55,733 bases of DNA, taken from an uncultured Candidatus Saccharibacteria bacterium (GTDB taxonomy: Bacteria > Patescibacteriota > Minisyncoccia > UBA6257 > JAGOQP01). A model generated the notes under the pieces. It was not told the DNA's origin, ran no database searches, and saw nothing but the letters and a program-made list of their open reading frames with translations. Position numbers and translations under genes: made by a program. Positions 1 to 55,733 of the stretch are shown here, one piece after another. The stretch lies in contig CAYQSO010000003.1 of NCBI GenBank assembly GCA_964420205.1, positions 22,828 through 78,560 on the forward strand, written 5' to 3'. Position 1 is the stretch's first letter. Each line of letters starts with the position of its first letter.

Positions 1-2
1 AG

Positions 3-98
3 AATAAAGAACAGATTTGTTCACATACTATGTTTAATAAAGAAGTGTTAGAAATATTATATAGAATAGATAAGTTACGTACTAGTATAAACTTCTAA
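3..98 (+). CDS. 3' end of an ORF entering the window (partial)
   Basis: Frame open from window edge to TAA 96-98; too short to classify. Confidence 0.3.
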   Translation, partial: NKEQICSHTMFNKEVLEILYRIDKLRTSINF

Positions 99-176
99 GG
101 AAAGAGGAGAAAACAAATTCCTAGCTAATATTCATACGCATGCATATATTCACTCCTAATCATAATTCAGCTAGGT

Positions 177-218
177 AAGTAACTACTATATAATAAGATA
201 TATAGTAGTTACTTTTTT
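177..218 (+). terminator. Rho-independent terminator
   Basis: Perfect 16-bp stem aagtaactactatata / tatatagtagttactt (177-192, 199-214), 6-nt loop, then TTTT. Confidence 0.7.
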
Positions 219-240
219 CTTTATTGTGTTTTTATTGTAC

Positions 241-290
241 AATAATAGTTAATATATTATGTATTAATAATAGTTAATATATTATGTATT
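241..290. repeat. 25-bp repeat, tandem doublet 1
   Basis: AATAATAGTTAATATATTATGTATT twice, perfect and head-to-tail; core TAATATATTA is a 10-bp palindrome; lies 45 bp upstream of the RHH gene. Confidence 0.95.
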
Positions 291-334
291 AAGTTATATT
301 TTATTTATGTATTAGAAAATAAGGAAAGTCTATT

Positions 335-574
335 ATGAGTAATAAAAAGAACTATACTTTTTCGTTAGATAAAGAAACGTATTCTTTGTTAGAAGAGATT
401 GTAAAGGAAGATAACCTTAAGAAATCAGAAGCTATAAAAGTTGCCTTAGAAAGTTATAAAATAACTAAACTCGATTTATCAAGACAAGCAATTATTAAAT
501 CAATTAAAGCTAACTGTGTAAATTTACATAATCAAATAATAGAAGATTTAAAGATTATTAAAAATAATAGTTAA
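335..574 (+). CDS. Ribbon-helix-helix (CopG/Arc-like) DNA-binding protein
   Basis: 79 aa; N-terminal YTFSLDKETYSLLEEIVKEDNLKKSEAIKVALESY fits beta-strand/helix/helix RHH pattern; aagga SD upstream. Confidence 0.6.
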   Translation: MSNKKNYTFSLDKETYSLLEEIVKEDNLKKSEAIKVALESYKITKLDLSRQAIIKSIKANCVNLHNQIIEDLKIIKNNS

Positions 575-612
575 TATATTATATATTATTAATAGTTAAT
601 ATATTATATATT
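563..612. repeat. 25-bp repeat, tandem doublet 2 (variant ...TATATATT)
   Basis: aataatagttaatatattatatatt + attaatagttaatatattatatatt; overlaps the stop codon of the RHH gene. Confidence 0.9.
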
Positions 613-644
613 AATAAAAATACAATAAAGAAAGTATAATAATA

Positions 645-779
645 ATGATGATGGAAATTAATATAAAACCTATTACATGGGTTGTAATAGGTTTTATATC
701 TGCTATATTATGGTTATTACTAATAGAGATATTTAAATTCTTATCAATAGTACTTACAAGTATTTTATCTCTTTTATAA
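645..779 (+). CDS. 44-aa hydrophobic mini-protein (putative)
   Basis: MMMEINIKPITWVVIGFISAILWLLLIEIFKFLSIVLTSILSLL; below track cutoff; weak SD; lies between repeat doublets 2 and 3. Confidence 0.35.
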   Translation: MMMEINIKPITWVVIGFISAILWLLLIEIFKFLSIVLTSILSLL

Positions 780-824
780 TAGTTAATATATTATGTATTA
801 ATAATAGTTAATATATTATGTATT
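775..824. repeat. 25-bp repeat, tandem doublet 3
   Basis: tataatagttaatatattatgtatt + aataatagttaatatattatgtatt; abuts the 3' end of the minus-strand HTH gene. Confidence 0.9.
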
Positions 825-1200
825 ATATTTCTATATCTTCTTCTGATATAGTATTGAATGCTTCTGTAATACTATCCGATAATTTGTTAAGTTGATTTAA
901 ACCTTTTAAATGTTTCCCTTTATCTTCTTCAGGAAATACTAATTTATCTATTTCATCTTTAATAAAAAGATAAGATATATCTTTATTTCTTTTTATACGT
1001 TTCTTAACAACGCAATGTTCAGGAATTATACCTCTACTTACATAATTATGTACTGTACCTTTAGTATATCCTAAATAAGTACATAATTCTTTTAAAGTTA
1101 AATATTTCGGCATAAATTCTTCACCTAAAATATCTAACTTCTTATAATAATGAAGTACCCATTCTAAACTATTTAATAAAACCCTTTGTGGAATATCCAT
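823..1200 (-). CDS. Excisionase/MerR-type helix-turn-helix DNA-binding protein
   Basis: 125 aa; YLTLKELCTYLGYTKGTVHNYVSRGIIP matches the HTH_17/excisionase-like pattern; the only credible minus-strand gene in the window. Confidence 0.6.
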   Translation of the reverse strand: MDIPQRVLLNSLEWVLHYYKKLDILGEEFMPKYLTLKELCTYLGYTKGTVHNYVSRGIIPEHCVVKKRIKRNKDISYLFIKDEIDKLVFPEEDKGKHLKGLNQLNKLSDSITEAFNTISEEDIEI

Positions 1201-1274
1201 ACTATTATAATATAACTTAATTAAGTTTAATTTTGTTTAATTTATTGAGTTTCAAGTTCAGATTTAGGTTCAAG

Positions 1275-1350
1275 TTCAGGTTCAATTTAATTTAGATAGT
1301 TGTTGTGATTAAAAAATTTTCAAAACAATCTAAATTGAACTGAACCTGAA
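1275..1350. repeat. Imperfect inverted repeat in divergent intergenic region
   Basis: ttcaggttcaatttaatttagat (1275-1297) vs atctaaattgaactgaacctgaa (1328-1350); preceded by direct repeats (g/t)ttcaagttcag at about 1250-1261 and 1268-1279. Confidence 0.7.
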
Positions 1351-1351
1351 A

Positions 1352-1406
1352 TTTTACTTAACATTTGGTAAATCATTGATTGAAGAAATTAAAAATATGA
1401 AAAAAG
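1352..1406. repeat. Left copy of about 55-bp direct repeat (5' region of gene 4513 duplicated)
   Basis: ttttacttaacatttggtaaatcattgattgaagaaattaaaaatatgaaaaaag matches 4441-4521 apart from a 27-nt insertion and a few mismatches. Confidence 0.8.
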
Positions 1407-1699
1407 GGTATAAATATTTGGACTTGCCCATCCTACGAAACTTTCTTTTGGTTCTTAAAAGAACAAATCATGTTCATTTTAAAGTAGACCATCAAAAAAT
1501 GTATGCCGATGGCGATGGCGACATACATACAAATAACATAGAACCCTTCTGGGCAACATTAAAGCGTGGTATCTTAGGGATTTATCACAAAGTATCTATT
1601 AAATACATGCAGAATTATGTAAATGAGTTCTGTTTTAGATACAACAACAGAAATACAAATATGTTCGACTTAGTTTTAAGTCAGAGTGTATTAAATTAA
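1376..1699 (+). pseudogene. IS1595-family (ISXO2-like) transposase, C-terminal remnant
   Basis: HTNNIEPFWATLKRGILGIYHKVSIKYMQNYVNEFCFRYNNR matches the C-terminal DDE-region motif of IS1595 transposases. N-terminal zinc-ribbon and first catalytic residues are absent. The start region is borrowed from the 4513 gene repeat. Confidence 0.65.
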
Positions 1700-1708
1700 G
1701 AGTAAATA

Positions 1709-1737
1709 TTGACAACTGGTAACTTGTTGTTTATATT
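1709..1737 (+). promoter_or_regulatory. Sigma-A/sigma-70 type promoter
   Basis: TTGACA (1709-1714), 17-bp spacer, TATATT (1732-1737), 38 bp upstream of the methyltransferase ATG. Confidence 0.6.
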
Positions 1738-1775
1738 AAATGTAGTTTATAAGTAACATTTCGTGAGGACGTACA

Positions 1776-2639
1776 ATGGCATTAGAAGAAAGAGAATTAA
1801 GTTCAACAGAATCACAAAATATAGGTGTTTTAGAATCTATAAAACATTACTTGGGCGAACCATATTATAAAAATGATTTTGGTTTTATTTATAATATGGA
1901 TTGTTTAAAAGCAATGGAGTTACTGCCTAGTGAACTATTAAACCAAACCTTCACCAGTCCACCATATAATATTGGAAAAGAGTATGAAGCAATTATGGAG
2001 CTTGATGATTACGTTTGTTGGTGTAAAAAATGGATAAACGAAATTTATAGAATAACCAAAAAAAATGGTTCTTTTTGGTTAAATGTAGGTTATCTTAATG
2101 TTCCAGATAAAGGTAAGGCTGTTCCAATTACTTATTTTTTATGGGATATAAGTGAGTTCTATTTGCAACAAGAAATAATTTGGAATTACGGAGCAGGAGT
2201 CTCTGCAAAAAAAATCTTATCCCCAAGAAATGAAAAAATATTGTGGTTTTTAAAAGACCATAATAATTATATTTTCAATTTAGATGAAATAAGAGATAAA
2301 GATGTAAAATATCCAAATCAAAAAAAGAATGGTAAATTGAGATGTAACACAATAGGGAAAAATCCGTCTGATGTATGGCAAATAGCAAAAGTTACGTCTG
2401 GTAAGAATAGGAGTTCAGTAGAAAGAGTAGACCACCCTGCACAGACTCCAAGGGATTTATTGGACAGAATTATTTTAGCAGGTAGTAATAAAAATGATTT
2501 AATTTTAGACCCTTTTTTGGGTTCGGGTTCAACATTTGAGTCTGCTATTGCAAATAATAGAAAATTTGTCGGATTTGAAATTCGACAGGATTATTGCGAG
2601 ATTTCTAAAACAAGAATAGAAAACTTTATAAAAAAATGA
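1776..2639 (+). CDS. DNA methyltransferase, beta class (N4-cytosine or N6-adenine)
   Basis: 287 aa; motif IV FTSPPYNIG precedes motif I LDPFLGSGSTFESA near the C-terminus (beta permutation). SPPY favours N4-cytosine. No nuclease partner nearby. Confidence 0.8.
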   Translation: MALEERELSSTESQNIGVLESIKHYLGEPYYKNDFGFIYNMDCLKAMELLPSELLNQTFTSPPYNIGKEYEAIMELDDYVCWCKKWINEIYRITKKNGSFWLNVGYLNVPDKGKAVPITYFLWDISEFYLQQEIIWNYGAGVSAKKILSPRNEKILWFLKDHNNYIFNLDEIRDKDVKYPNQKKNGKLRCNTIGKNPSDVWQIAKVTSGKNRSSVERVDHPAQTPRDLLDRIILAGSNKNDLILDPFLGSGSTFESAIANNRKFVGFEIRQDYCEISKTRIENFIKK

Positions 2640-2688
2640 ATCAGCTAAAAAAGCTCAATTATCTTTGCTATAAATAACTAAAAGCTTA

Positions 2689-2721
2689 TTTCTTTTGAAA
2701 ATCATGTAGACAAATTTAATT
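2689..2721. repeat. 33-bp orphan copy of an internal segment of gene 4918..6360
   Basis: ttcttttgaaaatcatgtagacaaatttaatta is identical to 6096-6128 (coding DSFENHVDKFNY there); non-coding here. Confidence 0.85.
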
Positions 2722-2768
2722 AAATAGCTATATTAAAAAAGTAATTAGAAAACAGGAGTTAAAACAAA

Positions 2769-3305
2769 ATGAAAGAAAGAACTATTTTTAAAACATACGG
2801 ATTTTATTCTTCTAATTTTTTAGAAGAATTTAAAAAAGACATTATTGCAAATTTTGAAGAGATGGACAATAAAGAACTTGCGGAAGAATTAAAGCTAAAT
2901 GATGATAAATTATTAAATTATCTTTATGAAGATATAAACATGTTTTATGAAGACGAAAAAATAAATTTAAATCAAAAAACAGATAATAATATTATAGCTA
3001 TTGCATCCATGGGTTTATGGAACGGTAGAAAAACAGGCTATAAAATACTAGGCAATAACTTAAATGAAATATTGCAAAGTTTTTCATGTGAAGAGTTTAA
3101 AATATTTTATGATGGTTATAATATAAAGTTTGAAGGCTATCACCATGACGGCAATAATTATATATTATTTAGAGAAATTAAAAATTCTGATAATATAGAA
3201 TGTTTTACAGATTTAATTTATAATAATAAAAATTATTCAAATAACCAGTTAAACTATTATACAAAAAGTTTAAGAAGTTATGTAAAAAATATTTATGGAT
3301 GGTAG
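2769..3305 (+). CDS. Hypothetical protein
   Basis: 178 aa; caggag SD upstream; no family assigned. Confidence 0.7.
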   Translation: MKERTIFKTYGFYSSNFLEEFKKDIIANFEEMDNKELAEELKLNDDKLLNYLYEDINMFYEDEKINLNQKTDNNIIAIASMGLWNGRKTGYKILGNNLNEILQSFSCEEFKIFYDGYNIKFEGYHHDGNNYILFREIKNSDNIECFTDLIYNNKNYSNNQLNYYTKSLRSYVKNIYGW

Positions 3306-3517
3306 CTAAATAAAAGGGAAGGTAGAAAAACATGTATAAAGATCCAGCTATTAAACAATATTTATTTCATTTACATTCTGATATTAATAAATTAATTGAA
3401 GAGAACAGGATTAAAAAAGCAAATATAAAAAATAAGCCGATCTGAATATATAAAAGAATTAATAAAAACACTTGAAAATTAAGTAGTAAGTTAAAAACTG
3501 GGGGATATAAAAAAACA

Positions 3518-3685
3518 ATGTTTAAACACGGTTATTTGGTTTATACGTTATTTATAAGTAGTATTTTAATATTTATTGTAAATACAAAGGATATGAATGA
3601 ATATAATAGTAATTGTATAAAAACTACTTGCCATGTAGTTAACATAAGAGAAAATAAAGACGGTAGTCTTTACTGTAGTAAATAA
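3518..3685 (+). CDS. Small putative membrane/secreted protein (55 aa)
   Basis: MFKHGYLVYTLFISSILIFIV... hydrophobic N-terminus, 3 Cys; below track cutoff. Confidence 0.35.
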   Translation: MFKHGYLVYTLFISSILIFIVNTKDMNEYNSNCIKTTCHVVNIRENKDGSLYCSK

Positions 3686-3729
3686 TTAAAAAAAGAAATT
3701 AATATTTAAGAAAGAAAGAAGAATAAATT

Positions 3730-4305
3730 ATGATTAAAACAATTACTTACCAAGACATAATAAAATTAAACTCGTGTTATGACCCTATAGAAATAGGAAT
3801 GCCAGAAGATTATGAAGATACAATAGTTAATTGTATTAAAGAATATAGGGATAAAGTAAAAGATAAAAGTGATATTATCTGGTTATTTTGTAGATCAGCA
3901 TTTTTAAATAAAAAACAAAGAATATTATTTGGGATAGGGTGTGCTAGAGAAGCTTTAAAGTTGATTGATAATCCAGACCAAAGAAGTATAAAAGCTTGTA
4001 ATATTGCAGAAAAGTTTACTAATGGAGAAGCTACTCAAGAAGAGTTGAATGATGCTGTTAATGCTGCTTATGCTGTTAATGATGCTGTTGCTTATGATGC
4101 TGTTAATGATGCTGCTGCTTATGCTGCTGCTTATGGTGCTGCTTATGATGCTGCTTATGCTGCTGCTTATGCTGCTGTTTATGATGATGCTTATGACGCT
4201 GCTGCTTATGATGCTGCTTATGATGCTTATGCTGCTGCTTATGATGCTGCTTATGATGCTCAAATAAATAAATTATTAGAATTAATTAAAGAACATGAAG
4301 TATAA
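3730..4305 (+). CDS. Alanine-repeat protein, paralog A (possibly Imm5-like helical domain plus (A-A-Y-D)n tail)
   Basis: 191 aa; block CAREALKLIDNPDQRSIKACNIAEKFTNGEATQEELN is about 75 percent identical to 30231..30746. The tail is about 70 residues of AAYDAAYAAAY-type repeats (GCT-rich DNA, 4049-4260). Confidence 0.75.
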   Translation: MIKTITYQDIIKLNSCYDPIEIGMPEDYEDTIVNCIKEYRDKVKDKSDIIWLFCRSAFLNKKQRILFGIGCAREALKLIDNPDQRSIKACNIAEKFTNGEATQEELNDAVNAAYAVNDAVAYDAVNDAAAYAAAYGAAYDAAYAAAYAAVYDDAYDAAAYDAAYDAYAAAYDAAYDAQINKLLELIKEHEV

Positions 4306-4399
4306 TTATATAAAACAATAAAACAAAGGTAGCTAAAATTCAATTAATGTTTGATAACTTTCAGATTAATAGACTACAAAGGTAAAAAGAGTTAAATCA

Positions 4400-4432
4400 A
4401 TAGATAAATTGTTTTGAAAACAATTTATCTAT
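4400..4432. promoter_or_regulatory. Perfect palindrome (hairpin or operator)
   Basis: atagataaattgtttt g aaaacaatttatctat; no strong T-run after it. Confidence 0.5.
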
Positions 4433-4440
4433 AAAAGAAA

Positions 4441-4521
4441 TTCTACTTAACATTTGATAAATAATTTAAATATATTATATTTATATTATAAATCATTGAA
4501 GGAATTAAAAATATGAAAAAA
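4441..4521. repeat. Right copy of the direct repeat seen at 1352-1406
   Basis: ttctacttaacatttgataaat[27-nt insert]aaatcattgaaggaattaaaaatatgaaaaaag. Confidence 0.8.
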
Positions 4522-4851
4522 GAAAAAACCCCAATAAGAGTATACTGGTATGAAAATACACCTAACCAAAGCGAAAATATAGAAAGAGTAATAGATAAGA
4601 ACGGATACATTAAATATAACGGCAAGAAATACAAAGTATACTACAGAGAATCTGGAAAATTAGGGAAGCTAGCTTATATTATATTAAATAAGGACACTTA
4701 CTGGAATCATAGAGATAATAATTACGGTGGCTATATTACTGAAAATGATAAAGGTGAAAATACCCTTGCAGGAGGTAGTCTCGCAGGAGAGAGATTCGAA
4801 AATAATAAGGCTTTATCCTATAATAGATACGCTCATACTTTTGGAATTTAA
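4513..4851 (+). CDS. Hypothetical protein
   Basis: 112 aa; aagga SD upstream; no motif recognised. Confidence 0.65.
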   Translation: MKKEKTPIRVYWYENTPNQSENIERVIDKNGYIKYNGKKYKVYYRESGKLGKLAYIILNKDTYWNHRDNNYGGYITENDKGENTLAGGSLAGERFENNKALSYNRYAHTFGI

Positions 4852-4917
4852 AAATCTATATATATATTAACACATAGTGCAATAGAGTATTTTATTAATT
4901 AGAAAGAGAGATAAATT

Positions 4918-6360
4918 ATGATTAAAACTATTACTGAAAAACAGAGAAAACATTTTAAAAATCTTATAGAAGATACGAGAAATAATTATATAAATTTTAA
5001 TAAACAAGATAAAAATATAGCGAGAGAAACTATTAATGCTATTTATAATAGACTAGGAAAGGAAACCCCTATTATAATTTTCGCTAAGAACCCTTTAGAA
5101 CTTATTATTAAAGTAAATATATTAAAGTTAATCAGAAAGTTAGGTAAAGAGTTATACGAAGAGTTAGACGGAGAGTTAGATGGAGAGTTAGATGGAGAGT
5201 TATACGAAGAGTTAAGCAGAGAGTTAGACAGAAAGTTATACGGAGAGTTAGACATAGAGTTATACGGAGAGTTAGATGGAAAGTTAAGCAGAGAGTTAAT
5301 CAAAGAGTTATACGAAGAGTTAGACAGAGAGTTAGATGGAGAGTTATACGGAGAGTTAGACGGAGAGTTAAGCAGAAAGTTAGACATAGAGTTATACGGA
5401 GAGTTAGATGGAAAGTTAAGCAGAGAGTTAATCAAAGAGTTATACGAAGAGTTAGACGGAGAGTTAAGCGGAGAATTAAGCGAAGAGTTAGACGGAGAGT
5501 TAAGCGGAGAATTAAGCGGAGAGTTATACGGAGAGTTATACGGAGAGTTAGACGGAGAGTTAATCAAAGAGTTATACGGAGAGTTAGACAGAGAGTTAGA
5601 CAGAGAGTTATACGGAGAGTTAGACATAGAGTTAAGCGGAGAGTTAGAGGTCAACCCCCCCTTTTTTAAGTTTTATGTTGGATTATTCTGGAGATATTGG
5701 ATTTGTTATTATGAATTTGGAAAATATTTAGGTATTCAATTAAATCCAGAAAAATTTAATCTATTAAAAAACTTTGCTTATCATTGCCCAATTATAGCCC
5801 CTTACGAAAATGTTTGTTTTATATCTGAACTTCCTACGAAAACACATTTTAAAAACAAGGTACTTCATAAAGACAATTCTTCATGTATAGAATTTAATTA
5901 TACAAATAAAGCAAGTGAGTTTAAGTTTTATAAGTTTAATGGAATAACAGTACCGGAGTGGTTAGTTACTACTCCAGCAAGCTTACTTAGGCCTGAACAA
6001 TATAACGATATACCTCAAGATAGTAACGATGTTAAGGCAGAATTCATAAGGAAAATTGGTATAGATAGAATGATAGAGTTTGGAGAAGTAATAGATTCTT
6101 TTGAAAATCATGTAGACAAATTTAATTATAAATGGTATTCTTTAAGTGAATATAAAGTAATTGATATGCACAAACTTTTTCCGCATAAGTATTCTTACTT
6201 ACCTTATCTTTATATGAAAAATCAATCAACTAATATCTATCATTTAGAATGCGTTTACAATCCTGAGTTAAAACAACAACCTCGTACAATAATAGAAGCA
6301 TTAACAGTTAGAAATGGCGGGATAAATCCCGAAGATATAGATTATATATTTATTAAGTAA
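4918..6360 (+). CDS. Tetrapeptide-repeat protein: N-terminal domain, 42 x (x-E-L-x), C-terminal globular domain
   Basis: 480 aa; shares the MIKTIT start and upstream leader with 3730. The central 168 aa are acidic ELDG/ELYG/ELSR repeats. The C-terminal 235 aa are non-repetitive. Confidence 0.8.
   Translation: MIKTITEKQRKHFKNLIEDTRNNYINFNKQDKNIARETINAIYNRLGKETPIIIFAKNPLELIIKVNILKLIRKLGKELYEELDGELDGELDGELYEELSRELDRKLYGELDIELYGELDGKLSRELIKELYEELDRELDGELYGELDGELSRKLDIELYGELDGKLSRELIKELYEELDGELSGELSEELDGELSGELSGELYGELYGELDGELIKELYGELDRELDRELYGELDIELSGELEVNPPFFKFYVGLFWRYWICYYEFGKYLGIQLNPEKFNLLKNFAYHCPIIAPYENVCFISELPTKTHFKNKVLHKDNSSCIEFNYTNKASEFKFYKFNGITVPEWLVTTPASLLRPEQYNDIPQDSNDVKAEFIRKIGIDRMIEFGEVIDSFENHVDKFNYKWYSLSEYKVIDMHKLFPHKYSYLPYLYMKNQSTNIYHLECVYNPELKQQPRTIIEALTVRNGGINPEDIDYIFIK
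5146..5649 (+). repeat. In-frame 12-nt tandem repeat array (42 units, gagtta + variable hexamer)
   Basis: Counted from the translation KELY EELD GELD ... GELE. A higher-order block ...ELDIELYGELDGKLSRELIKELYEELD occurs twice. Confidence 0.95.
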
Positions 6361-6371
6361 AGGAGAAAAAG

Positions 6372-6710
6372 ATGAAAAAAAGATCAGCAGCAGGGTATCA
6401 TGGAGAAGTCTTCCCTATAAAAGTTGAGATCTTACCCCAAGGATTAACTAAAGTACAACCTGTAGAAGGCTATGTAGTTGTAGGAGAGTCTGAAACTACT
6501 GGAAACGACCATAGAGTTCGAATACAAGAAGGCGTAGAGTTCTATGAGAAAGATGGAATCCTATATATGAAAAATATAGTACCTGCTGAAATCTCTTGTG
6601 TAGTAAAGGAGAGACATGATAGTCACTTGTTACCTCCAGGATATTGGGAATTTAAAAAACAAATGGAATTCGACCCGGTAGAAGAAGTATTAAGAGAAGC
6701 AATGGATTAA
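6372..6710 (+). CDS. Hypothetical protein
   Basis: 112 aa; strong aaaggag SD; followed by a terminator. Confidence 0.75.
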   Translation: MKKRSAAGYHGEVFPIKVEILPQGLTKVQPVEGYVVVGESETTGNDHRVRIQEGVEFYEKDGILYMKNIVPAEISCVVKERHDSHLLPPGYWEFKKQMEFDPVEEVLREAMD

Positions 6711-6736
6711 GAGAGAGTTTTAACTCTCTCTTTTTT
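6711..6736 (+). terminator. Rho-independent terminator
   Basis: gagagagtt / aactctctc stem followed by TTTTTT. Confidence 0.75.
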
Positions 6737-6770
6737 AACAGAATTAATTAAAGGACATGAGGTATAATCT

Positions 6771-6959
6771 TTGTATATTAAAGTATTTATTAGGGTATTA
6801 TTTATTTGTAATCTTATCGCAAGTTTAATACTTATTTATACAGTAGTAGGCACTTTTTCTATTATTAATAGAGGTGAGTTAAAAATAGACCTTACTATTA
6901 CTGATAAAGTTATAAAAACACGGTATGAAATAGTTAAGTTGCCTGATATAATAGAATAG
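6771..6959 (+). CDS. Small membrane protein (TTG start)
   Basis: 62 aa; hydrophobic N-terminal half; gaggt 7 nt upstream of the TTG. Confidence 0.45.
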   Translation: MYIKVFIRVLFICNLIASLILIYTVVGTFSIINRGELKIDLTITDKVIKTRYEIVKLPDIIE

Positions 6960-6988
6960 AACTATTATAAAAAGAAAGGGGTAAGATA

Positions 6989-7549
6989 ATGAGTGTAGAT
7001 TACGTTGCACAATGTTATGCTGAATTACTTTTAAGTACTTTAAAAAAGCATAGAGAGGATATAAAAAAGATAGAAACAGAATATAACATTTCTATAGATA
7101 ATATATTAGAATTTATTAATAATAATACAGCTTATCTATATAATGAATATTTTTTACATCATTCTGATATAGAAAAATATTTTCAAATAAAATCTCTTAT
7201 TGAGAGTAGACATATTAAACCTACTGAAGGCGATATTGTTCATGTAATATGTAACAGTGGGAAAGAATATATTAAAGCACACTTAGAAGAGAATTCTATT
7301 TACTATAAAGATACCCCTTTTGTTATATGTACTGAACCCTATGTTCCTTTTATAGATACAGATGGACAATGTTGTACTAGTGGTGGGTATTGGATAGGAA
7401 TAGATTCTACTGAACAGTTTCAATTTATATCTAAACAAGAAAAAGTTTTTCATACTTTCGGATGGCAAGGTCCTAGAGCTAATGGAGCGTTTAAAATTGT
7501 AGCTACTGTTAATAAATGGGAGTACTCAGGAGATGAGAGATTCTATTAA
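6989..7549 (+). CDS. Hypothetical protein
   Basis: 186 aa; agggg SD upstream. Confidence 0.7.
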   Translation: MSVDYVAQCYAELLLSTLKKHREDIKKIETEYNISIDNILEFINNNTAYLYNEYFLHHSDIEKYFQIKSLIESRHIKPTEGDIVHVICNSGKEYIKAHLEENSIYYKDTPFVICTEPYVPFIDTDGQCCTSGGYWIGIDSTEQFQFISKQEKVFHTFGWQGPRANGAFKIVATVNKWEYSGDERFY

Positions 7550-7569
7550 GAGAGGGGAGTAATATATAA

Positions 7570-7716
7570 ATGAATAAGAAACCTTTAGAAGAATTAACTT
7601 TATCACACTTAGTTAATATTAGAAATAAACAAAAGAAAAAAGGAGTAGACACTACGTTTGTTGAGAAGATAATTAATAAACGTTTGTCCACACCCTATTT
7701 TTATAAAAGTAAGTAA
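7570..7716 (+). CDS. Small basic hypothetical protein (48 aa)
   Basis: Below track cutoff; fills the gap between flanking genes; ggggag upstream. Confidence 0.45.
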   Translation: MNKKPLEELTLSHLVNIRNKQKKKGVDTTFVEKIINKRLSTPYFYKSK

Positions 7717-7754
7717 ATAAATAAAATAGTAATTTTATAGGAGTGAGTAATATT

Positions 7755-8078
7755 ATGTTAATTATTATTGAAAAGGAAGATTTTACTTTACAAAATACAG
7801 TGGAAACTATAGAAAGGTCAGGTTCACAACCTACTTGTGAATGTTGTGAGCAGTTAATTAAAGATGTTTTCTTTTATAGAAGTGACATTCCCTCAGAAAA
7901 ATTTTATTATAAGAACAAGTGGTGGTGTGAAGAATGTTATAATTCTTATTTTAATATTAATTCTGATACAATAAATATGGATAATAGGATTAAGGAAAAT
8001 AAACTTAATCTTGTTATTGATTTAGAGTTATTGCTAAATAAACCCTTTAATACTAAAAATAAAAAATTAATTTTATAG
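7755..8078 (+). CDS. Hypothetical Cys-rich (CxxC...CxxC) protein
   Basis: Track ORF 7743..8078 (GTG start). ATG 7755 is better spaced from aggag. Contains CECCEQ ... CEEC. Confidence 0.65.
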   Translation: MLIIIEKEDFTLQNTVETIERSGSQPTCECCEQLIKDVFFYRSDIPSEKFYYKNKWWCEECYNSYFNINSDTINMDNRIKENKLNLVIDLELLLNKPFNTKNKKLIL

Positions 8079-8197
8079 GAGAAATGTTGTGGAAGAAATA
8101 GCAAAACAGATAGAGTGGACTCAATGGTATTTATTTTGGATTAGTATATGGTTATTTTTAATTTTTCTAAAAGAAAAAAATTAGAGGAGGAAGTGTA

Positions 8198-8767
8198 ATG
8201 TCAATCATATCTAAACAAGATAAGGATTTTATAAAACAAATGGTTAGAAATCAAAAATACTTGGAAGGGTTTGAATCTTATGAAGATATGCAGAGATTTA
8301 TTAACTTGATGGTATCCTATATAAAAAATAATTATAATACTAAATCATGGGGTTCTATTCATTCTTTAATACAGGATTGTGGAACAACTTTTAATAAGGA
8401 TGAAGATGGTAATTATGATATTCATTGCGTAACAGATAAAGAAAAATTTCTCAAATATTGTGTAAGATATTTCCTTAATAAATCAATAGGATTAAGAAAT
8501 ACAGTTAAAATTTTATTTAGTTCAGGGAAAGTTAAGACTTTCACATTACCCACTCACTATTATATGATTTTTCAAGACCCTTCACAGGGGTCAGACACAG
8601 TGTCTAAAAGAATTAAGTATGGGACCTGTTATGAAATACGTGAAATATATTATGCTCGTAATGCGTACGGATATGTTGAAGGTTTTGTTATTAATTGGAT
8701 ACCTTATATACCTTTAGATTATCCTATACCACAGCAACCACCTTATGCACCTTGTTGGATGAATTAA
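8198..8767 (+). CDS. Hypothetical protein
   Basis: 189 aa; gaggagg SD upstream. Confidence 0.75.
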   Translation: MSIISKQDKDFIKQMVRNQKYLEGFESYEDMQRFINLMVSYIKNNYNTKSWGSIHSLIQDCGTTFNKDEDGNYDIHCVTDKEKFLKYCVRYFLNKSIGLRNTVKILFSSGKVKTFTLPTHYYMIFQDPSQGSDTVSKRIKYGTCYEIREIYYARNAYGYVEGFVINWIPYIPLDYPIPQQPPYAPCWMN

Positions 8768-8781
8768 GAGAAAGAATTATA

Positions 8782-8991
8782 ATGGAAAAATTTATAATTA
8801 AAACTACTTTAAGAGATATGTTTCAAATATCTTTAGATTTATATAATTGTCCTAATTGTAATGTAAACTTTCCTAATAATATTAGAGGTAGTAAATGGAT
8901 TACAGAAGAGTTTATTAGGTTTACTTGTAATAATTGTGGACATTATATTTATTTTACGTCTGTTAATTGTGTGAAAGAAGATTTAATATAA
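8782..8991 (+). CDS. Small zinc-ribbon protein
   Basis: Track ORF 8695..8991 trimmed to ATG 8782, just after the upstream stop; CPNC ... CNNC. Confidence 0.6.
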   Translation: MEKFIIKTTLRDMFQISLDLYNCPNCNVNFPNNIRGSKWITEEFIRFTCNNCGHYIYFTSVNCVKEDLI

Positions 8992-9087
8992 TTATAAAGA
9001 GAGATATCACGTTGGTAAATAACATAGAAGAGTTTATTGATGACAATGATTTCTTCTATAGAAAAAATAGAATGGAGAGAATGAATT

Positions 9088-9237
9088 ATGATTACGGTAG
9101 AATTTTATAATAAAATGGAAGAAAAGAATCTAAGTGCGGAAACTTATTTAAATTTATTATGCGATTATTTTGACTCAGCAGTGCTTGAAGAGTTCTTCGA
9201 ATTTGTAGAAGAACAAGAAGAGGAAGGGGCATTTTAA
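9088..9237 (+). CDS. Small acidic hypothetical protein (49 aa)
   Basis: Below track cutoff; ggagag SD upstream; ends 3 nt before the next ATG. Confidence 0.5.
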   Translation: MITVEFYNKMEEKNLSAETYLNLLCDYFDSAVLEEFFEFVEEQEEEGAF

Positions 9238-9239
9238 TT

Positions 9240-9878
9240 ATGACGAATCTAGCGTATAATTTCGCAGGTAATTTTGCATCAAACAATACAGAAAAAATTA
9301 ATAGAGAAGATTTTTATGAGATAGAATACGGTGGTGTAGAGGATATTTTATTCTTTTCTAAAAAGAAATACCAATTTCCTGAACCAGTAAACAATAAACC
9401 ATTTTTCTACACGTATTGTGTAATGGTTACAAATATGTACGAAATTACTAGTGCTGAAGATTATAAAGATGAGCCGTATTTTATAGAAGTATTAATGATC
9501 CCGTTGTTTAAATCTCTTCACTCTTCTAAACAGAAAGAGATAATTGAACATTTTAACTTAGATGATGAGGAATATAAGGAATTCTTAGAAGAATATAAAA
9601 ATAGTTCGATAGCTTATCTATCTGACGTAGCAACTTACCAGTATGCTGTAAGAGTTGCAAAAGAAGAAGCAGTATCGGAGAAAGACTTAGACTTTAAAAT
9701 AGACAGTGCTTTATTCTTTTTAGATATGTGGGATAGGATGTCAGGATTTTATTTAGATAGGTCTTGGAATATGATTGGTACTACTGGATGGGATAGTATC
9801 AAGTCTTTTACATCTGATAAGACAGACGTTGATTACACAATGAAAAGATATGAAACAAGTAAAAAGAGGAATAATTAA
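9240..9878 (+). CDS. Hypothetical protein
   Basis: 212 aa; tightly packed, same strand. Confidence 0.75.
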   Translation: MTNLAYNFAGNFASNNTEKINREDFYEIEYGGVEDILFFSKKKYQFPEPVNNKPFFYTYCVMVTNMYEITSAEDYKDEPYFIEVLMIPLFKSLHSSKQKEIIEHFNLDDEEYKEFLEEYKNSSIAYLSDVATYQYAVRVAKEEAVSEKDLDFKIDSALFFLDMWDRMSGFYLDRSWNMIGTTGWDSIKSFTSDKTDVDYTMKRYETSKKRNN

Positions 9879-10074
9879 TGTGCTATGTAAGATGCAATAA
9901 TTGTTATAAAGTTTATTGTGAAGAAGGTTACGATATGGAACTTTTTTCAGAAGGGAAGGAACCAATAAAGAATGGTTCAAAGGATGTTCGACCTGTAAGA
10001 CAGATGAATATTTAATTGATATAACAGAAGAAGAATTTTTTGAAGCATTAAATGATAAATACAATCGAGATTAA
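9878..10074 (+). pseudogene. Split zinc-ribbon ORF (two frames joined only by a -1 shift in a T6 run)
   Basis: Frame 0 is MCYVRCNNCYKVYCEEGYDMELF.. (stop at 10013). The -1 frame continues ..EWFKGCSTCKTDEYLIDITEEEFFEALNDKYNRD to 10074. The T6 run is at 9942-9947. CNNC and CSTC form a ribbon only in the fused product. Confidence 0.45.
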
Positions 10075-10089
10075 AAGAGGAAAATAACT

Positions 10090-10314
10090 ATGTCAAAAAA
10101 TAAAATAATATTACAACAGAAGGTAACAGAAGTTTATAAAGATAAACCGGATAAAATAATTGCTTTAGTGTATTGGTATAATGATGATGTAGGATTCAAA
10201 GAATTTTCTACACATTGTATTTATCCTAATAGTGCACACCCTGAAGCACTTAATCATGGTAATTATTATAAAGATATAGTACAAGCGATAGATGACTATA
10301 AAGAACGGAGATAA
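10090..10314 (+). CDS. Hypothetical protein
   Basis: 74 aa; agagga SD upstream. Confidence 0.7.
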   Translation: MSKNKIILQQKVTEVYKDKPDKIIALVYWYNDDVGFKEFSTHCIYPNSAHPEALNHGNYYKDIVQAIDDYKERR

Positions 10315-10320
10315 GAATTC

Positions 10321-10731
10321 ATGAAAACAAGTAAAGAAAACCTTAAACAAATAGAAAATGATTTAAATAAAACAATAGACATTGTAAGTTCAACTCGTAT
10401 GAATGATTTAGTTATTTGTGATAGAGTAGGTTCTTATATCAGGTCAAATTTAATTAAGGCAGAAGAGATTTTATTAGATACAATAGATGAATTACAGAAA
10501 ATAAATAAGATGCAGTTCTGTATTATTATTAATTCTACGAGTAGAATAATTTCTTTTATGGAACTTGATTCTATCTTATATATAGATAAGGTAGGAGAAG
10601 AATGTTTCTTACCCAAAGAAGAGTTAAGAATTCTCGTAATAGGACAAAGTTACTTAGTACAGGAATTCACTATGGATAAGAAAGGTGATTTTGTAAAGGT
10701 TACAAGGGTTTGTGATAAAACAGTTGATTAA
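10321..10731 (+). CDS. Hypothetical protein
   Basis: 136 aa; ggag SD upstream. Confidence 0.7.
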   Translation: MKTSKENLKQIENDLNKTIDIVSSTRMNDLVICDRVGSYIRSNLIKAEEILLDTIDELQKINKMQFCIIINSTSRIISFMELDSILYIDKVGEECFLPKEELRILVIGQSYLVQEFTMDKKGDFVKVTRVCDKTVD

Positions 10732-10900
10732 AAATAAATCTATAGATACATACGATGAGACTTTGTGAGATGCAAAGCTTAAAGCAATAGATGAGTTTAA
10801 ATGTAAGAGTAGGAAGAGTGAGCGAGACGTACATGTGCATTTATGTGAAATTGATGTACATGTAGATGAATCTGGTGAACTTAAGGGTAAACAGTATGTA

Positions 10901-10981
10901 CACTTCCTAGACTTCTAGGAAGTGGGAGGTGGTTGGCTGGCTGGGACGCACTGGCTGGCTAGTCTTCGGTACTTTTTTTAG
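10901..10981 (+). other. 9-bp hairpin plus G-rich GC island, copy A
   Basis: cacttccta/taggaagtg hairpin, then agtgggaggtggttggctggctgggacgcactggctggct. Shares the 13-mer agtgggaggtggt and the cactgg...gct pattern with 21021-21082. Confidence 0.7.
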
Positions 10982-10985
10982 TAGT

Positions 10986-11020
10986 AAAAAATTCTTAAAA
11001 TTTCTGAAATTTTAGAAAGA
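10986..11020 (+). promoter_or_regulatory. Conserved 35-bp leader motif, copy 1
   Basis: aaaaaattcttaaaatttctgaaattttagaaaga; ends 9 nt before ATG 11030. Confidence 0.7.
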
Positions 11021-11029
11021 AGTATTCTT

Positions 11030-11365
11030 ATGAAGTATAGAAAACTTAAAAAGTTATTGAAAAATAACCATCAATTATTACTAGGCACACCCGATATTGA
11101 AGGAAATACTTCAATATATTATGAACACAATTATCCTACAGACTGTGATGGATATTCTCTCGAAGCTGATATTCCCATAGATAGAGCGAAGTTTATATAC
11201 ATAGCTTCTGGAGTAGATTGTGATAATGCGGGAAGACCATACGCACATTACTACAGAGAAACAAACAAAGAAGTTAAACAAACAATAAATATATACAAAC
11301 CTAAATTAAGTATATTTAATGGGAATAAAAAGAAATTTGTTAAGAATTATAAGGAGAAATGGTAA
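11030..11365 (+). CDS. Hypothetical protein
   Basis: 111 aa; first gene after motif copy 1. Confidence 0.7.
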   Translation: MKYRKLKKLLKNNHQLLLGTPDIEGNTSIYYEHNYPTDCDGYSLEADIPIDRAKFIYIASGVDCDNAGRPYAHYYRETNKEVKQTINIYKPKLSIFNGNKKKFVKNYKEKW

Positions 11366-11583
11366 TAGAAATGAATAACATAAAAATTTTTGACCCTAAC
11401 TCTGAAAGATATTATACAATAGATGAAATACGTGATCTTTATGTAGACGAGTATTTAGCGGGGGCACTAGACCAAATAGACGTGGAGAATGATCCTAATT
11501 GGGATAGTGATTTCTCCGACAGTGATGCACTTACGTGGTTTGAATCTTCGTACGGAGAATATGTTGTAATAAGGGAGAAATAA
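11359..11583 (+). CDS. Hypothetical acidic protein
   Basis: 74 aa; start ambiguous (ATG 11359 or ATG 11371). Confidence 0.65.
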   Translation: MVIEMNNIKIFDPNSERYYTIDEIRDLYVDEYLAGALDQIDVENDPNWDSDFSDSDALTWFESSYGEYVVIREK

Positions 11584-11585
11584 TT

Positions 11586-11837
11586 ATGATGGTACAACAT
11601 GATAAACCAATCGAGATTTCTAAAATAAGAAATTACTTAGAGCACAAAATAAATAATTGGTATGCTAACACATTAATTGATTATGGTGTTTCTGGGAAGT
11701 TCAAAGGGCTGAAAACCTGTGGCGAACATCTTTGTATTGTGTATATTGAAGATGGGAAAGAAAAGGAAGTGGACATCGTATATTATAATGATTACACGCT
11801 CGAACAACTATATAATATTTGGATGGAAACAGAGTAA
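11586..11837 (+). CDS. Hypothetical protein
   Basis: 83 aa; gggag SD upstream. Confidence 0.7.
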   Translation: MMVQHDKPIEISKIRNYLEHKINNWYANTLIDYGVSGKFKGLKTCGEHLCIVYIEDGKEKEVDIVYYNDYTLEQLYNIWMETE

Positions 11838-11852
11838 AACAAGGAGAAAACT

Positions 11853-12524
11853 ATGAACGATACAAGAACAATACATGAAAAAGCATTAGGTAGATTTCTC
11901 GATGATAAAAATATACAAACTGGAGAAGACTTAGAAGGTAGTAGATTATTATTAGTAGAAACTTCAAAAGACTATGATCTTGTAGAAAAGCTTCATAGTC
12001 TAGCAATTAGCCTAACTTTTAAAGGGTGTAAACTTAACGAGTTTTTAGAATACTTTTATGTACTTGATCCAGATTGTATTCATTTCTCAGAAAGTTATTA
12101 TTATTGCGATGGGTGCAGTAAATATGCACGACATTATGAATATGAAGCGCAAGACCAGTATTATATAAATACAGATACTTGTGAAGTAGTTTGTAGAAAT
12201 TGTGTAAAAGATTATAAAGAAGAGTATATAGAATATTTACAAAAACACAAAAAACTCTGTACATTATTGTCAGAAGAAGAACTTATAGAACTCGATTATG
12301 TAATTTTAGAAGAATACAATTTTAATAATGATATGTACGGTGGAAGACAAGCAGATAAAGAAGAAATAGATAAAGTTTTTGATAAAGAAGACATAAAAAT
12401 TTTTTATTGGTTACATACTAGCCATATGTTTGGAATATGGTATACTATTATTGTACATAAAAATGATTTAGAGAAAGCAAAGCAACTTCTTGAGGAAAAG
12501 TTTTCAGATTTTAAAGAGGATTAA
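11853..12524 (+). CDS. Hypothetical Cys-cluster protein
   Basis: 223 aa; aaggag SD upstream; CDGC...CRNC cluster. Confidence 0.75.
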   Translation: MNDTRTIHEKALGRFLDDKNIQTGEDLEGSRLLLVETSKDYDLVEKLHSLAISLTFKGCKLNEFLEYFYVLDPDCIHFSESYYYCDGCSKYARHYEYEAQDQYYINTDTCEVVCRNCVKDYKEEYIEYLQKHKKLCTLLSEEELIELDYVILEEYNFNNDMYGGRQADKEEIDKVFDKEDIKIFYWLHTSHMFGIWYTIIVHKNDLEKAKQLLEEKFSDFKED

Positions 12525-12528
12525 AATA

Positions 12529-12735
12529 ATGAATTATACTGAAGAACATAATGATAATGAAAGGTTAGTAGTAAGAATTAATAAGGAATTTGATCTTCAT
12601 ATAGTAAAGACAGATGAAGGTTATGTGATAGACTGTTATACCTTAAATAAAGAAGGCAAACCTGTAGAGGATGATGTAGTAGCTACAACGTGGTTTTTCG
12701 ATAGTGATTTAGAATCAGAAGAAGACGGGGGTTAA
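12529..12735 (+). CDS. Hypothetical acidic protein
   Basis: Track ORF 12490..12735 trimmed to ATG 12529, after the upstream stop; agagga SD. Confidence 0.65.
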   Translation: MNYTEEHNDNERLVVRINKEFDLHIVKTDEGYVIDCYTLNKEGKPVEDDVVATTWFFDSDLESEEDGG

Positions 12736-12739
12736 AATA

Positions 12740-12949
12740 ATGAGTATAGTTGGATATATAATTATCCCAAGAGAAGACTCAGTATATATTCTTGAACAAC
12801 TTGGTTGGAAACATTTATTTTCTAATGATGAGTTAATAGAATTAGCTATTGAGAATCTTGAATCTGAAAAACAAGACATTAAAACAGTAGAGGAAGCCAT
12901 TAAAATTTTGAATGATAACGAGATGGCTGTGATTCTTATAAAAAGATGA
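12740..12949 (+). CDS. Hypothetical protein
   Basis: 69 aa; ggggg SD upstream. Confidence 0.65.
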   Translation: MSIVGYIIIPREDSVYILEQLGWKHLFSNDELIELAIENLESEKQDIKTVEEAIKILNDNEMAVILIKR

Positions 12950-12960
12950 GGACTAAGATA

Positions 12961-13347
12961 ATGAGTACATCTAAAAAAGCAATAGAAATTTTACAAAGAA
13001 CCAATGACGGCGATAACCTTTCACCATTACATCTCTCTTTAGTAGAAGGTGCTGTTAATAGGTTTCTTAATGAAAAAGGTTCAAAAGCTTTTGAAGAACT
13101 TCATAGCCAATGTATAAGTGAAGAAGGTTATAAACAACCGTACTTCCACGATGTAGAGCATATGACAATAGACCATACAGGGTACGTGTACTACAAAGGG
13201 AATAGAGTAGAACATTATGATTCACCATGGGCTTATTCAGAAGATGCTAAGGTAGCTTTAGTAGAGCTTAAAAGACGGTGTGAGATACTTGAATCGCAAC
13301 GTAAAGAAGTTAATACAACTAATGTTATATGGAAGTGGGAGGACTAG
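12961..13347 (+). CDS. Hypothetical protein
   Basis: Track ORF 12946..13347; ATG 12961 has gagg 8 nt upstream. Confidence 0.7.
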   Translation: MSTSKKAIEILQRTNDGDNLSPLHLSLVEGAVNRFLNEKGSKAFEELHSQCISEEGYKQPYFHDVEHMTIDHTGYVYYKGNRVEHYDSPWAYSEDAKVALVELKRRCEILESQRKEVNTTNVIWKWED

Positions 13348-13351
13348 ACTT

Positions 13352-13684
13352 ATGGAGAAAGAAACAAAAGAGTTATGCAATTATCTAGATAATTGCGAAA
13401 TAAAGTTTAATGCTCAAGACTTTAAACAATTATTCAATTATATGGATAATTGCAAGTACATGGGGCTTCCTATTACATTGGATCAGTATTGGTCAGAGGT
13501 ATTGAATGCTTACCACGACTCTTTGTATAAGAAAATAGAAGACCTTGAAAAAGAGTTAAGTGAAGTACAAACTTCTAATATTAAGCACAACCAGAAGATG
13601 ATAGCAGGAATGTTTGCTGTTGCTATAAAAGATACGGACCCTGAATCAGCGAAAGAAATTGCCAATAAAGTAGCAGAAGAATAG
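13352..13684 (+). CDS. Hypothetical protein
   Basis: Track ORF 13280..13684 trimmed to ATG 13352 (gggagga SD, follows the upstream stop). Confidence 0.7.
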   Translation: MEKETKELCNYLDNCEIKFNAQDFKQLFNYMDNCKYMGLPITLDQYWSEVLNAYHDSLYKKIEDLEKELSEVQTSNIKHNQKMIAGMFAVAIKDTDPESAKEIANKVAEE

Positions 13685-13734
13685 CAGAATTAAAGTGACA
13701 GGTTATGAATACGATAAATATTTAGGAGAATAAA

Positions 13735-14007
13735 ATGAAAATAAACGCAAACCAACTAGATGACGAGCTAACGGTTTTGCAAATAAGAGAAGCTGCTAAA
13801 GAAATACTTGAATCTCACCGAACGTTAAAAAAAGCCATTGAAGATTTAAACTTATATTTAAATGACAATGACATTAAAAATTGTAAAAAAGTTTTAAATC
13901 GTTTTAAATTTGACAAATACCAATCCTTGATAACACTTAATTACCATGAATTTTTAAAACGACTTAATGGTAGTGGGTTTGAGGCTATAATTCAAGCTAT
14001 AGATTAA
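13735..14007 (+). CDS. Hypothetical protein
   Basis: 90 aa; aggag SD upstream. Confidence 0.7.
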   Translation: MKINANQLDDELTVLQIREAAKEILESHRTLKKAIEDLNLYLNDNDIKNCKKVLNRFKFDKYQSLITLNYHEFLKRLNGSGFEAIIQAID

Positions 14008-14057
14008 AAGAGGAATAGGCGATGGAAAAGAAAAAATTTAAATAAAAGGGGTTGAAA

Positions 14058-14321
14058 ATGAACAATAAAGAGAATATAAAACAATTTTTTAAAGAAGCTT
14101 TTCATCCGCAAGATGCTTTGTTACAAGAGCTCACTGCACAAGAGCTTATTGATACAGTTATTTGTAATGAAGCGTGGCATGATATCCCTAGACTTGATAA
14201 AGTATTCGAAGAGCTTCTTCAGACGAGAATAAATGAAGCAAGAGAAATGTATAACCACAATAGAGATAAAATTGAGAAAGAATTAATTCAACAGTCGCCT
14301 CAATATTATAAAGGAGAATAA
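14058..14321 (+). CDS. Hypothetical protein
   Basis: Track ORF 14052 (TTG start); ATG 14058 preferred, aagggg upstream. Confidence 0.7.
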   Translation: MNNKENIKQFFKEAFHPQDALLQELTAQELIDTVICNEAWHDIPRLDKVFEELLQTRINEAREMYNHNRDKIEKELIQQSPQYYKGE

Positions 14322-14323
14322 TT

Positions 14324-14527
14324 ATGGAATTTAAAATAAATTTAACTAAAGAACAAGAGAAGGCTCTTTTAAAAGAGCTTCAAGATAGTAAATCAATATA
14401 TGAAAAACTTGATGATCTATTTTATGCTATAAGAACTACTTACGGTGTGGAATATATTTTTAAGTTAGTAGACAAACTAAATCAGATGCCTTTAAATAAA
14501 ATAAAAGAATTTATAGAAAAGGAGTAA
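14324..14527 (+). CDS. Hypothetical protein
   Basis: 67 aa; aaggag SD upstream. Confidence 0.7.
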   Translation: MEFKINLTKEQEKALLKELQDSKSIYEKLDDLFYAIRTTYGVEYIFKLVDKLNQMPLNKIKEFIEKE

Positions 14528-14531
14528 AACT

Positions 14532-14984
14532 ATGACAGCAGCAGAGAAAATAACATTTAATGGGATTAAAGATTACCTTAGACAGTTCTGTGGTACAGAA
14601 CAGTATTGGAAACGTTCAATATTTGGGAGAGAAACAGGGTTTGTATATACAGACGGAGTAAAAGCTTTTTGTGAGAAAGCAGAGGCTCAGTGGTTTATAG
14701 ATAATATGAATTCCTATATGTCAAAAATCAATAAAGTTAACGACGCTTTCTTTTCAGTATCTATACAAGTAAATGAAAAACAGGAGGCAATGTTATTGAT
14801 TACACATGAAGTATATTCCCAAATGGATAGAAAACCAGAAGATAGAATAGTTATAAGGCAGAAAATCCCATATACGGATTTACCTGTAACTGGAGAGGAT
14901 AAATATAAATTCTTTTTAGCCCTCTCTAATATAAGAGAAGATGGACTAAAAGAGTATTGTTTAATGGTGCCGTCAGAGTATTAG
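14532..14984 (+). CDS. Hypothetical protein, possibly DUF6876-like (plasmid/phage accessory family)
   Basis: 150 aa. FCGTEQYWKR...FVYTDGVKAFCEKAEAQWFIDN resembles, from memory, the GTExY..h...YTDGV....a.WL.D signature. Unverified. Confidence 0.7.
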   Translation: MTAAEKITFNGIKDYLRQFCGTEQYWKRSIFGRETGFVYTDGVKAFCEKAEAQWFIDNMNSYMSKINKVNDAFFSVSIQVNEKQEAMLLITHEVYSQMDRKPEDRIVIRQKIPYTDLPVTGEDKYKFFLALSNIREDGLKEYCLMVPSEY

Positions 14985-15000
14985 AAAGTGTAGGATACTA

Positions 15001-15156
15001 ATGATATATTGTGATAATTTTAAATGCGAGGTTAAACAATCTTGTAGAAGATATAGAAAAGATGCTAAGAAAGTAAAACATCTTGAATATAATGATTGGA
15101 TATACCACTCTTATGAAAAAGAAAAATGTAAGGAATTTTGGAGCAAAGAACAATGA
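15001..15156 (+). CDS. Small Cys-containing basic protein (51 aa)
   Basis: MIYCDNFKCEVKQSCRRYRKD...; below track cutoff; ATGA overlap with the next gene. Confidence 0.5.
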   Translation: MIYCDNFKCEVKQSCRRYRKDAKKVKHLEYNDWIYHSYEKEKCKEFWSKEQ

Positions 15157-15533
15157 GCTATGCAGTAGATTATTTAAAGTTCGTACAGATATATAAGTCC
15201 CCCCTTGGGGATTGTACTAATGGGGGCATATCCTCTACAAGAAAACATTTAATCCTATTTAATCCTTCTCTTTCTAAGGAGGAGGTTTTTAGTATAATAA
15301 AAGAAAAGAACTTTGATATAAATGATTGTGTACAGACAGTGTTATACAAAGATTATGTCAAAGCGGTTCCAATATCTCTACTGTATTCAGAAAGCCCTGT
15401 TTGGTATATGTATGGAGGAAATCACTTGTACTCCAGTGACAGTAGGTTTAAAGAAGTTACTGGAGGATGTAAACAACCGATTTTCTTACATGATAGAGTA
15501 GAGAAATATGAAGATCAGTTATCATATGATTAA
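15153..15533 (+). CDS. Hypothetical protein
   Basis: Track ORF 15138 (TTG start); ATG 15153 overlaps the upstream TGA. Confidence 0.7.
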   Translation: MSYAVDYLKFVQIYKSPLGDCTNGGISSTRKHLILFNPSLSKEEVFSIIKEKNFDINDCVQTVLYKDYVKAVPISLLYSESPVWYMYGGNHLYSSDSRFKEVTGGCKQPIFLHDRVEKYEDQLSYD

Positions 15534-15550
15534 AGAAGGAGAAATAAATT

Positions 15551-15895
15551 ATGGCAGCACATATTCAATGTAGGGCGTGTGGCTCAACTTTTGATAAGAA
15601 ATATGTAGAGGTGATTAATAAGGATGATTGTTTTTATAAAGGTACTTGTCCTGTATGTCAAGTAACAGGTGAAATGACAGATTTCATAAAATATGATTTA
15701 ATAGAACCCTATACCATACATGTTGTATGGTGTATAGATGATATAATAGAACAGGCAAGTTCTAGAGAAATTTATTTAGATAAAGCAGACGCAAAAGCAA
15801 TTTTAGAAAGAATAAAGGATAAACATGATTGTAATGTAGGAATAAATTGGGATGTTATAGATTATGTAACGGACTTACATTTAGACAAAGATTAA
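15551..15895 (+). CDS. Hypothetical protein with N-terminal zinc ribbon
   Basis: 114 aa; CRACGS...CPVC; aaggag SD upstream. Confidence 0.7.
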   Translation: MAAHIQCRACGSTFDKKYVEVINKDDCFYKGTCPVCQVTGEMTDFIKYDLIEPYTIHVVWCIDDIIEQASSREIYLDKADAKAILERIKDKHDCNVGINWDVIDYVTDLHLDKD

Positions 15896-15912
15896 AGAGG
15901 GGGAAATAAATT

Positions 15913-16254
15913 ATGAGTTATGAATATATAGAACTCTGTTCTACACCCTATGAAGAAGACTGTGCACAAATAGGTGAAGAAAATTATAACAGTAAATCAA
16001 GAATAGAATGTGAAGTGTACATTTCACAGTTAGAAAGACTGTTTCCAGATGCTCAGTTCGGGGTAAAGTCATTCTCACATGACTTTGGAAGGTATAGAGA
16101 AGTAGTTGTTTACTATGATGATAATGATGATGAGTCAACAAGCGTTGCATTTGAAGTAGAGAGTAATTTACCCACTGAATGGGATGGCGAAGCAAAGAAA
16201 GAATTAAAAGAAAGAGGTTATTATAATGGAAGTAATACTGAAACAAAAATTTAA
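15913..16254 (+). CDS. Hypothetical acidic protein
   Basis: 113 aa; gaggggg SD upstream. Confidence 0.7.
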   Translation: MSYEYIELCSTPYEEDCAQIGEENYNSKSRIECEVYISQLERLFPDAQFGVKSFSHDFGRYREVVVYYDDNDDESTSVAFEVESNLPTEWDGEAKKELKERGYYNGSNTETKI

Positions 16255-16408
16255 TTACGGGAGAGTTCTTAATTATCCTGCTAATAAATTAGCAAATCAG
16301 TTTTGTAATCTTCTTAATACAAAAACTTTATCAGACGTTAATATAAAGTTAATAACGGAGATGGGAATTAGAGTAAAAATATTGAAGGAGTGTTACTGTA
16401 ATGGGTAA
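16226..16408 (+). CDS. Hypothetical protein
   Basis: 60 aa; gagg SD upstream; overlaps the upstream gene by 29 nt. Confidence 0.5.
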   Translation: MEVILKQKFNYGRVLNYPANKLANQFCNLLNTKTLSDVNIKLITEMGIRVKILKECYCNG

Positions 16409-16724
16409 GAATTATTTTCAAACAGAATACAAAAAGAAAACAAAGAAAGATAGGATTAAAGAATGTAACGAAAGGTCAATTTGTTGTCAGCTTTTTGGAG
16501 AACCTAAAGAGTATACTGCTGAAGAACATATTAGTAGGCACTGCACCTTTGAGAAAGGTGACGTTCTTCCATTAGATTACCTTGTATACTACGACTACTT
16601 TTATTGTACAGATAACAATGTTGTAAGGTCGGATATTCAGGGGACAGTTAGGGATTTAATCCACGATCTCTCAACAGTAGGAATAGAAACTGAAAATCTT
16701 TACAGATGTATTCACAGTTATTAA
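16401..16724 (+). CDS. Hypothetical protein
   Basis: 107 aa; aaggag SD upstream. Confidence 0.65.
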   Translation: MGKNYFQTEYKKKTKKDRIKECNERSICCQLFGEPKEYTAEEHISRHCTFEKGDVLPLDYLVYYDYFYCTDNNVVRSDIQGTVRDLIHDLSTVGIETENLYRCIHSY

Positions 16725-16746
16725 AATAAGTTTAGGAGTAAAAATT

Positions 16747-17766
16747 ATGAGCAATGAGCAAATTAAATTAAATGATGAAAAAATAAAAGAACTTTCCTAC
16801 GTAAGTTCTACTGGACTTACTAGAGAGGAAGAAGACAAGATAGTTAAGTATGTACAAGACAACCCTATAGAGATATACTGGGATTACAGAGACGAACTTT
16901 CTAAAGAGCAAATAGAAGAAATATTTGCAGATACTTCTACAGAAGAAAAATTAATGGAATGTGTTTGGTCAGTTCAAGATTCTATTATGGATATGAACTT
17001 AGATTATAGTTTTTCACTTGAAACAGAATTTCAAGATCAAGTACTAAAAGAATTCGACTTAGAAGATATTGAAGACGATAGAAAAGAATCTCTGTATGAA
17101 TTAATAAGGGACAATATAGTTTTCGATTGGAATTTCGATAAGCTCTTCAGTAAGTCTTCTGTAAACGTGGTTGTCACCGCACATAGCAACTATGATTGTT
17201 TATCTAGTGATTGGGCAATGGAGTCAACCTACGAGTATTATGACAGCTATTTTGGAGATATGTTAGACTTCCTTAATATAAACCCGGCGAAGTTTAAGGA
17301 AGAAGTAGACAAGATCGATTATCTTAATACAGGAGGAGAGTTTCCTGACTTACCAGAAAGGAACGATAAAGAAGTAATTAAGATAGAAGACTTATTACAA
17401 GAGTTAAATAATAATACTTCACCGAGTAACTATATTTTTATAACAAGAATGCCAGTAGATGAAGCTATTGAGTTCTTTAAGGAGAAAGAAAAAGCAGAGT
17501 ACGTTCTGATTAAGAAAGATACAATATCAGGTTTATTCTCTCATTTTCAAGGAGGAGGATCTCTCTTAGAATGCTATGTAAAGCAAGACTCCTTTATAAA
17601 AATAAAAACAGATAAAAGTAAACATACTTGCCTAGACATAGAAGTAGAACCTGTTAAACATTATTATACAGTAGCAGATGTATATGGCATATACAACAGT
17701 GAGTTTGAGCGAGGTGGAATAGATTTAATAGAAAGAAAGGGTAGTAAAGAATGTCAAGTTTCATAG
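16747..17766 (+). CDS. Acidic hypothetical protein, partner of the AAA+ ATPase
   Basis: 339 aa; aggag SD upstream; overlaps the downstream ATPase gene by 16 nt. Confidence 0.75.
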   Translation: MSNEQIKLNDEKIKELSYVSSTGLTREEEDKIVKYVQDNPIEIYWDYRDELSKEQIEEIFADTSTEEKLMECVWSVQDSIMDMNLDYSFSLETEFQDQVLKEFDLEDIEDDRKESLYELIRDNIVFDWNFDKLFSKSSVNVVVTAHSNYDCLSSDWAMESTYEYYDSYFGDMLDFLNINPAKFKEEVDKIDYLNTGGEFPDLPERNDKEVIKIEDLLQELNNNTSPSNYIFITRMPVDEAIEFFKEKEKAEYVLIKKDTISGLFSHFQGGGSLLECYVKQDSFIKIKTDKSKHTCLDIEVEPVKHYYTVADVYGIYNSEFERGGIDLIERKGSKECQVS

Positions 17767-18818
17767 TAAATAATAAAACAATAACATTTTTTGATGGGGA
17801 TGATGTAAGTATTGTAAAAGAACTACCATCGAATATATACTCTCTTAGGGAAGGGAAGTTTGGTTTGTATCTAGAAATAGAAGAAGAGTTTAAGCTTCCC
17901 GATAAAATTTATGGGGATACTATAAAAATATCAGATAGAGTAAAGAAAACTTTCAATAGTAGGACTACTAATACAGGTGTGCTTTTACATGGTGCTAAAG
18001 GTTCTGGAAAAACATTACTTACAAAGTATATATGTAACGACCTTTTAAAAACTCAAAATTTACCTGTAATTAAAGTTAATAAGGCTTTTGATCCCGAAGG
18101 GTTTAGTTCGTTTATGAATTCTCTAAAACAAGAAGTAGTTGTACTTTTTGATGAGTTTGAAAAAACCCATCCACAGGATAGGAGAAATGAAGACAATCCC
18201 AACCCTCAACAAACTCTTTTAAGTTTATTTGATGGTGTCTATAATTCTAAGAAGTTATTCTTGTTAACTTGTAACGATAGTTATGGGATTGACGACCATT
18301 TTAAAAATAGACCAGGAAGAATTTATTACTCAATTGAGTTTTCTGATATAGAAAAAGATGTTTTAGAAGAGTACTGTAAAGATAATTTAGTTAATAAAGA
18401 TAATCTTGAAAGTGTGATTATGATGTCTAATTTTTATGACCTCTTTACTTTTGATATCTTAGCAGCTCTTGTTGGGGAAATGAATTTACATGAAATAGAT
18501 GCGTTTGAGGCAATTAAATATTTAAATGTGGGTTGTAATTCTGATAACGATAGACTTTATAAAGTAACAGTGGTTAAAAATGGGAAAGTGTTTGAAACCA
18601 ATGATAAGGAAAGATTGAATCCTACTTCATCTAGAGACTATTGGTTCGATGATATTAAGGGAGATAGGATATTTGAAGGGACGTTAACACCTGACATGGT
18701 AGTTAAGGTAGATTTAAATATACCTTCCTATACTTATCAATTTGATAAAGATACTTTAATTATATTTGAAGGATTATATGAAAAAGATTTTAATCTTAAA
18801 AAGTTTTTAACAGTGTAG
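17751..18818 (+). CDS. AAA+ ATPase
   Basis: 355 aa; Walker A GAKGSGKTLL, Walker B VVLFDEFE, sensor-1 LLTCN, RPGR arginine motif. Confidence 0.8.
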   Translation: MSSFIVNNKTITFFDGDDVSIVKELPSNIYSLREGKFGLYLEIEEEFKLPDKIYGDTIKISDRVKKTFNSRTTNTGVLLHGAKGSGKTLLTKYICNDLLKTQNLPVIKVNKAFDPEGFSSFMNSLKQEVVVLFDEFEKTHPQDRRNEDNPNPQQTLLSLFDGVYNSKKLFLLTCNDSYGIDDHFKNRPGRIYYSIEFSDIEKDVLEEYCKDNLVNKDNLESVIMMSNFYDLFTFDILAALVGEMNLHEIDAFEAIKYLNVGCNSDNDRLYKVTVVKNGKVFETNDKERLNPTSSRDYWFDDIKGDRIFEGTLTPDMVVKVDLNIPSYTYQFDKDTLIIFEGLYEKDFNLKKFLTV

Positions 18819-18840
18819 AATAGAAAGAAAGGATTAAAAA

Positions 18841-19161
18841 ATGTTGATAATTAAAGATGATAAATTAATTGGAGAAGACAAAGAACTTAGAGTAGAAGCA
18901 ATGTACAATGAACTTAACAAAGCTATTTATATTTACTATAGAGTTTGGTTTAAAAACGAATATGGGGGTTGGAGTACAGATGTATTCAGTGGAGGTAAAT
19001 CAGTACTGTTTGAGAAACTTAAAAGAAAGAACACAAAGAAAGTTACACAACTCAACAGAGTAATAGAACTTTTATCAAACAATTCTGTGTTAGATTGTTT
19101 TTTCAACAACCCCGGGAAAATTGTAAGACTAATAAATGAATCTAAGTATCCGCCTGTATAA
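18841..19161 (+). CDS. Hypothetical protein
   Basis: 106 aa; aaagga SD upstream. Confidence 0.7.
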   Translation: MLIIKDDKLIGEDKELRVEAMYNELNKAIYIYYRVWFKNEYGGWSTDVFSGGKSVLFEKLKRKNTKKVTQLNRVIELLSNNSVLDCFFNNPGKIVRLINESKYPPV

Positions 19162-19322
19162 GAAAGGAAATAAAATGACAACAATTAAACAACAAAGATT
19201 AGTGGTAGCTTGTAAAACTACTTTAAGAGTATGGGGAGAAAAATAATAAGTACTATACTAAGTTCGTTGATGTTAATAATAAAGAAACGTGGTTACATAA
19301 TTTTATATAGAAAGGATTAAAG

Positions 19323-19697
19323 ATGCCTAATACAATAACGTTAGGAGGAATAGTAAAACTAAAGAATGATTTAGTTTTTTCAAGTGAAGGAATTCTTCAC
19401 TTTGGTTTATTAGTTAAAGGTAGGAATCATATTACGTATGAGAAAGGTGTGGGGATAACTCTAAAAGTATTTAAGTATGGAAGATACCCTGAACTTATTT
19501 TTGATGCAATAATACCTTACCCAGAGGATAAAGTCGAAGAATTTATGACTGAGATTCATAACCGTTTTAATCAAGATAAGATTGTTTACAAGTTGCCGGA
19601 TCATGTTACTTTAACACTCTGTAATATGAAGGGTTGTAACGCTGTTGCACATAAAAAAGGATTATGTAAAAAACACTATATGGAAATAATTTCATAG
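19323..19697 (+). CDS. Hypothetical protein with C-terminal Cys/His motif
   Basis: 124 aa; C-terminal CNMKGCNAVAHKKGLCKKHY. Confidence 0.7.
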   Translation: MPNTITLGGIVKLKNDLVFSSEGILHFGLLVKGRNHITYEKGVGITLKVFKYGRYPELIFDAIIPYPEDKVEEFMTEIHNRFNQDKIVYKLPDHVTLTLCNMKGCNAVAHKKGLCKKHYMEIIS

Positions 19698-19711
19698 GGA
19701 AGGTGATAAAA

Positions 19712-20083
19712 ATGTTATATCAGATAACAAGAGTAAAAAAAGAAGCAATAACTTATCAGTTTACGGAAGAAGAGATGCGAGAAGCATTGAAAGAAATGAA
19801 AAGAGAATGCTCTGAGATAGGTATATTAAATATAGATGAAGATTTACTTACAGAGATACTTAACGTTTACGATGTTATAGGTGATTTAGATAACTTTGCT
19901 ATTGAAAAAGATATCTTATCAGATACGTTTATTTTTCATGAGATTAATAATAATAATAACTTTAGTAAGGAAATAAAATTTGAAGAAGCTTCTTATGATC
20001 TTCTTAAAAAAGATGAAAATGAAGTTGTTAGAAGGATATGTAGAAACGCAGGTACACTTCCTGAGAAAGACGATAATAAATGA
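19712..20083 (+). CDS. Hypothetical acidic protein
   Basis: Track ORF 19703 (GTG start); ATG 19712 is better spaced from gggaagg. Confidence 0.7.
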   Translation: MLYQITRVKKEAITYQFTEEEMREALKEMKRECSEIGILNIDEDLLTEILNVYDVIGDLDNFAIEKDILSDTFIFHEINNNNNFSKEIKFEEASYDLLKKDENEVVRRICRNAGTLPEKDDNK

Positions 20084-20217
20084 GTTTTGAACGTTTTTGG
20101 GAGAAACAGCATTCCGATACTTTAAATGCTATAATAAAGATGAAGAAAGAAAAAGAAAAAATTATTGTCAATGACAATAGAACATTAAATATACAAGTTA
20201 ATCTGATAAGGAATTAG
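20080..20217 (+). CDS. Small hypothetical protein (45 aa)
   Basis: ATGA overlap with the upstream stop; below track cutoff. Confidence 0.45.
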   Translation: MSFERFWEKQHSDTLNAIIKMKKEKEKIIVNDNRTLNIQVNLIRN

Positions 20218-20437
20218 AACTATGAAAACAGTTATTGGATATTACTTATATAATTTAGGAGCCGCTCAATATGGTCTTGATACGATCTTAGAAGTATCTT
20301 CAGAATATGGGAGAATGTGTAGAGGATATGTTTTCAGATAGAGAAATCTGTGAGAGTAAAAGAGATGAGTTTATTAAACATATTGAGGAAGTATACAAAT
20401 ATCATAAAGAACACGGAACACTGGAGGAAATGACATA

Positions 20438-20665
20438 ATGGCAAAAAGAGATAAATATGTATTAGAAAGAAAAGAACCATTTAGTTTTAAAATAGTTACT
20501 GAGGGCGAGTTATTCGATTTAGCATTTAGGTTAATTGATCCTAGTAAAATAACTAAGACTTATCCACATGACCCACCACCATATGACCACGCTAGTGCTA
20601 AGGTAGAAGATTTATACGAGGCATTATACGATAATGGGTATACTTTTAGAAAGAAAACATGGTAA
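20438..20665 (+). CDS. Hypothetical protein
   Basis: 75 aa; ggagg SD upstream. Confidence 0.7.
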   Translation: MAKRDKYVLERKEPFSFKIVTEGELFDLAFRLIDPSKITKTYPHDPPPYDHASAKVEDLYEALYDNGYTFRKKTW

Positions 20666-20681
20666 GAGAAAGGAAACAATA

Positions 20682-21020
20682 ATGTTATTAAGTTATACAA
20701 TAAGTGAGCTAAAAAGATTTTTAGGAGATACTATAAATAGCGAATATAAGCCTAGTATACAACTGTTTTGTGAAGGTACTAAATCTAAGTGTCTTGTAGT
20801 GAAACGGAAGCATTTAGAGAAGTTTATTGAATTCGTAGAACGTGAAGATTTAAATAGTAGAATTTTTACATATATTAAGGGAACAACAACTAAAGTTGTT
20901 ACGATAATTCATTTCAATGAAGACGATTTTTCTCTAAAAGAAATAGAAGAAATAAAACATTTAAGAGTAGATGAAGTTTTTAGATTAGGTGATAGCGAAT
21001 TAATACTTCGTATTCGCTAA
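20682..21020 (+). CDS. Hypothetical protein
   Basis: Track ORF 20634 trimmed to ATG 20682 (aaagga SD, follows the upstream stop). Confidence 0.7.
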   Translation: MLLSYTISELKRFLGDTINSEYKPSIQLFCEGTKSKCLVVKRKHLEKFIEFVEREDLNSRIFTYIKGTTTKVVTIIHFNEDDFSLKEIEEIKHLRVDEVFRLGDSELILRIR

Positions 21021-21082
21021 TCCCCCACCAAGGAGTGGGAGGTGGTCTGGTCGCTGGCCACTGGTCGCTGATTGGTTTTTAA
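21021..21082 (+). other. G-rich GC island, copy B
   Basis: tcccccaccaaggagtgggaggtggtctggtcgctggccactggtcgctgattgg; followed by the hairpin ttaattag/ctaattaa (21079-21099). Confidence 0.7.
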
Positions 21083-21097
21083 TTAGTTTCTCTAATT

Positions 21098-21132
21098 AAA
21101 AAACTCTTAAAAATTCAAAAATTTTTGAAAGG
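21098..21132 (+). promoter_or_regulatory. Conserved 35-bp leader motif, copy 2
   Basis: aaaaaactcttaaaaattcaaaaatttttgaaagg; ends 9 nt before ATG 21142. Confidence 0.7.
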
Positions 21133-21141
21133 AGAAAGTTA

Positions 21142-21306
21142 ATGGCAACTTGGATAGCAGATTATTGGACACTAAAAAGTAGTGTTGAGGATTCTAATGA
21201 TGATTTATATAACTTAATACGTTCGTTAGAAGATAAGCTGATTGATAAAGATTTATCCGATATACATATAAGAGTAGAATATAAGATGAAAGGACAAGAA
21301 TTGTGA
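21142..21306 (+). CDS. Small acidic hypothetical protein (54 aa)
   Basis: MATWIADYWTLKSS...; below track cutoff; first ORF after motif copy 2. Confidence 0.55.
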   Translation: MATWIADYWTLKSSVEDSNDDLYNLIRSLEDKLIDKDLSDIHIRVEYKMKGQEL

Positions 21307-21457
21307 GTTTTATTGCTGACATCTTTGATATAAGGAAACAAGAAGAATCGAGAGCTGAGGAGCTCTCTTTTAAATTAGATTTGGACTGCTCTTTCTTAAA
21401 AGAGAGGCTAGAAAGCGATAATGTAAAATGGTTTTTAAATCAGATTGGAATAGAGAT

Positions 21458-21835
21458 ATGAATAAATTTTATGTAAAAGAGCACTATAAATGTAATTGTG
21501 GGGCACTAACAATTTATTTAGAAGAAGTAATTTCCGGTGAAGAAAAGATAGTAAATTGGAAAGGCCCAATGAAAAGTTTTCAAGAACATTTTAACGACAA
21601 ATTACTTTATTTTTATAATAAACATGCTGTAAATTCTAATAGACCTTATAGCAATTGCAATTATTGTGTAAATTATTGGGGATTAGATCTTTGTGGTTGT
21701 GGTAGTGGTGAAAAATTTGGTAAGTGTAAAGCAGGAAGTGAAAGTTGTAATTACCCTTCTCAATCTTTAGAGGAAGATTTTGTAAGTTCTTGTGATACAA
21801 ATTTAGGTGCTATATTTAAAGGATTTGGAGGATAA
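21458..21835 (+). CDS. Cys-rich protein with SEC-C-like metal-binding motif
   Basis: Track ORF 21428; ATG 21458 overlaps the stop of a 52-codon GTG ORF (21303..21461). CGCGSGEKFGKC resembles the SEC-C motif CPCGSGKKYKKC. Confidence 0.65.
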   Translation: MNKFYVKEHYKCNCGALTIYLEEVISGEEKIVNWKGPMKSFQEHFNDKLLYFYNKHAVNSNRPYSNCNYCVNYWGLDLCGCGSGEKFGKCKAGSESCNYPSQSLEEDFVSSCDTNLGAIFKGFGG

Positions 21836-21837
21836 TT

Positions 21838-22203
21838 ATGAATTATATAAAACAAGCTCAAGTTCTTGAACAAAGAAAGAAACAAATAATTAATGAATTA
21901 AAAAAAGCAATTAAAACTCTTCCTGAAAATGAAAATATAAAAATATTAAGTGACTCTCCACGATGTTATACATTAAAAGTTAGTCAATTAATGGAGCATG
22001 GGAATTTAAGCCCCAAGTTTTATTCTTTTAAACACCAATACGAACAGATTTCTGATTGGATAGAATCGCAGTCAGTAGAAACAATTATTATAAATTGGGA
22101 TGAGAGTAAGAGAAAAGGAATACTTGGTAAATTTTACAGAAGTAATAACTCAGGGGAGCCGGTATTTAAACCTAGTCAGAGGTATAGTAAATTACACCCA
22201 TAA
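21838..22203 (+). CDS. Hypothetical protein
   Basis: 121 aa; ggagg SD upstream. Confidence 0.7.
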   Translation: MNYIKQAQVLEQRKKQIINELKKAIKTLPENENIKILSDSPRCYTLKVSQLMEHGNLSPKFYSFKHQYEQISDWIESQSVETIIINWDESKRKGILGKFYRSNNSGEPVFKPSQRYSKLHP

Positions 22204-22246
22204 GTTATAGAGAATGTTGATAAGATAATTAATAAGGATAATTAAG

Positions 22247-22549
22247 ATGAATAAATTACCTGAATTAAAAAGTAAAGATGCACATGTACTTTTAATATTA
22301 AGTAATACTCCTGATGAAAAATTGGAAAATTATTTAGATTATAGAGTATGTTTACAACCATCAATGAGAATTGATAAATTAGTTGAAGTATGTAAAGTAC
22401 GTGATATTATACAATCTATTCCTACAATTAAAGAGGATGGGTATTTTAATGCTGACGAATATTATAGGAATCTAGAAATAATAAAACAAGTATTAGAGAA
22501 AAGGTATAGTACGAGAATATTTTATTTGGATTTTAGAAAGGTAGGCTAG
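22247..22549 (+). CDS. Hypothetical protein
   Basis: 100 aa; aagga SD upstream. Confidence 0.7.
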   Translation: MNKLPELKSKDAHVLLILSNTPDEKLENYLDYRVCLQPSMRIDKLVEVCKVRDIIQSIPTIKEDGYFNADEYYRNLEIIKQVLEKRYSTRIFYLDFRKVG

Positions 22550-22551
22550 TT

Positions 22552-22785
22552 ATGAAAACAGAATTAATGGGAGTAGATATAATAAGTATGCTAAAAATGT
22601 TATCAAAAGAAGCGAAGCATCCTGGTATTGCAATAGATTGTGTAATTATTTCTTCACTCTTAAGTAAGATAACTGAGAGAGTATTAGAGTTAGATGATAA
22701 AGAACTTATTACATATTGTAGGGCACTCTATTTATTACAAGAAAAAGAGATTACAGAAAGGGGGGAAGTATATGAGCAAAGTTAA
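22552..22785 (+). CDS. Hypothetical protein
   Basis: 77 aa; starts 3 nt after the upstream stop. Confidence 0.65.
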   Translation: MKTELMGVDIISMLKMLSKEAKHPGIAIDCVIISSLLSKITERVLELDDKELITYCRALYLLQEKEITERGEVYEQS

Positions 22786-22957
22786 ACAAGATCTTATTGA
22801 AGTAGTAGAATTTCCCACTACTTCAATAGAACGGCCTCTTTATAGAACTTTTAATAATATAAGGGAAGCGTGGAAATATATAGATGAAACTTATGATGAG
22901 AGGGAATGTAAAGTAATAAAACCAAGTATAAGAGTTAACGGAAGTTATGAATATTAA
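22772..22957 (+). CDS. Hypothetical protein
   Basis: Track ORF 22694 trimmed to ATG 22772 (G6 SD at 22760-22765). Confidence 0.6.
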   Translation: MSKVKQDLIEVVEFPTTSIERPLYRTFNNIREAWKYIDETYDERECKVIKPSIRVNGSYEY

Positions 22958-23176
22958 GGAGACAAATTATGAAAATAAATGAGCTTATAAAATTATTAAC
23001 AGAAATAAAAGAAGACTACGGTGATTTAAATGTAATGGTAACGAAACCCTGAGAAAGCTGTTGAGTTAGCAACACGTTCAATAACACATCAACATTGGAG
23101 ATGTATGCCCTGTAATCACTTAGAAATTATTATTAGATCAATTATGAGAAAATTAATTTAGAAAGGAGTAAAAATT

Positions 23177-23464
23177 ATGATTAAAGAAAAGTTCCTTAAA
23201 AAGATAGCTAAATTAGAAGCAGATAACCAACACTCTCTTTATATGAAAGAGGTTGCTTTATATTTTGATGATATTAATACTGCTCAAAAATTTGAATTAA
23301 TTAAACAAATACAAGACTTAGAATTTTCACTTGACCCGTTCCTAAATCTTTATAAACAACAATTATTTAATGATTTGAGAATAAGGCATAAAGACAAGTG
23401 TATTAAATTAAATATGTATGTGCCAGAAAGGGTAAATGAGTCGTTACCTAAGTTAGTTTATTAA
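23177..23464 (+). CDS. Hypothetical protein
   Basis: 95 aa; aaggag SD upstream. Confidence 0.7.
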   Translation: MIKEKFLKKIAKLEADNQHSLYMKEVALYFDDINTAQKFELIKQIQDLEFSLDPFLNLYKQQLFNDLRIRHKDKCIKLNMYVPERVNESLPKLVY

Positions 23465-23480
23465 GAACGGAGTAAAAATT

Positions 23481-23969
23481 ATGAGAATGTATAAAAGAGT
23501 TGATTTAGAAAGTGCTTTTAGTGACAGATGGTTTGACTTTGAGCAGTTAAGAGATTATGTTATAGAAGAAATTGAACTTCATGCAGAAGATGAAGATCTT
23601 GATGAAAATGGTAATCTTAAACAAGAACATTTAAATAATCTTCAAACAGAAAAACAGCTAATAAGTTGGGCGGCTGGATGGTACTTTGGCATTGAAGTAT
23701 TTGATACAGAAAAAGACGAAGACTTAGAAAGATTGTGGGATGATCTTACAGATATCCCTTTTGATGAAGATAATGATAAAGAATTAGTCTTAGGAGAAGA
23801 CTGGTTTATCTTTAGTGTAGGAGATGTCGTATTTGATATTCACCGTTGGTTTGATAAACATCATTCTAAAGGGGTTGGTTATTTAATGTATGGTACGAAT
23901 TCGAATAGAGATAAAGAGTTAAAAGAAAAAACTAAATACATACTTAATAGAGTTAAAAAATATTTTTAG
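23481..23969 (+). CDS. Hypothetical acidic protein (possible upstream part of a +1 frameshift fusion)
   Basis: 162 aa; ggag SD upstream. The C-terminus EKTKYILNRVK is encoded by a 36-bp repeat shared with gene 31804. Ends TAT TTT TAG. Confidence 0.7.
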   Translation: MRMYKRVDLESAFSDRWFDFEQLRDYVIEEIELHAEDEDLDENGNLKQEHLNNLQTEKQLISWAAGWYFGIEVFDTEKDEDLERLWDDLTDIPFDEDNDKELVLGEDWFIFSVGDVVFDIHRWFDKHHSKGVGYLMYGTNSNRDKELKEKTKYILNRVKKYF

Positions 23970-24159
23970 AGAGTTAAGTGAAATTAATTTAACTTATGAA
24001 CAACAAAAAGTTATTAATAAGATATCTAGAATAGACGATGCTCTTTACTTACTGGCACAGTTGGAAAAGTATTATGAAGAAGGTTACGATTTTAACTGTC
24101 AGTTAGTAAAAGATCTACGTGGTGCGATAGATGTCTTTTTCAAGAGGTATGTAGGATGA
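23968..24159 (+). other. 63-codon protein-like ORF lacking any canonical start, in the +1 frame relative to 23481..23969
   Basis: RELSEINLTYEQQKVINKISRIDDALYLLAQLEKYYEEGYDFNCQLVKDLRGAIDVFFKRYVG. Its TGA overlaps ATG 24156 (ATGA). There is no ATG, GTG or TTG before 24061. Confidence 0.5.
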
Positions 24160-24488
24160 ATTATGAAATTTTAGAAAACGGAAACTTAAAACTTACCCCT
24201 GATGAGGATGAGTTAGAAGAAATAAAAGAAGTGGAGAATATCCATTACGACGGTATTTATTTCGATGTGATGGAAAGTTTAGTATGTAATTCAGATATTG
24301 ATCATATTCATCCAGAAGAAGTAGGTGCGTTAACAGGCGCACCTATACTAGGGATAGTTTCCAGAGATGATTATACTAATGAGATAACTGAGATATATAA
24401 TCTCTGGTGGTACCCTGATTACGCTATTAGAGGTCCGCAAGAAGATATGTTAGAATATGGTTATGCAATATTTATAAAAGGAGAATAA
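24156..24488 (+). CDS. Hypothetical acidic protein
   Basis: 110 aa; agagg SD upstream. Confidence 0.7.
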   Translation: MNYEILENGNLKLTPDEDELEEIKEVENIHYDGIYFDVMESLVCNSDIDHIHPEEVGALTGAPILGIVSRDDYTNEITEIYNLWWYPDYAIRGPQEDMLEYGYAIFIKGE

Positions 24489-24490
24489 CA

Positions 24491-24868
24491 ATGATTAAAG
24501 ATAAATTAAAAGTAATTTCTACTTGGAATTGTAACTTTAAACCGGAAGTTGGAATAGGTGTTACAGAGTTGCTCTATACAGATAGAGAAGTTTATACTAT
24601 AATAAATGTTTCTAAATCTGGAAAAGTAATTACGATACAAGAAGATGAATGTACTCTACTTAACCAAGATGAGTTAGAATTTCATGTGGGCGGGTTTGCA
24701 GCACATTGTTCTAATCAATCTCAACAACGTTGGGAATGTAAACCGAATCCAAATGGAAAAATAATGAAAGCTTCTTTAAGAAAAGATGGGATCTTTAGGA
24801 TAAAGGGTTGTACGAGTTCTGGGAAGTTAGTAGAAGGTAGGCATAAGTTTCATGATTTTAATTTTTAG
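24491..24868 (+). CDS. Hypothetical protein
   Basis: 125 aa; aaggag SD upstream. Confidence 0.7.
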   Translation: MIKDKLKVISTWNCNFKPEVGIGVTELLYTDREVYTIINVSKSGKVITIQEDECTLLNQDELEFHVGGFAAHCSNQSQQRWECKPNPNGKIMKASLRKDGIFRIKGCTSSGKLVEGRHKFHDFNF

Positions 24869-24882
24869 GAAAGAGGTTAATA

Positions 24883-25344
24883 ATGAGAGGGTTTAGCGCA
24901 GTGGGTTTGTACTACCCACAACACCCAGAGAACATTGGTTCTGTACTAAGGGCTTCTGATTGCTTTGAATCAGCGTTCGTTGCAATAGGAGGGACAAAAT
25001 ACAAACGCTGTAGTACAGACACTTACAATACTTATAAACACAAACCATTACTACAAGTAGAAAATTTAAAAGATGTAATACCGTTTAACTGTATCCCAGT
25101 AGCAGTAGACTTACTCGACGATGCTGTGAACATTCATGAGTATGAACACCCAGAAAGAGCTTTCTATATATTCGGGCCAGAATATTCTACGCTTGATAAA
25201 AATGTTTTAGAGTATTGTAAAGATAAAATTTACATTCCTACTAAAGGATGTCTTAATCTTGCAATGGCAGTTAATATAGTACTATATGATAGAAATATGA
25301 AACTAAAAAGAAAGATGAGTGAAAATTATGAAAAAAGAATTTGA
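24883..25344 (+). CDS. SPOUT-family (SpoU/TrmH/TrmL-like) RNA 2'-O-methyltransferase
   Basis: 153 aa; three SpoU motifs PENIGSVLRASDCF, YIFGPEYSTLDKNVL, GCLNLAMAVNIVLYD; minimal TrmL-like size. Confidence 0.75.
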   Translation: MRGFSAVGLYYPQHPENIGSVLRASDCFESAFVAIGGTKYKRCSTDTYNTYKHKPLLQVENLKDVIPFNCIPVAVDLLDDAVNIHEYEHPERAFYIFGPEYSTLDKNVLEYCKDKIYIPTKGCLNLAMAVNIVLYDRNMKLKRKMSENYEKRI

Positions 25345-25564
25345 AATAATAGAATCAAAACAGGAGTATTTAAATTTTTATGGGGCAGATTTACAGAGCC
25401 TCGATTATCTAATAAGTAATTTTCATATGTTTGAAACAAGTGATTTAAATAGTAGGCTAAATTATTTAACATTGGTTCATGACACAGTACACAATTACCC
25501 TAATTTTAAATATGTTGTTGCTGAAATAGCAATTATAAAAGATAATTTAAATAGAAGAAGATAG
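25328..25564 (+). CDS. Hypothetical protein
   Basis: Track ORF 25319 (GTG start); ATG 25328 is the alternative. Confidence 0.6.
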   Translation: MKKEFEIIESKQEYLNFYGADLQSLDYLISNFHMFETSDLNSRLNYLTLVHDTVHNYPNFKYVVAEIAIIKDNLNRRR

Positions 25565-25578
25565 AAAAGGCTAATATT

Positions 25579-25776
25579 ATGAAAAAATTTAAGTTTTCTT
25601 ACGAAGAAGTGTGGTCTAAAACTTTTGAAGTTGAAGCAGAAACATTAGATGAAGCAAACGAGATAGCTAGTGATATGGCTTCTGATGGACAAATAGAAAT
25701 GGATTATAAAAATATTTTAAATTTTGGTGAGTGGAATGTAGAATTTGTAGAAGAGGTAAAAAGGAGAAACCCATGA
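25579..25776 (+). CDS. Hypothetical acidic protein
   Basis: 65 aa. Confidence 0.65.
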   Translation: MKKFKFSYEEVWSKTFEVEAETLDEANEIASDMASDGQIEMDYKNILNFGEWNVEFVEEVKRRNP

Positions 25777-25955
25777 ACTTAACAAAATACTTAAAACAAA
25801 ATTTATTACCAAATAACGAATTGTATAAAGATGTACAATTAACCGTTGATGACCTTTTAAATTTGCCGGATGGAGAACTTAAAGACAAATGGTTACCAGC
25901 AATAGAAGTTAAGAATGTTATATCTATTTTACTTAATAGTAATCAAATAGAATAA
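25773..25955 (+). CDS. Hypothetical protein
   Basis: Track ORF 25731 trimmed to ATG 25773 (aaggag SD; ATGA overlap with the upstream stop). Confidence 0.6.
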   Translation: MNLTKYLKQNLLPNNELYKDVQLTVDDLLNLPDGELKDKWLPAIEVKNVISILLNSNQIE

Positions 25956-25968
25956 AAGGAGATAGTAA

Positions 25969-26109
25969 ATGGATTTTAAAATTTTAAAAACAGAAAATAC
26001 TTGCTACAAAGATGGAGATTTTGACATTAGAATTGAGTTATTATTTAAAAATGGGGTTAAAGCGTTACTTTTCGAGCATAATTACGCAATAGAAAGAGGA
26101 GACGTATAA
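25969..26109 (+). CDS. Small hypothetical protein (46 aa)
   Basis: aaggag SD upstream; below track cutoff. Confidence 0.5.
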   Translation: MDFKILKTENTCYKDGDFDIRIELLFKNGVKALLFEHNYAIERGDV

Positions 26110-26270
26110 TGAAAGATATTGTAATACTCAGATTAACTAAAGAACAGTTTAATATGATTCATGATCTTGTTGGTTCTGAGACTGAGTATAGAGAAGATGA
26201 AGGAGAGCTTCCAGAAATATTAGAAGAATGGAAGATTTTATTTAATACTTTAGATACAGTAAATATATAG
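26109..26270 (+). CDS. Small hypothetical protein (53 aa)
   Basis: TAATG overlap with the upstream ORF; below track cutoff. Confidence 0.5.
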   Translation: MKDIVILRLTKEQFNMIHDLVGSETEYREDEGELPEILEEWKILFNTLDTVNI

Positions 26271-26281
26271 GAGAACAAATT

Positions 26282-26485
26282 ATGTACGCAAAAGAATTAA
26301 AAGAGAAATTAAAAAAATTACCTGATAATGCAGTGGTATATTTTTGTACTCCACAAAACCCGCAACGCCTATACGAAGTGTATGTGGTACGTAACGTTAA
26401 TTCTAAGATGGAATTAGACTATAAGTATAATTTAGAAGATGAAGAAAAAGAGGGAATTATTTACCCGACAGTAATTTTGGATTAA
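26282..26485 (+). CDS. Hypothetical protein
   Basis: 67 aa; aggag SD upstream. Confidence 0.7.
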   Translation: MYAKELKEKLKKLPDNAVVYFCTPQNPQRLYEVYVVRNVNSKMELDYKYNLEDEEKEGIIYPTVILD

Positions 26486-26501
26486 GAAAGTGAGGATAAT
26501 C

Positions 26502-26735
26502 ATGACATATTCTAAAGACGACCATGAAAAATATTTAAATGAGTTATACTCATATACCTATAACTATGATGAAACGTTAGATAATTTTTCTCACCTCTAT
26601 AAAATAAATACGTTTGCTAGAATTCACTTACTTTCCCATTATGAAAACCATACTCTTGGAACTCTTATGAGAAAGAAAGATCAAATTGCTTTTAATATTA
26701 GTTTTAACGATGAGAAAAGATTGAGAGAAAAATAA
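26502..26735 (+). CDS. Hypothetical protein
   Basis: Track ORF 26490 (GTG start); ATG 26502 has gagg upstream. Confidence 0.65.
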   Translation: MTYSKDDHEKYLNELYSYTYNYDETLDNFSHLYKINTFARIHLLSHYENHTLGTLMRKKDQIAFNISFNDEKRLREK

Positions 26736-26752
26736 AGAAGCATTTTAACTGT

Positions 26753-26782
26753 TTGACAAAGCGTAATTAAATGTGATATAAA
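26753..26782 (+). promoter_or_regulatory. Sigma-A type promoter with extended -10
   Basis: TTGACA (26753-26758), 18-bp spacer containing TG, TATAAA (26777-26782); 21 nt upstream of ATG 26804. Confidence 0.6.
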
Positions 26783-26803
26783 AATTGAAAGTGGGGATAG
26801 AAT

Positions 26804-28837
26804 ATGAATTTTATTAAATTTAAAGAAAAAGTAGATGCCCAATTCACTCTTATGAGTAAGGGCGAGTTATTTAGAACATCGGTTACTAAAGATAAGCTTT
26901 GGGAAACCTATTTATCGTCTTTTCCTGAAGGGTCAAATCCAATTTTTAGGGAAAGAACAGAGCATGATTGTAATTGCTGTAAACAATTTATCAGGGCAGT
27001 TGGAAATGTAGTGTCTATAATTGACAACAAGCTAGTGAGTATCTGGGATATAACTATTGACACTGAAGAAGAAAAACCGTATCAAGTAGTAGCTGACTCT
27101 TTAGCTAAATTAGTTAAATCTGCACCTATTGATAATGTATTTAAACATACAGAACGCACGGCAGGAACAGATAAAAATTATGAAGATAACGATGATGGTG
27201 TTATTACTTGGGACCACTTCTTTGTTAATATACCTTCTCAGTTTGTAATGAGAGGTGTTGATATAGGTAACAAATTAAGTGATTTTCGTTCTACACGTGA
27301 TGTATTATATCGTGGTTTAACCGAAATTAATGATGAATCAGTAGACACTGTTTTGGAATTGATTGCACAAAATAGTTTATATCGTGGTGAAGAACATAAG
27401 AACTCCTTAAAGATATTTAAAAAATTAAAAACTGAATTTAATAAGTTATCTGTAGAGGAAAGAGATAACTTTGTGTGGTCAATAATTAGTACATTATCGC
27501 CAGCCATAGCTAAGATTCGTAATACTTCTATAGGTACCCTTTTAGTTAATCTATCGGAAGGTAAAGAATTGGAGTATGCAGTTAAAGCATTTGAAACTAT
27601 TGTTGCACCAACTAATTATAAAAGGCCGACTGCTCTCGTGACTAAAGCAATGGTGGAGAAAGCTAAGAAAACAATAGAAGAACTCGGACTTACATCAGCA
27701 CTTGAAAGACGCTATGCCCAGTTATCAGATATTAATGTAAATAATATTTTATTTGCTGATAGAAATGCTAAAAAACAAATGAAAGATTCAATAACATCTG
27801 TATTTGATGAGATAGCTGATTCTTCAATAAATCCAAAATCTTTTAATAAAATTGAGGAAGTGGCTATTGATAAATTTATTTCAGACGTATTGCCTACAGC
27901 TAAGACAGTTGAAGTTTTATTTGAAAATAAACATCAAAAGAATTTAGTCAGTCTTATAGCACCTGTAGATTCTAATGCAAAACCATTATTTAAATGGAGC
28001 AATAATTTTAGCTGGTCTTATAACGGAGATTTAACAGACTCTGTAATCAAGGAGAGAGTTAAACAAGCAGGTGGAAGTATTGAAGGCGATGTTTGTTGTA
28101 GATTAGCTTGGTATAATTATGATGATTTAGATTTACATATGATTGAACCTAATGGTTGTAAAATTTATTTTGGTAATAAGGATAGTTCAAATGGTGGTCA
28201 ACTAGATGTAGATATGAATGCTAGTGGTAGAAATACAAGAAAACCTGTAGAGAACATTTTCTATAGAGATAAATCAAGAATGCGTGAAGGTGTTTATACT
28301 TTATTTGTTCATAACTATTGTAAGCGTGAAACTAATGATGTGGGTTTTGAAGTAGAAGTTGATATAAAAGGAGAACTCCATAGGTTTGAATACCAAAAAG
28401 CTGTTAAAAGTAAGGAAAAAATAAAAGTAATGGAGCTTGAGTATTCGAAGAAAAATGGTTTTAAAATTATAAAATCTCTTGAAAGTACAACAGTTTCTAA
28501 GAATATTTGGGGAATTTCTACTAACCAATTCCATAAAGTAAATGTAATGATGATGTCACCTAATTTCTGGGATGGACAATTAGGCATTGGAAACAAGCAT
28601 TATTTCTTTATGTTAGATGGTTGTGCTAACGAAGGACAAGCAAGAGGATTCTTTAACGAGTTTTTAAAACCAGAGCTTGACCCACATCGTAAAGTAATTG
28701 AGATTGTTGGAAGTAAAATGAAAACCCAAGAATCAGAAAATCAATTAAGTGGTATAGGGTTATCTAGTACACAAAGAAATAAAATAACAGTTCGTGTAAC
28801 GGGAACTGTTACTCGTATTATTACCGTTATAATTTAA
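26804..28837 (+). CDS. Large (677 aa) uncharacterised protein; C-terminal region possibly DUF2135/YfaP-like
   Basis: Largest ORF in the window; own promoter. N-terminal HDCNCCKQF motif. The segment DDLDLHMIEPNGCKIYFGNKDSSNGGQLDVDMNASG resembles, from memory, the DUF2135 signature. Confidence 0.8.
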   Translation: MNFIKFKEKVDAQFTLMSKGELFRTSVTKDKLWETYLSSFPEGSNPIFRERTEHDCNCCKQFIRAVGNVVSIIDNKLVSIWDITIDTEEEKPYQVVADSLAKLVKSAPIDNVFKHTERTAGTDKNYEDNDDGVITWDHFFVNIPSQFVMRGVDIGNKLSDFRSTRDVLYRGLTEINDESVDTVLELIAQNSLYRGEEHKNSLKIFKKLKTEFNKLSVEERDNFVWSIISTLSPAIAKIRNTSIGTLLVNLSEGKELEYAVKAFETIVAPTNYKRPTALVTKAMVEKAKKTIEELGLTSALERRYAQLSDINVNNILFADRNAKKQMKDSITSVFDEIADSSINPKSFNKIEEVAIDKFISDVLPTAKTVEVLFENKHQKNLVSLIAPVDSNAKPLFKWSNNFSWSYNGDLTDSVIKERVKQAGGSIEGDVCCRLAWYNYDDLDLHMIEPNGCKIYFGNKDSSNGGQLDVDMNASGRNTRKPVENIFYRDKSRMREGVYTLFVHNYCKRETNDVGFEVEVDIKGELHRFEYQKAVKSKEKIKVMELEYSKKNGFKIIKSLESTTVSKNIWGISTNQFHKVNVMMMSPNFWDGQLGIGNKHYFFMLDGCANEGQARGFFNEFLKPELDPHRKVIEIVGSKMKTQESENQLSGIGLSSTQRNKITVRVTGTVTRIITVII

Positions 28838-28862
28838 TTAATAATTAAAAAGGAGAAGAACT

Positions 28863-29255
28863 ATGTTTGAAAAAGCAACTCGTATGAAACTGAGGTTTGA
28901 AACACCTAAAGGGCAGCTAGATGTTGAGGATTTATGGAACCTTCCATTAACAAGCAACATGGGAAAAGCTAATTTAGATGATGTTGCTCGTTTGTTACAC
29001 AAACAGTTAAAGAGTGGAGATAATATATCTTTCGTAGAAAAAGATAAAAAGTCAGACGAAACAATTCAATTAAAATTTGATATTGTTAAACATATTATTG
29101 ATGTTCGTTTAACTGAAAGTGAGGCTGCTAAAAACGCACGTCTAAGAGCAGAACAAAAACAACAACTATTAGCTCTTATTGCAGAAAAAGAAGGGGATAC
29201 TTTAAAAGGGTTATCTTTAGAAGAATTACGCAAAAAAGTAGCTGAGCTAGATTAG
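28863..29255 (+). CDS. 130-aa partner protein with coiled-coil C-terminus
   Basis: aaggag SD upstream; 25 nt after the 677-aa gene; followed by a hairpin terminator. Confidence 0.75.
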   Translation: MFEKATRMKLRFETPKGQLDVEDLWNLPLTSNMGKANLDDVARLLHKQLKSGDNISFVEKDKKSDETIQLKFDIVKHIIDVRLTESEAAKNARLRAEQKQQLLALIAEKEGDTLKGLSLEELRKKVAELD

Positions 29256-29263
29256 TATTCTTT

Positions 29264-29281
29264 GCCCGATTAATTTCGGGC
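29264..29281 (+). terminator. GC hairpin terminator
   Basis: gcccga ttaatt tcgggc; T-rich sequence follows after a few nt. Confidence 0.55.
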
Positions 29282-29355
29282 CTTGATTTAATTTTTTATT
29301 TTACTTGGATTAAAAAATTAAATTAAAGTGAAAACAAAAAGAAAGGAACACATAC

Positions 29356-29622
29356 ATGTATATAATTGAAACAGGTTACGTAGGAATACAGGACGAAGAA
29401 GTGTTCGCTGAGATAACAAATTATTTATGTGAAAAATCAGAGTCCAATAAACCCGAGTTAACTTCTGTGTTAGTACTGATAGAATTATTTGATTGTCTTG
29501 TAGATTTCTTTAGGGATGGGGTAAGACCTATTGAAGAAGAATTAAAAAATGAAATAGAATATGATATGGTATTAAAACATTTAATGAAACCAGACACTTC
29601 AATAGAATTTTATTTATCGTAA
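29356..29622 (+). CDS. Hypothetical acidic protein
   Basis: 88 aa; aaagga SD upstream; monocistronic between two terminators. Confidence 0.65.
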   Translation: MYIIETGYVGIQDEEVFAEITNYLCEKSESNKPELTSVLVLIELFDCLVDFFRDGVRPIEEELKNEIEYDMVLKHLMKPDTSIEFYLS

Positions 29623-29625
29623 TAT

Positions 29626-29654
29626 CTGCTTCATGCTCATAGGAAGCAGTTTTA
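29626..29654 (+). terminator. Rho-independent terminator
   Basis: ctgcttc / gaagcag stem, 10-nt loop, then TTTT. Confidence 0.6.
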
Positions 29655-29664
29655 CTCCTTGACT

Positions 29665-29730
29665 ACTAATTAACTTAAAAGTTAATTAGTTTTCTTTTTA
29701 GATTATAAATAATATAATCTAAAAAGAAAA
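29665..29730. promoter_or_regulatory. Two adjacent perfect palindromes (12-bp and 18-bp arms)
   Basis: actaattaactt aa aagttaattagt (29665-29690) and ttttctttttagattata aataa tataatctaaaaagaaaa (29690-29730). Confidence 0.8.
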
Positions 29731-29753
29731 CTAAGAAAGAAAGGAGAAAGAAA

Positions 29754-30044
29754 ATGAAAAATTATGTTGAGATTCAAAAAGATATTAGTGTTGCTAAAGG
29801 TGGTATCCATTTTTATGGTGCTTTAGTACAAGGAGATATTAGATGGCTTAGAGGATCCAACTATAAGGGACAAGGTTATACAAATTTACAAGTTTGTAAA
29901 AATAATTATGTAGTTTTTAGTTACTCTTTCCCTAGGATGTCACAACAGAAATATGACTTTTTAAAAAAAGAATTTATGTCACTAGGAATAATAGATAAAT
30001 TCGGAGAGAGTATAATAAAGGAGAAAGAAAATGAAATTAAGTAA
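29754..30044 (+). CDS. Hypothetical protein
   Basis: 96 aa; aaggag SD upstream. Confidence 0.7.
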   Translation: MKNYVEIQKDISVAKGGIHFYGALVQGDIRWLRGSNYKGQGYTNLQVCKNNYVVFSYSFPRMSQQKYDFLKKEFMSLGIIDKFGESIIKEKENEIK

Positions 30045-30213
30045 TGAAGCAAAAGATTTTTTATTCGAGTTAATAGGGGCTGCTGTAGATGCCATAGAGA
30101 TAGAAGAAGACGGTATACTATATCTAAACTCAAATAAAATGAATATAGTAGTTATGAGTGATAAAGATATAAGAGAAGAGTTAGAAAAGTTTTCGGATAG
30201 TTTATGTTATTAG
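30031..30213 (+). CDS. Hypothetical acidic protein
   Basis: 60 aa; aaggag SD upstream. Its 3' end forms the left direct repeat of the cassette. Confidence 0.6.
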   Translation: MKLSNEAKDFLFELIGAAVDAIEIEEDGILYLNSNKMNIVVMSDKDIREELEKFSDSLCY

Positions 30214-30233
30214 AGAAAGAGGATAAGATAATG
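30171..30233. repeat. Left copy of about 60-bp direct repeat flanking the 30231 cassette
   Basis: aagagaagagttagaaaagttttcggatagtttatgttattagagaaagaggataagataatg. Confidence 0.85.
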
Positions 30234-30746
30234 AAAATAACATTAGAACAAATTAAGGACCTTGATCTTTACATTGGTGGCTATAAAAAATTAGCCAATT
30301 ATATAAGAGATAATAATATTAAAGAACCTTTTGATTGCAAAATCATTAAAGAGAGTAATGACGTTGATGATTTTCTTTGGGTGATGTGCCATGAGCAATT
30401 TATCGATGCCAAAACATTAAGGCTCTTTGCTGTTTGGTGTGCTAGAGAAGTATTGAAATTAATAAAAAACCCAGATCCAAGAAGCATAAAAGCTTGTGAT
30501 GTTACGGAAAAATTTGCTAATGGAAAAGCTACTCAGGAAGAATTAAATATTGCTAAAGATGCTGCTTGGGATGCTGCTTGGACTGCTGGGGCTGATGCTG
30601 CTAGGGCTGCTACTGCTAGAGTTGCTGCTAGGGCCGCTATCGGGGCTGCTAGGGCTGCTGGGGCTGATGCTGCTAGGGCTGCTAGGGCTGCTGGGGCTGA
30701 AAAAGAAAAGCAATTTAAAAAGTTGTGTGAAATGGCAGATTTATAG
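30231..30746 (+). CDS. Alanine-repeat protein, paralog B (possibly Imm5-like helical domain plus (A-A-R/W-x)n tail)
   Basis: Track ORF 30204 trimmed to ATG 30231 (gagg SD). CAREVLKLIKNPDPRSIKACDVTEKFANGKATQEELN, then DAAWDAAWTAGADAARAATARVAARAAIGAARAAGADAARAARAAGA. Confidence 0.75.
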   Translation: MKITLEQIKDLDLYIGGYKKLANYIRDNNIKEPFDCKIIKESNDVDDFLWVMCHEQFIDAKTLRLFAVWCAREVLKLIKNPDPRSIKACDVTEKFANGKATQEELNIAKDAAWDAAWTAGADAARAATARVAARAAIGAARAAGADAARAARAAGAEKEKQFKKLCEMADL

Positions 30747-30770
30747 ACAGATAAAAATTTTGATTGTATT

Positions 30771-30831
30771 AAGAGAGAAGTTAGAAAAGTTCTTAGATAG
30801 TTCATGTTATTAGAGAAAGGGTAAGATAATG
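30771..30831. repeat. Right copy of the direct repeat (about 85 percent identical, 600-bp period)
   Basis: aagagagaagttagaaaagttcttagatagttcatgttattagagaaagggtaagataatg; would encode ..REKLEKFLDSSCY*, versus ..REELEKFSDSLCY* in the left copy. Confidence 0.85.
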
Positions 30832-31011
30832 AAGAAGATAGTTTTTTATACAGGGAGTTCTAGAGAACTTAGTGGAGAGTGTGATGAATGTGGCGCTAAA
30901 GACAATCTTATTGAATTAGAGTTTCAGTGCAAAAATTCCTGTTCAATAGATTCTATTATTTTGTGTAAAGAACATTATGAACAGTTAATAAGAGAAATAG
31001 GAGAGCTTTAA
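30829..31011 (+). CDS. Small Cys-rich hypothetical protein
   Basis: 60 aa; CDECGA ... C..C. Confidence 0.6.
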   Translation: MKKIVFYTGSSRELSGECDECGAKDNLIELEFQCKNSCSIDSIILCKEHYEQLIREIGEL

Positions 31012-31012
31012 A

Positions 31013-31429
31013 ATGGATAAAGATAAAATTAGGAGAAATAAATTGAACGAGAGGAAAGAAATGATAACTGAAGAATTAAAAGAAGTAATTGCTTGTGAAC
31101 TTGGAGAAGAATCTGAACTTATTCTTGATGGGATTTTAAGTCTCGAAGAAGAAAATAATAGTTTAAAAGAAGAGATAAAAAATTTAAACAATTACAACCC
31201 TGCAAATAACCCTCATTTTAAAGCTGCACAATATTTAAGAAAAGAAAATGAGAAGCTAAATAGGTTTGTAAAAAATATTTTATCTTGGATTAAAGATACA
31301 GAAAAAGAAATTAAAGGTATTGATGAAACCTCCTCTTACGAGATTTCACCTCAAACTAAAAATAAACGCATTAACAAAGCCAAAATTGAAACTTATGACT
31401 GGATTAAAAAAGAAATAGGAGAGCTCTAA
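31013..31429 (+). CDS. Coiled-coil hypothetical protein
   Basis: 138 aa; aggag SD upstream. Confidence 0.7.
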   Translation: MDKDKIRRNKLNERKEMITEELKEVIACELGEESELILDGILSLEEENNSLKEEIKNLNNYNPANNPHFKAAQYLRKENEKLNRFVKNILSWIKDTEKEIKGIDETSSYEISPQTKNKRINKAKIETYDWIKKEIGEL

Positions 31430-31430
31430 G

Positions 31431-31811
31431 ATGTATCTAACACAAGAAGAATTCGAGATAGTATACCCCACTGTAAAAGAAACTAATAGGGCAGATGGAT
31501 TTCCGGGGCATTTCTGTTGTGCCTATAAATGCCATTTTAGGTTACACCACCATACCCTTAACCAATTCGGAAAACGTTATAGGATAAGTACTGTAGGTCT
31601 TCACGAAGACCTCTTAGACAAAGATAAATATGAGACATTTAATCTTAGTAAAGATTTGTTATTTGAAACTATGGTTTGTAAGGAAGATGATATTACTGGG
31701 CAAGTTATTAGTTTTGAAGTAGAAAAAAAGTTTTCAAGAACTTCTATAGAAGCTACAAAGATACACTATAATTTGGTACAAAAATATACAGGGGAGTTAA
31801 AAGATGAATAA
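31431..31811 (+). CDS. Hypothetical protein
   Basis: 126 aa; aggag SD upstream. Confidence 0.7.
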   Translation: MYLTQEEFEIVYPTVKETNRADGFPGHFCCAYKCHFRLHHHTLNQFGKRYRISTVGLHEDLLDKDKYETFNLSKDLLFETMVCKEDDITGQVISFEVEKKFSRTSIEATKIHYNLVQKYTGELKDE

Positions 31812-32187
31812 AGATACTAAAGATTTTATAAAGCAATACATGGTAACGGCACTCTGGTCATCGACAGATGAGAGAGAGGAAGCAGAGCACGAGTTCCTTG
31901 ACGCAGAGTTTTCTATCCATGACTTTTCGTATTCAGCTACAAAAAGAATTATAAGGGATTGTAAAGAATTCATAGAAAAAACTAAATACATACTTAATAG
32001 AGTGAAAAACAAGTATAGTTACGAAAGTGCTGGTCACGATTTCTGGCTCACGAGAAACAGACACGGAGCAGGTTTCTGGGATCGCTTCGATGAACTATCT
32101 AAAGAGGACAGAGATTTTTTAACAGACATGTCCGAGTACGGCCCAGTTAATTTATACGCAGAAAATGGTAAAGTACACATATGGTAA
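31804..32187 (+). CDS. Hypothetical protein with HDFWLTRNRHGAGFWD motif
   Basis: 127 aa. The motif is typical, from memory, of a small plasmid/phage accessory family. Carries the 36-bp repeat at 31974-32009. Confidence 0.7.
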   Translation: MNKDTKDFIKQYMVTALWSSTDEREEAEHEFLDAEFSIHDFSYSATKRIIRDCKEFIEKTKYILNRVKNKYSYESAGHDFWLTRNRHGAGFWDRFDELSKEDRDFLTDMSEYGPVNLYAENGKVHIW

Positions 32188-32201
32188 AGGAGGAAAGAAA
32201 A

Positions 32202-32408
32202 ATGATAGGAGAAGTAATCAGATTACCTTATATGGAAATGGTAGCTACCCCCCATCCTAAAGGTGGGTACGCTTTACAAATAGTACGTTCGGGTATTCTA
32301 CATAACTCTGTACAAATAAGTAAATTTACATTAGACTGGTTAGAGAAAAAAGATAAATTAATTGGTGATTTAGTGAAGAAAGTTGAGGAGCTAAAAACAA
32401 ATGAGTAA
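32202..32408 (+). CDS. Hypothetical protein
   Basis: Track ORF 32181 trimmed to ATG 32202 (aaggagg SD). Confidence 0.65.
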   Translation: MIGEVIRLPYMEMVATPHPKGGYALQIVRSGILHNSVQISKFTLDWLEKKDKLIGDLVKKVEELKTNE

Positions 32409-32844
32409 TAAAATTAAAAAGATCTTAAGTAGGGGTAAAAACATTTTTATGGATCTTTATCCGAGTAAAGGTATTCTTGCAGATGTAAAACCTTATTCGA
32501 TTAGAAACAAATTAATAGTTGATGAGTTTATTTATAACTGTGAAGTCTCTTTAAAAGAGCACGGATACATCCCTAAAGTTTTCAAAGAGGAGATTGTAGA
32601 TGCTTTTGACTTAATAGCACAGGACGCTAAACATCTTTTTTACACAGAAGCCCCTTTAATAAAATATATGATGGAGCAATTAGAAACTAGGACAAGTCTT
32701 AAAAAAGCTTTCTCAGATGTGTTTGATTATATTAACAGAGAAATATTAGAGTCTTATACTCGCATAGAAAATTATGAGGACTTCATCAACCTAAAAAAAG
32801 GGAAAGGAAAGTATTGTAAGCAAGAAGCTTCCAGCTTAAAATAA
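32401..32844 (+). CDS. Hypothetical protein
   Basis: 147 aa; gaggag SD upstream. Confidence 0.7.
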   Translation: MSNKIKKILSRGKNIFMDLYPSKGILADVKPYSIRNKLIVDEFIYNCEVSLKEHGYIPKVFKEEIVDAFDLIAQDAKHLFYTEAPLIKYMMEQLETRTSLKKAFSDVFDYINREILESYTRIENYEDFINLKKGKGKYCKQEASSLK

Positions 32845-32852
32845 GCTGGAAG
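32828..32852 (+). terminator. 10-bp hairpin spanning the stop codon of 32401..32844
   Basis: cttccagctt aaaat aagctggaag; no strong T-run. A second hairpin aagtagt/actactt lies at about 32875-32900. Confidence 0.45.
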
Positions 32853-32908
32853 GTAGCTTGAAAGATGAAAGGATTAAGTAGTTTGGGTTTTAGACTACTT
32901 TTCCACTT

Positions 32909-32943
32909 AAAAAATTCGTATAGTTTTAGAAATTTTTTAGAGG
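32909..32943 (+). promoter_or_regulatory. Conserved 35-bp leader motif, copy 3 (most divergent)
   Basis: aaaaaattcgtatagttttagaaattttttagagg; ends 7 nt before ATG 32951. Confidence 0.6.
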
Positions 32944-32950
32944 TATAATA

Positions 32951-33109
32951 ATGAATATTAGAGAAAAAATAAAACGTATAAATAGAAGAAATAGAGAACG
33001 ATATGAGTCTATTTTAAAAGCTAAAGCTGTTTCTCAGTATAAAAATACCTTAGTAAGGTCTTATCACTGGGACAAGCCAACAGTAGATAAGCCGCTATGG
33101 GAGATTTGA
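32951..33109 (+). CDS. Small basic hypothetical protein (52 aa)
   Basis: MNIREKIKRINRRNRERYES...; below track cutoff; first ORF after motif copy 3. Confidence 0.5.
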   Translation: MNIREKIKRINRRNRERYESILKAKAVSQYKNTLVRSYHWDKPTVDKPLWEI

Positions 33110-33111
33110 AA

Positions 33112-33576
33112 ATGTTTGAGACAGTATTAACGGTACTGGGAATTGCCCTTTTACTCTCAGTAGAGTTCTCATTAAGATTCTTAAGTAAACATAAGAATAA
33201 AATAGTATTGGGAGTACTAGCTTTGTTAGGAATTAAAAAAGTTTTTAAGCCTATTAAGTTAAAGGTTAAACAGAAGAAAGAGGACCCATATTCTTCTCAA
33301 GAGATTAAGAGATTTAAGATGTCTAAGGGCAAGGTTAAAGAGATGGTAAGAGCAGCTTTTATATCTTCTAGATATTATAATTCAGGTAACTTTGAGACAC
33401 AGTTTAATTATAATTTCCCATTAAGTTTAGAAAACTACTTACTCTGGAGATTCCCTTCTAAAGAAGATATTAAAGATGTTAATCTTAAGCTAGAAGAACT
33501 TCTGAGAAATAGAAGTATTATGTTAGAATGCCAAAGATGGTTAAGACAAGAAATAACGAAAGGAGCTAAATTATGA
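33112..33576 (+). CDS. Membrane-anchored hypothetical protein
   Basis: Track ORF 33097 trimmed to ATG 33112; two N-terminal hydrophobic helices. Confidence 0.65.
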   Translation: MFETVLTVLGIALLLSVEFSLRFLSKHKNKIVLGVLALLGIKKVFKPIKLKVKQKKEDPYSSQEIKRFKMSKGKVKEMVRAAFISSRYYNSGNFETQFNYNFPLSLENYLLWRFPSKEDIKDVNLKLEELLRNRSIMLECQRWLRQEITKGAKL

Positions 33577-33839
33577 GTAGATGGACAGTAGATCAATTGG
33601 ATAACACAGACGACTTAGCATTTATTATTTCAATATTGAATGAAAGAATTAATAAATTAGGTCCATATTCACCCTTAGCAAAGAAAATAAACAGAGCTAG
33701 AAGAAATATAGAAGAATTAAGAGAAATTGTTATCCAAGCTTACCAAGATAATAAGATGAGCGACACTAATTTACATAGAGTATATCGTATATTAATGTGG
33801 CAGATGTCAGATGAGCTAGGTAAAGAATTGGGGGGGTAA
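33573..33839 (+). CDS. Hypothetical protein
   Basis: 88 aa; aaggag SD upstream; ATGA overlap. Confidence 0.7.
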   Translation: MSRWTVDQLDNTDDLAFIISILNERINKLGPYSPLAKKINRARRNIEELREIVIQAYQDNKMSDTNLHRVYRILMWQMSDELGKELGG

Positions 33840-33846
33840 ACCCCCC
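33830..33846. other. G7-TAAA-C6 hairpin including the stop codon
   Basis: gggggggtaaacccccc. Confidence 0.8.
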
Positions 33847-33869
33847 TAAGAATTTAGAAAGGGATTAAA

Positions 33870-34991
33870 ATGCTTTTTAGTAAAACAGCTTATAATATTG
33901 AAATATCCCATATGATTGGAATGATTTTACAAAATCAGTCTGAAATAATACCTAATAAATTTACTAATAGGTATGATTGTTCCATGTTTATGGATAGGTT
34001 TATTAATAAAATAAATACACAGGAAGATATAGTAAAAGAAACAAAACCTTTATTAAAAGATATAAATAATATTGAATCTTATTTAGGGATACTTTGTAGC
34101 GAAGCCATAGAAAAAGGGTTCTATAAGACTACAGATGAAATATTATTTAATTTAATAACACAAGACAATTTAGATAACTGGTGTATTTCAGATATCAATG
34201 GAAGTAGACAGATATTTTGTGTTAAAAGCATGAAAGATATAATAGAATTATTAGAATTTGATACAGTTAATAATCTTGTTATAATGCCGGAAATTTGGTT
34301 TTCTCCCAATGTGTATAAAAAAGTGATTAAATTGTTAAAACCGTTCGACGTAGAAAGAACAAAAAAGAGTGGAAGAACTGCTATAAAAATTTTAAGCAAA
34401 GATTTTACAATAGAAGATGTTAAACAAATTCTATATGATTCACAAGAGCTTTGTGTTAGCGGTAAGTTCGATTTCTTCCCCACCCCCGATGAGCTTGTTA
34501 AAATTTGTCATGATTTATTAGAATATGAAGTAGGTAATTTAGTGTTAGAGCCTTCTGCCGGAACAGGTAATTTAATAAAAGATTTTCCATATAAAAGTAA
34601 TATTGTAACAGTTGAAGCAAATAAATTTTTCTGTAATATTTTAAAAAGAAAATACCCTGAAATAATAAATAAAAATTGTTTATTTGAGGAATTCAAAACA
34701 GAAAATTCTTTCGATAGAATTATAATGAATCCCCCATTTTCAAAACGACTTGATGCAAAACATATTTTAAAAGCATTTGATATGCTTACTAATGATGGTA
34801 TATTAGTAGCTATTCATTCTACCGGAATACTAAGTGGTTCTGATAAAAACTCTAAAGCATTTCAAAAATTATATGAAAAAAATGGGGTATTTCAGAAAGT
34901 TTATAAAGGGATGTTTGATAGTTCTGGGAAAGGAACTAAAATAGATGTAGTATTAAGTAAATTTAGGAAAGTTAATAATGAAAACATATAA
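33870..34991 (+). CDS. N6-adenine DNA methyltransferase (gamma class) with about 200-aa N-terminal domain of unknown function
   Basis: 373 aa; motif I LEPSAGTGNL precedes motif IV IIMNPPFS. Confidence 0.75.
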   Translation: MLFSKTAYNIEISHMIGMILQNQSEIIPNKFTNRYDCSMFMDRFINKINTQEDIVKETKPLLKDINNIESYLGILCSEAIEKGFYKTTDEILFNLITQDNLDNWCISDINGSRQIFCVKSMKDIIELLEFDTVNNLVIMPEIWFSPNVYKKVIKLLKPFDVERTKKSGRTAIKILSKDFTIEDVKQILYDSQELCVSGKFDFFPTPDELVKICHDLLEYEVGNLVLEPSAGTGNLIKDFPYKSNIVTVEANKFFCNILKRKYPEIINKNCLFEEFKTENSFDRIIMNPPFSKRLDAKHILKAFDMLTNDGILVAIHSTGILSGSDKNSKAFQKLYEKNGVFQKVYKGMFDSSGKGTKIDVVLSKFRKVNNENI

Positions 34992-35307
34992 GATCGTAGA
35001 ATATGTAAATGGTAAAATAAAAACACTATTTCATGGAGTAGATGGTTCTAGAACAGTTGACACTGAAAAATGGATTGAGGCTAAAGTAGGGTACGGGATA
35101 GACGGTTCTGGACAAAAGGAGTACTTGCATGGATGGCATTCTTTTGCTACAATAGAATTAGCTAAGAAATATTTAAATAATTTTAGAGCACGTAAAGAAT
35201 TATTGAGAATTGCTGAATGTGAAATAACAGAAGATAAGTGGGAAAAACCAACAAACTCTGATGTAATATTAAGTAGATTTATCAAGTTTATTAGTATAAT
35301 AAATTAG
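34978..35307 (+). CDS. Hypothetical protein
   Basis: 109 aa; overlaps the methyltransferase gene end by 14 nt. Confidence 0.65.
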   Translation: MKTYKIVEYVNGKIKTLFHGVDGSRTVDTEKWIEAKVGYGIDGSGQKEYLHGWHSFATIELAKKYLNNFRARKELLRIAECEITEDKWEKPTNSDVILSRFIKFISIIN

Positions 35308-35324
35308 GGGGGCGGAGAATAACC

Positions 35325-35681
35325 ATGTTAAAAACAGAAATCAAACAAATAGAATGCAAAACAGCGACAAATAATTTATTAGAAAAATATCATTTAATAA
35401 TAGATGATATTAATTTTTGCAATGGAAAAGGTTATATTCAATTAACACAAAAAGAATATTTAGAGGGAAAGATAGAATTAGAACAGGATTTAAAACAAGA
35501 ATTTCCTTCTTTAAATATAAATAATCAAATTACAGGGAGATATTTAGGTGATTCAAATTCCTCGTTATATCCCATATTTGTAAAAATAATGATACAAATA
35601 GACGAAGAAACATTACGTATGTACGGTCAACCTTATTTTAAATTAAACCCTGATAAAATAATAGGTGGGCAATTAAATTAA
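35325..35681 (+). CDS. Hypothetical protein
   Basis: 118 aa; G6/ggag SD upstream. Confidence 0.7.
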   Translation: MLKTEIKQIECKTATNNLLEKYHLIIDDINFCNGKGYIQLTQKEYLEGKIELEQDLKQEFPSLNINNQITGRYLGDSNSSLYPIFVKIMIQIDEETLRMYGQPYFKLNPDKIIGGQLN

Positions 35682-35718
35682 TATTTGATAATATAATAAA
35701 TTAAGGAGTAGAAACAAT

Positions 35719-36069
35719 ATGACAGTTCAAATTACACTAACAGATGAGCAGTTTGAGAAACTATATAACGATTTTAGTTTTCGGCAGCAGATATGTTCTA
35801 GTATAACGTCTAAGATGGAGCTAGATAACTTTTACAATAAGAAAATTGTTGTTAACGAGATTTGTAATATTGTGGCGAAAAGTTTAATGTCAGATGCTGA
35901 CATGGAAATACAAGAAAAAGTAGACGAAGCTATTAAAGAAACAAAAATTAACATTAATAAGAAAATTGTAAAAGAAGTAGATGAAGCTTTTTCTAACTTA
36001 ATTAATTCTAAGTTTGGTAGAACAATAGCGTATTATGTAGCAAATGCAAATAAGAAGGAGAATGTATAA
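35719..36069 (+). CDS. Hypothetical protein
   Basis: 116 aa; aaggag SD upstream. Confidence 0.7.
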   Translation: MTVQITLTDEQFEKLYNDFSFRQQICSSITSKMELDNFYNKKIVVNEICNIVAKSLMSDADMEIQEKVDEAIKETKININKKIVKEVDEAFSNLINSKFGRTIAYYVANANKKENV

Positions 36070-36473
36070 TGTATAATATGTTAATAGTGAACAATGAATA
36101 TTATGAAAATCCTACATTTAGCACGAGTGTGGCTGAATTAATTTTAGATTATAAAGAAGGGAAGAAAACTGGTAAAGACCCTAACCTAGAACGGTGGCAA
36201 AAAGAGTTAGTTGAAATGGCTAAGTATGTCCTTGATCTAGAAGAAACAAAACAGTATGATTTAAAAATGGTCAGTTACTTTACTAACGATGATAAAACTT
36301 CTTTTCGTCTGCAACTATTTGGCGAATATTCTGTAGTACGTGGCATAATTAAAACATTATACGATGCGTACAATCCCCAGTCTTCTTTGAGAGACAGAAA
36401 GTATTATGTAGCCGATCCGATAGCAGAGACATTTAAGGATAAGATTGTTTCATTTTTTAATAAATCTAGATAA
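36069..36473 (+). CDS. Hypothetical protein
   Basis: 134 aa; TAATG overlap. Confidence 0.7.
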   Translation: MYNMLIVNNEYYENPTFSTSVAELILDYKEGKKTGKDPNLERWQKELVEMAKYVLDLEETKQYDLKMVSYFTNDDKTSFRLQLFGEYSVVRGIIKTLYDAYNPQSSLRDRKYYVADPIAETFKDKIVSFFNKSR

Positions 36474-36482
36474 GAGTTTATA

Positions 36483-36590
36483 ATGGAATTTATTTTTATA
36501 GTCTTATTTTTACCACTAATTTTCTCCCTTGTATTTTCTCTTATATTTCTTTTGATTTACTTTACTTATAAGATTATAAAGGAGTACTAA
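36483..36590 (+). CDS. 35-aa hydrophobic mini-protein
   Basis: MEFIFIVLFLPLIFSLVFSLIFLLIYFTYKIIKEY; its stop abuts ATG 36591. Confidence 0.45.
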   Translation: MEFIFIVLFLPLIFSLVFSLIFLLIYFTYKIIKEY

Positions 36591-38018
36591 ATGCTCAAAA
36601 AAGATAAAATAGAATATAATATAACTAATTTTTATACTATAGAAAAAATGTTAAATATGTATAATTATACGCTAGCTTCTAAAAAGAAGATACTAAGTTA
36701 TCTTTATTATAAGCCAGAACCTTTATTAGAAAAATACATATTCCCAGAAACAAATAGACTCTGGTTTAAAATAACTCCGCAAATGAGAATGTTGCTAAGA
36801 CAACAGACTACAAACAAAGCTGTTAGTGAAACGAAGTACTTAGTTATTTCAAGAAATCCGGTTGATTTCATGATGTGCTCTACTGGTCAAGGTTTTCATA
36901 GTTGCTATGCCTTAGATAGTCGTTCTAGTAACGCTTGGTCATTACCTTCGCTTCTTTGTGATAAAAATAGATTTCTTATTTATTTAACTAATGCAAAGTT
37001 TAAGAATTTTGTACTTGATGATGAAGGAGATATGAAATTCCGTTATTTAAAAATTAAAGCTAGGTGCTGGGGTCTCTTAACAAATAAAGATATTTTATTT
37101 TTGAATAAAGACTATTCAGAATCATCTGTTGATCTGCAACCCCTATTAAACGAGCTATCTATACCATCGACACATTATATAGACGCTTTAAGTAAATATC
37201 CCTTAGATTTTCCTAGGGGGAAATCTAAAAAAGAGTATATTAAAGGTAGTATTATTGAGTTAGAAAAAGGGAATTTTGCGGTATTTCCTATTTTAGATAA
37301 TGGCATAAAATTTGTTCATTATAAAAGAAAAGTATACTATGGGTTCGGAGTAATTAATAAACGTTCATTTGAACCAAGTAGATTGTCCAATAGTAAATCA
37401 TTCTTACAACTTGTTTCAACAAGAGATAAATGTTCTCATTGTAAGAAGATATATAAAATAGAAAAAATGGAACGTACAGAGGACGGTTTGTTTTGCCCTA
37501 CTTGTACAAAGAATTTTATTAGGAAATGTAAAACTTGTGGTAGAAAGTTTTTTGAACCATCTAATGATAAAGTAGTCAATTGTTGTTATCATTGTGGAAC
37601 ACAATATCAAATAAAGGTGATAGAAAATCTTTCTACAGGAACTATTGTAAGAGTTCAACTTGACCCTAATTATAGGGGGATTTGGGGAGACGAGAGATTA
37701 ATTGATTTTAATAGATCAACTGCATATCATATACAAGATAAAACATCTTATATGTTATCTAAGACAACTGAGACTGCTAATATCTTAAGTACTTTTGGGA
37801 CAGATTACCCTTATGTTAGAGATTATTTTATTGAGGAAGATGAAAACGGTCTTAAGCATTTTTATTCGTGGGATTATAAATACGAAGAGAATACGAATAC
37901 TGTAGAAGTTCGTGTATTAGCTCATAGAATATATAATAGAACTTATACAGATGCTGATTTTGAAAAACCTCTACCAGAAATAAGACCAAAACCCGAATTT
38001 CAATTAATGGTAATTTAG
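36591..38018 (+). CDS. Large hypothetical protein with internal multi-CxxC zinc-finger cluster
   Basis: 475 aa; CSHCKK..CPTC..CKTCGR..CCYHCG. Confidence 0.75.
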   Translation: MLKKDKIEYNITNFYTIEKMLNMYNYTLASKKKILSYLYYKPEPLLEKYIFPETNRLWFKITPQMRMLLRQQTTNKAVSETKYLVISRNPVDFMMCSTGQGFHSCYALDSRSSNAWSLPSLLCDKNRFLIYLTNAKFKNFVLDDEGDMKFRYLKIKARCWGLLTNKDILFLNKDYSESSVDLQPLLNELSIPSTHYIDALSKYPLDFPRGKSKKEYIKGSIIELEKGNFAVFPILDNGIKFVHYKRKVYYGFGVINKRSFEPSRLSNSKSFLQLVSTRDKCSHCKKIYKIEKMERTEDGLFCPTCTKNFIRKCKTCGRKFFEPSNDKVVNCCYHCGTQYQIKVIENLSTGTIVRVQLDPNYRGIWGDERLIDFNRSTAYHIQDKTSYMLSKTTETANILSTFGTDYPYVRDYFIEEDENGLKHFYSWDYKYEENTNTVEVRVLAHRIYNRTYTDADFEKPLPEIRPKPEFQLMVI

Positions 38019-38050
38019 AAGGACGTATAAGAAGAGGAAAGTATGAAAAA

Positions 38051-39076
38051 ATGATTAAAAGAATAGATTTTACATGGAGTGATATTCAATATAAAGATTA
38101 TATTATATTAGAATTTATGGAAGATGTGTGGGAATATATAGAAGGTTGTCTTTCAGAAGAGGAAAAGGAAATTTTCCATAAAACTTTACTAGAATATCTA
38201 GACGAATGTTTTGGATTAGATAGTGTCTCTTCTTATATACAAGAACACTCTGAAAGAAGTGGTTTCTTAAATCTATCTATCCTAATGGCAGAATCTGACC
38301 TTTGCTCCCTGCTAGAAATAATGGATTCAATAGGAGGAATACTTGGGGGGAAATTTAAAAACTTTGTAAAGTATTCTGGGCAAGGGCAAGTAATTTTAAT
38401 AAATAAAATGGGCGGTTATTTTAATACACATCTCAATAAATTATCCAATATAAAAATTTTACCAAAAATAAGAAACCTCTCTAAGAGGGAGAGTATTAAT
38501 AAAAAAGAATTTGAAAAAAGATGTAACGATTTTATAAAGGATTTTACTAACTCACCTACTACAGATTATAAATTGGTAGAAGAAATAATAAACGATTTAG
38601 GTTTTGTTAAAACCCATAAAGCTTGTGTAAGTATAAATGGATTATCTATGGGATTAGAAGAGATTTTTGAAAGTTCTGTATATACTTGTGCTACTATTCG
38701 TTTTATCTATTGTACTAAGTCTAGAAGAGTATATGAAATAATAAACGAATATTATAAACAGGTATCACATAGAGATATAATTTGTCATTTTAAATTAGAC
38801 GAAAACTATTGTTATAAGTTAGATATTAATACAGAATATGGAAGATATAGGTCATTTAAACCATACATGGGAATTAGATGGTTGCGTACAAGTGATATTT
38901 ATAATGCTCTTCCGCATGTTTTGGGGGATTTAGAAGAAAGATGTCCATTATCTTTTCAAGATCTCGAACGAATTGAACAGTATGTAGATAATGAAAGAAA
39001 AAAATTCGTACGTAAGTCCATCGAGTTAAATAGAATTTATGGTTTAGAAGAAGATATTGAATTATTAGGTAAATAG
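38051..39076 (+). CDS. Hypothetical protein
   Basis: 341 aa; gagga SD upstream. Confidence 0.75.
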   Translation: MIKRIDFTWSDIQYKDYIILEFMEDVWEYIEGCLSEEEKEIFHKTLLEYLDECFGLDSVSSYIQEHSERSGFLNLSILMAESDLCSLLEIMDSIGGILGGKFKNFVKYSGQGQVILINKMGGYFNTHLNKLSNIKILPKIRNLSKRESINKKEFEKRCNDFIKDFTNSPTTDYKLVEEIINDLGFVKTHKACVSINGLSMGLEEIFESSVYTCATIRFIYCTKSRRVYEIINEYYKQVSHRDIICHFKLDENYCYKLDINTEYGRYRSFKPYMGIRWLRTSDIYNALPHVLGDLEERCPLSFQDLERIEQYVDNERKKFVRKSIELNRIYGLEEDIELLGK

Positions 39077-39080
39077 CATA

Positions 39081-39185
39081 ATGAAAACTGAAGAAGAAAA
39101 ATGGTTAACAAAAACTAAAGCACGGCAGTTTAATATAGTGAATCACGTAAACTATGATTGTTTACGCTTGACAGAAATAGAGTAA
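39081..39185 (+). CDS. Small hypothetical protein (34 aa)
   Basis: Below track cutoff; weak support. Confidence 0.3.
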   Translation: MKTEEEKWLTKTKARQFNIVNHVNYDCLRLTEIE

Positions 39186-39242
39186 TTAAAATCAAATATT
39201 TTAATGTTAATAGAACTGAAGAAATAGTAAGGAGAAAATAGT

Positions 39243-39521
39243 ATGGGCGGGAGTTCAAAAAATTACGATCCGTATACTAGAAGAGACGATACACGTAAGT
39301 ATTGTAGTGCGTGTAATAAATACACCGACGCAGAAACAAAATCGATAAACATAGGTAGTTTTTTAGATATGGTTTTTTTCAAATGCAGGGGATGCGGGTT
39401 TAATACCTCCAAACCCGAATATAAACCCTGCGGGAAAAAACTACCCGACAATAAGTCATATCCGTGGTATAAGAAAATATTTAAGGAATTATTAAATTAT
39501 TTATTTAAAAAGAGGAGATAG
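39243..39521 (+). CDS. Small zinc-ribbon protein
   Basis: 92 aa; CSACNK ... CRGCGF; aaggag SD upstream. Confidence 0.7.
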   Translation: MGGSSKNYDPYTRRDDTRKYCSACNKYTDAETKSINIGSFLDMVFFKCRGCGFNTSKPEYKPCGKKLPDNKSYPWYKKIFKELLNYLFKKRR

Positions 39522-39553
39522 TAATATGGAAAAAGTAAAGAAATATATAGGAA

Positions 39554-39820
39554 ATGAGAATGACAGAACCTAAAGCAAATTGGATACATCCTCAACTGGA
39601 AAATTATAGCTCCTTAGAAAAGTTTTATTTTGGTGATCAAATAAAATTAAATGTTATTGTGTACCCATCAAAAGATGTTTTTGAGTATAAAGTATCATTG
39701 CAATATAATGGAATAGATTTTTATACTGTTGAATCACCGAGATATTACAATAAGGAAATAGAAGCTCAGGTAGAAGCAGAAAAACACGTAGAAGAAATAT
39801 TCGGTAGGTTTAAGATTTAA
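39554..39820 (+). CDS. Hypothetical protein
   Basis: 88 aa. Start uncertain: a 15-codon ORF with a good SD starts at 39526 in another frame. Confidence 0.6.
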   Translation: MRMTEPKANWIHPQLENYSSLEKFYFGDQIKLNVIVYPSKDVFEYKVSLQYNGIDFYTVESPRYYNKEIEAQVEAEKHVEEIFGRFKI

Positions 39821-40218
39821 TGAAAATAGTTGATAAAGAAATATATAAAGTACATTATTCAGGTTATACAGGGCATATAGTAGACAATGTATGTTTAGAG
39901 TTAGTTTATAAGAATGGTATATGCGTATTAGAAAAAGATACTCAGTATGTTCATTTGACCATAGAAGAAGCACGAAAACTTATTAGAAGATTTAATCTTT
40001 TTGGAGGAATTATAAATAGTACTCAATTTGTTACAGTTGGGAATAAGAGAGATGGAAGTTATATTGCTATAGGGAATAAAATTCCTAGAAAAAGAAAAAA
40101 GAAACTTAAGAATTATTATGATAACTATTTTTCAAATATTTTCAAATATTTGAAAGATGATTACCATAATAAACAAAATCATATTTACAAACATGAAGAA
40201 ATAAATTATAATATATAA
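39820..40218 (+). CDS. Hypothetical basic protein
   Basis: 132 aa; TAATG overlap. Confidence 0.7.
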   Translation: MKIVDKEIYKVHYSGYTGHIVDNVCLELVYKNGICVLEKDTQYVHLTIEEARKLIRRFNLFGGIINSTQFVTVGNKRDGSYIAIGNKIPRKRKKKLKNYYDNYFSNIFKYLKDDYHNKQNHIYKHEEINYNI

Positions 40219-40257
40219 TAGTTTAAACTATTTAAATTTATACGGAGACAAGTAAAC

Positions 40258-40467
40258 ATGGGAACGATGAATTTGGATTTTGAAAGATTTAAACAAAAAG
40301 CAGATGAAGCAGTAGATAAGATTGATAAATTAATAGGTAATTCTTTGGAAGAAGCTATAGAAGAAAATATAGAAGACATCTATTTTTTTGAGGAATTACA
40401 AGAAGTTTTAGAAGAATTAAGAGAGATTGCAGTCATAGTGTCTTCTATAGAAATAAGTGATAGCTAA
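40258..40467 (+). CDS. Hypothetical acidic protein
   Basis: 69 aa; ggag SD upstream. Confidence 0.65.
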   Translation: MGTMNLDFERFKQKADEAVDKIDKLIGNSLEEAIEENIEDIYFFEELQEVLEELREIAVIVSSIEISDS

Positions 40468-40519
40468 TACAAATCTCACAGCTTAGACTATGCTTAGATT
40501 ACAGACTAGTTTTTTAAGT

Positions 40520-40554
40520 AAAAAACTCTAAAAATTTCAGAAATTTTTGAAAGG
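40520..40554 (+). promoter_or_regulatory. Conserved 35-bp leader motif, copy 4
   Basis: aaaaaactctaaaaatttcagaaatttttgaaagg; followed by a 22-codon ORF (ATG 40573) and then gene 40687. Confidence 0.7.
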
Positions 40555-40686
40555 TTTTCTTACAATATTATCATGATTTTTTTCAAGAGTTATCTACTCA
40601 GAAGTATAATAACCCTGAAGATATATGTAGGTTACTGTTAAAATTAGATTTCGAAGATATGAGCCATAAAAAAATGGGAGAGGAAA

Positions 40687-40974
40687 ATGATGAATACAAC
40701 TTATAAACAGCTTAAAAATTATTTTCACAACGAACTCGGATTGAGTAAGCAGTGGATAAGAGAATTTACAGAGGAGATTATAAAAGAAGAAGTTCGCTCT
40801 TATATTGTAGATACGGGACGTTACGGAAATGTAAACCGTATTATTATTCAAGCTGTTAAACAATCGTTAAACACACAGTATCATACAAACAATGCAATAA
40901 AAGATTGTATAAAAGAATTAGTAGATGAAATGATAGATATTAACGTAGTTATAAAGAAAGACACAGGTGAATAA
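40687..40974 (+). CDS. Hypothetical protein
   Basis: 95 aa; gggagagg SD upstream. Confidence 0.7.
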   Translation: MMNTTYKQLKNYFHNELGLSKQWIREFTEEIIKEEVRSYIVDTGRYGNVNRIIIQAVKQSLNTQYHTNNAIKDCIKELVDEMIDINVVIKKDTGE

Positions 40975-41283
40975 ATGGGATTAATGACAGATAGATTTAT
41001 ACATACATTACAAACATATATAACAACACATCTTGCTAGAGTTTTCGATGATAAGAGTTCTTTAAAATTTCCCGATTATGAAAATAATGCTCTTGAACAA
41101 AGGGAGCAGTTTATGCTTAGTGAACTTCTTAAATATAAAAAGTTTCTTGATACAGTAGAAGAAAATTATTATGAATTGTATAAAAGAGTGGTAGATCCAC
41201 CTTCATTAGAACAAGCATATGATAAATATGTGAAAAAAGAAGAACAGCAACAACAATATAAAATAGAAATCAGAGACAACTAA
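40975..41283 (+). CDS. Hypothetical protein
   Basis: 102 aa; abuts the upstream stop. Confidence 0.7.
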   Translation: MGLMTDRFIHTLQTYITTHLARVFDDKSSLKFPDYENNALEQREQFMLSELLKYKKFLDTVEENYYELYKRVVDPPSLEQAYDKYVKKEEQQQQYKIEIRDN

Positions 41284-41343
41284 AACTAATGAAAGCAATA
41301 GTGCAACTAAATACAAAAGCTGTAATTAAGGAGTAGGATAATA

Positions 41344-41580
41344 ATGTCTGAAGAATCAGTAGTTAATAATTACCACCCATTTGATAATGCCCCTTTAACG
41401 TATAAGGAAGTTAAAGAAGTACTGAAGATAGCATGGAAACACTTAAATAGATATTATGGTGTTTGTAAAGGTTGTGAATTTGATAAAGAATATTGTAGTG
41501 ACTACAATTGTCATTCGTATAATATTTTCGAAGTATGTTTTGAAGACTATTTAATGAAGAGGTGTGATAAAAATGGATAA
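41344..41580 (+). CDS. Small Cys-rich hypothetical protein
   Basis: 78 aa; aaggag SD upstream. Confidence 0.7.
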   Translation: MSEESVVNNYHPFDNAPLTYKEVKEVLKIAWKHLNRYYGVCKGCEFDKEYCSDYNCHSYNIFEVCFEDYLMKRCDKNG

Positions 41581-41692
41581 GGATATTATGTTAGAACAAA
41601 TTATTGATATTCTTCTTCTTTCCGTTATAGTTTTATGTGTGTTAACTTTACTATGTACTTGTTTTGGACAATGTTTAGAATTAATAGGTTAG
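41573..41692 (+). CDS. 39-aa hydrophobic mini-protein
   Basis: MDKDIMLEQIIDILLLSVIVLCVLTLLCTCFGQCLELIG; its TAG stop runs into the G9 tract. Confidence 0.45.
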   Translation: MDKDIMLEQIIDILLLSVIVLCVLTLLCTCFGQCLELIG

Positions 41693-41700
41693 GGGGGGGG
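41692..41700. repeat. G9 homopolymer tract
   Basis: Nine consecutive G between the TAG of the 41573 ORF and ATG 41711; longest G/C run in the window. Confidence 0.95.
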
Positions 41701-41710
41701 CAGTGGTAAA

Positions 41711-42046
41711 ATGGAATTAGCAATAATTTTTACAATAGTAGATAATAAAATATTTAAGGTAAAATCATATCCTTTTATGGAAGAAGCTATACAAAATTTT
41801 CAACAGTACAAAAAAGACATTTCTTCTAAATACACACTAGTACATGATTCTACTTTATCTTTTTCATGGGTAGAAAACAAGGATATGATGTATACTTATA
41901 GAGCAGAACTTGTAATAGAAAGCTTTTTAAAATTAGCTAAAGTAATTAACTTAGGTTTTCATGAAAATATAGACAAAGAAGAACTTCATCAGTTTAGAAA
42001 CCATATAGAGGAATTACGAAGTAGTATAATTAGAGAAAATATTTGA
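41711..42046 (+). CDS. Hypothetical protein
   Basis: 111 aa; the only SD candidate is the G9 tract, 10 nt upstream. Confidence 0.7.
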   Translation: MELAIIFTIVDNKIFKVKSYPFMEEAIQNFQQYKKDISSKYTLVHDSTLSFSWVENKDMMYTYRAELVIESFLKLAKVINLGFHENIDKEELHQFRNHIEELRSSIIRENI

Positions 42047-42098
42047 CATACTATGAAAATGTTGATAAACTTAGAATAGTTTAATAGGAGATTCGATA

Positions 42099-42332
42099 GT
42101 GGGCTTTCTTAAAATAGTAGTCGATGAAATTATAGAAATTATAGAAACTATTATAGAAATTATAGCAATAGATTTAATAGGGTCTTTTTTAAACTTAATA
42201 GGATATTCTGTAATTCCTAAAGAGGATTTAAAACAGATTAAAAAAGATAAAGAAAAATATTTTAAAAAGTATATTGATGAACATATTCAATTAAATAATT
42301 TATTATTAAAAGAGTTGGAGGAACGTGTATAA
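42099..42332 (+). CDS. Hypothetical protein (GTG start)
   Basis: 77 aa; aggag 7 nt upstream of the GTG. Confidence 0.6.
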   Translation: MGFLKIVVDEIIEIIETIIEIIAIDLIGSFLNLIGYSVIPKEDLKQIKKDKEKYFKKYIDEHIQLNNLLLKELEERV

Positions 42333-42333
42333 A

Positions 42334-42669
42334 ATGAAAAAAGATAAAATTGTAAATTTTAGTGATAAGAAGCTTAATAAAGAAATCTCAGATTTAAGAG
42401 ATTTAATTTTAGGAACTCTCCCAGAAGAGATACATCCGGCAGAAGTTTCTAAAATAGGGTTCTTATCAGTTTATGCTGGTTATGATATACTTAGGGGTTT
42501 ATTGGGACTCGTAGAAGAAGACCAACAAAACGAAATAGCTAAGATATCTGTAGAAGAATTTTTTAATATCTTAGAGGAATTTAAACACCTTTTAGAAAAA
42601 GATTATGGAAATATTAATTTAGATTTAAAATTAACGAGAAAAAGGGGGTGGAAAAATGCAAACAAATAA
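42334..42669 (+). CDS. Hypothetical protein
   Basis: Track ORF 42325 trimmed to ATG 42334. Confidence 0.65.
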   Translation: MKKDKIVNFSDKKLNKEISDLRDLILGTLPEEIHPAEVSKIGFLSVYAGYDILRGLLGLVEEDQQNEIAKISVEEFFNILEEFKHLLEKDYGNINLDLKLTRKRGWKNANK

Positions 42670-43630
42670 TAAATATGATGTGAAAGACAGAATGCTTGTT
42701 CAATGTTTTTATGGGAAAGGACATTTAAATAAAATAAAAGAATTTTCAAATCTTTCTTTTGAGGAAATTGTAAATTGTGCAGTTTCATTAGGATGTGAAA
42801 GAGACGGTCAAACAGAGTTATTCCCCGAAGACAAGGAATGGTTACAATTGAACTATAAAAAAGATTTTTCTATATTAAAAGAAAGACTAAAAGCGTATAG
42901 ATACAGTACAATATACGAAGTTATAAATAATATTTATAGTAATAGAATTAATAAAGAAAGAATAAAAGAAGTTAAAGATGATTTTGAAATAGAAAGGTAC
43001 ATTGGAGAAGAAGAAAAAGGGGGAAATAAAGTGAAAACAAAATTAAAAAAAACAGAGACACTTACTAGAGAAGAACAGATTAAAATTTTGTTAGAAAATA
43101 TAAATAAGAGTTCTTCTTATTTAACTAAAAATTTCAATCTGACATCAAGTCATGTTGGACATATTAACAGAACAAGAAAAGATATTTTAGAAAAAAGACA
43201 TAAAGCAGCTAAAGAAAACTTAAAAGAAATATTTAGTGCTAATGAAGAATATTTAGACTACTCTGCGTTTAAGATAGAGCAATTATTAAAGAAACACTAT
43301 AAAGACGTGTATTATGGTTCTTGGAAAGATATTTCAGATATAAAAGAAATGATACAGGCTACTAAAACTAACATTAAAGAAGAGACTATAATACTGGAAG
43401 ATTCAGTATTAAATTGTATTTGTACGGATAAGATACAAGGCCGATATATGAACCCTCCTCAAGTAGAAAAATTAAATTTTGCCGTAGTTATAGGAAATAC
43501 TCTTTTAGAAGAAAACCTCCCTAATAAAAACGCTGCTACATACTTTGTAAAAGGTGTTATGAAAGCTGCTGAACTGAGAAATGAGCCTACTGTAGACTAT
43601 AGAATCATAGAGATAAAAGAAGTAAAATAA
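42656..43630 (+). CDS. Hypothetical protein
   Basis: 324 aa; aggggg SD upstream. Confidence 0.75.
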   Translation: MQTNNKYDVKDRMLVQCFYGKGHLNKIKEFSNLSFEEIVNCAVSLGCERDGQTELFPEDKEWLQLNYKKDFSILKERLKAYRYSTIYEVINNIYSNRINKERIKEVKDDFEIERYIGEEEKGGNKVKTKLKKTETLTREEQIKILLENINKSSSYLTKNFNLTSSHVGHINRTRKDILEKRHKAAKENLKEIFSANEEYLDYSAFKIEQLLKKHYKDVYYGSWKDISDIKEMIQATKTNIKEETIILEDSVLNCICTDKIQGRYMNPPQVEKLNFAVVIGNTLLEENLPNKNAATYFVKGVMKAAELRNEPTVDYRIIEIKEVK

Positions 43631-43654
43631 AATATACTAGTACTTAGACTAATA

Positions 43655-43690
43655 TAGAAATCACTCTTTTGGGTGATTTCTATTTTTTAT
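43655..43690 (+). terminator. Rho-independent terminator
   Basis: tagaaatcac / gtgatttcta 10-bp stem, 8-nt loop, then TTTTTT. Confidence 0.75.
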
Positions 43691-43773
43691 ATTTTTATTA
43701 TTCTACAAATATAGAAATTGAATTTCATATTAATGTAGAAAAAGAAAAGAAAGAAGAGAAGGAAGGTTTAAAA

Positions 43774-44280
43774 ATGACTAGACAAAAATTAGAGGTCAAC
43801 CCACAAGACATCAAAAAAGCGATAGAAAAATCAGGTCTATCAGAAGCTAAATTTGCTAAGAAAGCAGGAATTAACATTAACACTTTAATTAAGTATAAAC
43901 AAGGGAAGATACAGAATCCTAGGGAAGAAGTATTTAATAAAATAAATACCCTTGTGAGAAGTACTTTAAAAAATAATAAAAAGAAAGTGGACTATAAAAA
44001 AGAAAGAACAACTATTCCATCACTTCCGTATAAAGAAAAAATCCATGAAATAAACGTTCCCAGAGTCAGAGCTCTTATTTCTTATGAAGTAGTTACAGAA
44101 GTAGACTTAGACGTGGTAGAGAAAATTACTAATACATCTCCGCTTACAACAGAGAGAATTTACCAAAATCCTAAAAATATGAGAGTACGGAGTGTTGGTA
44201 TGGAAGAAGGAAGATTTGATATTCTTAAAATTCTTCATGAGCTCATAGAGTCAGAACCTGTTCCTCAATATATAAGATAG
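43774..44280 (+). CDS. XRE-type helix-turn-helix protein
   Basis: Track ORF 43669 (TTG start) trimmed to ATG 43774; IKKAIEKSGLSEAKFAKKAGININTLIKYKQGK. Confidence 0.65.
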   Translation: MTRQKLEVNPQDIKKAIEKSGLSEAKFAKKAGININTLIKYKQGKIQNPREEVFNKINTLVRSTLKNNKKKVDYKKERTTIPSLPYKEKIHEINVPRVRALISYEVVTEVDLDVVEKITNTSPLTTERIYQNPKNMRVRSVGMEEGRFDILKILHELIESEPVPQYIR

Positions 44281-44300
44281 GTAAAATAAAAACGATATGA

Positions 44301-44329
44301 AAAAAGACTATTTAAAAATAGTCTTTTTT
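44301..44329 (+). terminator. Rho-independent terminator
   Basis: aaaaagactattt / aaatagtcttttt palindrome ending in a T-run. Confidence 0.7.
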
Positions 44330-44331
44330 CA

Positions 44332-44360
44332 TTGACAATTAATGCACGATAGTTTAAACT
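44332..44360 (+). promoter_or_regulatory. Sigma-A type promoter
   Basis: TTGACA (44332-44337), 17-bp spacer, TAAACT (44355-44360). Confidence 0.55.
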
Positions 44361-44395
44361 ATAGTAAGTGGAATAAATAGAGAGGCTTTACTTTT

Positions 44396-44617
44396 ATGAA
44401 GAAAAATTCTGATGGTTGTATTAAAAAGTCTGGGATAGAAGAAAAGTTTGATAAAATAGTGGATAAAAGAATAGAAGCAAGATCTTGTAGAAATAAAGAA
44501 TTTATTGAAGAAACTCAAAAAGAGTTTAATAAATGTTTATCTGATTATTTAAAGGATGTTAAAAGGAGAAATATAAAAAAGACTAAAGAGTATATGAAGG
44601 AAATTTGCGGTGAGTAG
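44396..44617 (+). CDS. Hypothetical basic protein
   Basis: 73 aa; agagagg SD upstream. Confidence 0.65.
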   Translation: MKKNSDGCIKKSGIEEKFDKIVDKRIEARSCRNKEFIEETQKEFNKCLSDYLKDVKRRNIKKTKEYMKEICGE

Positions 44618-45113
44618 TAAGCGAAAGATACAAAAACAATATAATTATGCTAATAGAGATAAAACGCATAGTCGTAATCGTTTGATACACTTTATACGTC
44701 GTTTCTATGAACGACATAAAATTTCTATCTCTTTAGCTAATTTAGATAGTTTTAAGGAACAGATAAGAGTTGGTAAAGCTCTACTAGTAAAGATAAATAA
44801 AGATGGGTCAAAAGAGTATATTGTTAAATTAGCTGTATCCAATAGTGAAATTAGGGACATAGTTATTATAGTTAAAAAAGACCATGAAAAATTAACATGG
44901 ATAACTACTTATCCAGCAGAGCAAAAACATTTTGATTTAGCAAATAATAGGTTTAAAAAAATAAGAGAAAAACGCAGGAAAACAAGATTGCGTAATAAGT
45001 ATAAGATAAAAGAAAGAGATATTGTAGGATTTATGGATTTTACAAAATATTTTTCTTATGCGATTCTTTTTGTATATATTTTAAGTTTAATAATATTGGT
45101 AGGAGTAATGTAA
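44610..45113 (+). CDS. Basic protein with C-terminal transmembrane helix (GTG start)
   Basis: 167 aa; C-terminal FSYAILFVYILSLIILVGV. Confidence 0.6.
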   Translation: MSSKRKIQKQYNYANRDKTHSRNRLIHFIRRFYERHKISISLANLDSFKEQIRVGKALLVKINKDGSKEYIVKLAVSNSEIRDIVIIVKKDHEKLTWITTYPAEQKHFDLANNRFKKIREKRRKTRLRNKYKIKERDIVGFMDFTKYFSYAILFVYILSLIILVGVM

Positions 45114-45538
45114 TGAATATAAAAACTGAAATTAAAGGGACATATTTTCGTGGTAAAGAAATTATGAAGATAGTTAATGAAATGAACACAAATGTCTCTC
45201 TTTTTTTAGAAAGAGAATATGACAATCTCCATGATGAAAATGCTGTTAAAATAATATATAATCATGAGGATTTTTCAGAATCTCTTCATATAGGATATGT
45301 TCCGAAAGAGATAAGTGAGAAGTTAGCAGAAGAGCTAGACAACGGAAAAGAACATTGGATAACTTATCTCGGAAATAAAAAAATTCAAATAAATGAAAAA
45401 CAATACAAATCTGTTTCTTTAAAAGAGAAAAAATACGAAATGTTTATAGAAGATGATTATGATCCGTTATTAGATGCTACACCAGATATTTTTGTAGATG
45501 CTAGTGACTTAGATAATTATTTATTGGATTTATTATAG
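45113..45538 (+). CDS. HIRAN-domain protein
   Basis: 141 aa; GTYFRG...VSLFLEREYDNLHDENAVKI...LHIGYVPKEISEKLAEELDNG matches the HIRAN pattern. Confidence 0.7.
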   Translation: MNIKTEIKGTYFRGKEIMKIVNEMNTNVSLFLEREYDNLHDENAVKIIYNHEDFSESLHIGYVPKEISEKLAEELDNGKEHWITYLGNKKIQINEKQYKSVSLKEKKYEMFIEDDYDPLLDATPDIFVDASDLDNYLLDLL

Positions 45539-45549
45539 GGGAGTATATT

Positions 45550-45699
45550 ATGAAAATTTGTACAAATTGTGGTGCTTTTTTATCTGTAAAGAATGATATT
45601 TGCCCTATGTGTGGGAGCAATATTGTTCGTAGTCAAACATTCAAACCTTCTTATGACAAAAGTAAATATCATAAGAAGGAAATAAAAATACAAAAATAG
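45550..45699 (+). CDS. 49-aa zinc-ribbon protein
   Basis: MKICTNCGAFLSVKNDICPMCGSN...; below track cutoff; gggag SD upstream. Confidence 0.55.
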   Translation: MKICTNCGAFLSVKNDICPMCGSNIVRSQTFKPSYDKSKYHKKEIKIQK

Positions 45700-45736
45700 A
45701 AATGGATAATTACCCTTATTAGAAAGAACGGTTTTT

Positions 45737-46525
45737 ATGATCATCGGAATATGTGCACCAACACAACAAAGTGGTAAAACAACTGTAGCTAATTATTTTT
45801 GTGAAAAATATGGATTTAAGAAAAAAGCATTTGCTACAACTCTCAAGAAAATGTTGATAGTACTCTTAAAAGATTTAAAAATACATGAAGAAAGAATTTT
45901 CTATTACACAGAAGTGGCAAAGGAAGAGGAAATACCAGAACTAGGTAAAAGTTATCGTTATCTTATGCGTTCTCTTGGTACTGAATGGGGCAGAGTACTT
46001 ATTCATGAAGATACTTGGGTAAAGACTACAATGGCTTCTCTCTCTTCTTTAAATCAGGTAGTTTTTGAAGACATAAGAATGTTAAATGAACTAAAAGCAA
46101 TTAAAGATAGAAAAGGTATTTTAATAAAAATAATAAACCCAAGAGTTGATAACGACAGGTCTCACGCTTCTGAGGGTGAATTGGACAATGTGCAGGAAGA
46201 TTATTTAATTATTAATGATGGAACTTTTGAAGACTTGTATAAAAAAGTAGATGAAATAATGGATAAAGAAATTAGATTGGGGCTAGAAAAAGAAATGCAA
46301 GAAAAAATAAATAATGTAACAATACAGTGCCCAAAGTGCGGACAGATTTATACTATCTCTGAAAACATGATCTCAGACAGCATTGTTACATGTCAAAATA
46401 ACAATTTTTATAAAGATGGAATTTTCCATAGATTCTGTGGAACAAAATACTTACAAAAATTACATATAGTAGAAAAATATGATAAATACATAAGGGATTT
46501 ACTTCACGCAACCAGAGGTCATTAA
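45737..46525 (+). CDS. P-loop dNMP-kinase-like protein fused to a C-terminal zinc ribbon
   Basis: 262 aa; P-loop ICAPTQQSGKTTVA; LMRSLGTEWGR...DTWV resembles the phage deoxynucleoside-monophosphate kinase family; C-terminal CPKCGQ...C..C. Confidence 0.55.
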   Translation: MIIGICAPTQQSGKTTVANYFCEKYGFKKKAFATTLKKMLIVLLKDLKIHEERIFYYTEVAKEEEIPELGKSYRYLMRSLGTEWGRVLIHEDTWVKTTMASLSSLNQVVFEDIRMLNELKAIKDRKGILIKIINPRVDNDRSHASEGELDNVQEDYLIINDGTFEDLYKKVDEIMDKEIRLGLEKEMQEKINNVTIQCPKCGQIYTISENMISDSIVTCQNNNFYKDGIFHRFCGTKYLQKLHIVEKYDKYIRDLLHATRGH

Positions 46526-46527
46526 AT

Positions 46528-47274
46528 ATGGGGTTAATAGTTCTTTTCTTACAATATGATACAGAAAAATACCCTGGATCACTTCTTTATTTAGAAAAGT
46601 ACTTAAAAACTATTAGACAACATTCTGTTAATAAGATAGTTATTATAGATAATAAAAAAGAAGAAGATAGCTTAGAAATTATAGATAATTGTAAAGTTAA
46701 AATTGGGGGGGATAATTCTCATTGGGAGTTTTCTGGTTGGAATAAAGGGTTAGAGCTTATTAAGACGATGAAGCTTTCTTATGACGCTATTCTTTTTGTA
46801 AATGATTCTTTCCAAAACCCCGCTTTTATTTCACCCACTAGAATAATATGTGATGAAAGTATAAGTAGATGTATAGGTGAAAAAGCTTTGTTAGGTGCAA
46901 GGGGTGGTTCTGGAAAAGATCTTTTCTTCATAGGTACTTACAATTTATATACGTGGGTAAGAACACATTGTTTTATGATGGAAAAGTCTGTTATAAAAAT
47001 AGTTAAAGATTTAATAACATTTCATAGGCCTTTCATTGATATGGCTACTTTATCAAAAGTAGAACCACCCTATTTTAGCGATACACAAGCAATAAGTAAT
47101 AATTTAAAAAATAAAATTATTAATTGGTTATATGAAGGTGGTACATGGCACAGTGCTTTTAAATTTGAAGATGACCCTGAACTATTCAAAATGAAATCTT
47201 TAGCATACCTCAATGAATTGGGGTTGACAGCACGAGCAGAAAAGAGTAGAATAGCTACTATTAAACTAGATTAA
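46528..47274 (+). CDS. Hypothetical protein, possibly GT-A-fold glycosyltransferase-like
   Basis: 248 aa; starts 3 nt after the upstream stop; KIVIIDNKKEED and ILFVNDSF are weakly GT-A-like; contains a G7 tract. Confidence 0.6.
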   Translation: MGLIVLFLQYDTEKYPGSLLYLEKYLKTIRQHSVNKIVIIDNKKEEDSLEIIDNCKVKIGGDNSHWEFSGWNKGLELIKTMKLSYDAILFVNDSFQNPAFISPTRIICDESISRCIGEKALLGARGGSGKDLFFIGTYNLYTWVRTHCFMMEKSVIKIVKDLITFHRPFIDMATLSKVEPPYFSDTQAISNNLKNKIINWLYEGGTWHSAFKFEDDPELFKMKSLAYLNELGLTARAEKSRIATIKLD

Positions 47275-47289
47275 ATTAGAGAATTATAA

Positions 47290-47934
47290 ATGAATACATT
47301 AGAAAAATACGATAATTTCATATTTGACCTTGATGGGACTTTAGTAGACTCTGCTTACGATATTATTATATATTTAAAGCAGGCTTACCAATCAATAGGT
47401 ATTAAAGATATTAATATACCTTCTACTGTTATTGGCCCCCCGTTAAGTGAAATAATAAATACTCTTACTCCTGAATTACCGGAAGAAAAGAAATTTTTAG
47501 TAGTGAGTAGATTTAAAAATTATTGTGATAATAATCCACATGATCGGATAACTCCTTATCCAAATGTAAAAGAAATTTTACATATTTTAGAAAATAAAAA
47601 GAAAAAGATTTTCTTAGCTACTAATAAACGTTTTAAATCGTCAATAAGTATATTAGAAAATTTTAACATACTATCACATTTTTCAGATATTATGTCATCG
47701 GATTATATGGTAGGTACTACTATATCTAAAAGTAAGATGTTAGAAATTTTAATAGAAAAACACTTGCTATTAAAAAATAAAACGATTATGATAGGAGACT
47801 CTTTATCAGATTATACAGCTTCTTATGATAACGGTATTGAATTCATATTTTGTTCGTACGGGTATGGAGAAGACTGTGATATACCGTTGCAAAAGAAAAG
47901 AATAAATTGTTTAGAAGGGGTTTTAAATGACTAA
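47290..47934 (+). CDS. HAD-superfamily phosphatase (Gph-like)
   Basis: 214 aa; motif I FIFDLDGTLVDS, LATNK, motif IV GDSLSD. Confidence 0.8.
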   Translation: MNTLEKYDNFIFDLDGTLVDSAYDIIIYLKQAYQSIGIKDINIPSTVIGPPLSEIINTLTPELPEEKKFLVVSRFKNYCDNNPHDRITPYPNVKEILHILENKKKKIFLATNKRFKSSISILENFNILSHFSDIMSSDYMVGTTISKSKMLEILIEKHLLLKNKTIMIGDSLSDYTASYDNGIEFIFCSYGYGEDCDIPLQKKRINCLEGVLND

Positions 47935-49690
47935 AATAACAGTTTCAGAATACATAGTGAAATACTTAGAGAATATTGGAGTAGAGTATGTATTTTCTGT
48001 GGTAGGTGGAGGAAGCATGTTTTTAAACTCTGCTTTTTCAAATAGTAAAAAGATTAAGGTTATTTATTTTCACCATGAACAAGCCTGTGCAATTGCAGCA
48101 GAGGGATACGCTAGAGTAAGCGGTAACCTAGCAGTAGTTTGCGTAACTACTGGTCCTGGGGGTTTAAATACTTTAACAGGCTTAATGGGTGCATGGACAG
48201 ATAGCGTACCCGTATTATTTATCTCAGGTCAGGTTAAGAAGGAACATATAACTAACTTTAATGGTTTTCAATATAATTACAGACAAATAGGAGACCAAGA
48301 AGTTAATATTGTAGAGATCGTAAAACCTCTTACTAAGTATGTGGAGCAGGTAAAAAAACCGAGAGAAATTAACCGAATAATAAAGAACGGTGTATGGAAT
48401 GCACTTGAACACAGACAAGGCCCTACTTGGGTAGATATACCAATAGACATACAAAACTCTTTTGTAATAAATGAAAGTTTTGATACATTTTTACCCAAAA
48501 ATTTCATATGTCCAACAAATAAAGAGGATAAAAAATTATATAGAAAACTAAACGAAGCCAAAAGACCTCTTATAGTAGCAGGGAAAGGTATTAATATATC
48601 TAATTCTAGGAAAGAATTTTTACAATTTATAGAAAAGTTAAATATTCCAGTAGTAACATCTTTTACAGGATTTGATATAATACCGTCAGACCACCCTTTA
48701 TTTGTAGGGAGATGTTCTACAGTTGGAACAAGGTCGGGTAATTTTGCTGTACAAAACTCAGACTTTATACTATTTTTAGGAACTAGAAATAATATAAGAC
48801 AAATCGGTTATAATGGTGATTTTGCGAAAAACGCTTATAAAGCTTGTGTAGATATAGACTGGAATGAGCTTAACAAACCTACAATCAAATATAATTTTAG
48901 TATTTGTGCAGAGTTAAGAAGCTTTTTTAATTATTTCAACTATAATTATGAAAGAGATAATTCTGACTGGATTAATAATTGTAAAAAAACACAACAAAAA
49001 TACCCTGTAGTACTACCTGAATATAAAAAGCAAGACCAAATAAACCCTTATTACTTTATTGAAGAGTTAACTAAGCGATTAAGTGGAGAAGATATAGTAG
49101 TAGCAAGTAATGGTACTGCTTGTGTAGCGACTTATCAAGCTTCTATAGTTAAGAAAGGACAGACGTATATTCAAAATTCAGGTTGTGCTTCGATGGGTTA
49201 CGGACTTCCAGCAGCTATAGGAGCATGTTTTGCAAATAATAGAAAAGAAGTTATTTGTATTGAAGGCGATGGGAGTATTATGATGAATTTACAAGAGTTA
49301 CAAACAGTAAAGCATCATAATCTCCCTATAAAAATATTTCTTTTATGTAATAATGGCTATGCTTCTATAAAACAAACACAAAATAATTTTTTTAATGGTA
49401 ATTTACATGGTTGTAATGAAGAAACGGGAGTTAGCCTCCCTAAGTGGTATGCAATAGCAGAATCTTTTGGTCTTGAATATGAAGCTCTTGATAATGTATA
49501 CAGTATTGGAAAAGTATTGGATTCAAATCGATCTGTTTTATGTACAGTTTATCTAGGGGATGGGTATGTTTTTCAACCAAAATGTAGTTCAAAAAAACTA
49601 GAAGACGGGAGTATTATATCTTCTGCTTACGATGATATGTACCCTTTCTTAAGTAGAGAGGAATATAAGGAGAATAAGATTGTTAAATAA
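47927..49690 (+). CDS. Thiamine-diphosphate-dependent enzyme, acetolactate-synthase-like (YerE-like candidate)
   Basis: 587 aa; HHEQACAIAAEGYAR, VTTGPGGLNTLTGLMGAWTDSVPVLFISGQ, ThDP motif GDGSIMMNLQEL...NNGYASI. Confidence 0.85.
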   Translation: MTKITVSEYIVKYLENIGVEYVFSVVGGGSMFLNSAFSNSKKIKVIYFHHEQACAIAAEGYARVSGNLAVVCVTTGPGGLNTLTGLMGAWTDSVPVLFISGQVKKEHITNFNGFQYNYRQIGDQEVNIVEIVKPLTKYVEQVKKPREINRIIKNGVWNALEHRQGPTWVDIPIDIQNSFVINESFDTFLPKNFICPTNKEDKKLYRKLNEAKRPLIVAGKGINISNSRKEFLQFIEKLNIPVVTSFTGFDIIPSDHPLFVGRCSTVGTRSGNFAVQNSDFILFLGTRNNIRQIGYNGDFAKNAYKACVDIDWNELNKPTIKYNFSICAELRSFFNYFNYNYERDNSDWINNCKKTQQKYPVVLPEYKKQDQINPYYFIEELTKRLSGEDIVVASNGTACVATYQASIVKKGQTYIQNSGCASMGYGLPAAIGACFANNRKEVICIEGDGSIMMNLQELQTVKHHNLPIKIFLLCNNGYASIKQTQNNFFNGNLHGCNEETGVSLPKWYAIAESFGLEYEALDNVYSIGKVLDSNRSVLCTVYLGDGYVFQPKCSSKKLEDGSIISSAYDDMYPFLSREEYKENKIVK

Positions 49691-50738
49691 TTTTTATAAG
49701 GGTAAAAAAGTATTAGTTACAGGTGGATTTGGGTTTAAAGGTTCTTGGTTATGTAAGTGGCTAAATATGCTTGGAGCAGAAGTAAGTGTGTATTCAGAAG
49801 TACTCTACTTAAATAATTTATTATTTTCTTCTTTGAAGTTATCGAAAACTACTAATACTAAAATAGGTAGTTGTGAATTTAAGGGTAATTTTAAAAATTT
49901 TTTACAGGAAGTTAAACCCGACATAATATTCCATTTAGCAGCTCAGTCTCTTGTACGCAAATCTTATAAAAGTCCGTATGATACTTTTTTATCTAATATA
50001 ATGGGAACTGTTAGTCTTCTACAAAATGTACACGAGCTAGGTCTTAATTGTTCAATAGTAAATGTTACCTCAGATAAATGCTATAAAAATAATAATAAAC
50101 AAAGAAAATTTTTTATTGAAAATGAACCGTTAGGGGGTTATGACCCTTATAGTGCTAGTAAAGCATGCTCTGAAATAGTAACAGAATCTTATTATAATTC
50201 TTTCTTTAAAGAGAAGATAGGAGTAGCAACTGCACGGGGAGGAAATGTTATAGGAGGAGGAGACTGGTCTGAAGATAGGTTGATTCCAGATATAATTAAT
50301 GCTATAATAAATGAAGAAAGTATTACTTTAAGATTTCCAAATGCTACTAGACCATGGCAACACGTTTTAGATTGCTTATCAGGTTACTTAACACTTGGAA
50401 AAGTCGTATCAGAAAACCCAATAAATTATAGTGGTGCCTATAATTTCGGACCTGATACATATAAACAACTAACAGTAAAAGAAACAGTAGAAAAATGTCT
50501 TTCAATTTGGAATATAAATACTAAATATGTTATTGAACAAGAAGACAAATTATATGAAAGTAGTTTCTTGGGACTAGATATTACTAAGTCAAAAGAAAAG
50601 TTAGGCTGGAAACCTTTGTATAATTATGACGAAGCAATAAAAAAAACTATGTTATGGTATAAAGAGTTTTATAAAAATAGAAATAGGATATTAATATTTA
50701 CTGAAAAACAAATAGAGGAGTATATGAGTGAATTATAA
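49680..50738 (+). CDS. rfbG: CDP-glucose 4,6-dehydratase
   Basis: 352 aa; TTG start with aaggag 7 nt upstream; VTGGFGFKGSWL, YSASK, GNVIGGGDW..DRLIPD, RPWQHVLD, all as in RfbG/DdhB. Confidence 0.85.
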   Translation: MLNNFYKGKKVLVTGGFGFKGSWLCKWLNMLGAEVSVYSEVLYLNNLLFSSLKLSKTTNTKIGSCEFKGNFKNFLQEVKPDIIFHLAAQSLVRKSYKSPYDTFLSNIMGTVSLLQNVHELGLNCSIVNVTSDKCYKNNNKQRKFFIENEPLGGYDPYSASKACSEIVTESYYNSFFKEKIGVATARGGNVIGGGDWSEDRLIPDIINAIINEESITLRFPNATRPWQHVLDCLSGYLTLGKVVSENPINYSGAYNFGPDTYKQLTVKETVEKCLSIWNINTKYVIEQEDKLYESSFLGLDITKSKEKLGWKPLYNYDEAIKKTMLWYKEFYKNRNRILIFTEKQIEEYMSEL

Positions 50739-51444
50739 AAAAGAACCTGTAGTTATATTAGCAGGTGGGAAAGGTACTAGGATAACTGAGGAAACTCAAC
50801 ATATACCTAAGCCTTTGATTAATGTTGGTGATAAACCCATAATAAAAAGAGTTATTACACATTATATTTCTTATGGATACAAAAATTTTATTATTTTAGG
50901 TGGGTACAAAGTAGATAAGTTAAAAGAGTATTTTAATTCCGATGAATTAAAAGATAATGTTTCTATAAAAGTAGTAAATACTGATTTAGAAACGCTAACA
51001 GCCGGTAGATTATTACAAGTTAAAGATTTAATAGGAAACTCTACTTTTCATTTAACTTATGGAGATGGTGTTAGTGATATTGATTTGGATAATTTAGTTA
51101 AGTTTCATAAAAAACATGGTAAAATAGGAACTGTAACAGCGGTGAGATTAAAAGAACGTTTTGGTATTTTAAAAATAGGATGTTATGGTACTGTATTAGG
51201 GTTTCAGGAGAAATGTGAGAGTAAAGAATACATAAATGGTGGATTTTTTGTATTTGAACCTGAAATATTTGATTATATTAAGGGGGATGAAATGTTAGAA
51301 ATACAGCCGTTAAATAAACTTTCTATTGATGGGGAATTAATGGCTTATAAACATGACGGCTTTTGGAGATGTATAGATACTTACAAAGATAAACTAGAAT
51401 TAGATAAATATTATAGTGAGGAGAAAAATGAAAATATTAGATAG
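50728..51444 (+). CDS. rfbF: Glucose-1-phosphate cytidylyltransferase
   Basis: 238 aa; GTG start; ILAGGKGTR, TYGDGVSDIDL, FQEK, INGGFFVF, GELMAYKHDGFW..IDTYKDK, as in RfbF/DdhA. Confidence 0.85.
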   Translation: MNYKKEPVVILAGGKGTRITEETQHIPKPLINVGDKPIIKRVITHYISYGYKNFIILGGYKVDKLKEYFNSDELKDNVSIKVVNTDLETLTAGRLLQVKDLIGNSTFHLTYGDGVSDIDLDNLVKFHKKHGKIGTVTAVRLKERFGILKIGCYGTVLGFQEKCESKEYINGGFFVFEPEIFDYIKGDEMLEIQPLNKLSIDGELMAYKHDGFWRCIDTYKDKLELDKYYSEEKNENIR

Positions 51445-52786
51445 TACACTTAAAAATACAATTAAGTTCTTTAGTTATCTATTCTATTTAAAAAACTATA
51501 AAAATGTTAAATCAAGTTACATACCACCCTCAGCTAAGTATTTAGATGAAAAAGAGTTATTTAATATGATAGATGCTAGTTTAGATATGTGGTTAACTTC
51601 GGGAAGATTTTGTAAAGAATTCGAGAAAAGATTTTCAAAATATCTAGGAGTAGAGCATTGTAATTTAGTAAATTCAGGTTCTTCTGCAAATTTAATTGCT
51701 ATAACTGCATTAACGTCACCTTTATTAGGTGATAAAAGGTTAAAAGAAGGTGACGAAGTTATTACTGTAGCTGCTGGGTTCCCCACTACAGTAAATCCTA
51801 TAGTACAAAATAGATTAGTTCCTGTTTTTGTAGACGTAGATATTCCTACTTATAATATAAATGTATTACAGCTAGAAGAAGCCCATAGTGAAAAGACTAA
51901 GGCTGTTATGATAGCACATACTCTTGGAAATCCATTCAATATAAAAGCTGTAAAAGATTTTTGTAATAAATATGACTTATATTTAGTGGAAGATTCATGT
52001 GATGCGCTTGGGTCAAAATACTGGGTAAATCCTAATGAATTGAGTGGTAAATGTGGTACTTTCGGAGATATAGGAACGTTTAGTTTTTATCCTGCCCACC
52101 ACATAACAATGGGTGAAGGTGGGGCTGTTGTTACCGATAATAAATTGTTAAATAAAGCTATTATTTCTATTAGAGACTGGGGTAAAGAATGTAATTGCGC
52201 CCCTGGACAAGATAATAGATGTGGTAAAAGATTTACCCAGCAGCATGGTGACCTACCATACGGATTCGATCATAAATATGTATATTCCCATTTAGGATAT
52301 AATTTAAAAACTGTTGATTGGTGTGGTGCTATTGGATTAGCACAATTAGATAAACTAAATAAGTTTATTTTTGATAGACAGTTAAATTTTCATTATTTAT
52401 GGAGCGAATTAAAAAAATATTCCGATTATATTATTTTACCGGAACCAACTATAAATTCTAACCCATCATGGTTCGGATTCCCAATAACTATCAAAGAAGA
52501 TGTTCCATTCACAAGAAAGGGCTTAATTCAGTATTTAGAAAGTAGGGGAGTTGGAACAAGACTGTTATTTGGGGGAAATTTAACAAAGCAACCTACTTAT
52601 AAAGACGTTACTTATAGGATAATAGGAGATCTTAAAAATACAAATATTGTAATGGAAAGAACTTTTTGGATTGGGGTACACCCTAATATAAAAGACCTTC
52701 AAATAGAATATATTTCAAATGTGTTTGGTGAGTTTTTTAGTAAGGTCCGAGACTTAGAAGAAACATTTAAACAAGAAAAGAGGTAA
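51428..52786 (+). CDS. rfbH: CDP-4-keto-6-deoxyglucose 3-dehydrase (E1; RfbH/DdhC-like, DegT fold)
   Basis: Track ORF 51416 trimmed to ATG 51428 (aggag SD). FSFYPAHHITMGEGG has His where aminotransferases have the Schiff-base Lys. CNCAPGQDNRC is the C-x-C-x7-C iron-sulfur motif. Confidence 0.8.
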   Translation: MKILDSTLKNTIKFFSYLFYLKNYKNVKSSYIPPSAKYLDEKELFNMIDASLDMWLTSGRFCKEFEKRFSKYLGVEHCNLVNSGSSANLIAITALTSPLLGDKRLKEGDEVITVAAGFPTTVNPIVQNRLVPVFVDVDIPTYNINVLQLEEAHSEKTKAVMIAHTLGNPFNIKAVKDFCNKYDLYLVEDSCDALGSKYWVNPNELSGKCGTFGDIGTFSFYPAHHITMGEGGAVVTDNKLLNKAIISIRDWGKECNCAPGQDNRCGKRFTQQHGDLPYGFDHKYVYSHLGYNLKTVDWCGAIGLAQLDKLNKFIFDRQLNFHYLWSELKKYSDYIILPEPTINSNPSWFGFPITIKEDVPFTRKGLIQYLESRGVGTRLLFGGNLTKQPTYKDVTYRIIGDLKNTNIVMERTFWIGVHPNIKDLQIEYISNVFGEFFSKVRDLEETFKQEKR

Positions 52787-52788
52787 AG

Positions 52789-53799
52789 TTGATTTTTAAA
52801 CCATTTTTTATAAATCACAATATGTACTTCGGAGACGAAGATAATGTTAAAGAATTTAAAAGAATAGCAGGTAATACGGGTAATTCTTATATTACATATT
52901 CGTTAATTAACATAATATACGGAAAGTTTAATCGTAATTTTGTTACAGGGATAGATAATATTTATAGTTATAACTTTGATAAGTACCAAGAAAAAGACTT
53001 AGAGTATATTAATAACGAATGTACACATGCTATTTTTATTCTACAAGACCAAATAAGAAGAGAAGATAAGAATAGTATTAGACTCCCTTTTGAAAAGTTA
53101 AACCCTTTTTTACAGAGTATAAAAGTTCCTATTGTAGTTATGAGTATAGGGGCAAATAGTTTTACTCCATATGAATCAGACTTCCATACTTACTTAGAAA
53201 CAGATTTAATAAAATTTCTATATATTTTATCTGAAAAAAGTAATTTAGTCGGATTGCGAGGAGAATATACTGAAAGTATTTTTGAAAAACTCGGTATTCA
53301 CAATACGTTAATAATAGGCTGTCCGTCTTTTTTCAAAAACGGAAGAAATAAAGTTATAACTAAAAAAGAGTATAATTCAAATTTTAAAATAGCATCCACA
53401 CCCTCTTATGCTTTTAAGTATCCCTTTAACCCTAATATAGAGGTATTTTTACAAGATGAGTTCACACATGATAAATGCCCTTATGCTTGCCATATTTTTT
53501 CAGATATGGAACAATGGGAGAATAAACTAAAAGAGTTTGATTTTTTTGTTGGAACAAGATTACATGGTTCTATAGTAGCTCTTAATGCGGGAATTCCTGC
53601 ATTATGCATGAATGGGGATATGAGAGCAAAAAGTGTTTGCAAATATTTGAAAATACCACTAAATGTTGGTATAATAAATGAATCTGATATAAATAAAGTA
53701 TATGAAGTTTGTGACTTTACTGAGATGAATAGAAATTACAATAATCTAAGAGAAAGATTTTTATATTATTTAAGAATGAATGGAGTACCACATGTCTAA
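52789..53799 (+). CDS. Polysaccharide pyruvyl transferase family protein
   Basis: 336 aa; TTG start with agagg SD; GNTGNSYI and FVGTRLHGSIVALNAGIPAL match the PS_pyruv_trans pattern. Confidence 0.7.
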   Translation: MIFKPFFINHNMYFGDEDNVKEFKRIAGNTGNSYITYSLINIIYGKFNRNFVTGIDNIYSYNFDKYQEKDLEYINNECTHAIFILQDQIRREDKNSIRLPFEKLNPFLQSIKVPIVVMSIGANSFTPYESDFHTYLETDLIKFLYILSEKSNLVGLRGEYTESIFEKLGIHNTLIIGCPSFFKNGRNKVITKKEYNSNFKIASTPSYAFKYPFNPNIEVFLQDEFTHDKCPYACHIFSDMEQWENKLKEFDFFVGTRLHGSIVALNAGIPALCMNGDMRAKSVCKYLKIPLNVGIINESDINKVYEVCDFTEMNRNYNNLRERFLYYLRMNGVPHV

Positions 53800-55081
53800 A
53801 AAACTAGAAGACTTGTTAGAAATAAGTTTAATAACTTACAACAGAGCAGAAGATTTAAAAAACACACTAAACCAATTAATAGATAGTCCTATATCAGTAT
53901 GCGATATAACTATACTAGATAATGCTTCTACAGATAACACAGAAGAAATTGTTAATTCTTTTAAAGATAGGTTGAAATTAACATATATTAAAAATAATAA
54001 AAATATAGGTGGGAATGCCAATATTGTTAGAGGGTTTGAAATAGCAAATAAACCTTATGTTTGGGTACTATGTGATGATGATAATTACAAATGGAGTGCT
54101 TGGCCAGAAATAGAAAAACATATTATGGAAGAAAAAGCAGATGTTATTTTTGTCCAAGATTTTTATGACACTGAATCAGAAAGGGTGTATCACGCTGCTG
54201 GAGTATATTTGGCTATATATAAAACAAGTAATATAGATAGTACATCACTTGTTACAATGTATAATAACGTTGTTAATATGTTTCCACACGCAGCATTATA
54301 CATTTCTATCCTTAATAAAGGGGGATATGTCGTACACCCACACGTTACAGTAGTATATGCAGGGGTAAAAAATTGGTCTGGAGAAACCTATAATAGGGGG
54401 TTGGACAAGTCCCAGTTAACCTATATCCAGAAAACTAATTACTGGTTTGTTTGTTATATGAGAACACTTGCGTTGATTAATGATGTTAAATTTAGGTCTG
54501 AAATAATTAACGGAACTAAACATTGTTGTGATAGTTTTGAAAATTTATTAGCACATAAGTTATGGCAAAACATGGCTATGCATAATTCGTCAGGATATAA
54601 TTTTAGGTCTATCTATTATATATTGGATAAAGAACAAAGAAAACTATATAAAAAATGTTATAAAAGAGCTCTTACAAAATATAGGAGAGATGGAGAAAAG
54701 GCTCTTCCTCAAACAGAATCAGATTGGGTTAACTATTTTAAAAAAGTAAATAATATTAATAAATTAAGAGAAATTGTCAAAAAGAATAAAGGAAAGAAAG
54801 TTGCTATTTATGGTGCAGGAAGCGTAACTAAGGCTCTTATGCGAATTGATAATGATATCTTTAAAGATATTAAGTATATTTCAGATATAAAATATAATAA
54901 TGTAGGTATTGATAAAGATATAGAGGAGTTTATATGTTTGCCCCCGGAAAATCTAAAAGAGTTAAACCCCGACGTTATTTTAGTGTCTTTATTACGTTTT
55001 AAAGAAGTTACTGAAAGGTTAAAAAATATGGGGGTGAATAGTAAATTTGTTAAAATTATCCATGGGTGGGATGGTCTCTAA
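53792..55081 (+). CDS. Family-2 glycosyltransferase with C-terminal extension
   Basis: Track ORF 53780; ATG 53792 preferred; ISLITYNRAEDL...ITILDNASTDNT...VLCDDD. Confidence 0.75.
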   Translation: MSKKLEDLLEISLITYNRAEDLKNTLNQLIDSPISVCDITILDNASTDNTEEIVNSFKDRLKLTYIKNNKNIGGNANIVRGFEIANKPYVWVLCDDDNYKWSAWPEIEKHIMEEKADVIFVQDFYDTESERVYHAAGVYLAIYKTSNIDSTSLVTMYNNVVNMFPHAALYISILNKGGYVVHPHVTVVYAGVKNWSGETYNRGLDKSQLTYIQKTNYWFVCYMRTLALINDVKFRSEIINGTKHCCDSFENLLAHKLWQNMAMHNSSGYNFRSIYYILDKEQRKLYKKCYKRALTKYRRDGEKALPQTESDWVNYFKKVNNINKLREIVKKNKGKKVAIYGAGSVTKALMRIDNDIFKDIKYISDIKYNNVGIDKDIEEFICLPPENLKELNPDVILVSLLRFKEVTERLKNMGVNSKFVKIIHGWDGL

Positions 55082-55733
55082 TGAAAAAAATATTATTACT
55101 AGGTGGTTCAGGAGATATAGGAAAGGGAATTTTAAATTCCTTTCTCGTAGATAAGTATGAGATATACTCACCTACAAGCAAAGAACTTAATTTACTAAGC
55201 ATGAGTAGTGTTAATAACTTTTTTATACAGAATAAAATAAAATATTATGACACTTGTATTTTCGCTGCTTCTAAACCAGCTAAAATACTAGAAGGTTCTT
55301 ATGGCACGAGATATTTTAGCGACACCGGAGTGTGTTTTGAAAATCTAAAAATGTTCTTTAATTTTATTGATTATGAAATTAATTATAAAAAGTTAATTTA
55401 TTTGGGCAGCGGTGCTTGTTACGATAAAAGTAAAGAACTTAATAATGTAACAGAAAGTAAATTAAATAATTTCATCCCTGAAACAGAACATGGATTATAT
55501 AAACATATAATATCACGTTATATAGAAAAAACCGATAGATGTACTAATTTAATTTTATTTGGTATTTTTTCTATGTATGAGAATGATTTAAGATTTATTA
55601 CAAATACTATTAAAAAATGTATTAGAGAAGATGATATTATAATTAAAGAAAATAGACTGATGTCCTATTTATATATTGATGATTTTATTAAAATTTTAGA
55701 CTATTTTATAGAGAATGATACAAAATATAAAAC
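55081..55733 (+). CDS. NAD(P)-dependent sugar epimerase/reductase-like (SDR fold), 5' partial
   Basis: Not in the track because no stop lies in the window. TAATG overlap with the upstream gene. MKKILLLGGSGDIGKGI Rossmann motif; open to the window end. Confidence 0.55.
   Translation, partial: MKKILLLGGSGDIGKGILNSFLVDKYEIYSPTSKELNLLSMSSVNNFFIQNKIKYYDTCIFAASKPAKILEGSYGTRYFSDTGVCFENLKMFFNFIDYEINYKKLIYLGSGACYDKSKELNNVTESKLNNFIPETEHGLYKHIISRYIEKTDRCTNLILFGIFSMYENDLRFITNTIKKCIREDDIIIKENRLMSYLYIDDFIKILDYFIENDTKYK

What the first reader, a model, noticed from the sequence alone, without database searches (positions are those of the whole stretch)
26753..29281. Self-contained two-gene unit (677 aa plus 130 aa) with its own host-type promoter and terminator
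A near-consensus promoter precedes the largest ORF in the window: TTGACA, 18-bp spacer with TG, then TATAAA. A 130-aa coiled-coil protein follows after 25 nt, and then a GC hairpin (gcccga/tcgggc). The surrounding small genes are packed in long coupled strings with few such signals, so this looks like an autonomous moron-style module.

The 677-aa protein has no family I can name. It has an N-terminal HDCNCCKQF motif. Its C-terminal segment DLDLHMIEPNG..IYFGNK..NGGQLDVDMNA recalls, from memory, the DUF2135/YfaP beta-sandwich. The final 90 residues (HYFFMLDGC..ARGFFNEFL...LSGIGLSSTQRN) look strongly conserved in character. A large protein paired with a small one, and transcribed independently, is the typical shape of defence or anti-defence modules.
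Basis: partly seen in the sequence, partly recalled or inferred. Interest (0 to 1): 0.65.

Follow-up and report, generated by a model that had tools for sequence, protein, structure and literature searches.

The report
Widespread two-gene phage module DUF8224
The flagged genes are a real, self-contained operon, and they belong to one of the most widespread gene pairs of unknown function in phages, some bacteria and some archaea; its recurring neighbours (tRNA genes and RNA-repair enzymes) hint at a role in keeping RNA intact.

Summary
That includes the 677-aa and 130-aa ORFs 25 nt apart, the TTGACA-18-TGn-TATAAA promoter and the GC hairpin.

The pair is not an orphan. The large protein is PHROG 1735 / Pfam PF26675. 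Earlier scan notes call that family DUF8224. The small protein is PHROG 2018. Both families have no known function.

- **Pairing:** in 158 related loci, the partner lay next to the large gene wherever the contig left room (two contig-end loci unclear). No third gene is conserved.
- **Spread:** the family has about 6,600 clusters at 50% identity. It occurs in unrelated virulent phages, in Lachnospiraceae and Methanobrevibacter chromosomes (where it is transcribed), and in a giant virus.
- **Structure:** the predicted model shows a core with no solved-structure match and an invariant CxxC...His. A TerD-/YfaP-like beta-sandwich is inserted into this core. Relatives without the insert also lack the partner.
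- **Context:** no defence-system model matches. In viral contigs the pair sits next to tRNA genes more often than chance allows. Several lineages place it beside Thg1-like, RlaP, KptA plus Macro, or SPFH genes.

My best guess, at about 40%, is an abundant RNA/tRNA maintenance or repair cofactor. The label "moron" is not supported. An anti-defence role remains possible.

The parts
26753..26782 (+). Sigma-70-type promoter: -35 TTGACA (26753-26758), 18-nt spacer with TGn (TG at 26774-26775), -10 TATAAA (26777-26782)
   Evidence: Read directly from the sequence. It is the only site of this class with a TGn extension in the window; 0.045 such sites are expected by chance. Whether the unknown host uses sigma-70-type promoters was not shown.
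26791..26797 (+). Purine-rich Shine-Dalgarno-like stretch GTGGGGA, 6 nt upstream of the ATG of the large gene
   Evidence: Read from the sequence. Its function was not tested.
26804..28837 (+). Large gene, 677 aa: a member of PHROG 1735 / Pfam PF26675 (DUF8224)
   Evidence: PHROG 1735 matches at E 1.4e-284 over residues 1-675. PF26675 is precomputed for its own cluster and all homologues. There are 6,579 representative clusters at E<=1e-3. The AF2 model has mean pLDDT 85.9.
26969..26980 (+). CxxC (C56, C59) of the HDCNCCKQF motif; together with invariant H138 it is a candidate metal site
   Evidence: C56, C59 and H138 are invariant in 34 long and short family members. Metal binding is inferred, not shown.
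28043..28498 (+). Inserted TerD-/YfaP(DUF2135)-like beta-sandwich (about residues 414-565) carrying the acidic DDLD and LDVDxN motifs
   Evidence: The only confident Foldseek hits in the PDB are 2qng (E 9e-4) and 2qz7, a TerD homologue (E 4e-3), both at probability 1.0. E. coli YfaP aligns at E 2e-7 by BLASTP and 83% probability by hhalign. The segment is absent from the ~540-aa short relatives.
28499..28834 (+). Conserved C-terminal alpha/beta domain (residues 566-677), mildly basic
   Evidence: Invariant positions include P586, W589, E619 and G650. The family's median net charge here is +4. It has no PDB fold match.
28863..29255 (+). Small partner gene, 130 aa: PHROG 2018; strong AAGGAG Shine-Dalgarno sequence 7 nt upstream
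   Evidence: PHROG 2018 matches at E 1.5e-44. The partner is directly adjacent in essentially all loci with room. The AF2 model (pLDDT 84) shows a small N-terminal alpha/beta part and a helix at residues 64-116. There is no significant PDB match.
29264..29302 (+). Terminator-like hairpin GCCCGA/TCGGGC (29264-29281) followed by a T-rich tail
   Evidence: Listed as terminator-like. Folding energy is -11.9 kcal/mol, z -3.5. Terminator-like sites are enriched after the small gene across lineages.

Best explanation
**What it is (near certain).** These two genes are a co-transcribed operon. They belong to an ancient, laterally mobile two-gene module: PF26675/DUF8224 (PHROG 1735) plus its small helical partner (PHROG 2018). 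The module is carried by many unrelated large virulent phages and, sporadically, by bacterial and archaeal chromosomes.

The large protein has a conserved core with no match among solved structures and an invariant CxxC...His, probably a metal site. A TerD-/YfaP-like beta-sandwich of the calcium-binding type is inserted into this core. The small partner occurs only with forms that carry this insert, so it most likely docks on the insert.

**How it most likely works (inferred, about 40%).** The two proteins form an abundant complex that binds or processes RNA, most likely tRNA. It would act as a cofactor, scaffold or protector alongside RNA end-healing and sealing enzymes. In a phage, this would keep translation running when host nucleases attack tRNA. 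In cells, it would serve the same RNA-damage response.

**Shown versus inferred.** Shown here: family membership, the pairing, the operon structure, transcription of the cellular copies, the domain layout, and the neighbourhood statistics. Not shown: RNA binding, metal binding, complex formation, and any effect on infection.
For: **Identity and pairing.**
- Of 158 loci with the large gene, the partner lies directly downstream in 143. In 3 more it lies downstream but its ORF call overlaps the large gene. In 2 it lies directly upstream. Eight loci are cut by the contig end and 2 are borderline.

**Self-contained unit.**
- After collapsing loci at 80% identity, no other gene family lies within three genes of the pair in more than 5 of 121 lineages.
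- A single metatranscriptome contig spans the large and small genes.

**Insert and partner go together.** Short forms lack both.

**Link to tRNA or RNA.**
- In 64 dereplicated viral lineages, 8 have a tRNA gene within 300 nt of the pair (2.3 expected, P=0.0006). Twelve have one within 1 kb (5.6 expected, P=0.0008).
- All 30 tRNA genes within 2 kb are on the same strand as the pair.
- Phage pf16 has 8 tRNA genes 1.5-4.4 kb upstream.
- Pfam confirmed these neighbours: Thg1-like (6 lineages, 4 within 851 bp), RlaP, KptA/Tpt1 plus Macro (directly upstream in Lachnospiraceae chromosomes), SPFH/Band-7, ATP-dependent ligase (10 lineages) and a metallophosphoesterase.
- RNA ligase 2 lies nearby in phage DSS3_VP1. 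A polynucleotide kinase-phosphatase and a ligase lie beside a short form.
- In this window, a SpoU-type RNA methylase lies 1.5 kb upstream.
- These families are the components of phage RNA-repair systems as reviewed in PMC7824862.

**Expression.**
- Arg CGY codons make up 46% in the pair against 10% in the rest of the contig (P=1.5e-7). ATT is preferred over ATA.
- Rumen and mouse-gut metatranscriptome contigs cover the cellular copies. Depth is well above the flanking genes.

**Conservation.** Identity is 40-60% between phages of Firmicutes, Proteobacteria and Cyanobacteria and archaeal copies. This fits a universal substrate.
Against: - No domain of either protein matches a known RNA-binding or RNA-processing fold or family.
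- The proteins are near-neutral overall. The median pI is 6.6 for the large protein and 6.2 for the small one.
- RNA-repair neighbours occur in only a minority of lineages, roughly a fifth at most. No genome-wide baseline for these families was available.
- tRNA regions of phages are known hot spots for accessory cassettes, so adjacency may reflect insertion preference rather than function.
- In this window there is no tRNA gene and no Rfam RNA near the pair.
- Many well-known carriers, such as Det7, phiCbK, BCU4 and KB57, show replication, nucleotide or NAD-salvage neighbours instead.
- Contig depth is a poor measure of expression.
- C-ending codon preference is not raised in the pair.
Confidence: 0.4

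Rival explanations
1. The pair is a counter-defence module acting on small molecules rather than RNA. The abundant complex would bind, sequester or convert nucleotide- or NAD-derived immune signals or metabolites. The TerD-/YfaP-like sandwich and the CxxC...His pocket would be the ligand sites.
For: - TerD-family domains are proposed ligand or Ca2+ sensors of the Ter system (PMC7824862).
- NAD-related genes recur near the pair. NAMPT lies directly downstream in DSS3_VP1. NMNAT and PnuC lie near the pair in KB57 and near a short form in Vibrio D148. KptA and Macro, which use NAD and process ADP-ribose, lie directly upstream in Lachnospiraceae.
- High expression and an early or middle genomic position would suit a sponge.
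Against: - Known sponges are small and evolve fast, whereas this pair is large and 40-60% identical across domains of life.
- It is constitutively transcribed from cellular chromosomes.
- No nucleotide-binding fold was recognised.
- The NAD-gene adjacency is anecdotal and was not tested statistically.
Confidence: 0.17
2. The pair is an accessory factor of DNA replication, repair or nucleotide metabolism in large phages. It would act on DNA ends or nicks together with DNA ligase, polymerase and helicases.
For: - ATP-dependent DNA ligase is the commonest identifiable neighbour, in 10 lineages. PolA and UvrD-like helicases are also frequent.
- The pair follows DNA polymerase in KB57, the clamp loader/RegA/MazG genes in Det7, and ribonucleotide reductase in Bosa-like phages.
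Against: - Ligase usually lies about 5 genes away. It is within 1 kb in only 1 of 10 lineages, which is no closer than chance.
- Such genes fill the early and middle regions of all large phages.
- The cellular copies lie beside translation and RNA genes, not replication genes.
- No DNA-binding or nuclease fold was found.
Confidence: 0.15
3. The pair is a defence, superinfection-exclusion or Ter-like stress module. It would protect the carrier, whether cell or resident phage, against other phages or xenobiotics, sensing Ca2+ or a ligand through the TerD-like domain.
For: - The pair is patchy in cells: 5 of 61 species in the Methanobrevibacter genus have it, four of them with two copies, and 0 of 60 relatives of the window's MAG have it.
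- It is a laterally mobile two-gene cassette.
- It has a TerD-like fold.
- Ter systems have been proposed to act against superinfecting phages (PMC7824862).
Against: - PADLOC gives no match.
- No TerB, TerC or TelA partner lies nearby.
- Conservation is far higher than is usual for defence genes.
- It is widespread (hundreds of records) among strictly virulent phage groups.
- No effector domain such as a nuclease, NADase or pore was recognised.
Confidence: 0.1
4. The pair encodes a virion or assembly protein, meaning a structural component or scaffold.
For: It is a large, well-expressed protein with a beta-sandwich domain. Weak Foldseek hits to Ig-like folds appear.
Against: - The pair always lies in early or middle accessory regions, far from structural modules.
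- It is present in podo-, sipho- and myovirus-type phages alike, and in cellular chromosomes without any virus genes.
- The Ig-like hits have probabilities of 0.06-0.18 only.
Confidence: 0.02

Closest known systems
Pfam PF26675 (called DUF8224 in earlier scan notes) / PHROG 1735, with partner PHROG 2018; examples are phiCbK gp273+gp274, Salmonella phage Det7 gp39+gp40 and Pseudomonas phage pf16 gp56+gp55
   Same: - Full-length profile match, with 44-54% identity to these phage proteins.
- Same length.
- Same CxxC...His and C-terminal motifs.
- Same gene order, with the small partner 10-40 nt downstream.
- The same flanking promoter and terminator are annotated in pf16, and a terminator in phiCbK.
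   Different: - This copy sits on a novel phage contig from marine sediment, binned with a ~1-Mb small-genome MAG. It has no nucleotide-level relative among GenBank phages.
- The family itself has no known function.
TerD family (tellurite-resistance protein TerD; Streptomyces SCO6318, PDB 2qz7; SAV2460, PDB 2qng)
   Same: The beta-sandwich fold of residues ~414-565 is shared (Foldseek probability 1.0, target TM 0.51-0.55). Both have acidic loop motifs of the kind that bind Ca2+ in TerD. The Ca2+ role of TerD rests on my own knowledge of the TerD structures.
   Different: - Pfam TerD gives no sequence-level match.
- Here the domain is an insert in a 677-aa protein, not a stand-alone ~190-aa protein.
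- There is no ter operon context.
E. coli YfaP (DUF2135, COG4676) of the yfaS alpha-2-macroglobulin operon
   Same: - The block LAW..DDLDLHMIEPNG..IYFGN...GGQLDVDM aligns to YfaP residues 137-215. BLASTP gives E 2e-7, and hhalign gives 83% probability with E 9e-6.
- The Alteromonas phage AD45-P1 homologue is annotated COG4676.
   Different: - The Pfam PF09906 model (48 positions) is not reached. The best score is E 0.14, in one of seven segments tested.
- The rest of the protein, and the genomic context, are unrelated to YfaP.
Scaffold-type cofactors of RNA-repair systems (Ro60/TROVE with Y RNA; SPFH/Band-7 with a tRNA-like RNA), as described by Burroughs and Aravind 2016 and reviewed in PMC7824862
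   Same: - This is a resemblance in function only: a non-enzymatic-looking, well-expressed, laterally mobile module.
- It recurs beside Thg1-like, RlaP, KptA/Macro, ligase and tRNA genes in phages and cells.
   Different: - There is no sequence or fold similarity to TROVE, vWA or SPFH.
- No associated non-coding RNA was found here.
- RNA binding is untested.

Membership tests
PF26675 (DUF8224) / PHROG 1735 | Full-length match to the family profile | tested here: met
   PHROG 1735 matches at E 1.4e-284 over residues 1-675 of 677. PF26675 is precomputed for the window's own protein cluster P0001 and for all 120 best homologues. PF26675 is absent from the local Pfam copy, so it could not be rescored.
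PF26675 (DUF8224) / PHROG 1735 | Family-invariant residues (CxxC, His138, R274, R302, W398/N400, P586/W589, E619) | tested here: met
   All are present in the window protein and invariant in 34 long and short members.
PF26675 + PHROG 2018 two-gene module | A PHROG 2018 partner directly adjacent on the same strand | tested here: met
   The small ORF matches PHROG 2018 at E 1.5e-44, 25 nt downstream. The same arrangement holds in 143 of 158 related loci, and the exceptions are explained.
TerD family (PF02342) | TerD beta-sandwich fold | tested here: met
   Foldseek finds 2qng at E 9e-4 and 2qz7 at E 4e-3, both at probability 1.0. This rests on a predicted model; pLDDT over the domain is mostly 83-96.
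TerD family (PF02342) | Sequence match to the Pfam TerD model | tested here: not met
   There is no TerD hit at E<=1 for the protein, nor at E<=0.1 for 69 homologues. I therefore call the domain TerD-like in fold, not a TerD family member.
TerD family (PF02342) | Ca2+ binding by the acidic loops | not testable with these tools
   The invariant DDLD, LDVDxN and EN motifs are suggestive only.
DUF2135 / YfaP (PF09906, COG4676) | Significant alignment to a bona fide member (E. coli YfaP) | tested here: met
   BLASTP gives E 2e-7, and hhalign gives 83% probability with E 8.9e-6 over 104 columns.
DUF2135 / YfaP (PF09906, COG4676) | Score above the Pfam gathering cut-off (22 bits) | tested here: not met
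   There is no match in the genome search. The best score is 12.7 bits, in one of seven segments tested.
Known anti-phage defence systems (PADLOC-DB 2.0) | Match of either protein to any defence-system model | tested here: not met
   Zero families match at E<=0.1 for both proteins.
Moron (an independently transcribed extra gene of a temperate phage) | Own promoter and terminator | tested here: met
   These are sequence predictions only.
Moron (an independently transcribed extra gene of a temperate phage) | Sporadic insertion in prophages between conserved genes, serving the lysogen | tested here: not met
   The pair is found in hundreds of records of virulent phage groups (Ackermannviridae hosts, phiCbK-like, Vequintavirinae, Bastillevirinae, N4-like). 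The window contig shows no integrase among the ORFs scanned.
RNA-repair system (ligase + nucleotidyltransferase + end-modifying enzymes + scaffold) | Co-location with RNA ligase, RlaP, Thg1, KptA or a kinase-phosphatase | tested here: inconclusive
   This holds in a minority of related loci, with significant proximity for tRNA genes and Thg1-like genes. In this window, only a SpoU methylase lies 1.5 kb upstream. No baseline frequency was available.
Ro60/TROVE or SPFH scaffolds | TROVE/vWA or SPFH domain | tested here: not met
   There are no such Pfam or fold matches.

The most novel reading that the evidence does not exclude
DUF8224 and its helical partner form a previously unrecognised, very widespread two-protein machine of RNA-damage biology. 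It would be an abundant, metal-dependent (Zn at CxxC...His, Ca2+ at the TerD-/YfaP-like insert) tRNA-binding guardian or repair cofactor. Thousands of virulent phages, and some bacteria, archaea and giant viruses, would use it to keep the translation apparatus working under nuclease attack. This role would be comparable in rank to Ro60/Y-RNA or RtcB/archease, but built on a fold with no solved relative.
Probability: 0.3. Interest if true: 0.85.

Novelty: new member of a known kind. Interest (0 to 1): 0.6.

Why it matters
The family is very large. It has 6,579 clusters at 50% identity, matches in 562 GenBank phage records, and more than 7,800 clusters at 90% identity. It is strongly conserved, at 40-60% identity between phages of distant hosts and archaeal chromosomes. 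It is transcribed in gut bacteria and rumen methanogens.

Despite this, neither protein has a known function, and only the beta-sandwich insert resembles any solved structure. Model and therapeutic-candidate phages carry it, including Kuttervirus, Klebsiella and Salmonella phages, and phiCbK.

Working out what it does would annotate thousands of genes at once. If the RNA link holds, it would add a new component to phage counter-defence and to cellular RNA repair. Laboratory phage-host pairs that carry the module already exist, so the question can be tested directly.

Tried and rejected
**Searches that found nothing.**
1. Pfam, NCBIfam and PADLOC scans of both proteins gave only sub-threshold noise: FtsK_SpoIIIE at E 0.008, RecQ5, and TIGR02574.
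2. Sequence searches of the PDB, with single sequences and with a 69-sequence profile, found nothing meaningful.
3. Foldseek of the large model against the PDB matched only the TerD-like insert. The N-terminal ~400 residues and the C-terminal domain found nothing. Against BFVD, only uncharacterised viral proteins came up, including one from a giant virus.
4. Foldseek of the small partner gave only E>=1 hits to helical hairpins such as ribosomal protein uL29. I rejected these as insignificant.
5. Literature searches for PF26675, DUF8224, phrog_1735, locus tags, and TerD-like phage proteins found no characterisation. The Burroughs and Aravind 2016 paper is not held.
6. Rfam and tRNA scans around the pair in the window were empty.
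7. Megablast of 16 kb around the pair against GenBank phages gave no match.

**Ideas tested and dropped.**
8. A third conserved gene. The largest apparent neighbour cluster was an artefact of antisense ORFs in GC-rich loci.
9. A partner for the short forms. The small genes downstream of short forms are unrelated to PHROG 2018.
10. C-ending codon preference as a mark of high expression. The pair is not an outlier on this measure.
11. Fusion architectures that might name a function. The best 150 representatives all have the same length.


Full report
**1. The observation**

- The + strand carries a 677-aa ORF (26804..28837), the largest in the window. A 130-aa ORF (28863..29255) follows 25 nt later, behind a strong AAGGAG ribosome-binding site.
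- Upstream lies TTGACA (26753-26758), an 18-nt spacer ending in TGa, and TATAAA (26777-26782).
- On the + strand of the whole 55.7-kb window, only three sites combine an exact TTGACA with a -10 box matching at least 5 of 6. Only this one has the TGn extension. Simulated sequence gives 1.06 such sites, and 0.045 with TG.
- The general promoter scan shows no excess of promoter-like sites in this AT-rich DNA (68 found, 81 expected). What counts is therefore the quality and position of this one site, not the number of sites.
- The hairpin GCCCGA/TCGGGC (29264-29281) is listed as terminator-like. It folds at -11.9 kcal/mol with z = -3.5. Its T-run is interrupted.

**2. Where the window comes from**

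- The window is bases 22828-78560 of a 78.6-kb contig. The contig belongs to a 1.03-Mb, 112-contig metagenome-assembled genome from marine sediment.
- Its 60 nearest relatives have genomes of 0.5-1.3 Mb (mostly 0.5-0.8), and none carries the gene.
- The contig has lower GC and a deviant tetranucleotide profile compared with the core contigs.
- Just upstream of the window it encodes, as read by eye from the translations, a terminase-like protein interrupted by an intein-like element, a portal-like protein and a RecD-like helicase.
- It is therefore most likely a phage contig binned with a small-genome organism. It has no nucleotide-level relative in GenBank phages.

**3. What the two genes are**

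- The large protein matches PHROG 1735 end to end (E 1.4e-284). The small one matches PHROG 2018 (E 1.5e-44). Both families are listed as of unknown function.
- The precomputed Pfam assignment for the protein and all its relatives is PF26675. That model is not in the local Pfam copy. Earlier notes of this scan call it DUF8224.
- tblastn finds the large protein in 562 GenBank phage records and the small one in 440. These include Ackermannviridae, phiCbK-like Caulobacter phages, Vequintavirinae, Bacillus Bastillevirinae, N4-like phages, Microcystis phages and others, at 37-54% identity.
- Annotated examples are phiCbK gp273/gp274 (followed by an annotated terminator), Det7 gp39/gp40, and pf16 gp56/gp55 (with an annotated promoter and terminator).
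- An exhaustive HMMER search counts 6,579 clusters at 50% identity with E<=1e-3, and 1,349 at E<=1e-30. The best 150 are almost all 650-720 residues long.

**4. The pairing**

I fetched 80 loci from prokaryotic genomes and 80 from viral contigs. I searched all their ORFs with profiles of the two proteins.
- Of 158 loci with the large gene, 143 have the partner directly downstream on the same strand. The median gap is 15 nt.
- In 3 more, the partner is downstream but its ORF call overlaps the large gene. In 2 it lies immediately upstream.
- Eight loci are cut by the contig end, and 2 have only 535-773 nt left.
- After collapsing loci at 80% identity into 121 lineages, no other gene family lies within three genes of the pair in more than 5 lineages.
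- A terminator-like hairpin follows the small gene in 27.7% of lineages. The figure is 7.0% for other gene ends in the same loci, and 0.7% between the large and small genes.

The "self-contained two-gene unit" is therefore real, and it is conserved as a unit.

**5. It is not only a phage gene**

- In three Lachnospiraceae genomes the pair follows ecfA-ecfA-(ecfT)-truA, then KptA and Macro. In Methanobrevibacter it lies downstream of an aEF-2 gene in a syntenic block in four loci, and close to GlmS in others. The ecf, truA, aEF-2 and GlmS labels are my reading of the translations. KptA and Macro were confirmed with Pfam.
- In that archaeal genus, 5 of 61 species carry the gene, four of them with two copies. 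It is an accessory gene there, not a core gene.
- Near-identical contigs in four rumen metatranscriptomes cover the archaeal pair. The coverage stops at the pair's borders and has a depth similar to aEF-2.
- Mouse-gut metatranscriptome contigs span the large and small genes. Their depth is 2-5 times that of the upstream ecf/truA/KptA/Macro genes. Contig depth is only a rough measure.
- In the window, the pair differs from the rest of the contig in Arg codons (CGY 46% against 10%, P=1.5e-7) and in ATT against ATA. Preference for C-ending codons is not raised.

**6. Anatomy**

*Large protein.* The AlphaFold2 model (69-sequence alignment, pLDDT 85.9, pTM 0.58) shows five regions:
- an N-terminal alpha/beta part with the CxxC (residues 1-150);
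- a helical part (151-300);
- a small alpha/beta part (301-405);
- a beta-sandwich (about 414-565);
- a C-terminal alpha/beta domain (566-677).

*The beta-sandwich insert.*
- Against the PDB, only the sandwich finds confident matches, and both belong to the TerD family: 2qng and 2qz7.
- The same segment aligns to E. coli YfaP (DUF2135). BLASTP gives E 2e-7, and hhalign gives 83% probability.
- Relatives of about 540 aa lack exactly this segment, so it is an insertion into a conserved core. Examples are Xanthomonas Bosa-like phages, Serratia 2050HW and Vibrio D148.
- These short forms also lack any PHROG 2018 partner. From this I infer that the partner works with the insert.

*Conserved residues.* Residues invariant across long and short forms include C56, C59, H138, R274, R302, W398, N400, P586, W589 and E619. 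They make up a candidate metal and ligand site.

*Small partner.* It is predicted to have a small N-terminal alpha/beta part, which is its most conserved region, and a 53-residue helix. It has no significant structural relative.

**7. Clues to function**

No defence-system model matches. The informative signal is context.

*tRNA genes.*
- Of 64 dereplicated viral lineages, 8 have a tRNA gene within 300 nt of the pair (2.3 expected under circular shifts, P=0.0006). Twelve have one within 1 kb (5.6 expected, P=0.0008).
- All 30 tRNA genes within 2 kb are co-oriented with the pair.
- Phage pf16 shows the same arrangement.

*Recurring neighbours.* Pfam confirmed these families:
- Thg1-like (6 lineages, four within 851 bp);
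- RlaP;
- KptA/Tpt1 plus Macro;
- SPFH/Band-7;
- ATP-dependent ligase (10 lineages, but not unusually close);
- a metallophosphoesterase.

Other cases fit the pattern. RNA ligase 2 lies near the pair in DSS3_VP1. A kinase-phosphatase and a ligase lie beside a short form. In the window itself, a SpoU-type RNA methylase lies 1.5 kb upstream. These are the building blocks of phage RNA-repair systems as reviewed in PMC7824862.

*Caveats.*
- These neighbours occur in a minority of lineages.
- NAD-salvage genes also recur.
- tRNA regions attract accessory cassettes.
- No baseline across whole phage genomes could be computed.

**8. Verdict**

- The finding is a true, well-bounded operon. It is a new member of a catalogued but uncharacterised family pair.
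- The "moron" label does not fit. "Anti-defence" is possible, but only in the indirect sense of RNA maintenance.
- I put about 40% on an RNA/tRNA-centred role as an abundant cofactor or guardian. I put about 17% on small-molecule or NAD-linked counter-defence, 15% on DNA metabolism, 10% on defence or Ter-like stress functions, and the rest on something else.
- Earlier notes of this scan had reached similar descriptions: the TerD-like insert, the obligate partner, and the adjacency to RNA-repair genes. I treated them as leads and re-derived each point here.

Noticed in passing
window 45737-55731: A run of sugar and polysaccharide-biosynthesis-type genes lies on what looks like a phage contig. 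It includes a TPP-dependent enzyme (47927-49690), an NAD-dependent epimerase/dehydratase (49680-50738), an aminotransferase (51416-52786), a polysaccharide pyruvyl transferase (52789-53799) and a family-2 glycosyltransferase (53780-55081). These could serve host-surface or DNA/virion glycan modification.
   Followed up: partly
window 24883-25344: A 153-aa SpoU-family (SPOUT) RNA 2'-O-methyltransferase gene lies 1.5 kb upstream of the pair (Pfam E 4.9e-18). This is an RNA-modifying enzyme on a phage contig.
   Followed up: no
G000 contig C3:5378-8641 (upstream of the window): A 1087-aa terminase-like ORF appears to be interrupted by an intein carrying a LAGLIDADG-type endonuclease (sequence motifs C..HG..., LAGIVDSDGY, VTHNC). 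A portal-like ORF (8685-10319) and a RecD-like helicase (12407-14548) follow it. I read these by eye and did not scan them.
   Followed up: partly
window 29687-29733: A perfect 20-bp inverted repeat (TAGTTTTCTTTTTAGATTAT...ATAATCTAAAAAGAAAACTA) lies in the gap between two small ORFs downstream of the pair. It could be a bidirectional terminator or an operator-like site.
   Followed up: no
window 30204-30746: A 180-aa ORF has an alanine-rich repetitive C-terminal half (AAWDAAWTAGADAARAATARVAARAAIGAARAAGADAARAARAAGAE), which is odd in a contig of 29% GC. Pfam gives no match.
   Followed up: partly
window 1776-2639 and 33870-34991: There are two DNA methyltransferase-like genes: N6_N4_Mtase at E 4.6e-54, and an N6-MTase-like C-terminal domain. 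The first is preceded by another near-consensus promoter, TTGACA-17-TATATT at 1709.
   Followed up: no
L068 7908-10400 and L034 8001-10542: Chromosomal copies of the pair in Methanobrevibacter and in a mouse-gut Lachnospiraceae genome are transcribed in many independent gut metatranscriptomes. Four of the five carrier species in that archaeal genus have two copies.
   Followed up: yes
L133 13697-21931; L111 16327-16724: One viral contig carrying the pair has a 12-gene tRNA cluster. It includes a CUA-anticodon (amber-reading) tRNA and two tRNAs that ARAGORN calls with four-base anticodons. Another contig encodes a tmRNA next to tRNA-Asp. This hints at recoding or stop-codon reassignment in those phages.
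   Followed up: no
L175 (Alteromonas phage AD45-P1) 2327-4953: Directly upstream of the pair lie a COG3864-type protein and a MoxR-like AAA ATPase. A phrog_2376 'ATPase' (related to clamp-loader AAA ATPases) also occurs in the window at 17751-18818. I did not test for any link.
   Followed up: no

Follow-up and report, generated by a model that had tools for sequence, protein, structure and literature searches.

A phage-borne operon predicted to make and transfer a CDP-activated branched-chain 3,6-dideoxyhexose

The analysed stretch of DNA (the window, 55,733 nucleotides) ends in ten consecutive plus-strand ORFs at 45737-55733, which are the first two-thirds of a tightly packed operon of about 15 kb running in one direction. 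Judged by the families of its products, the operon should produce a rare, carbon-branched dideoxy sugar, to be transferred to an acceptor in the infected cell. The best overall explanation, to which we assign a probability of about 0.7, is a phage operon for a CDP branched-sugar pathway copied from a bacterial cluster. An earlier note, made from the sequence without database searches, had proposed that a phage carries an operon for making and transferring a CDP-activated branched-chain 3,6-dideoxyhexose. This proposal stands, as all ten product assignments held in HMM, PDB-sequence and structure checks and all of the proposed family matches were found.

Operon structure and phage context

The operon continues for about 5.5 kb past the window edge in a second public assembly. 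There, scaffold_254 of the ENA contig ERZ23495300 carries the same DNA (one mismatch in 11,942 overlapping bases) and seven more genes past g10, which is itself cut by the window edge. In total, the operon has 16-17 genes, where at least ten had been counted before:

45737..46525, plus strand: g1, phage dNMP kinase (residues 1-175) with a C-terminal zinc ribbon (Pfam DNMK, Zn_ribbon_4)
46528..47274, plus strand: g2, 248-aa protein of an unnamed family with a predicted fold like GT-A and nucleotide-diphospho-sugar transferases (AlphaFold, Foldseek)
47290..47934, plus strand: g3, HAD-IA phosphatase or phosphomutase-like enzyme (HAD_2, E 1e-26)
47927..49690, plus strand: g4, YerE-family ThDP-dependent carboligase, predicted to add the C-4 branch (TPP_enzyme N, M, C)
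49680..50738, plus strand: g5, CDP-glucose 4,6-dehydratase (RfbG/DdhB; TIGR02622 equivalog)
50728..51444, plus strand: g6, glucose-1-phosphate cytidylyltransferase-like (RfbF/DdhA; NTP_transferase, E 7e-25)
51428..52786, plus strand: g7, E1, CDP-6-deoxy-L-threo-D-glycero-4-hexulose-3-dehydrase (RfbH/DdhC/AscC; NF011936)
52789..53799, plus strand: g8, polysaccharide pyruvyl transferase family (PS_pyruv_trans, E 4e-19)
53792..55081, plus strand: g9, soluble GT2 glycosyltransferase with a C-terminal Rossmann-like domain (Glycos_transf_2, E 5e-19)
55081..55733, plus strand: g10, extended SDR cut by the window edge, 294 aa in full (Epimerase family); full gene at L002 11290-12174
L002 12158-13228: g11, NeuB-family synthase
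L002 13225-14340: AroB-like enzyme
L002 14340-15473: FGGY kinase
L002 15470-16150: second SDR
L002 16143-16829: protein without an assigned family
L002 16832-17026 and 17232-17507: small ORFs

The junctions from g1 to g6 are, in order, +2, +15, -8, -11 and -11 nt. Those that follow depend on the start codon: g6/g7 is -17 nt with ATG 51428 or -29 nt with GTG 51416, g7/g8 is +2 nt with TTG 52789 or +35 nt with the gene-caller start 52822, and g8/g9 is -8 nt with ATG 53792 or -20 nt with ATG 53780. The g9/g10 junction is -1 nt. Start-codon choices aside, these values match the range of -14 to +15 nt given in the earlier note.

The operon most probably lies in a large, AT-rich phage genome known from metagenomes only. 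GC content, calculated in windows, is 0.28-0.32 on both sides of the operon, GC3 is 0.196 in the operon and 0.225 upstream, and codon frequencies correlate with r = 0.97. A Shine-Dalgarno motif precedes 64% of the plus-strand genes compared to 15% of random positions. The shared composition and Shine-Dalgarno style described previously are borne out by these figures, as is the reported lack of an att site or integrase between the operon and the upstream region, since no att-like repeats were found flanking the operon and no integrase among the scanned proteins. PHROG matches and genes of phage families are present on the upstream side, including an AAA ATPase with matches in 396 phage records and a phrog_1735 protein whose identity is 54% with homologues from phiCbK-like phages and 52% with homologues from phiMAM1-like Serratia phages. 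The downstream context is likewise phage-like.

Genes for virion proteins, a terminase or a replication polymerase did not turn up in about 73 kb, and the phage identity thus rests on accessory-gene homologies. This lack of structural and packaging genes would also fit a bacterial chromosome island, a plasmid or a phage-plasmid, in which case the operon would be an ordinary cellular glycan locus. Several upstream features, namely a RecD2/PIF1-like helicase, a DprA-like protein, DUF4121 and an IS1595 fragment, are known from plasmids and ICEs as well, and the phrog_1735 protein is found on 24 large plasmids. However, it matches 562 phage records against these 24 plasmids, which are 117-360 kb in size and non-mobilizable in 23 cases. 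Furthermore, the dNMP kinase and the AAA ATPase belong to phage families, about 90 small ORFs on the same strand are mostly without homologues, and no tRNA gene was found. Housekeeping genes are absent from the 73 kb among the proteins scanned or with Pfam calls, conjugation genes are absent among the scanned proteins, and the membrane genes found with the cluster in bacterial loci with Pfam calls are missing from the operon. We regard a non-phage contig as improbable.

From the entry enzymes to the branched sugar

Entry into the CDP-3,6-dideoxyhexoses through RfbF, RfbG and E1 had been proposed before, and both the families and the E1 residues agree with it. The dehydratase g5 matches TIGR02622 over its full length with 422 bits (cutoff 278). 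For g6, the top NCBIfam model is TIGR02623 with 212 bits, which is under its cutoff of 300, so that CTP specificity is deduced from the partner genes; the protein is 38-51% identical to the product of the gene preceding RfbG in bacterial clusters. The RfbH model NF011936 is matched by g7 with 664 bits (cutoff 423), and the protein is about 60% identical over 410 residues to E1 from Y. pseudotuberculosis (PDB 3bcx, 540 bits). It retains the E1 histidine (FYPAHHITMGEGG), which is replaced by lysine in the 3bb8 mutant, and the cysteines in the pattern EDSC...CNC-x7-C. On identity and retained residues, g7 is a true orthologue of Yersinia E1.

The chemistry assigned to g4-g7 is supported by family and residue evidence. 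The RfbF-like g6 would activate glucose-1-phosphate with CTP, g5 would convert the activated sugar to CDP-4-keto-6-deoxyglucose, and E1 would take off the 3-hydroxyl to give CDP-4-keto-3,6-dideoxyglucose. The ThDP enzyme g4 would then decarboxylate an alpha-keto acid and join the acyl anion to C-4. An E3 reductase (DdhD/AscD), for which a search downstream had been suggested, does not follow in the extended operon and is also absent from the three bacterial cluster versions with Pfam calls. With no dedicated E3 in the operon, a host reductase probably gives electrons to E1.

The ThDP enzyme scores under every acetolactate-synthase equivalog cutoff (329 vs 538 bits), and its top PDB match is the YerE-like JanthE (8rph; PMC12188165) with 370 bits, compared to 240 bits for acetolactate synthase. 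Among 84 loci with a ThDP gene of this type (80 viral loci from IMG/VR and four bacterial), it is linked to E1 in 64, to the dehydratase in 58 and to an SDR homologous to g10 in 73. The corresponding numbers in 80 bacterial loci are 50, 54 and 50, and the SDR gene mostly adjoins the ThDP gene. Full-length g10 matches the Epimerase family with an E-value of 2e-12. By its position and family, it is inferred to be a candidate YerF-like reductase of the branch carbonyl.

The yersiniose A pathway of Y. pseudotuberculosis consists of DdhA, DdhB, DdhC/E1, DdhD/E3, YerE and YerF. The phage operon shares with it the cytidylyltransferase, the CDP-glucose 4,6-dehydratase, the E1 with its catalytic histidine and cluster cysteines, and a YerE-type carboligase followed by an SDR. 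In contrast, it lacks E3 and O-antigen assembly genes, is located in a phage, has a ThDP enzyme closer to JanthE-type relatives and adds NeuB, an AroB-like enzyme, an FGGY kinase, a HAD enzyme and a pyruvyl transferase. Moreover, its donor is probably not pyruvate. YerE, ErwE and MMAR_2332 couple pyruvate or hydroxy-keto acids made by aldolases to CDP-4-keto-3,6-dideoxyglucose (PMC9306805, PMC12247030). In a unifying scheme for long-branch sugars, covering erwiniose (ErwE/F/I/J), caryophyllose (MMAR_2331-2333), gastriose and an R. palustris sugar, a hydroxylated alpha-keto acid comes from an enzyme forming a C-C bond and is joined to CDP-4-keto-3,6-dideoxyglucose by a YerE-like enzyme, before a reductase acts (PMC9306805). 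MMAR_2331 is reported there as a member of the HpcH/HpaI family and ErwI as BphI-like (PMC9306805). An HpcH/HpaI-family aldolase is also the partner of the ThDP enzyme in most relatives of the phage operon. The phage operon would follow the same order of keto-acid maker, YerE-like coupling and reductase. However, a NeuB-family PEP-dependent synthase replaces the aldolase and is accompanied by the AroB-like enzyme, an SDR and the FGGY kinase. This substitution was not found in the papers on the unifying scheme or in the literature searched.

The two keto-acid makers exclude each other beside the ThDP gene. Across 82 mainly viral loci, 42 have HpcH/HpaI only, 26 NeuB only, 14 neither and none both (p = 1.4e-11). 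The same holds for 80 independent bacterial loci (42 HpcH/HpaI only, 25 NeuB only, ten neither, three both; p = 1.3e-9). Either gene can lie immediately upstream of the ThDP gene, at times with a 4-nt overlap. Since NeuB and the aldolase interchange at this position in about 160 loci, a long keto-acid donor is suggested. We slightly favor a long hydroxylated 3-deoxy-2-ulosonic acid over pyruvate, with a higher-carbon product resembling caryophyllose or aurantose. The NeuB-family enzyme would form this donor from PEP and an aldehyde, and the FGGY kinase, the AroB-like phosphate-eliminating enzyme, an SDR and perhaps the HAD enzyme would tailor it. Of the yersiniose logic proposed earlier, the YerE-type ThDP enzyme followed by a reductase candidate could be retained; the two-carbon branch is disfavored by the additional genes and the neighborhood statistics, which point to a long donor. 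The exclusivity could instead mirror two cluster lineages rather than equal function. For the AroB-like enzyme, no characterized pathway explains its role here, and a true dehydroquinate-type cyclization would consume the alpha-keto acid that the ThDP enzyme needs.

Another possibility, which we consider unlikely, is that the operon makes two separate sugars. The ThDP enzyme would then use pyruvate, as YerE itself does (PMC9306805), to form CDP-yersiniose itself, whose branch has two carbons. An ulosonic acid, perhaps CMP-activated by g2, would be built separately by NeuB, the FGGY kinase, the HAD and the AroB-like enzyme. For g2, no Pfam or NCBIfam match was obtained, but it has 462 homologues and an AlphaFold model with a pLDDT of 94.9, which agrees with the earlier suggestion of a GT-A-like protein in that its predicted fold is GT-A- or nucleotidyltransferase-like. 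Top Foldseek matches are IspD, TarI, KdsB and GT-A glycosyltransferases, and the model fits cytidylyltransferases, including CMP-Kdn synthetase, and GT-A equally well; homologous domains are fused to HAD and to multi-glycosyltransferase proteins. According to this model, g2 could be a glycosyltransferase or a nucleotidyltransferase. The combination of a HAD enzyme, a NeuB-type synthase and a CMP-synthetase is known from Kdo, Kdn and sialic acid, and the g2-HAD fusions are in line with it. Nevertheless, the TM-scores are just about 0.4, g2 is missing from all other NeuB-bearing loci, and g11 is far under the NeuB and PseI equivalog cutoffs. The near-perfect exclusivity of NeuB and HpcH/HpaI in the same slot would also be unexpected for an unrelated sugar. 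The HAD enzyme g3 matches phosphoglycolate-phosphatase-like models, all under their cutoffs. Its homologues occur in 19 of the 80 bacterial cluster versions, lying between NeuB and the ThDP gene in L131, L021 and L024.

Related clusters and novelty

By its gene content, the operon is a membrane-free, reordered copy of a widespread but unstudied bacterial surface-sugar cluster. The same gene set is found in another order in surface-glycan loci of many bacteria, and the loci L102, L152, L156, L131, L109 and L098 carry from seven (L098) to 11 of the phage genes with 27-56% identity. These bacterial clusters adjoin an ABC transporter, a Wzy homologue or flagellar export genes. Related modules are present on more than 100 IMG/VR contigs, some of which resemble giant viruses of eukaryotes. 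The earlier note knew of no described phage system of this composition. This is correct insofar as no deposited phage genome has the set (none has a ThDP homologue above 35% identity or a close NeuB) and no paper on such a phage operon was found, but it has to be qualified by the widespread bacterial cluster and the IMG/VR modules.

Transfer genes and the target of the sugar

The pyruvyl transferase, the GT2 enzyme and perhaps the GT-A-like g2 would decorate and transfer the sugar. The g8 protein matches PS_pyruv_trans with 69.9 bits (cutoff 25.3), while the CsaB and WcaK equivalogs are far under cutoff. It is 35-39% identical to the product of a gene near the ThDP gene in the bacterial loci L102, L098, L117 and L124, directly following the ThDP gene in L102 and L098. 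The GT2 enzyme g9, whose C-terminus has a weak Methyltransf_14 match, shares 31-45% identity with a GT2 present in 16 of the 80 bacterial clusters. No transmembrane segments were predicted in any of the 17 operon proteins, g9 included, which places the transfer in the cytoplasm. By our estimates, a virion protein and a host glycan are roughly level as the target and DNA is the least likely.

Hypermodification of DNA had been suggested because of the adjacent kinase, which stops 2 nt before g2, and a HIRAN protein at 45113-45538. Both would belong to a system attaching the sugar to a hydroxymethylated base of the phage DNA. As in T4 glucosyl-hmC and the systems with 5mYOX- or ThyS-associated glycosyltransferases, a phage glycosyltransferase lies beside sugar-activating enzymes. 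Various sugars, Kdo and heptose among them, are attached to 5hmC by phage GT-A and GT-B enzymes, and one published system also has a HAD-like enzyme and a cytidylyltransferase beside its DNA glycosyltransferase (bioRxiv 10.1101/2023.12.21.572611). However, no enzyme forming a hydroxymethyl base, and no thymidylate-synthase-like hydroxymethylase, C5-methyltransferase or TET/5mYOX, was found among the scanned proteins of the phage contig (larger ORFs of 65 kb read directly and precomputed Pfam calls upstream), and the methyltransferases present are of the N6/N4 type. The transferases appear orthologous to bacterial glycan enzymes and not BGT- or JGT-like. The N-terminal part of the kinase (DNMK, E 8e-15) matches 563 phage records annotated as dNMP kinase with at most 45% identity (tblastn), and this family is common in phages with unmodified DNA. 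Within the 80 related viral loci, only one has a weak homologue (27% identity), several genes from the ThDP gene, so the kinase is not linked to the sugar module elsewhere. It is probably an ordinary gene of phage nucleotide metabolism rather than a conserved part of the module, which weakens the suggestion. DNA is thus a very improbable target.

A protein such as a virion protein is a plausible target, if somewhat short of even odds. A host glycan intermediate or host flagellin is nearly as likely, and the orthology of the GT2 and the pyruvyl transferase to bacterial surface-glycan enzymes favors it as much as the virion. The sugar may then enter the lipid-linked glycan or flagellin pathway of the host and leave the virions undecorated, for example to block superinfection or to keep progeny off debris; we regard this reading as possible. 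It is in line with the 31-45% identical orthologues of both transferases within surface-glycan clusters and with the export and flagellar genes that adjoin them. Furthermore, the nearest ThDP homologues are in genomes of the Melainabacteria/Gastranaerophilales type that carry the same cluster, which makes a host with a compatible acceptor plausible. On the other hand, the operon encodes neither a flippase nor a polymerase nor an initiating transferase, none of its products is a membrane protein, 15 kb is a large investment for an exclusion function, and a bacterial envelope is irrelevant to the related modules on contigs resembling giant viruses of eukaryotes (PMC2386258).

Viruses with their own glycan machinery are known from the virion glycosylation of mycobacteriophages (cited in PMC12619734) and the cell-wall gene sets of cyanomyoviruses (PMC12801897). 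The phage operon resembles such phage and giant-virus systems in encoding nucleotide-sugar enzymes together with soluble glycosyltransferases. In the prasinovirus OtV5, the adjacent ORFs 035-043 are annotated as a glycosyltransferase, "acetolactate synthase", "3-dehydroquinate synthase", an epimerase, an aminotransferase-family protein and a 4,6-dehydratase (PMC2386258). By these listed annotations, their composition is that of the modules in the IMG/VR loci; elsewhere, these OtV5 genes were interpreted as belonging to amino-acid biosynthesis (PMC5371798).

Enzymes of the operon

From 45737 to the window edge, ten consecutive plus-strand genes follow one another with junctions of -29 to +35 nt in the ORF list, according to which start codon is taken. 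An earlier note, written from the DNA sequence alone, had described an operon of at least ten genes; ten lie in the window, and a second assembly of the same DNA (L002; ENA ERZ23495300 scaffold_254) extends the operon to 16-17. This scaffold also encodes the ThDP protein, shows 1 mismatch in 11,942 overlapping bases to the window DNA and provides the full length of 294 aa for the SDR that is truncated at the window edge. The genes are as follows:

45737 to the window edge, +: dNMP kinase (g1), GT-A-like protein (g2, 46528-47274), HAD protein (g3), ThDP enzyme (g4), RfbG (g5), RfbF (g6), E1/RfbH (g7), pyruvyl transferase (g8), GT2 (g9), SDR (g10)
past g10, first: NeuB-family synthase (g11)
second: AroB-like enzyme (g12)
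third: 377-aa protein (g13) whose homologues are FGGY carbohydrate kinases
fourth: classical SDR (g14)
fifth: 228-aa protein (g15)
last: two small ORFs (g16, g17)

Each of the family calls of the note was found again with Pfam and NCBIfam across g1 and g3 to g10, including the HAD, GT2 and SDR assignments. PDB sequence searches with g13 and g15 gave no matches. Scans for promoters and terminators yielded signals no better than chance, and a repeat search detected no att-like repeats around the operon, which agrees with the absence of an att site at its boundary claimed before.

The sugar-entry enzymes point to a CDP-linked pathway. The dehydratase g5 matches the CDP-glucose 4,6-dehydratase model TIGR02622 with 422 bits (cutoff 278) over residues 5-349 of 352, compared to only 121 bits for the dTDP-glucose dehydratase model. 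For g6, the top model is TIGR02623 (RfbF/DdhA), whose match comes in two separate stretches and, with 212 bits, falls short of the cutoff of 300. Its putative role as glucose-1-phosphate cytidylyltransferase is supported since the RfbF-RfbG-RfbH linkage is conserved in 48 of 80 bacterial loci. The E1 enzyme g7 matches NF011936 over its full length (664 bits, cutoff 423) and the crystallised Yersinia pseudotuberculosis E1 (PDB 3bcx) over residues 29-438 (540 bits, about 60% identity). Its residues FYPAHHITMGEGG align with 'ypaHhitmgegg' of wild-type 3bcx, which reads 'ypaKhitmgegg' in the mutant 3bb8; by this alignment, the histidine in the position of the PLP lysine is kept. The cysteines in EDSC and CNCAPGQDNRC of g7 align with those in EDCC and CYCAPGCDNTC of E1, which we take to be the ligands of the [2Fe-2S] cluster.

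The earlier note had suggested the downstream DNA as a place to look for an E3 (DdhD/AscD) reductase. None follows the truncated SDR, and the coding strand switches after the last small ORFs on L002. No such flavin/iron-sulfur reductase was detected among the 17 operon genes and the other ORFs of at least 300 aa, and E3 is also missing from L003, L167 and L168, the three bacterial loci with Pfam calls. A general cellular reductase is assumed to stand in for E3, on the model of SpnQ.

The ThDP enzyme g4 has all three TPP_enzyme domains (N, M and C; Pfam) and a canonical GDG motif (EGDGS), and shares the operon with RfbF, RfbG and E1. It scores under every acetolactate synthase equivalog cutoff in NCBIfam (e.g., 329 vs 538) and, in the PDB, reaches 370 bits with JanthE (8rph) and 240 bits with the top entry named acetolactate synthase. 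JanthE is a YerE-like, ketone-accepting carboligase (PMC12188165, PMC12247030). Judged by these scores, g4 is a predicted YerE-like ThDP carboligase rather than an orthologue of acetolactate synthases. Of the related loci, 64 of 84 in one set and 50 of 80 in the other have an E1-like gene. The acceptor of YerE-type enzymes is CDP-4-keto-3,6-dideoxyglucose, to which they couple either pyruvate or hydroxy-keto acids that an aldolase has made, giving yersiniose, erwiniose, caryophyllose and gastriose (PMC9306805). Because they act on this intermediate, the pathway logic of the note, in which RfbF, RfbG and E1 lead to a ThDP branching step, is sound: g7 keeps the E1 residues and g4 is YerE-like by score.

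The remaining in-window genes flank this core. The kinase g1, a DNMK domain with a zinc ribbon, stops 2 nt before g2. The pyruvyl transferase g8 matches the Pfam family PS_pyruv_trans with 69.9 bits (gathering cutoff 25.3) and scores 22 bits against the orthologue model of CsaB (cutoff 213) and 18 bits against that of WcaK (cutoff 399). There is no Pfam or NCBIfam match for g2. Its structural model (pLDDT 95, from 40 homologues) has a GT-A/nucleotide-diphospho-sugar transferase fold, and its family of about 460 members (among them homologues P0122-P0270), for which there is no Pfam model, has the invariant residues N42, E67, F68, K223 and N229. Domains of this family occur within multi-glycosyltransferase proteins of 800-1600 aa and in fusions with HAD domains, and g2 is a candidate for a new glycosyltransferase or nucleotidyltransferase family.

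Probable carriage by a phage

With a probability of about 0.9, the operon is phage-borne. Its composition, GC3 and codon usage resemble those of the upstream 45 kb closely (r = 0.97), a Shine-Dalgarno motif precedes 64% of the genes, and the architecture is one of ORFan-rich, same-strand genes. The following features bear on the nature of the surrounding DNA:

17751-18818: AAA ATPase matching large myoviruses
26804-28837, +: 677-aa protein of phrog_1735
61417-65081 in window numbering (L002 17626-21290, -): Cpn10/GroES-like, HD-domain and AdoMet decarboxylase genes, past the operon
L169 (same-sample scaffold upstream of the window) 1-8200: 713-aa RecD2/PIF1-type helicase, DprA-like protein with a YAcAr (SLOG) domain, HSP20-like gene

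The 677-aa protein has no Pfam or PDB-sequence match. Hypothetical proteins share 54% identity with it in phiCbK-like Caulobacter phages and 52% in phiMAM1-like Serratia phages. Matches were found in 562 phage records vs 24 plasmids, the listed ones being 117-360 kb in size and 23 of the 24 non-mobilizable; the protein is very conserved in large phages. The kinase domain of g1 is a standard phage dNMP kinase found in 563 phage records. Past the operon, the HD-domain protein resembles the hydrolase part of RelA/SpoT, and the Cpn10-like protein of 303 aa combines a C-terminal Cpn10/GroES domain with a long N-terminal extension and has no matches in deposited phages. No tRNA genes were found, and no housekeeping or conjugation genes were detected among the proteins scanned or with Pfam calls. 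No gene for a virion or packaging function (capsid, portal, terminase) was seen across the roughly 73 kb at hand.

Further features of the window are listed here as separate observations:

1376-1699: IS1595-type DDE fragment (public gene call) beside an opposite-strand HTH_17 gene, upstream of the methyltransferase at 1776-2639
1776-2639 and 33870-34991, +: two DNA methyltransferases
3730-4305 and 30204-30746, +: paralogues 26 kb apart, both phrog_18326 (E 5e-11 and 2e-25)
44297-44332: inverted repeat whose 17-bp arms pair perfectly around a 2-nt loop, ATGAAAAAAGACTATTT TT AAATAGTCTTTTTTCAT

One of the methyltransferases is of the N6_N4 type (E 5e-54), and the other has an N6-MTase domain like that of large phage anti-restriction methylases. 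The inverted repeat sits between an HTH gene (43669-44280) and the following gene and looks like a bidirectional terminator or operator-like hairpin.

Relatives and the origin of the ThDP donor

Bacterial homologues of the ThDP family run into the thousands, with 45-55% identity, and at least 586 species genomes of GTDB from many phyla have a member, with Melainabacteria nearest at 54%; the closest homologue is that of the bacterial MAG GCA_037147175.1 (54-55%). A near-complete set of the phage genes was found in the bacterial loci L102, L152, L156, L131, L109 and L098, with 27-56% identity to the phage proteins and the conserved order RfbF-RfbG-RfbH-SDR-SDR-AroB-like-FGGY-NeuB-(HAD)-ThDP-(pyruvyl transferase)...GT2. 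The neighbourhoods of bacterial versions include ABC exporter, Wzy homologue or flagellar export genes and look like surface-glycan or flagellin-glycosylation loci. Candidate hosts of the phage are gut or rumen bacteria of Gastranaerophilales- or Clostridia-like type.

Among deposited phages, a megablast search of GenBank with the operon gave no matches, and tblastn with ThDP, RfbH and NeuB gave only distant or host-contaminant matches. The statement of the note that no phage system of this composition had been described holds for the 50,697 deposited phage records, none of which has a YerE-type branched-sugar operon, but not for IMG/VR, where related modules were found. A ThDP relative with 36-52% identity is encoded on 105 IMG/VR contigs. 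Clustering the ORFs of 82 mainly viral loci revealed a recurring module of ThDP, SDR, E1-like and 4,6-dehydratase genes plus either an HpcH/HpaI aldolase, usually accompanied by an SDR and an AroB-like gene, or NeuB. The module is surrounded by many glycosyltransferases and methyltransferases. In about half of the related IMG/VR loci, GT10, GT11 and GT34 genes of eukaryote type are found and Shine-Dalgarno signals are missing, and one locus is a giant-virus MAG (GVMAG). The L012-type group may be cellular because some of its homologues come from contigs as long as 2.4 Mb.

A common viral backbone was rejected, as none of the non-sugar proteins of this phage is present in any of 80 IMG/VR loci. 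A T4-like reading of some loci, based on a 'UvsX-like' flanking gene, was also discarded, since identity to phage records is about 24% and the loci are without Shine-Dalgarno signals.

In annotation terms, the recurrent set in the IMG/VR loci L007-L086 comprises a ThDP 'acetolactate synthase', a '3-dehydroquinate synthase', an SDR, a DegT-family protein, a 4,6-dehydratase and glycosyltransferases. The same annotations stand side by side in ORFs 035-043 (035f-043f) of the prasinovirus OtV5 (PMC2386258), and reviews treat prasinovirus genes of this type as amino-acid biosynthesis (PMC5371798). Going by the published annotation, these 'amino-acid' genes are probably a branched-sugar or glycan module.

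The genes past the window edge raise the question of which donor the ThDP enzyme uses. The synthase g11 has a Pfam NeuB domain (E 2e-39), but lies under the equivalog cutoffs of PseI (132 vs 340 bits) and NeuB (122 vs 400 bits), and its top PDB match is the uncharacterised 3g8r with 239 bits, compared to 86 bits for NeuB. From the low equivalog scores and this best match, g11 is therefore placed as a NeuB-family member of a distinct subgroup. Similarly, g12 has both DHQS Pfam domains and matches DHQS 3clh best in the PDB (150 bits), and reaches the cutoff neither of TIGR01357 (266 bits, cutoff 305) nor of TIGR04425, the AroB-related phospholyase (305 bits, cutoff 400).

HpcH and NeuB occur together far less often than apart (Table), and in two of the three bacterial loci with both, NeuB is a weak, distant paralogue.

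Table. Co-occurrence of HpcH and NeuB in ThDP-related loci
Loci; both; HpcH only; NeuB only; neither; p
82 mainly viral; 0; 42; 26; 14; 1.4e-11
80 bacterial; 3; 42; 25; 10; 1.3e-9

Either gene is positioned directly upstream of ThDP. The product of a NeuB-type enzyme is a 3-deoxy-2-ulosonic acid, which is also a 4-hydroxy-2-keto acid. Because HpcH and NeuB are nearly exclusive, take the same slot upstream of ThDP and both give 4-hydroxy-2-keto acids, NeuB would supply the ThDP donor. In the published caryophyllose cluster, the proposed donor-making enzyme is the HpcH/citrate-lyase-family aldolase MMAR_2331 (PMC9306805). We infer that the operon product may carry a long polyhydroxy branch derived from a NeuB-made donor. 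The statistics on gene neighbourhoods point to a NeuB-family synthase as a possible replacement for the pyruvate aldolase of the 'unifying scheme', and to a place for the AroB-like enzyme in the branched-sugar pathway. Speculatively, the FGGY kinase could phosphorylate the ulosonate for the AroB-like enzyme, which would carry out the dehydroquinate synthase reaction only in part (oxidation, elimination of phosphate, reduction), resulting in a terminal-deoxy keto acid resembling the caryophyllose donor.

In a third form of the module, HpcH and NeuB are both missing, and genes for a DJ-1/PfpI-family protein and two further proteins (families f26 and f16) stand directly upstream of ThDP. It was found in these loci:

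L018, L022, L025, L028, L029, L031, L035, L036, L052, L086

This set may be an alternative donor-making route.

To our knowledge, no source of YerE-type branched sugars has been reported other than bacterial surface glycans and antibiotics. This pathway type has been described in bacteria (PMC9306805), phages are generally known to encode sugar genes (PMC12801897), and a 2025 review calls viruses unexplored for YerE-type enzymes (PMC12247030). If a phage carries the entire soluble pathway and transferases, no earlier viral case would have been recognised as such. New are the YerE-type operon in a phage, the variant in which NeuB, with AroB-like and FGGY partners, takes the place of the aldolase, of which no description was found in the literature, and the likely re-reading of the prasinovirus 'amino-acid' genes as glycan genes. 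The 15-kb operon would also be a compact construct with which to produce a rare CDP-sugar.

A wider reading, doubtful when all its parts are taken together, is that one horizontally mobile cassette for higher-carbon, C-4-branched deoxysugars is spread over many bacterial phyla, phages and giant algal viruses. It would consist of an NDP-hexose 4,6-dehydratase, an E1-like 3-dehydrase, an SDR, a YerE-like ThDP ligase and either NeuB or an HpcH aldolase; an AroB-like 'phospholyase' is frequently part of it. In this combination, the sugar would decorate virion proteins, the viral 'acetolactate synthase' and '3-dehydroquinate synthase' would be sugar-branching enzymes, and NeuB with the AroB-like enzyme would form a new donor route. 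If this is true, viral genes long cited as amino-acid biosynthesis need to be re-annotated as glycan genes.

Destination of the sugar

The membrane components of an O-antigen or capsule locus (initiating phosphoglycosyltransferase, flippase or ABC exporter, polymerase or ligase) are absent from the 17-gene operon, whereas the homologous bacterial loci do have ABC_membrane or Wzy_C genes. A Kyte-Doolittle scan of the 17 operon proteins found no hydrophobic 19-residue segment above 1.5. Since the operon is without all membrane steps of glycan assembly, a cytoplasmic acceptor is required. In viruses of eukaryotes, a role in the bacterial envelope is impossible, and particle glycosylation is therefore favoured as the shared use. 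The related viral loci thus favour a virion protein as the putative target, and virion glycosylation is known from mycobacteriophages, according to work cited in PMC12619734. About as likely is that the sugar feeds a host glycan or flagellin pathway, because bacterial surface-glycan clusters contain orthologues of both the GT2 and the pyruvyl transferase of the phage. A search of IMG/VR found no relatives of GT2 g9. Both uses are relevant to the shielding or targeting of particles by large phages and giant viruses and to changes of the host surface.

Placement of the sugar on phage DNA, which the earlier note had proposed from the adjacent kinase and HIRAN genes, is the least supported. With sugar hypermodification of phage DNA, a ThyA-like hydroxymethylase, or a C5-methyltransferase with TET/5mYOX, would be expected near a glycosyltransferase (bioRxiv 10.1101/2023.12.21.572611). 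However, no hydroxymethylase, C5-methyltransferase or TET-like gene was detected among the proteins scanned with Pfam and PHROGs in the window and its flanks (larger ORFs of an incomplete genome), so that an acceptor-forming enzyme was not found, and the link of the g1 kinase to the sugar module is not conserved.

In GCA_037147175.1 and its relatives (L003-L006), a dehydratase-E1-SDR-NeuB-GT2-ThDP cluster directly follows flhA and fliI and precedes two PMT_2 (GT-C) genes, which hints that the sugar of these bacterial clusters is used on flagellin or another protein.
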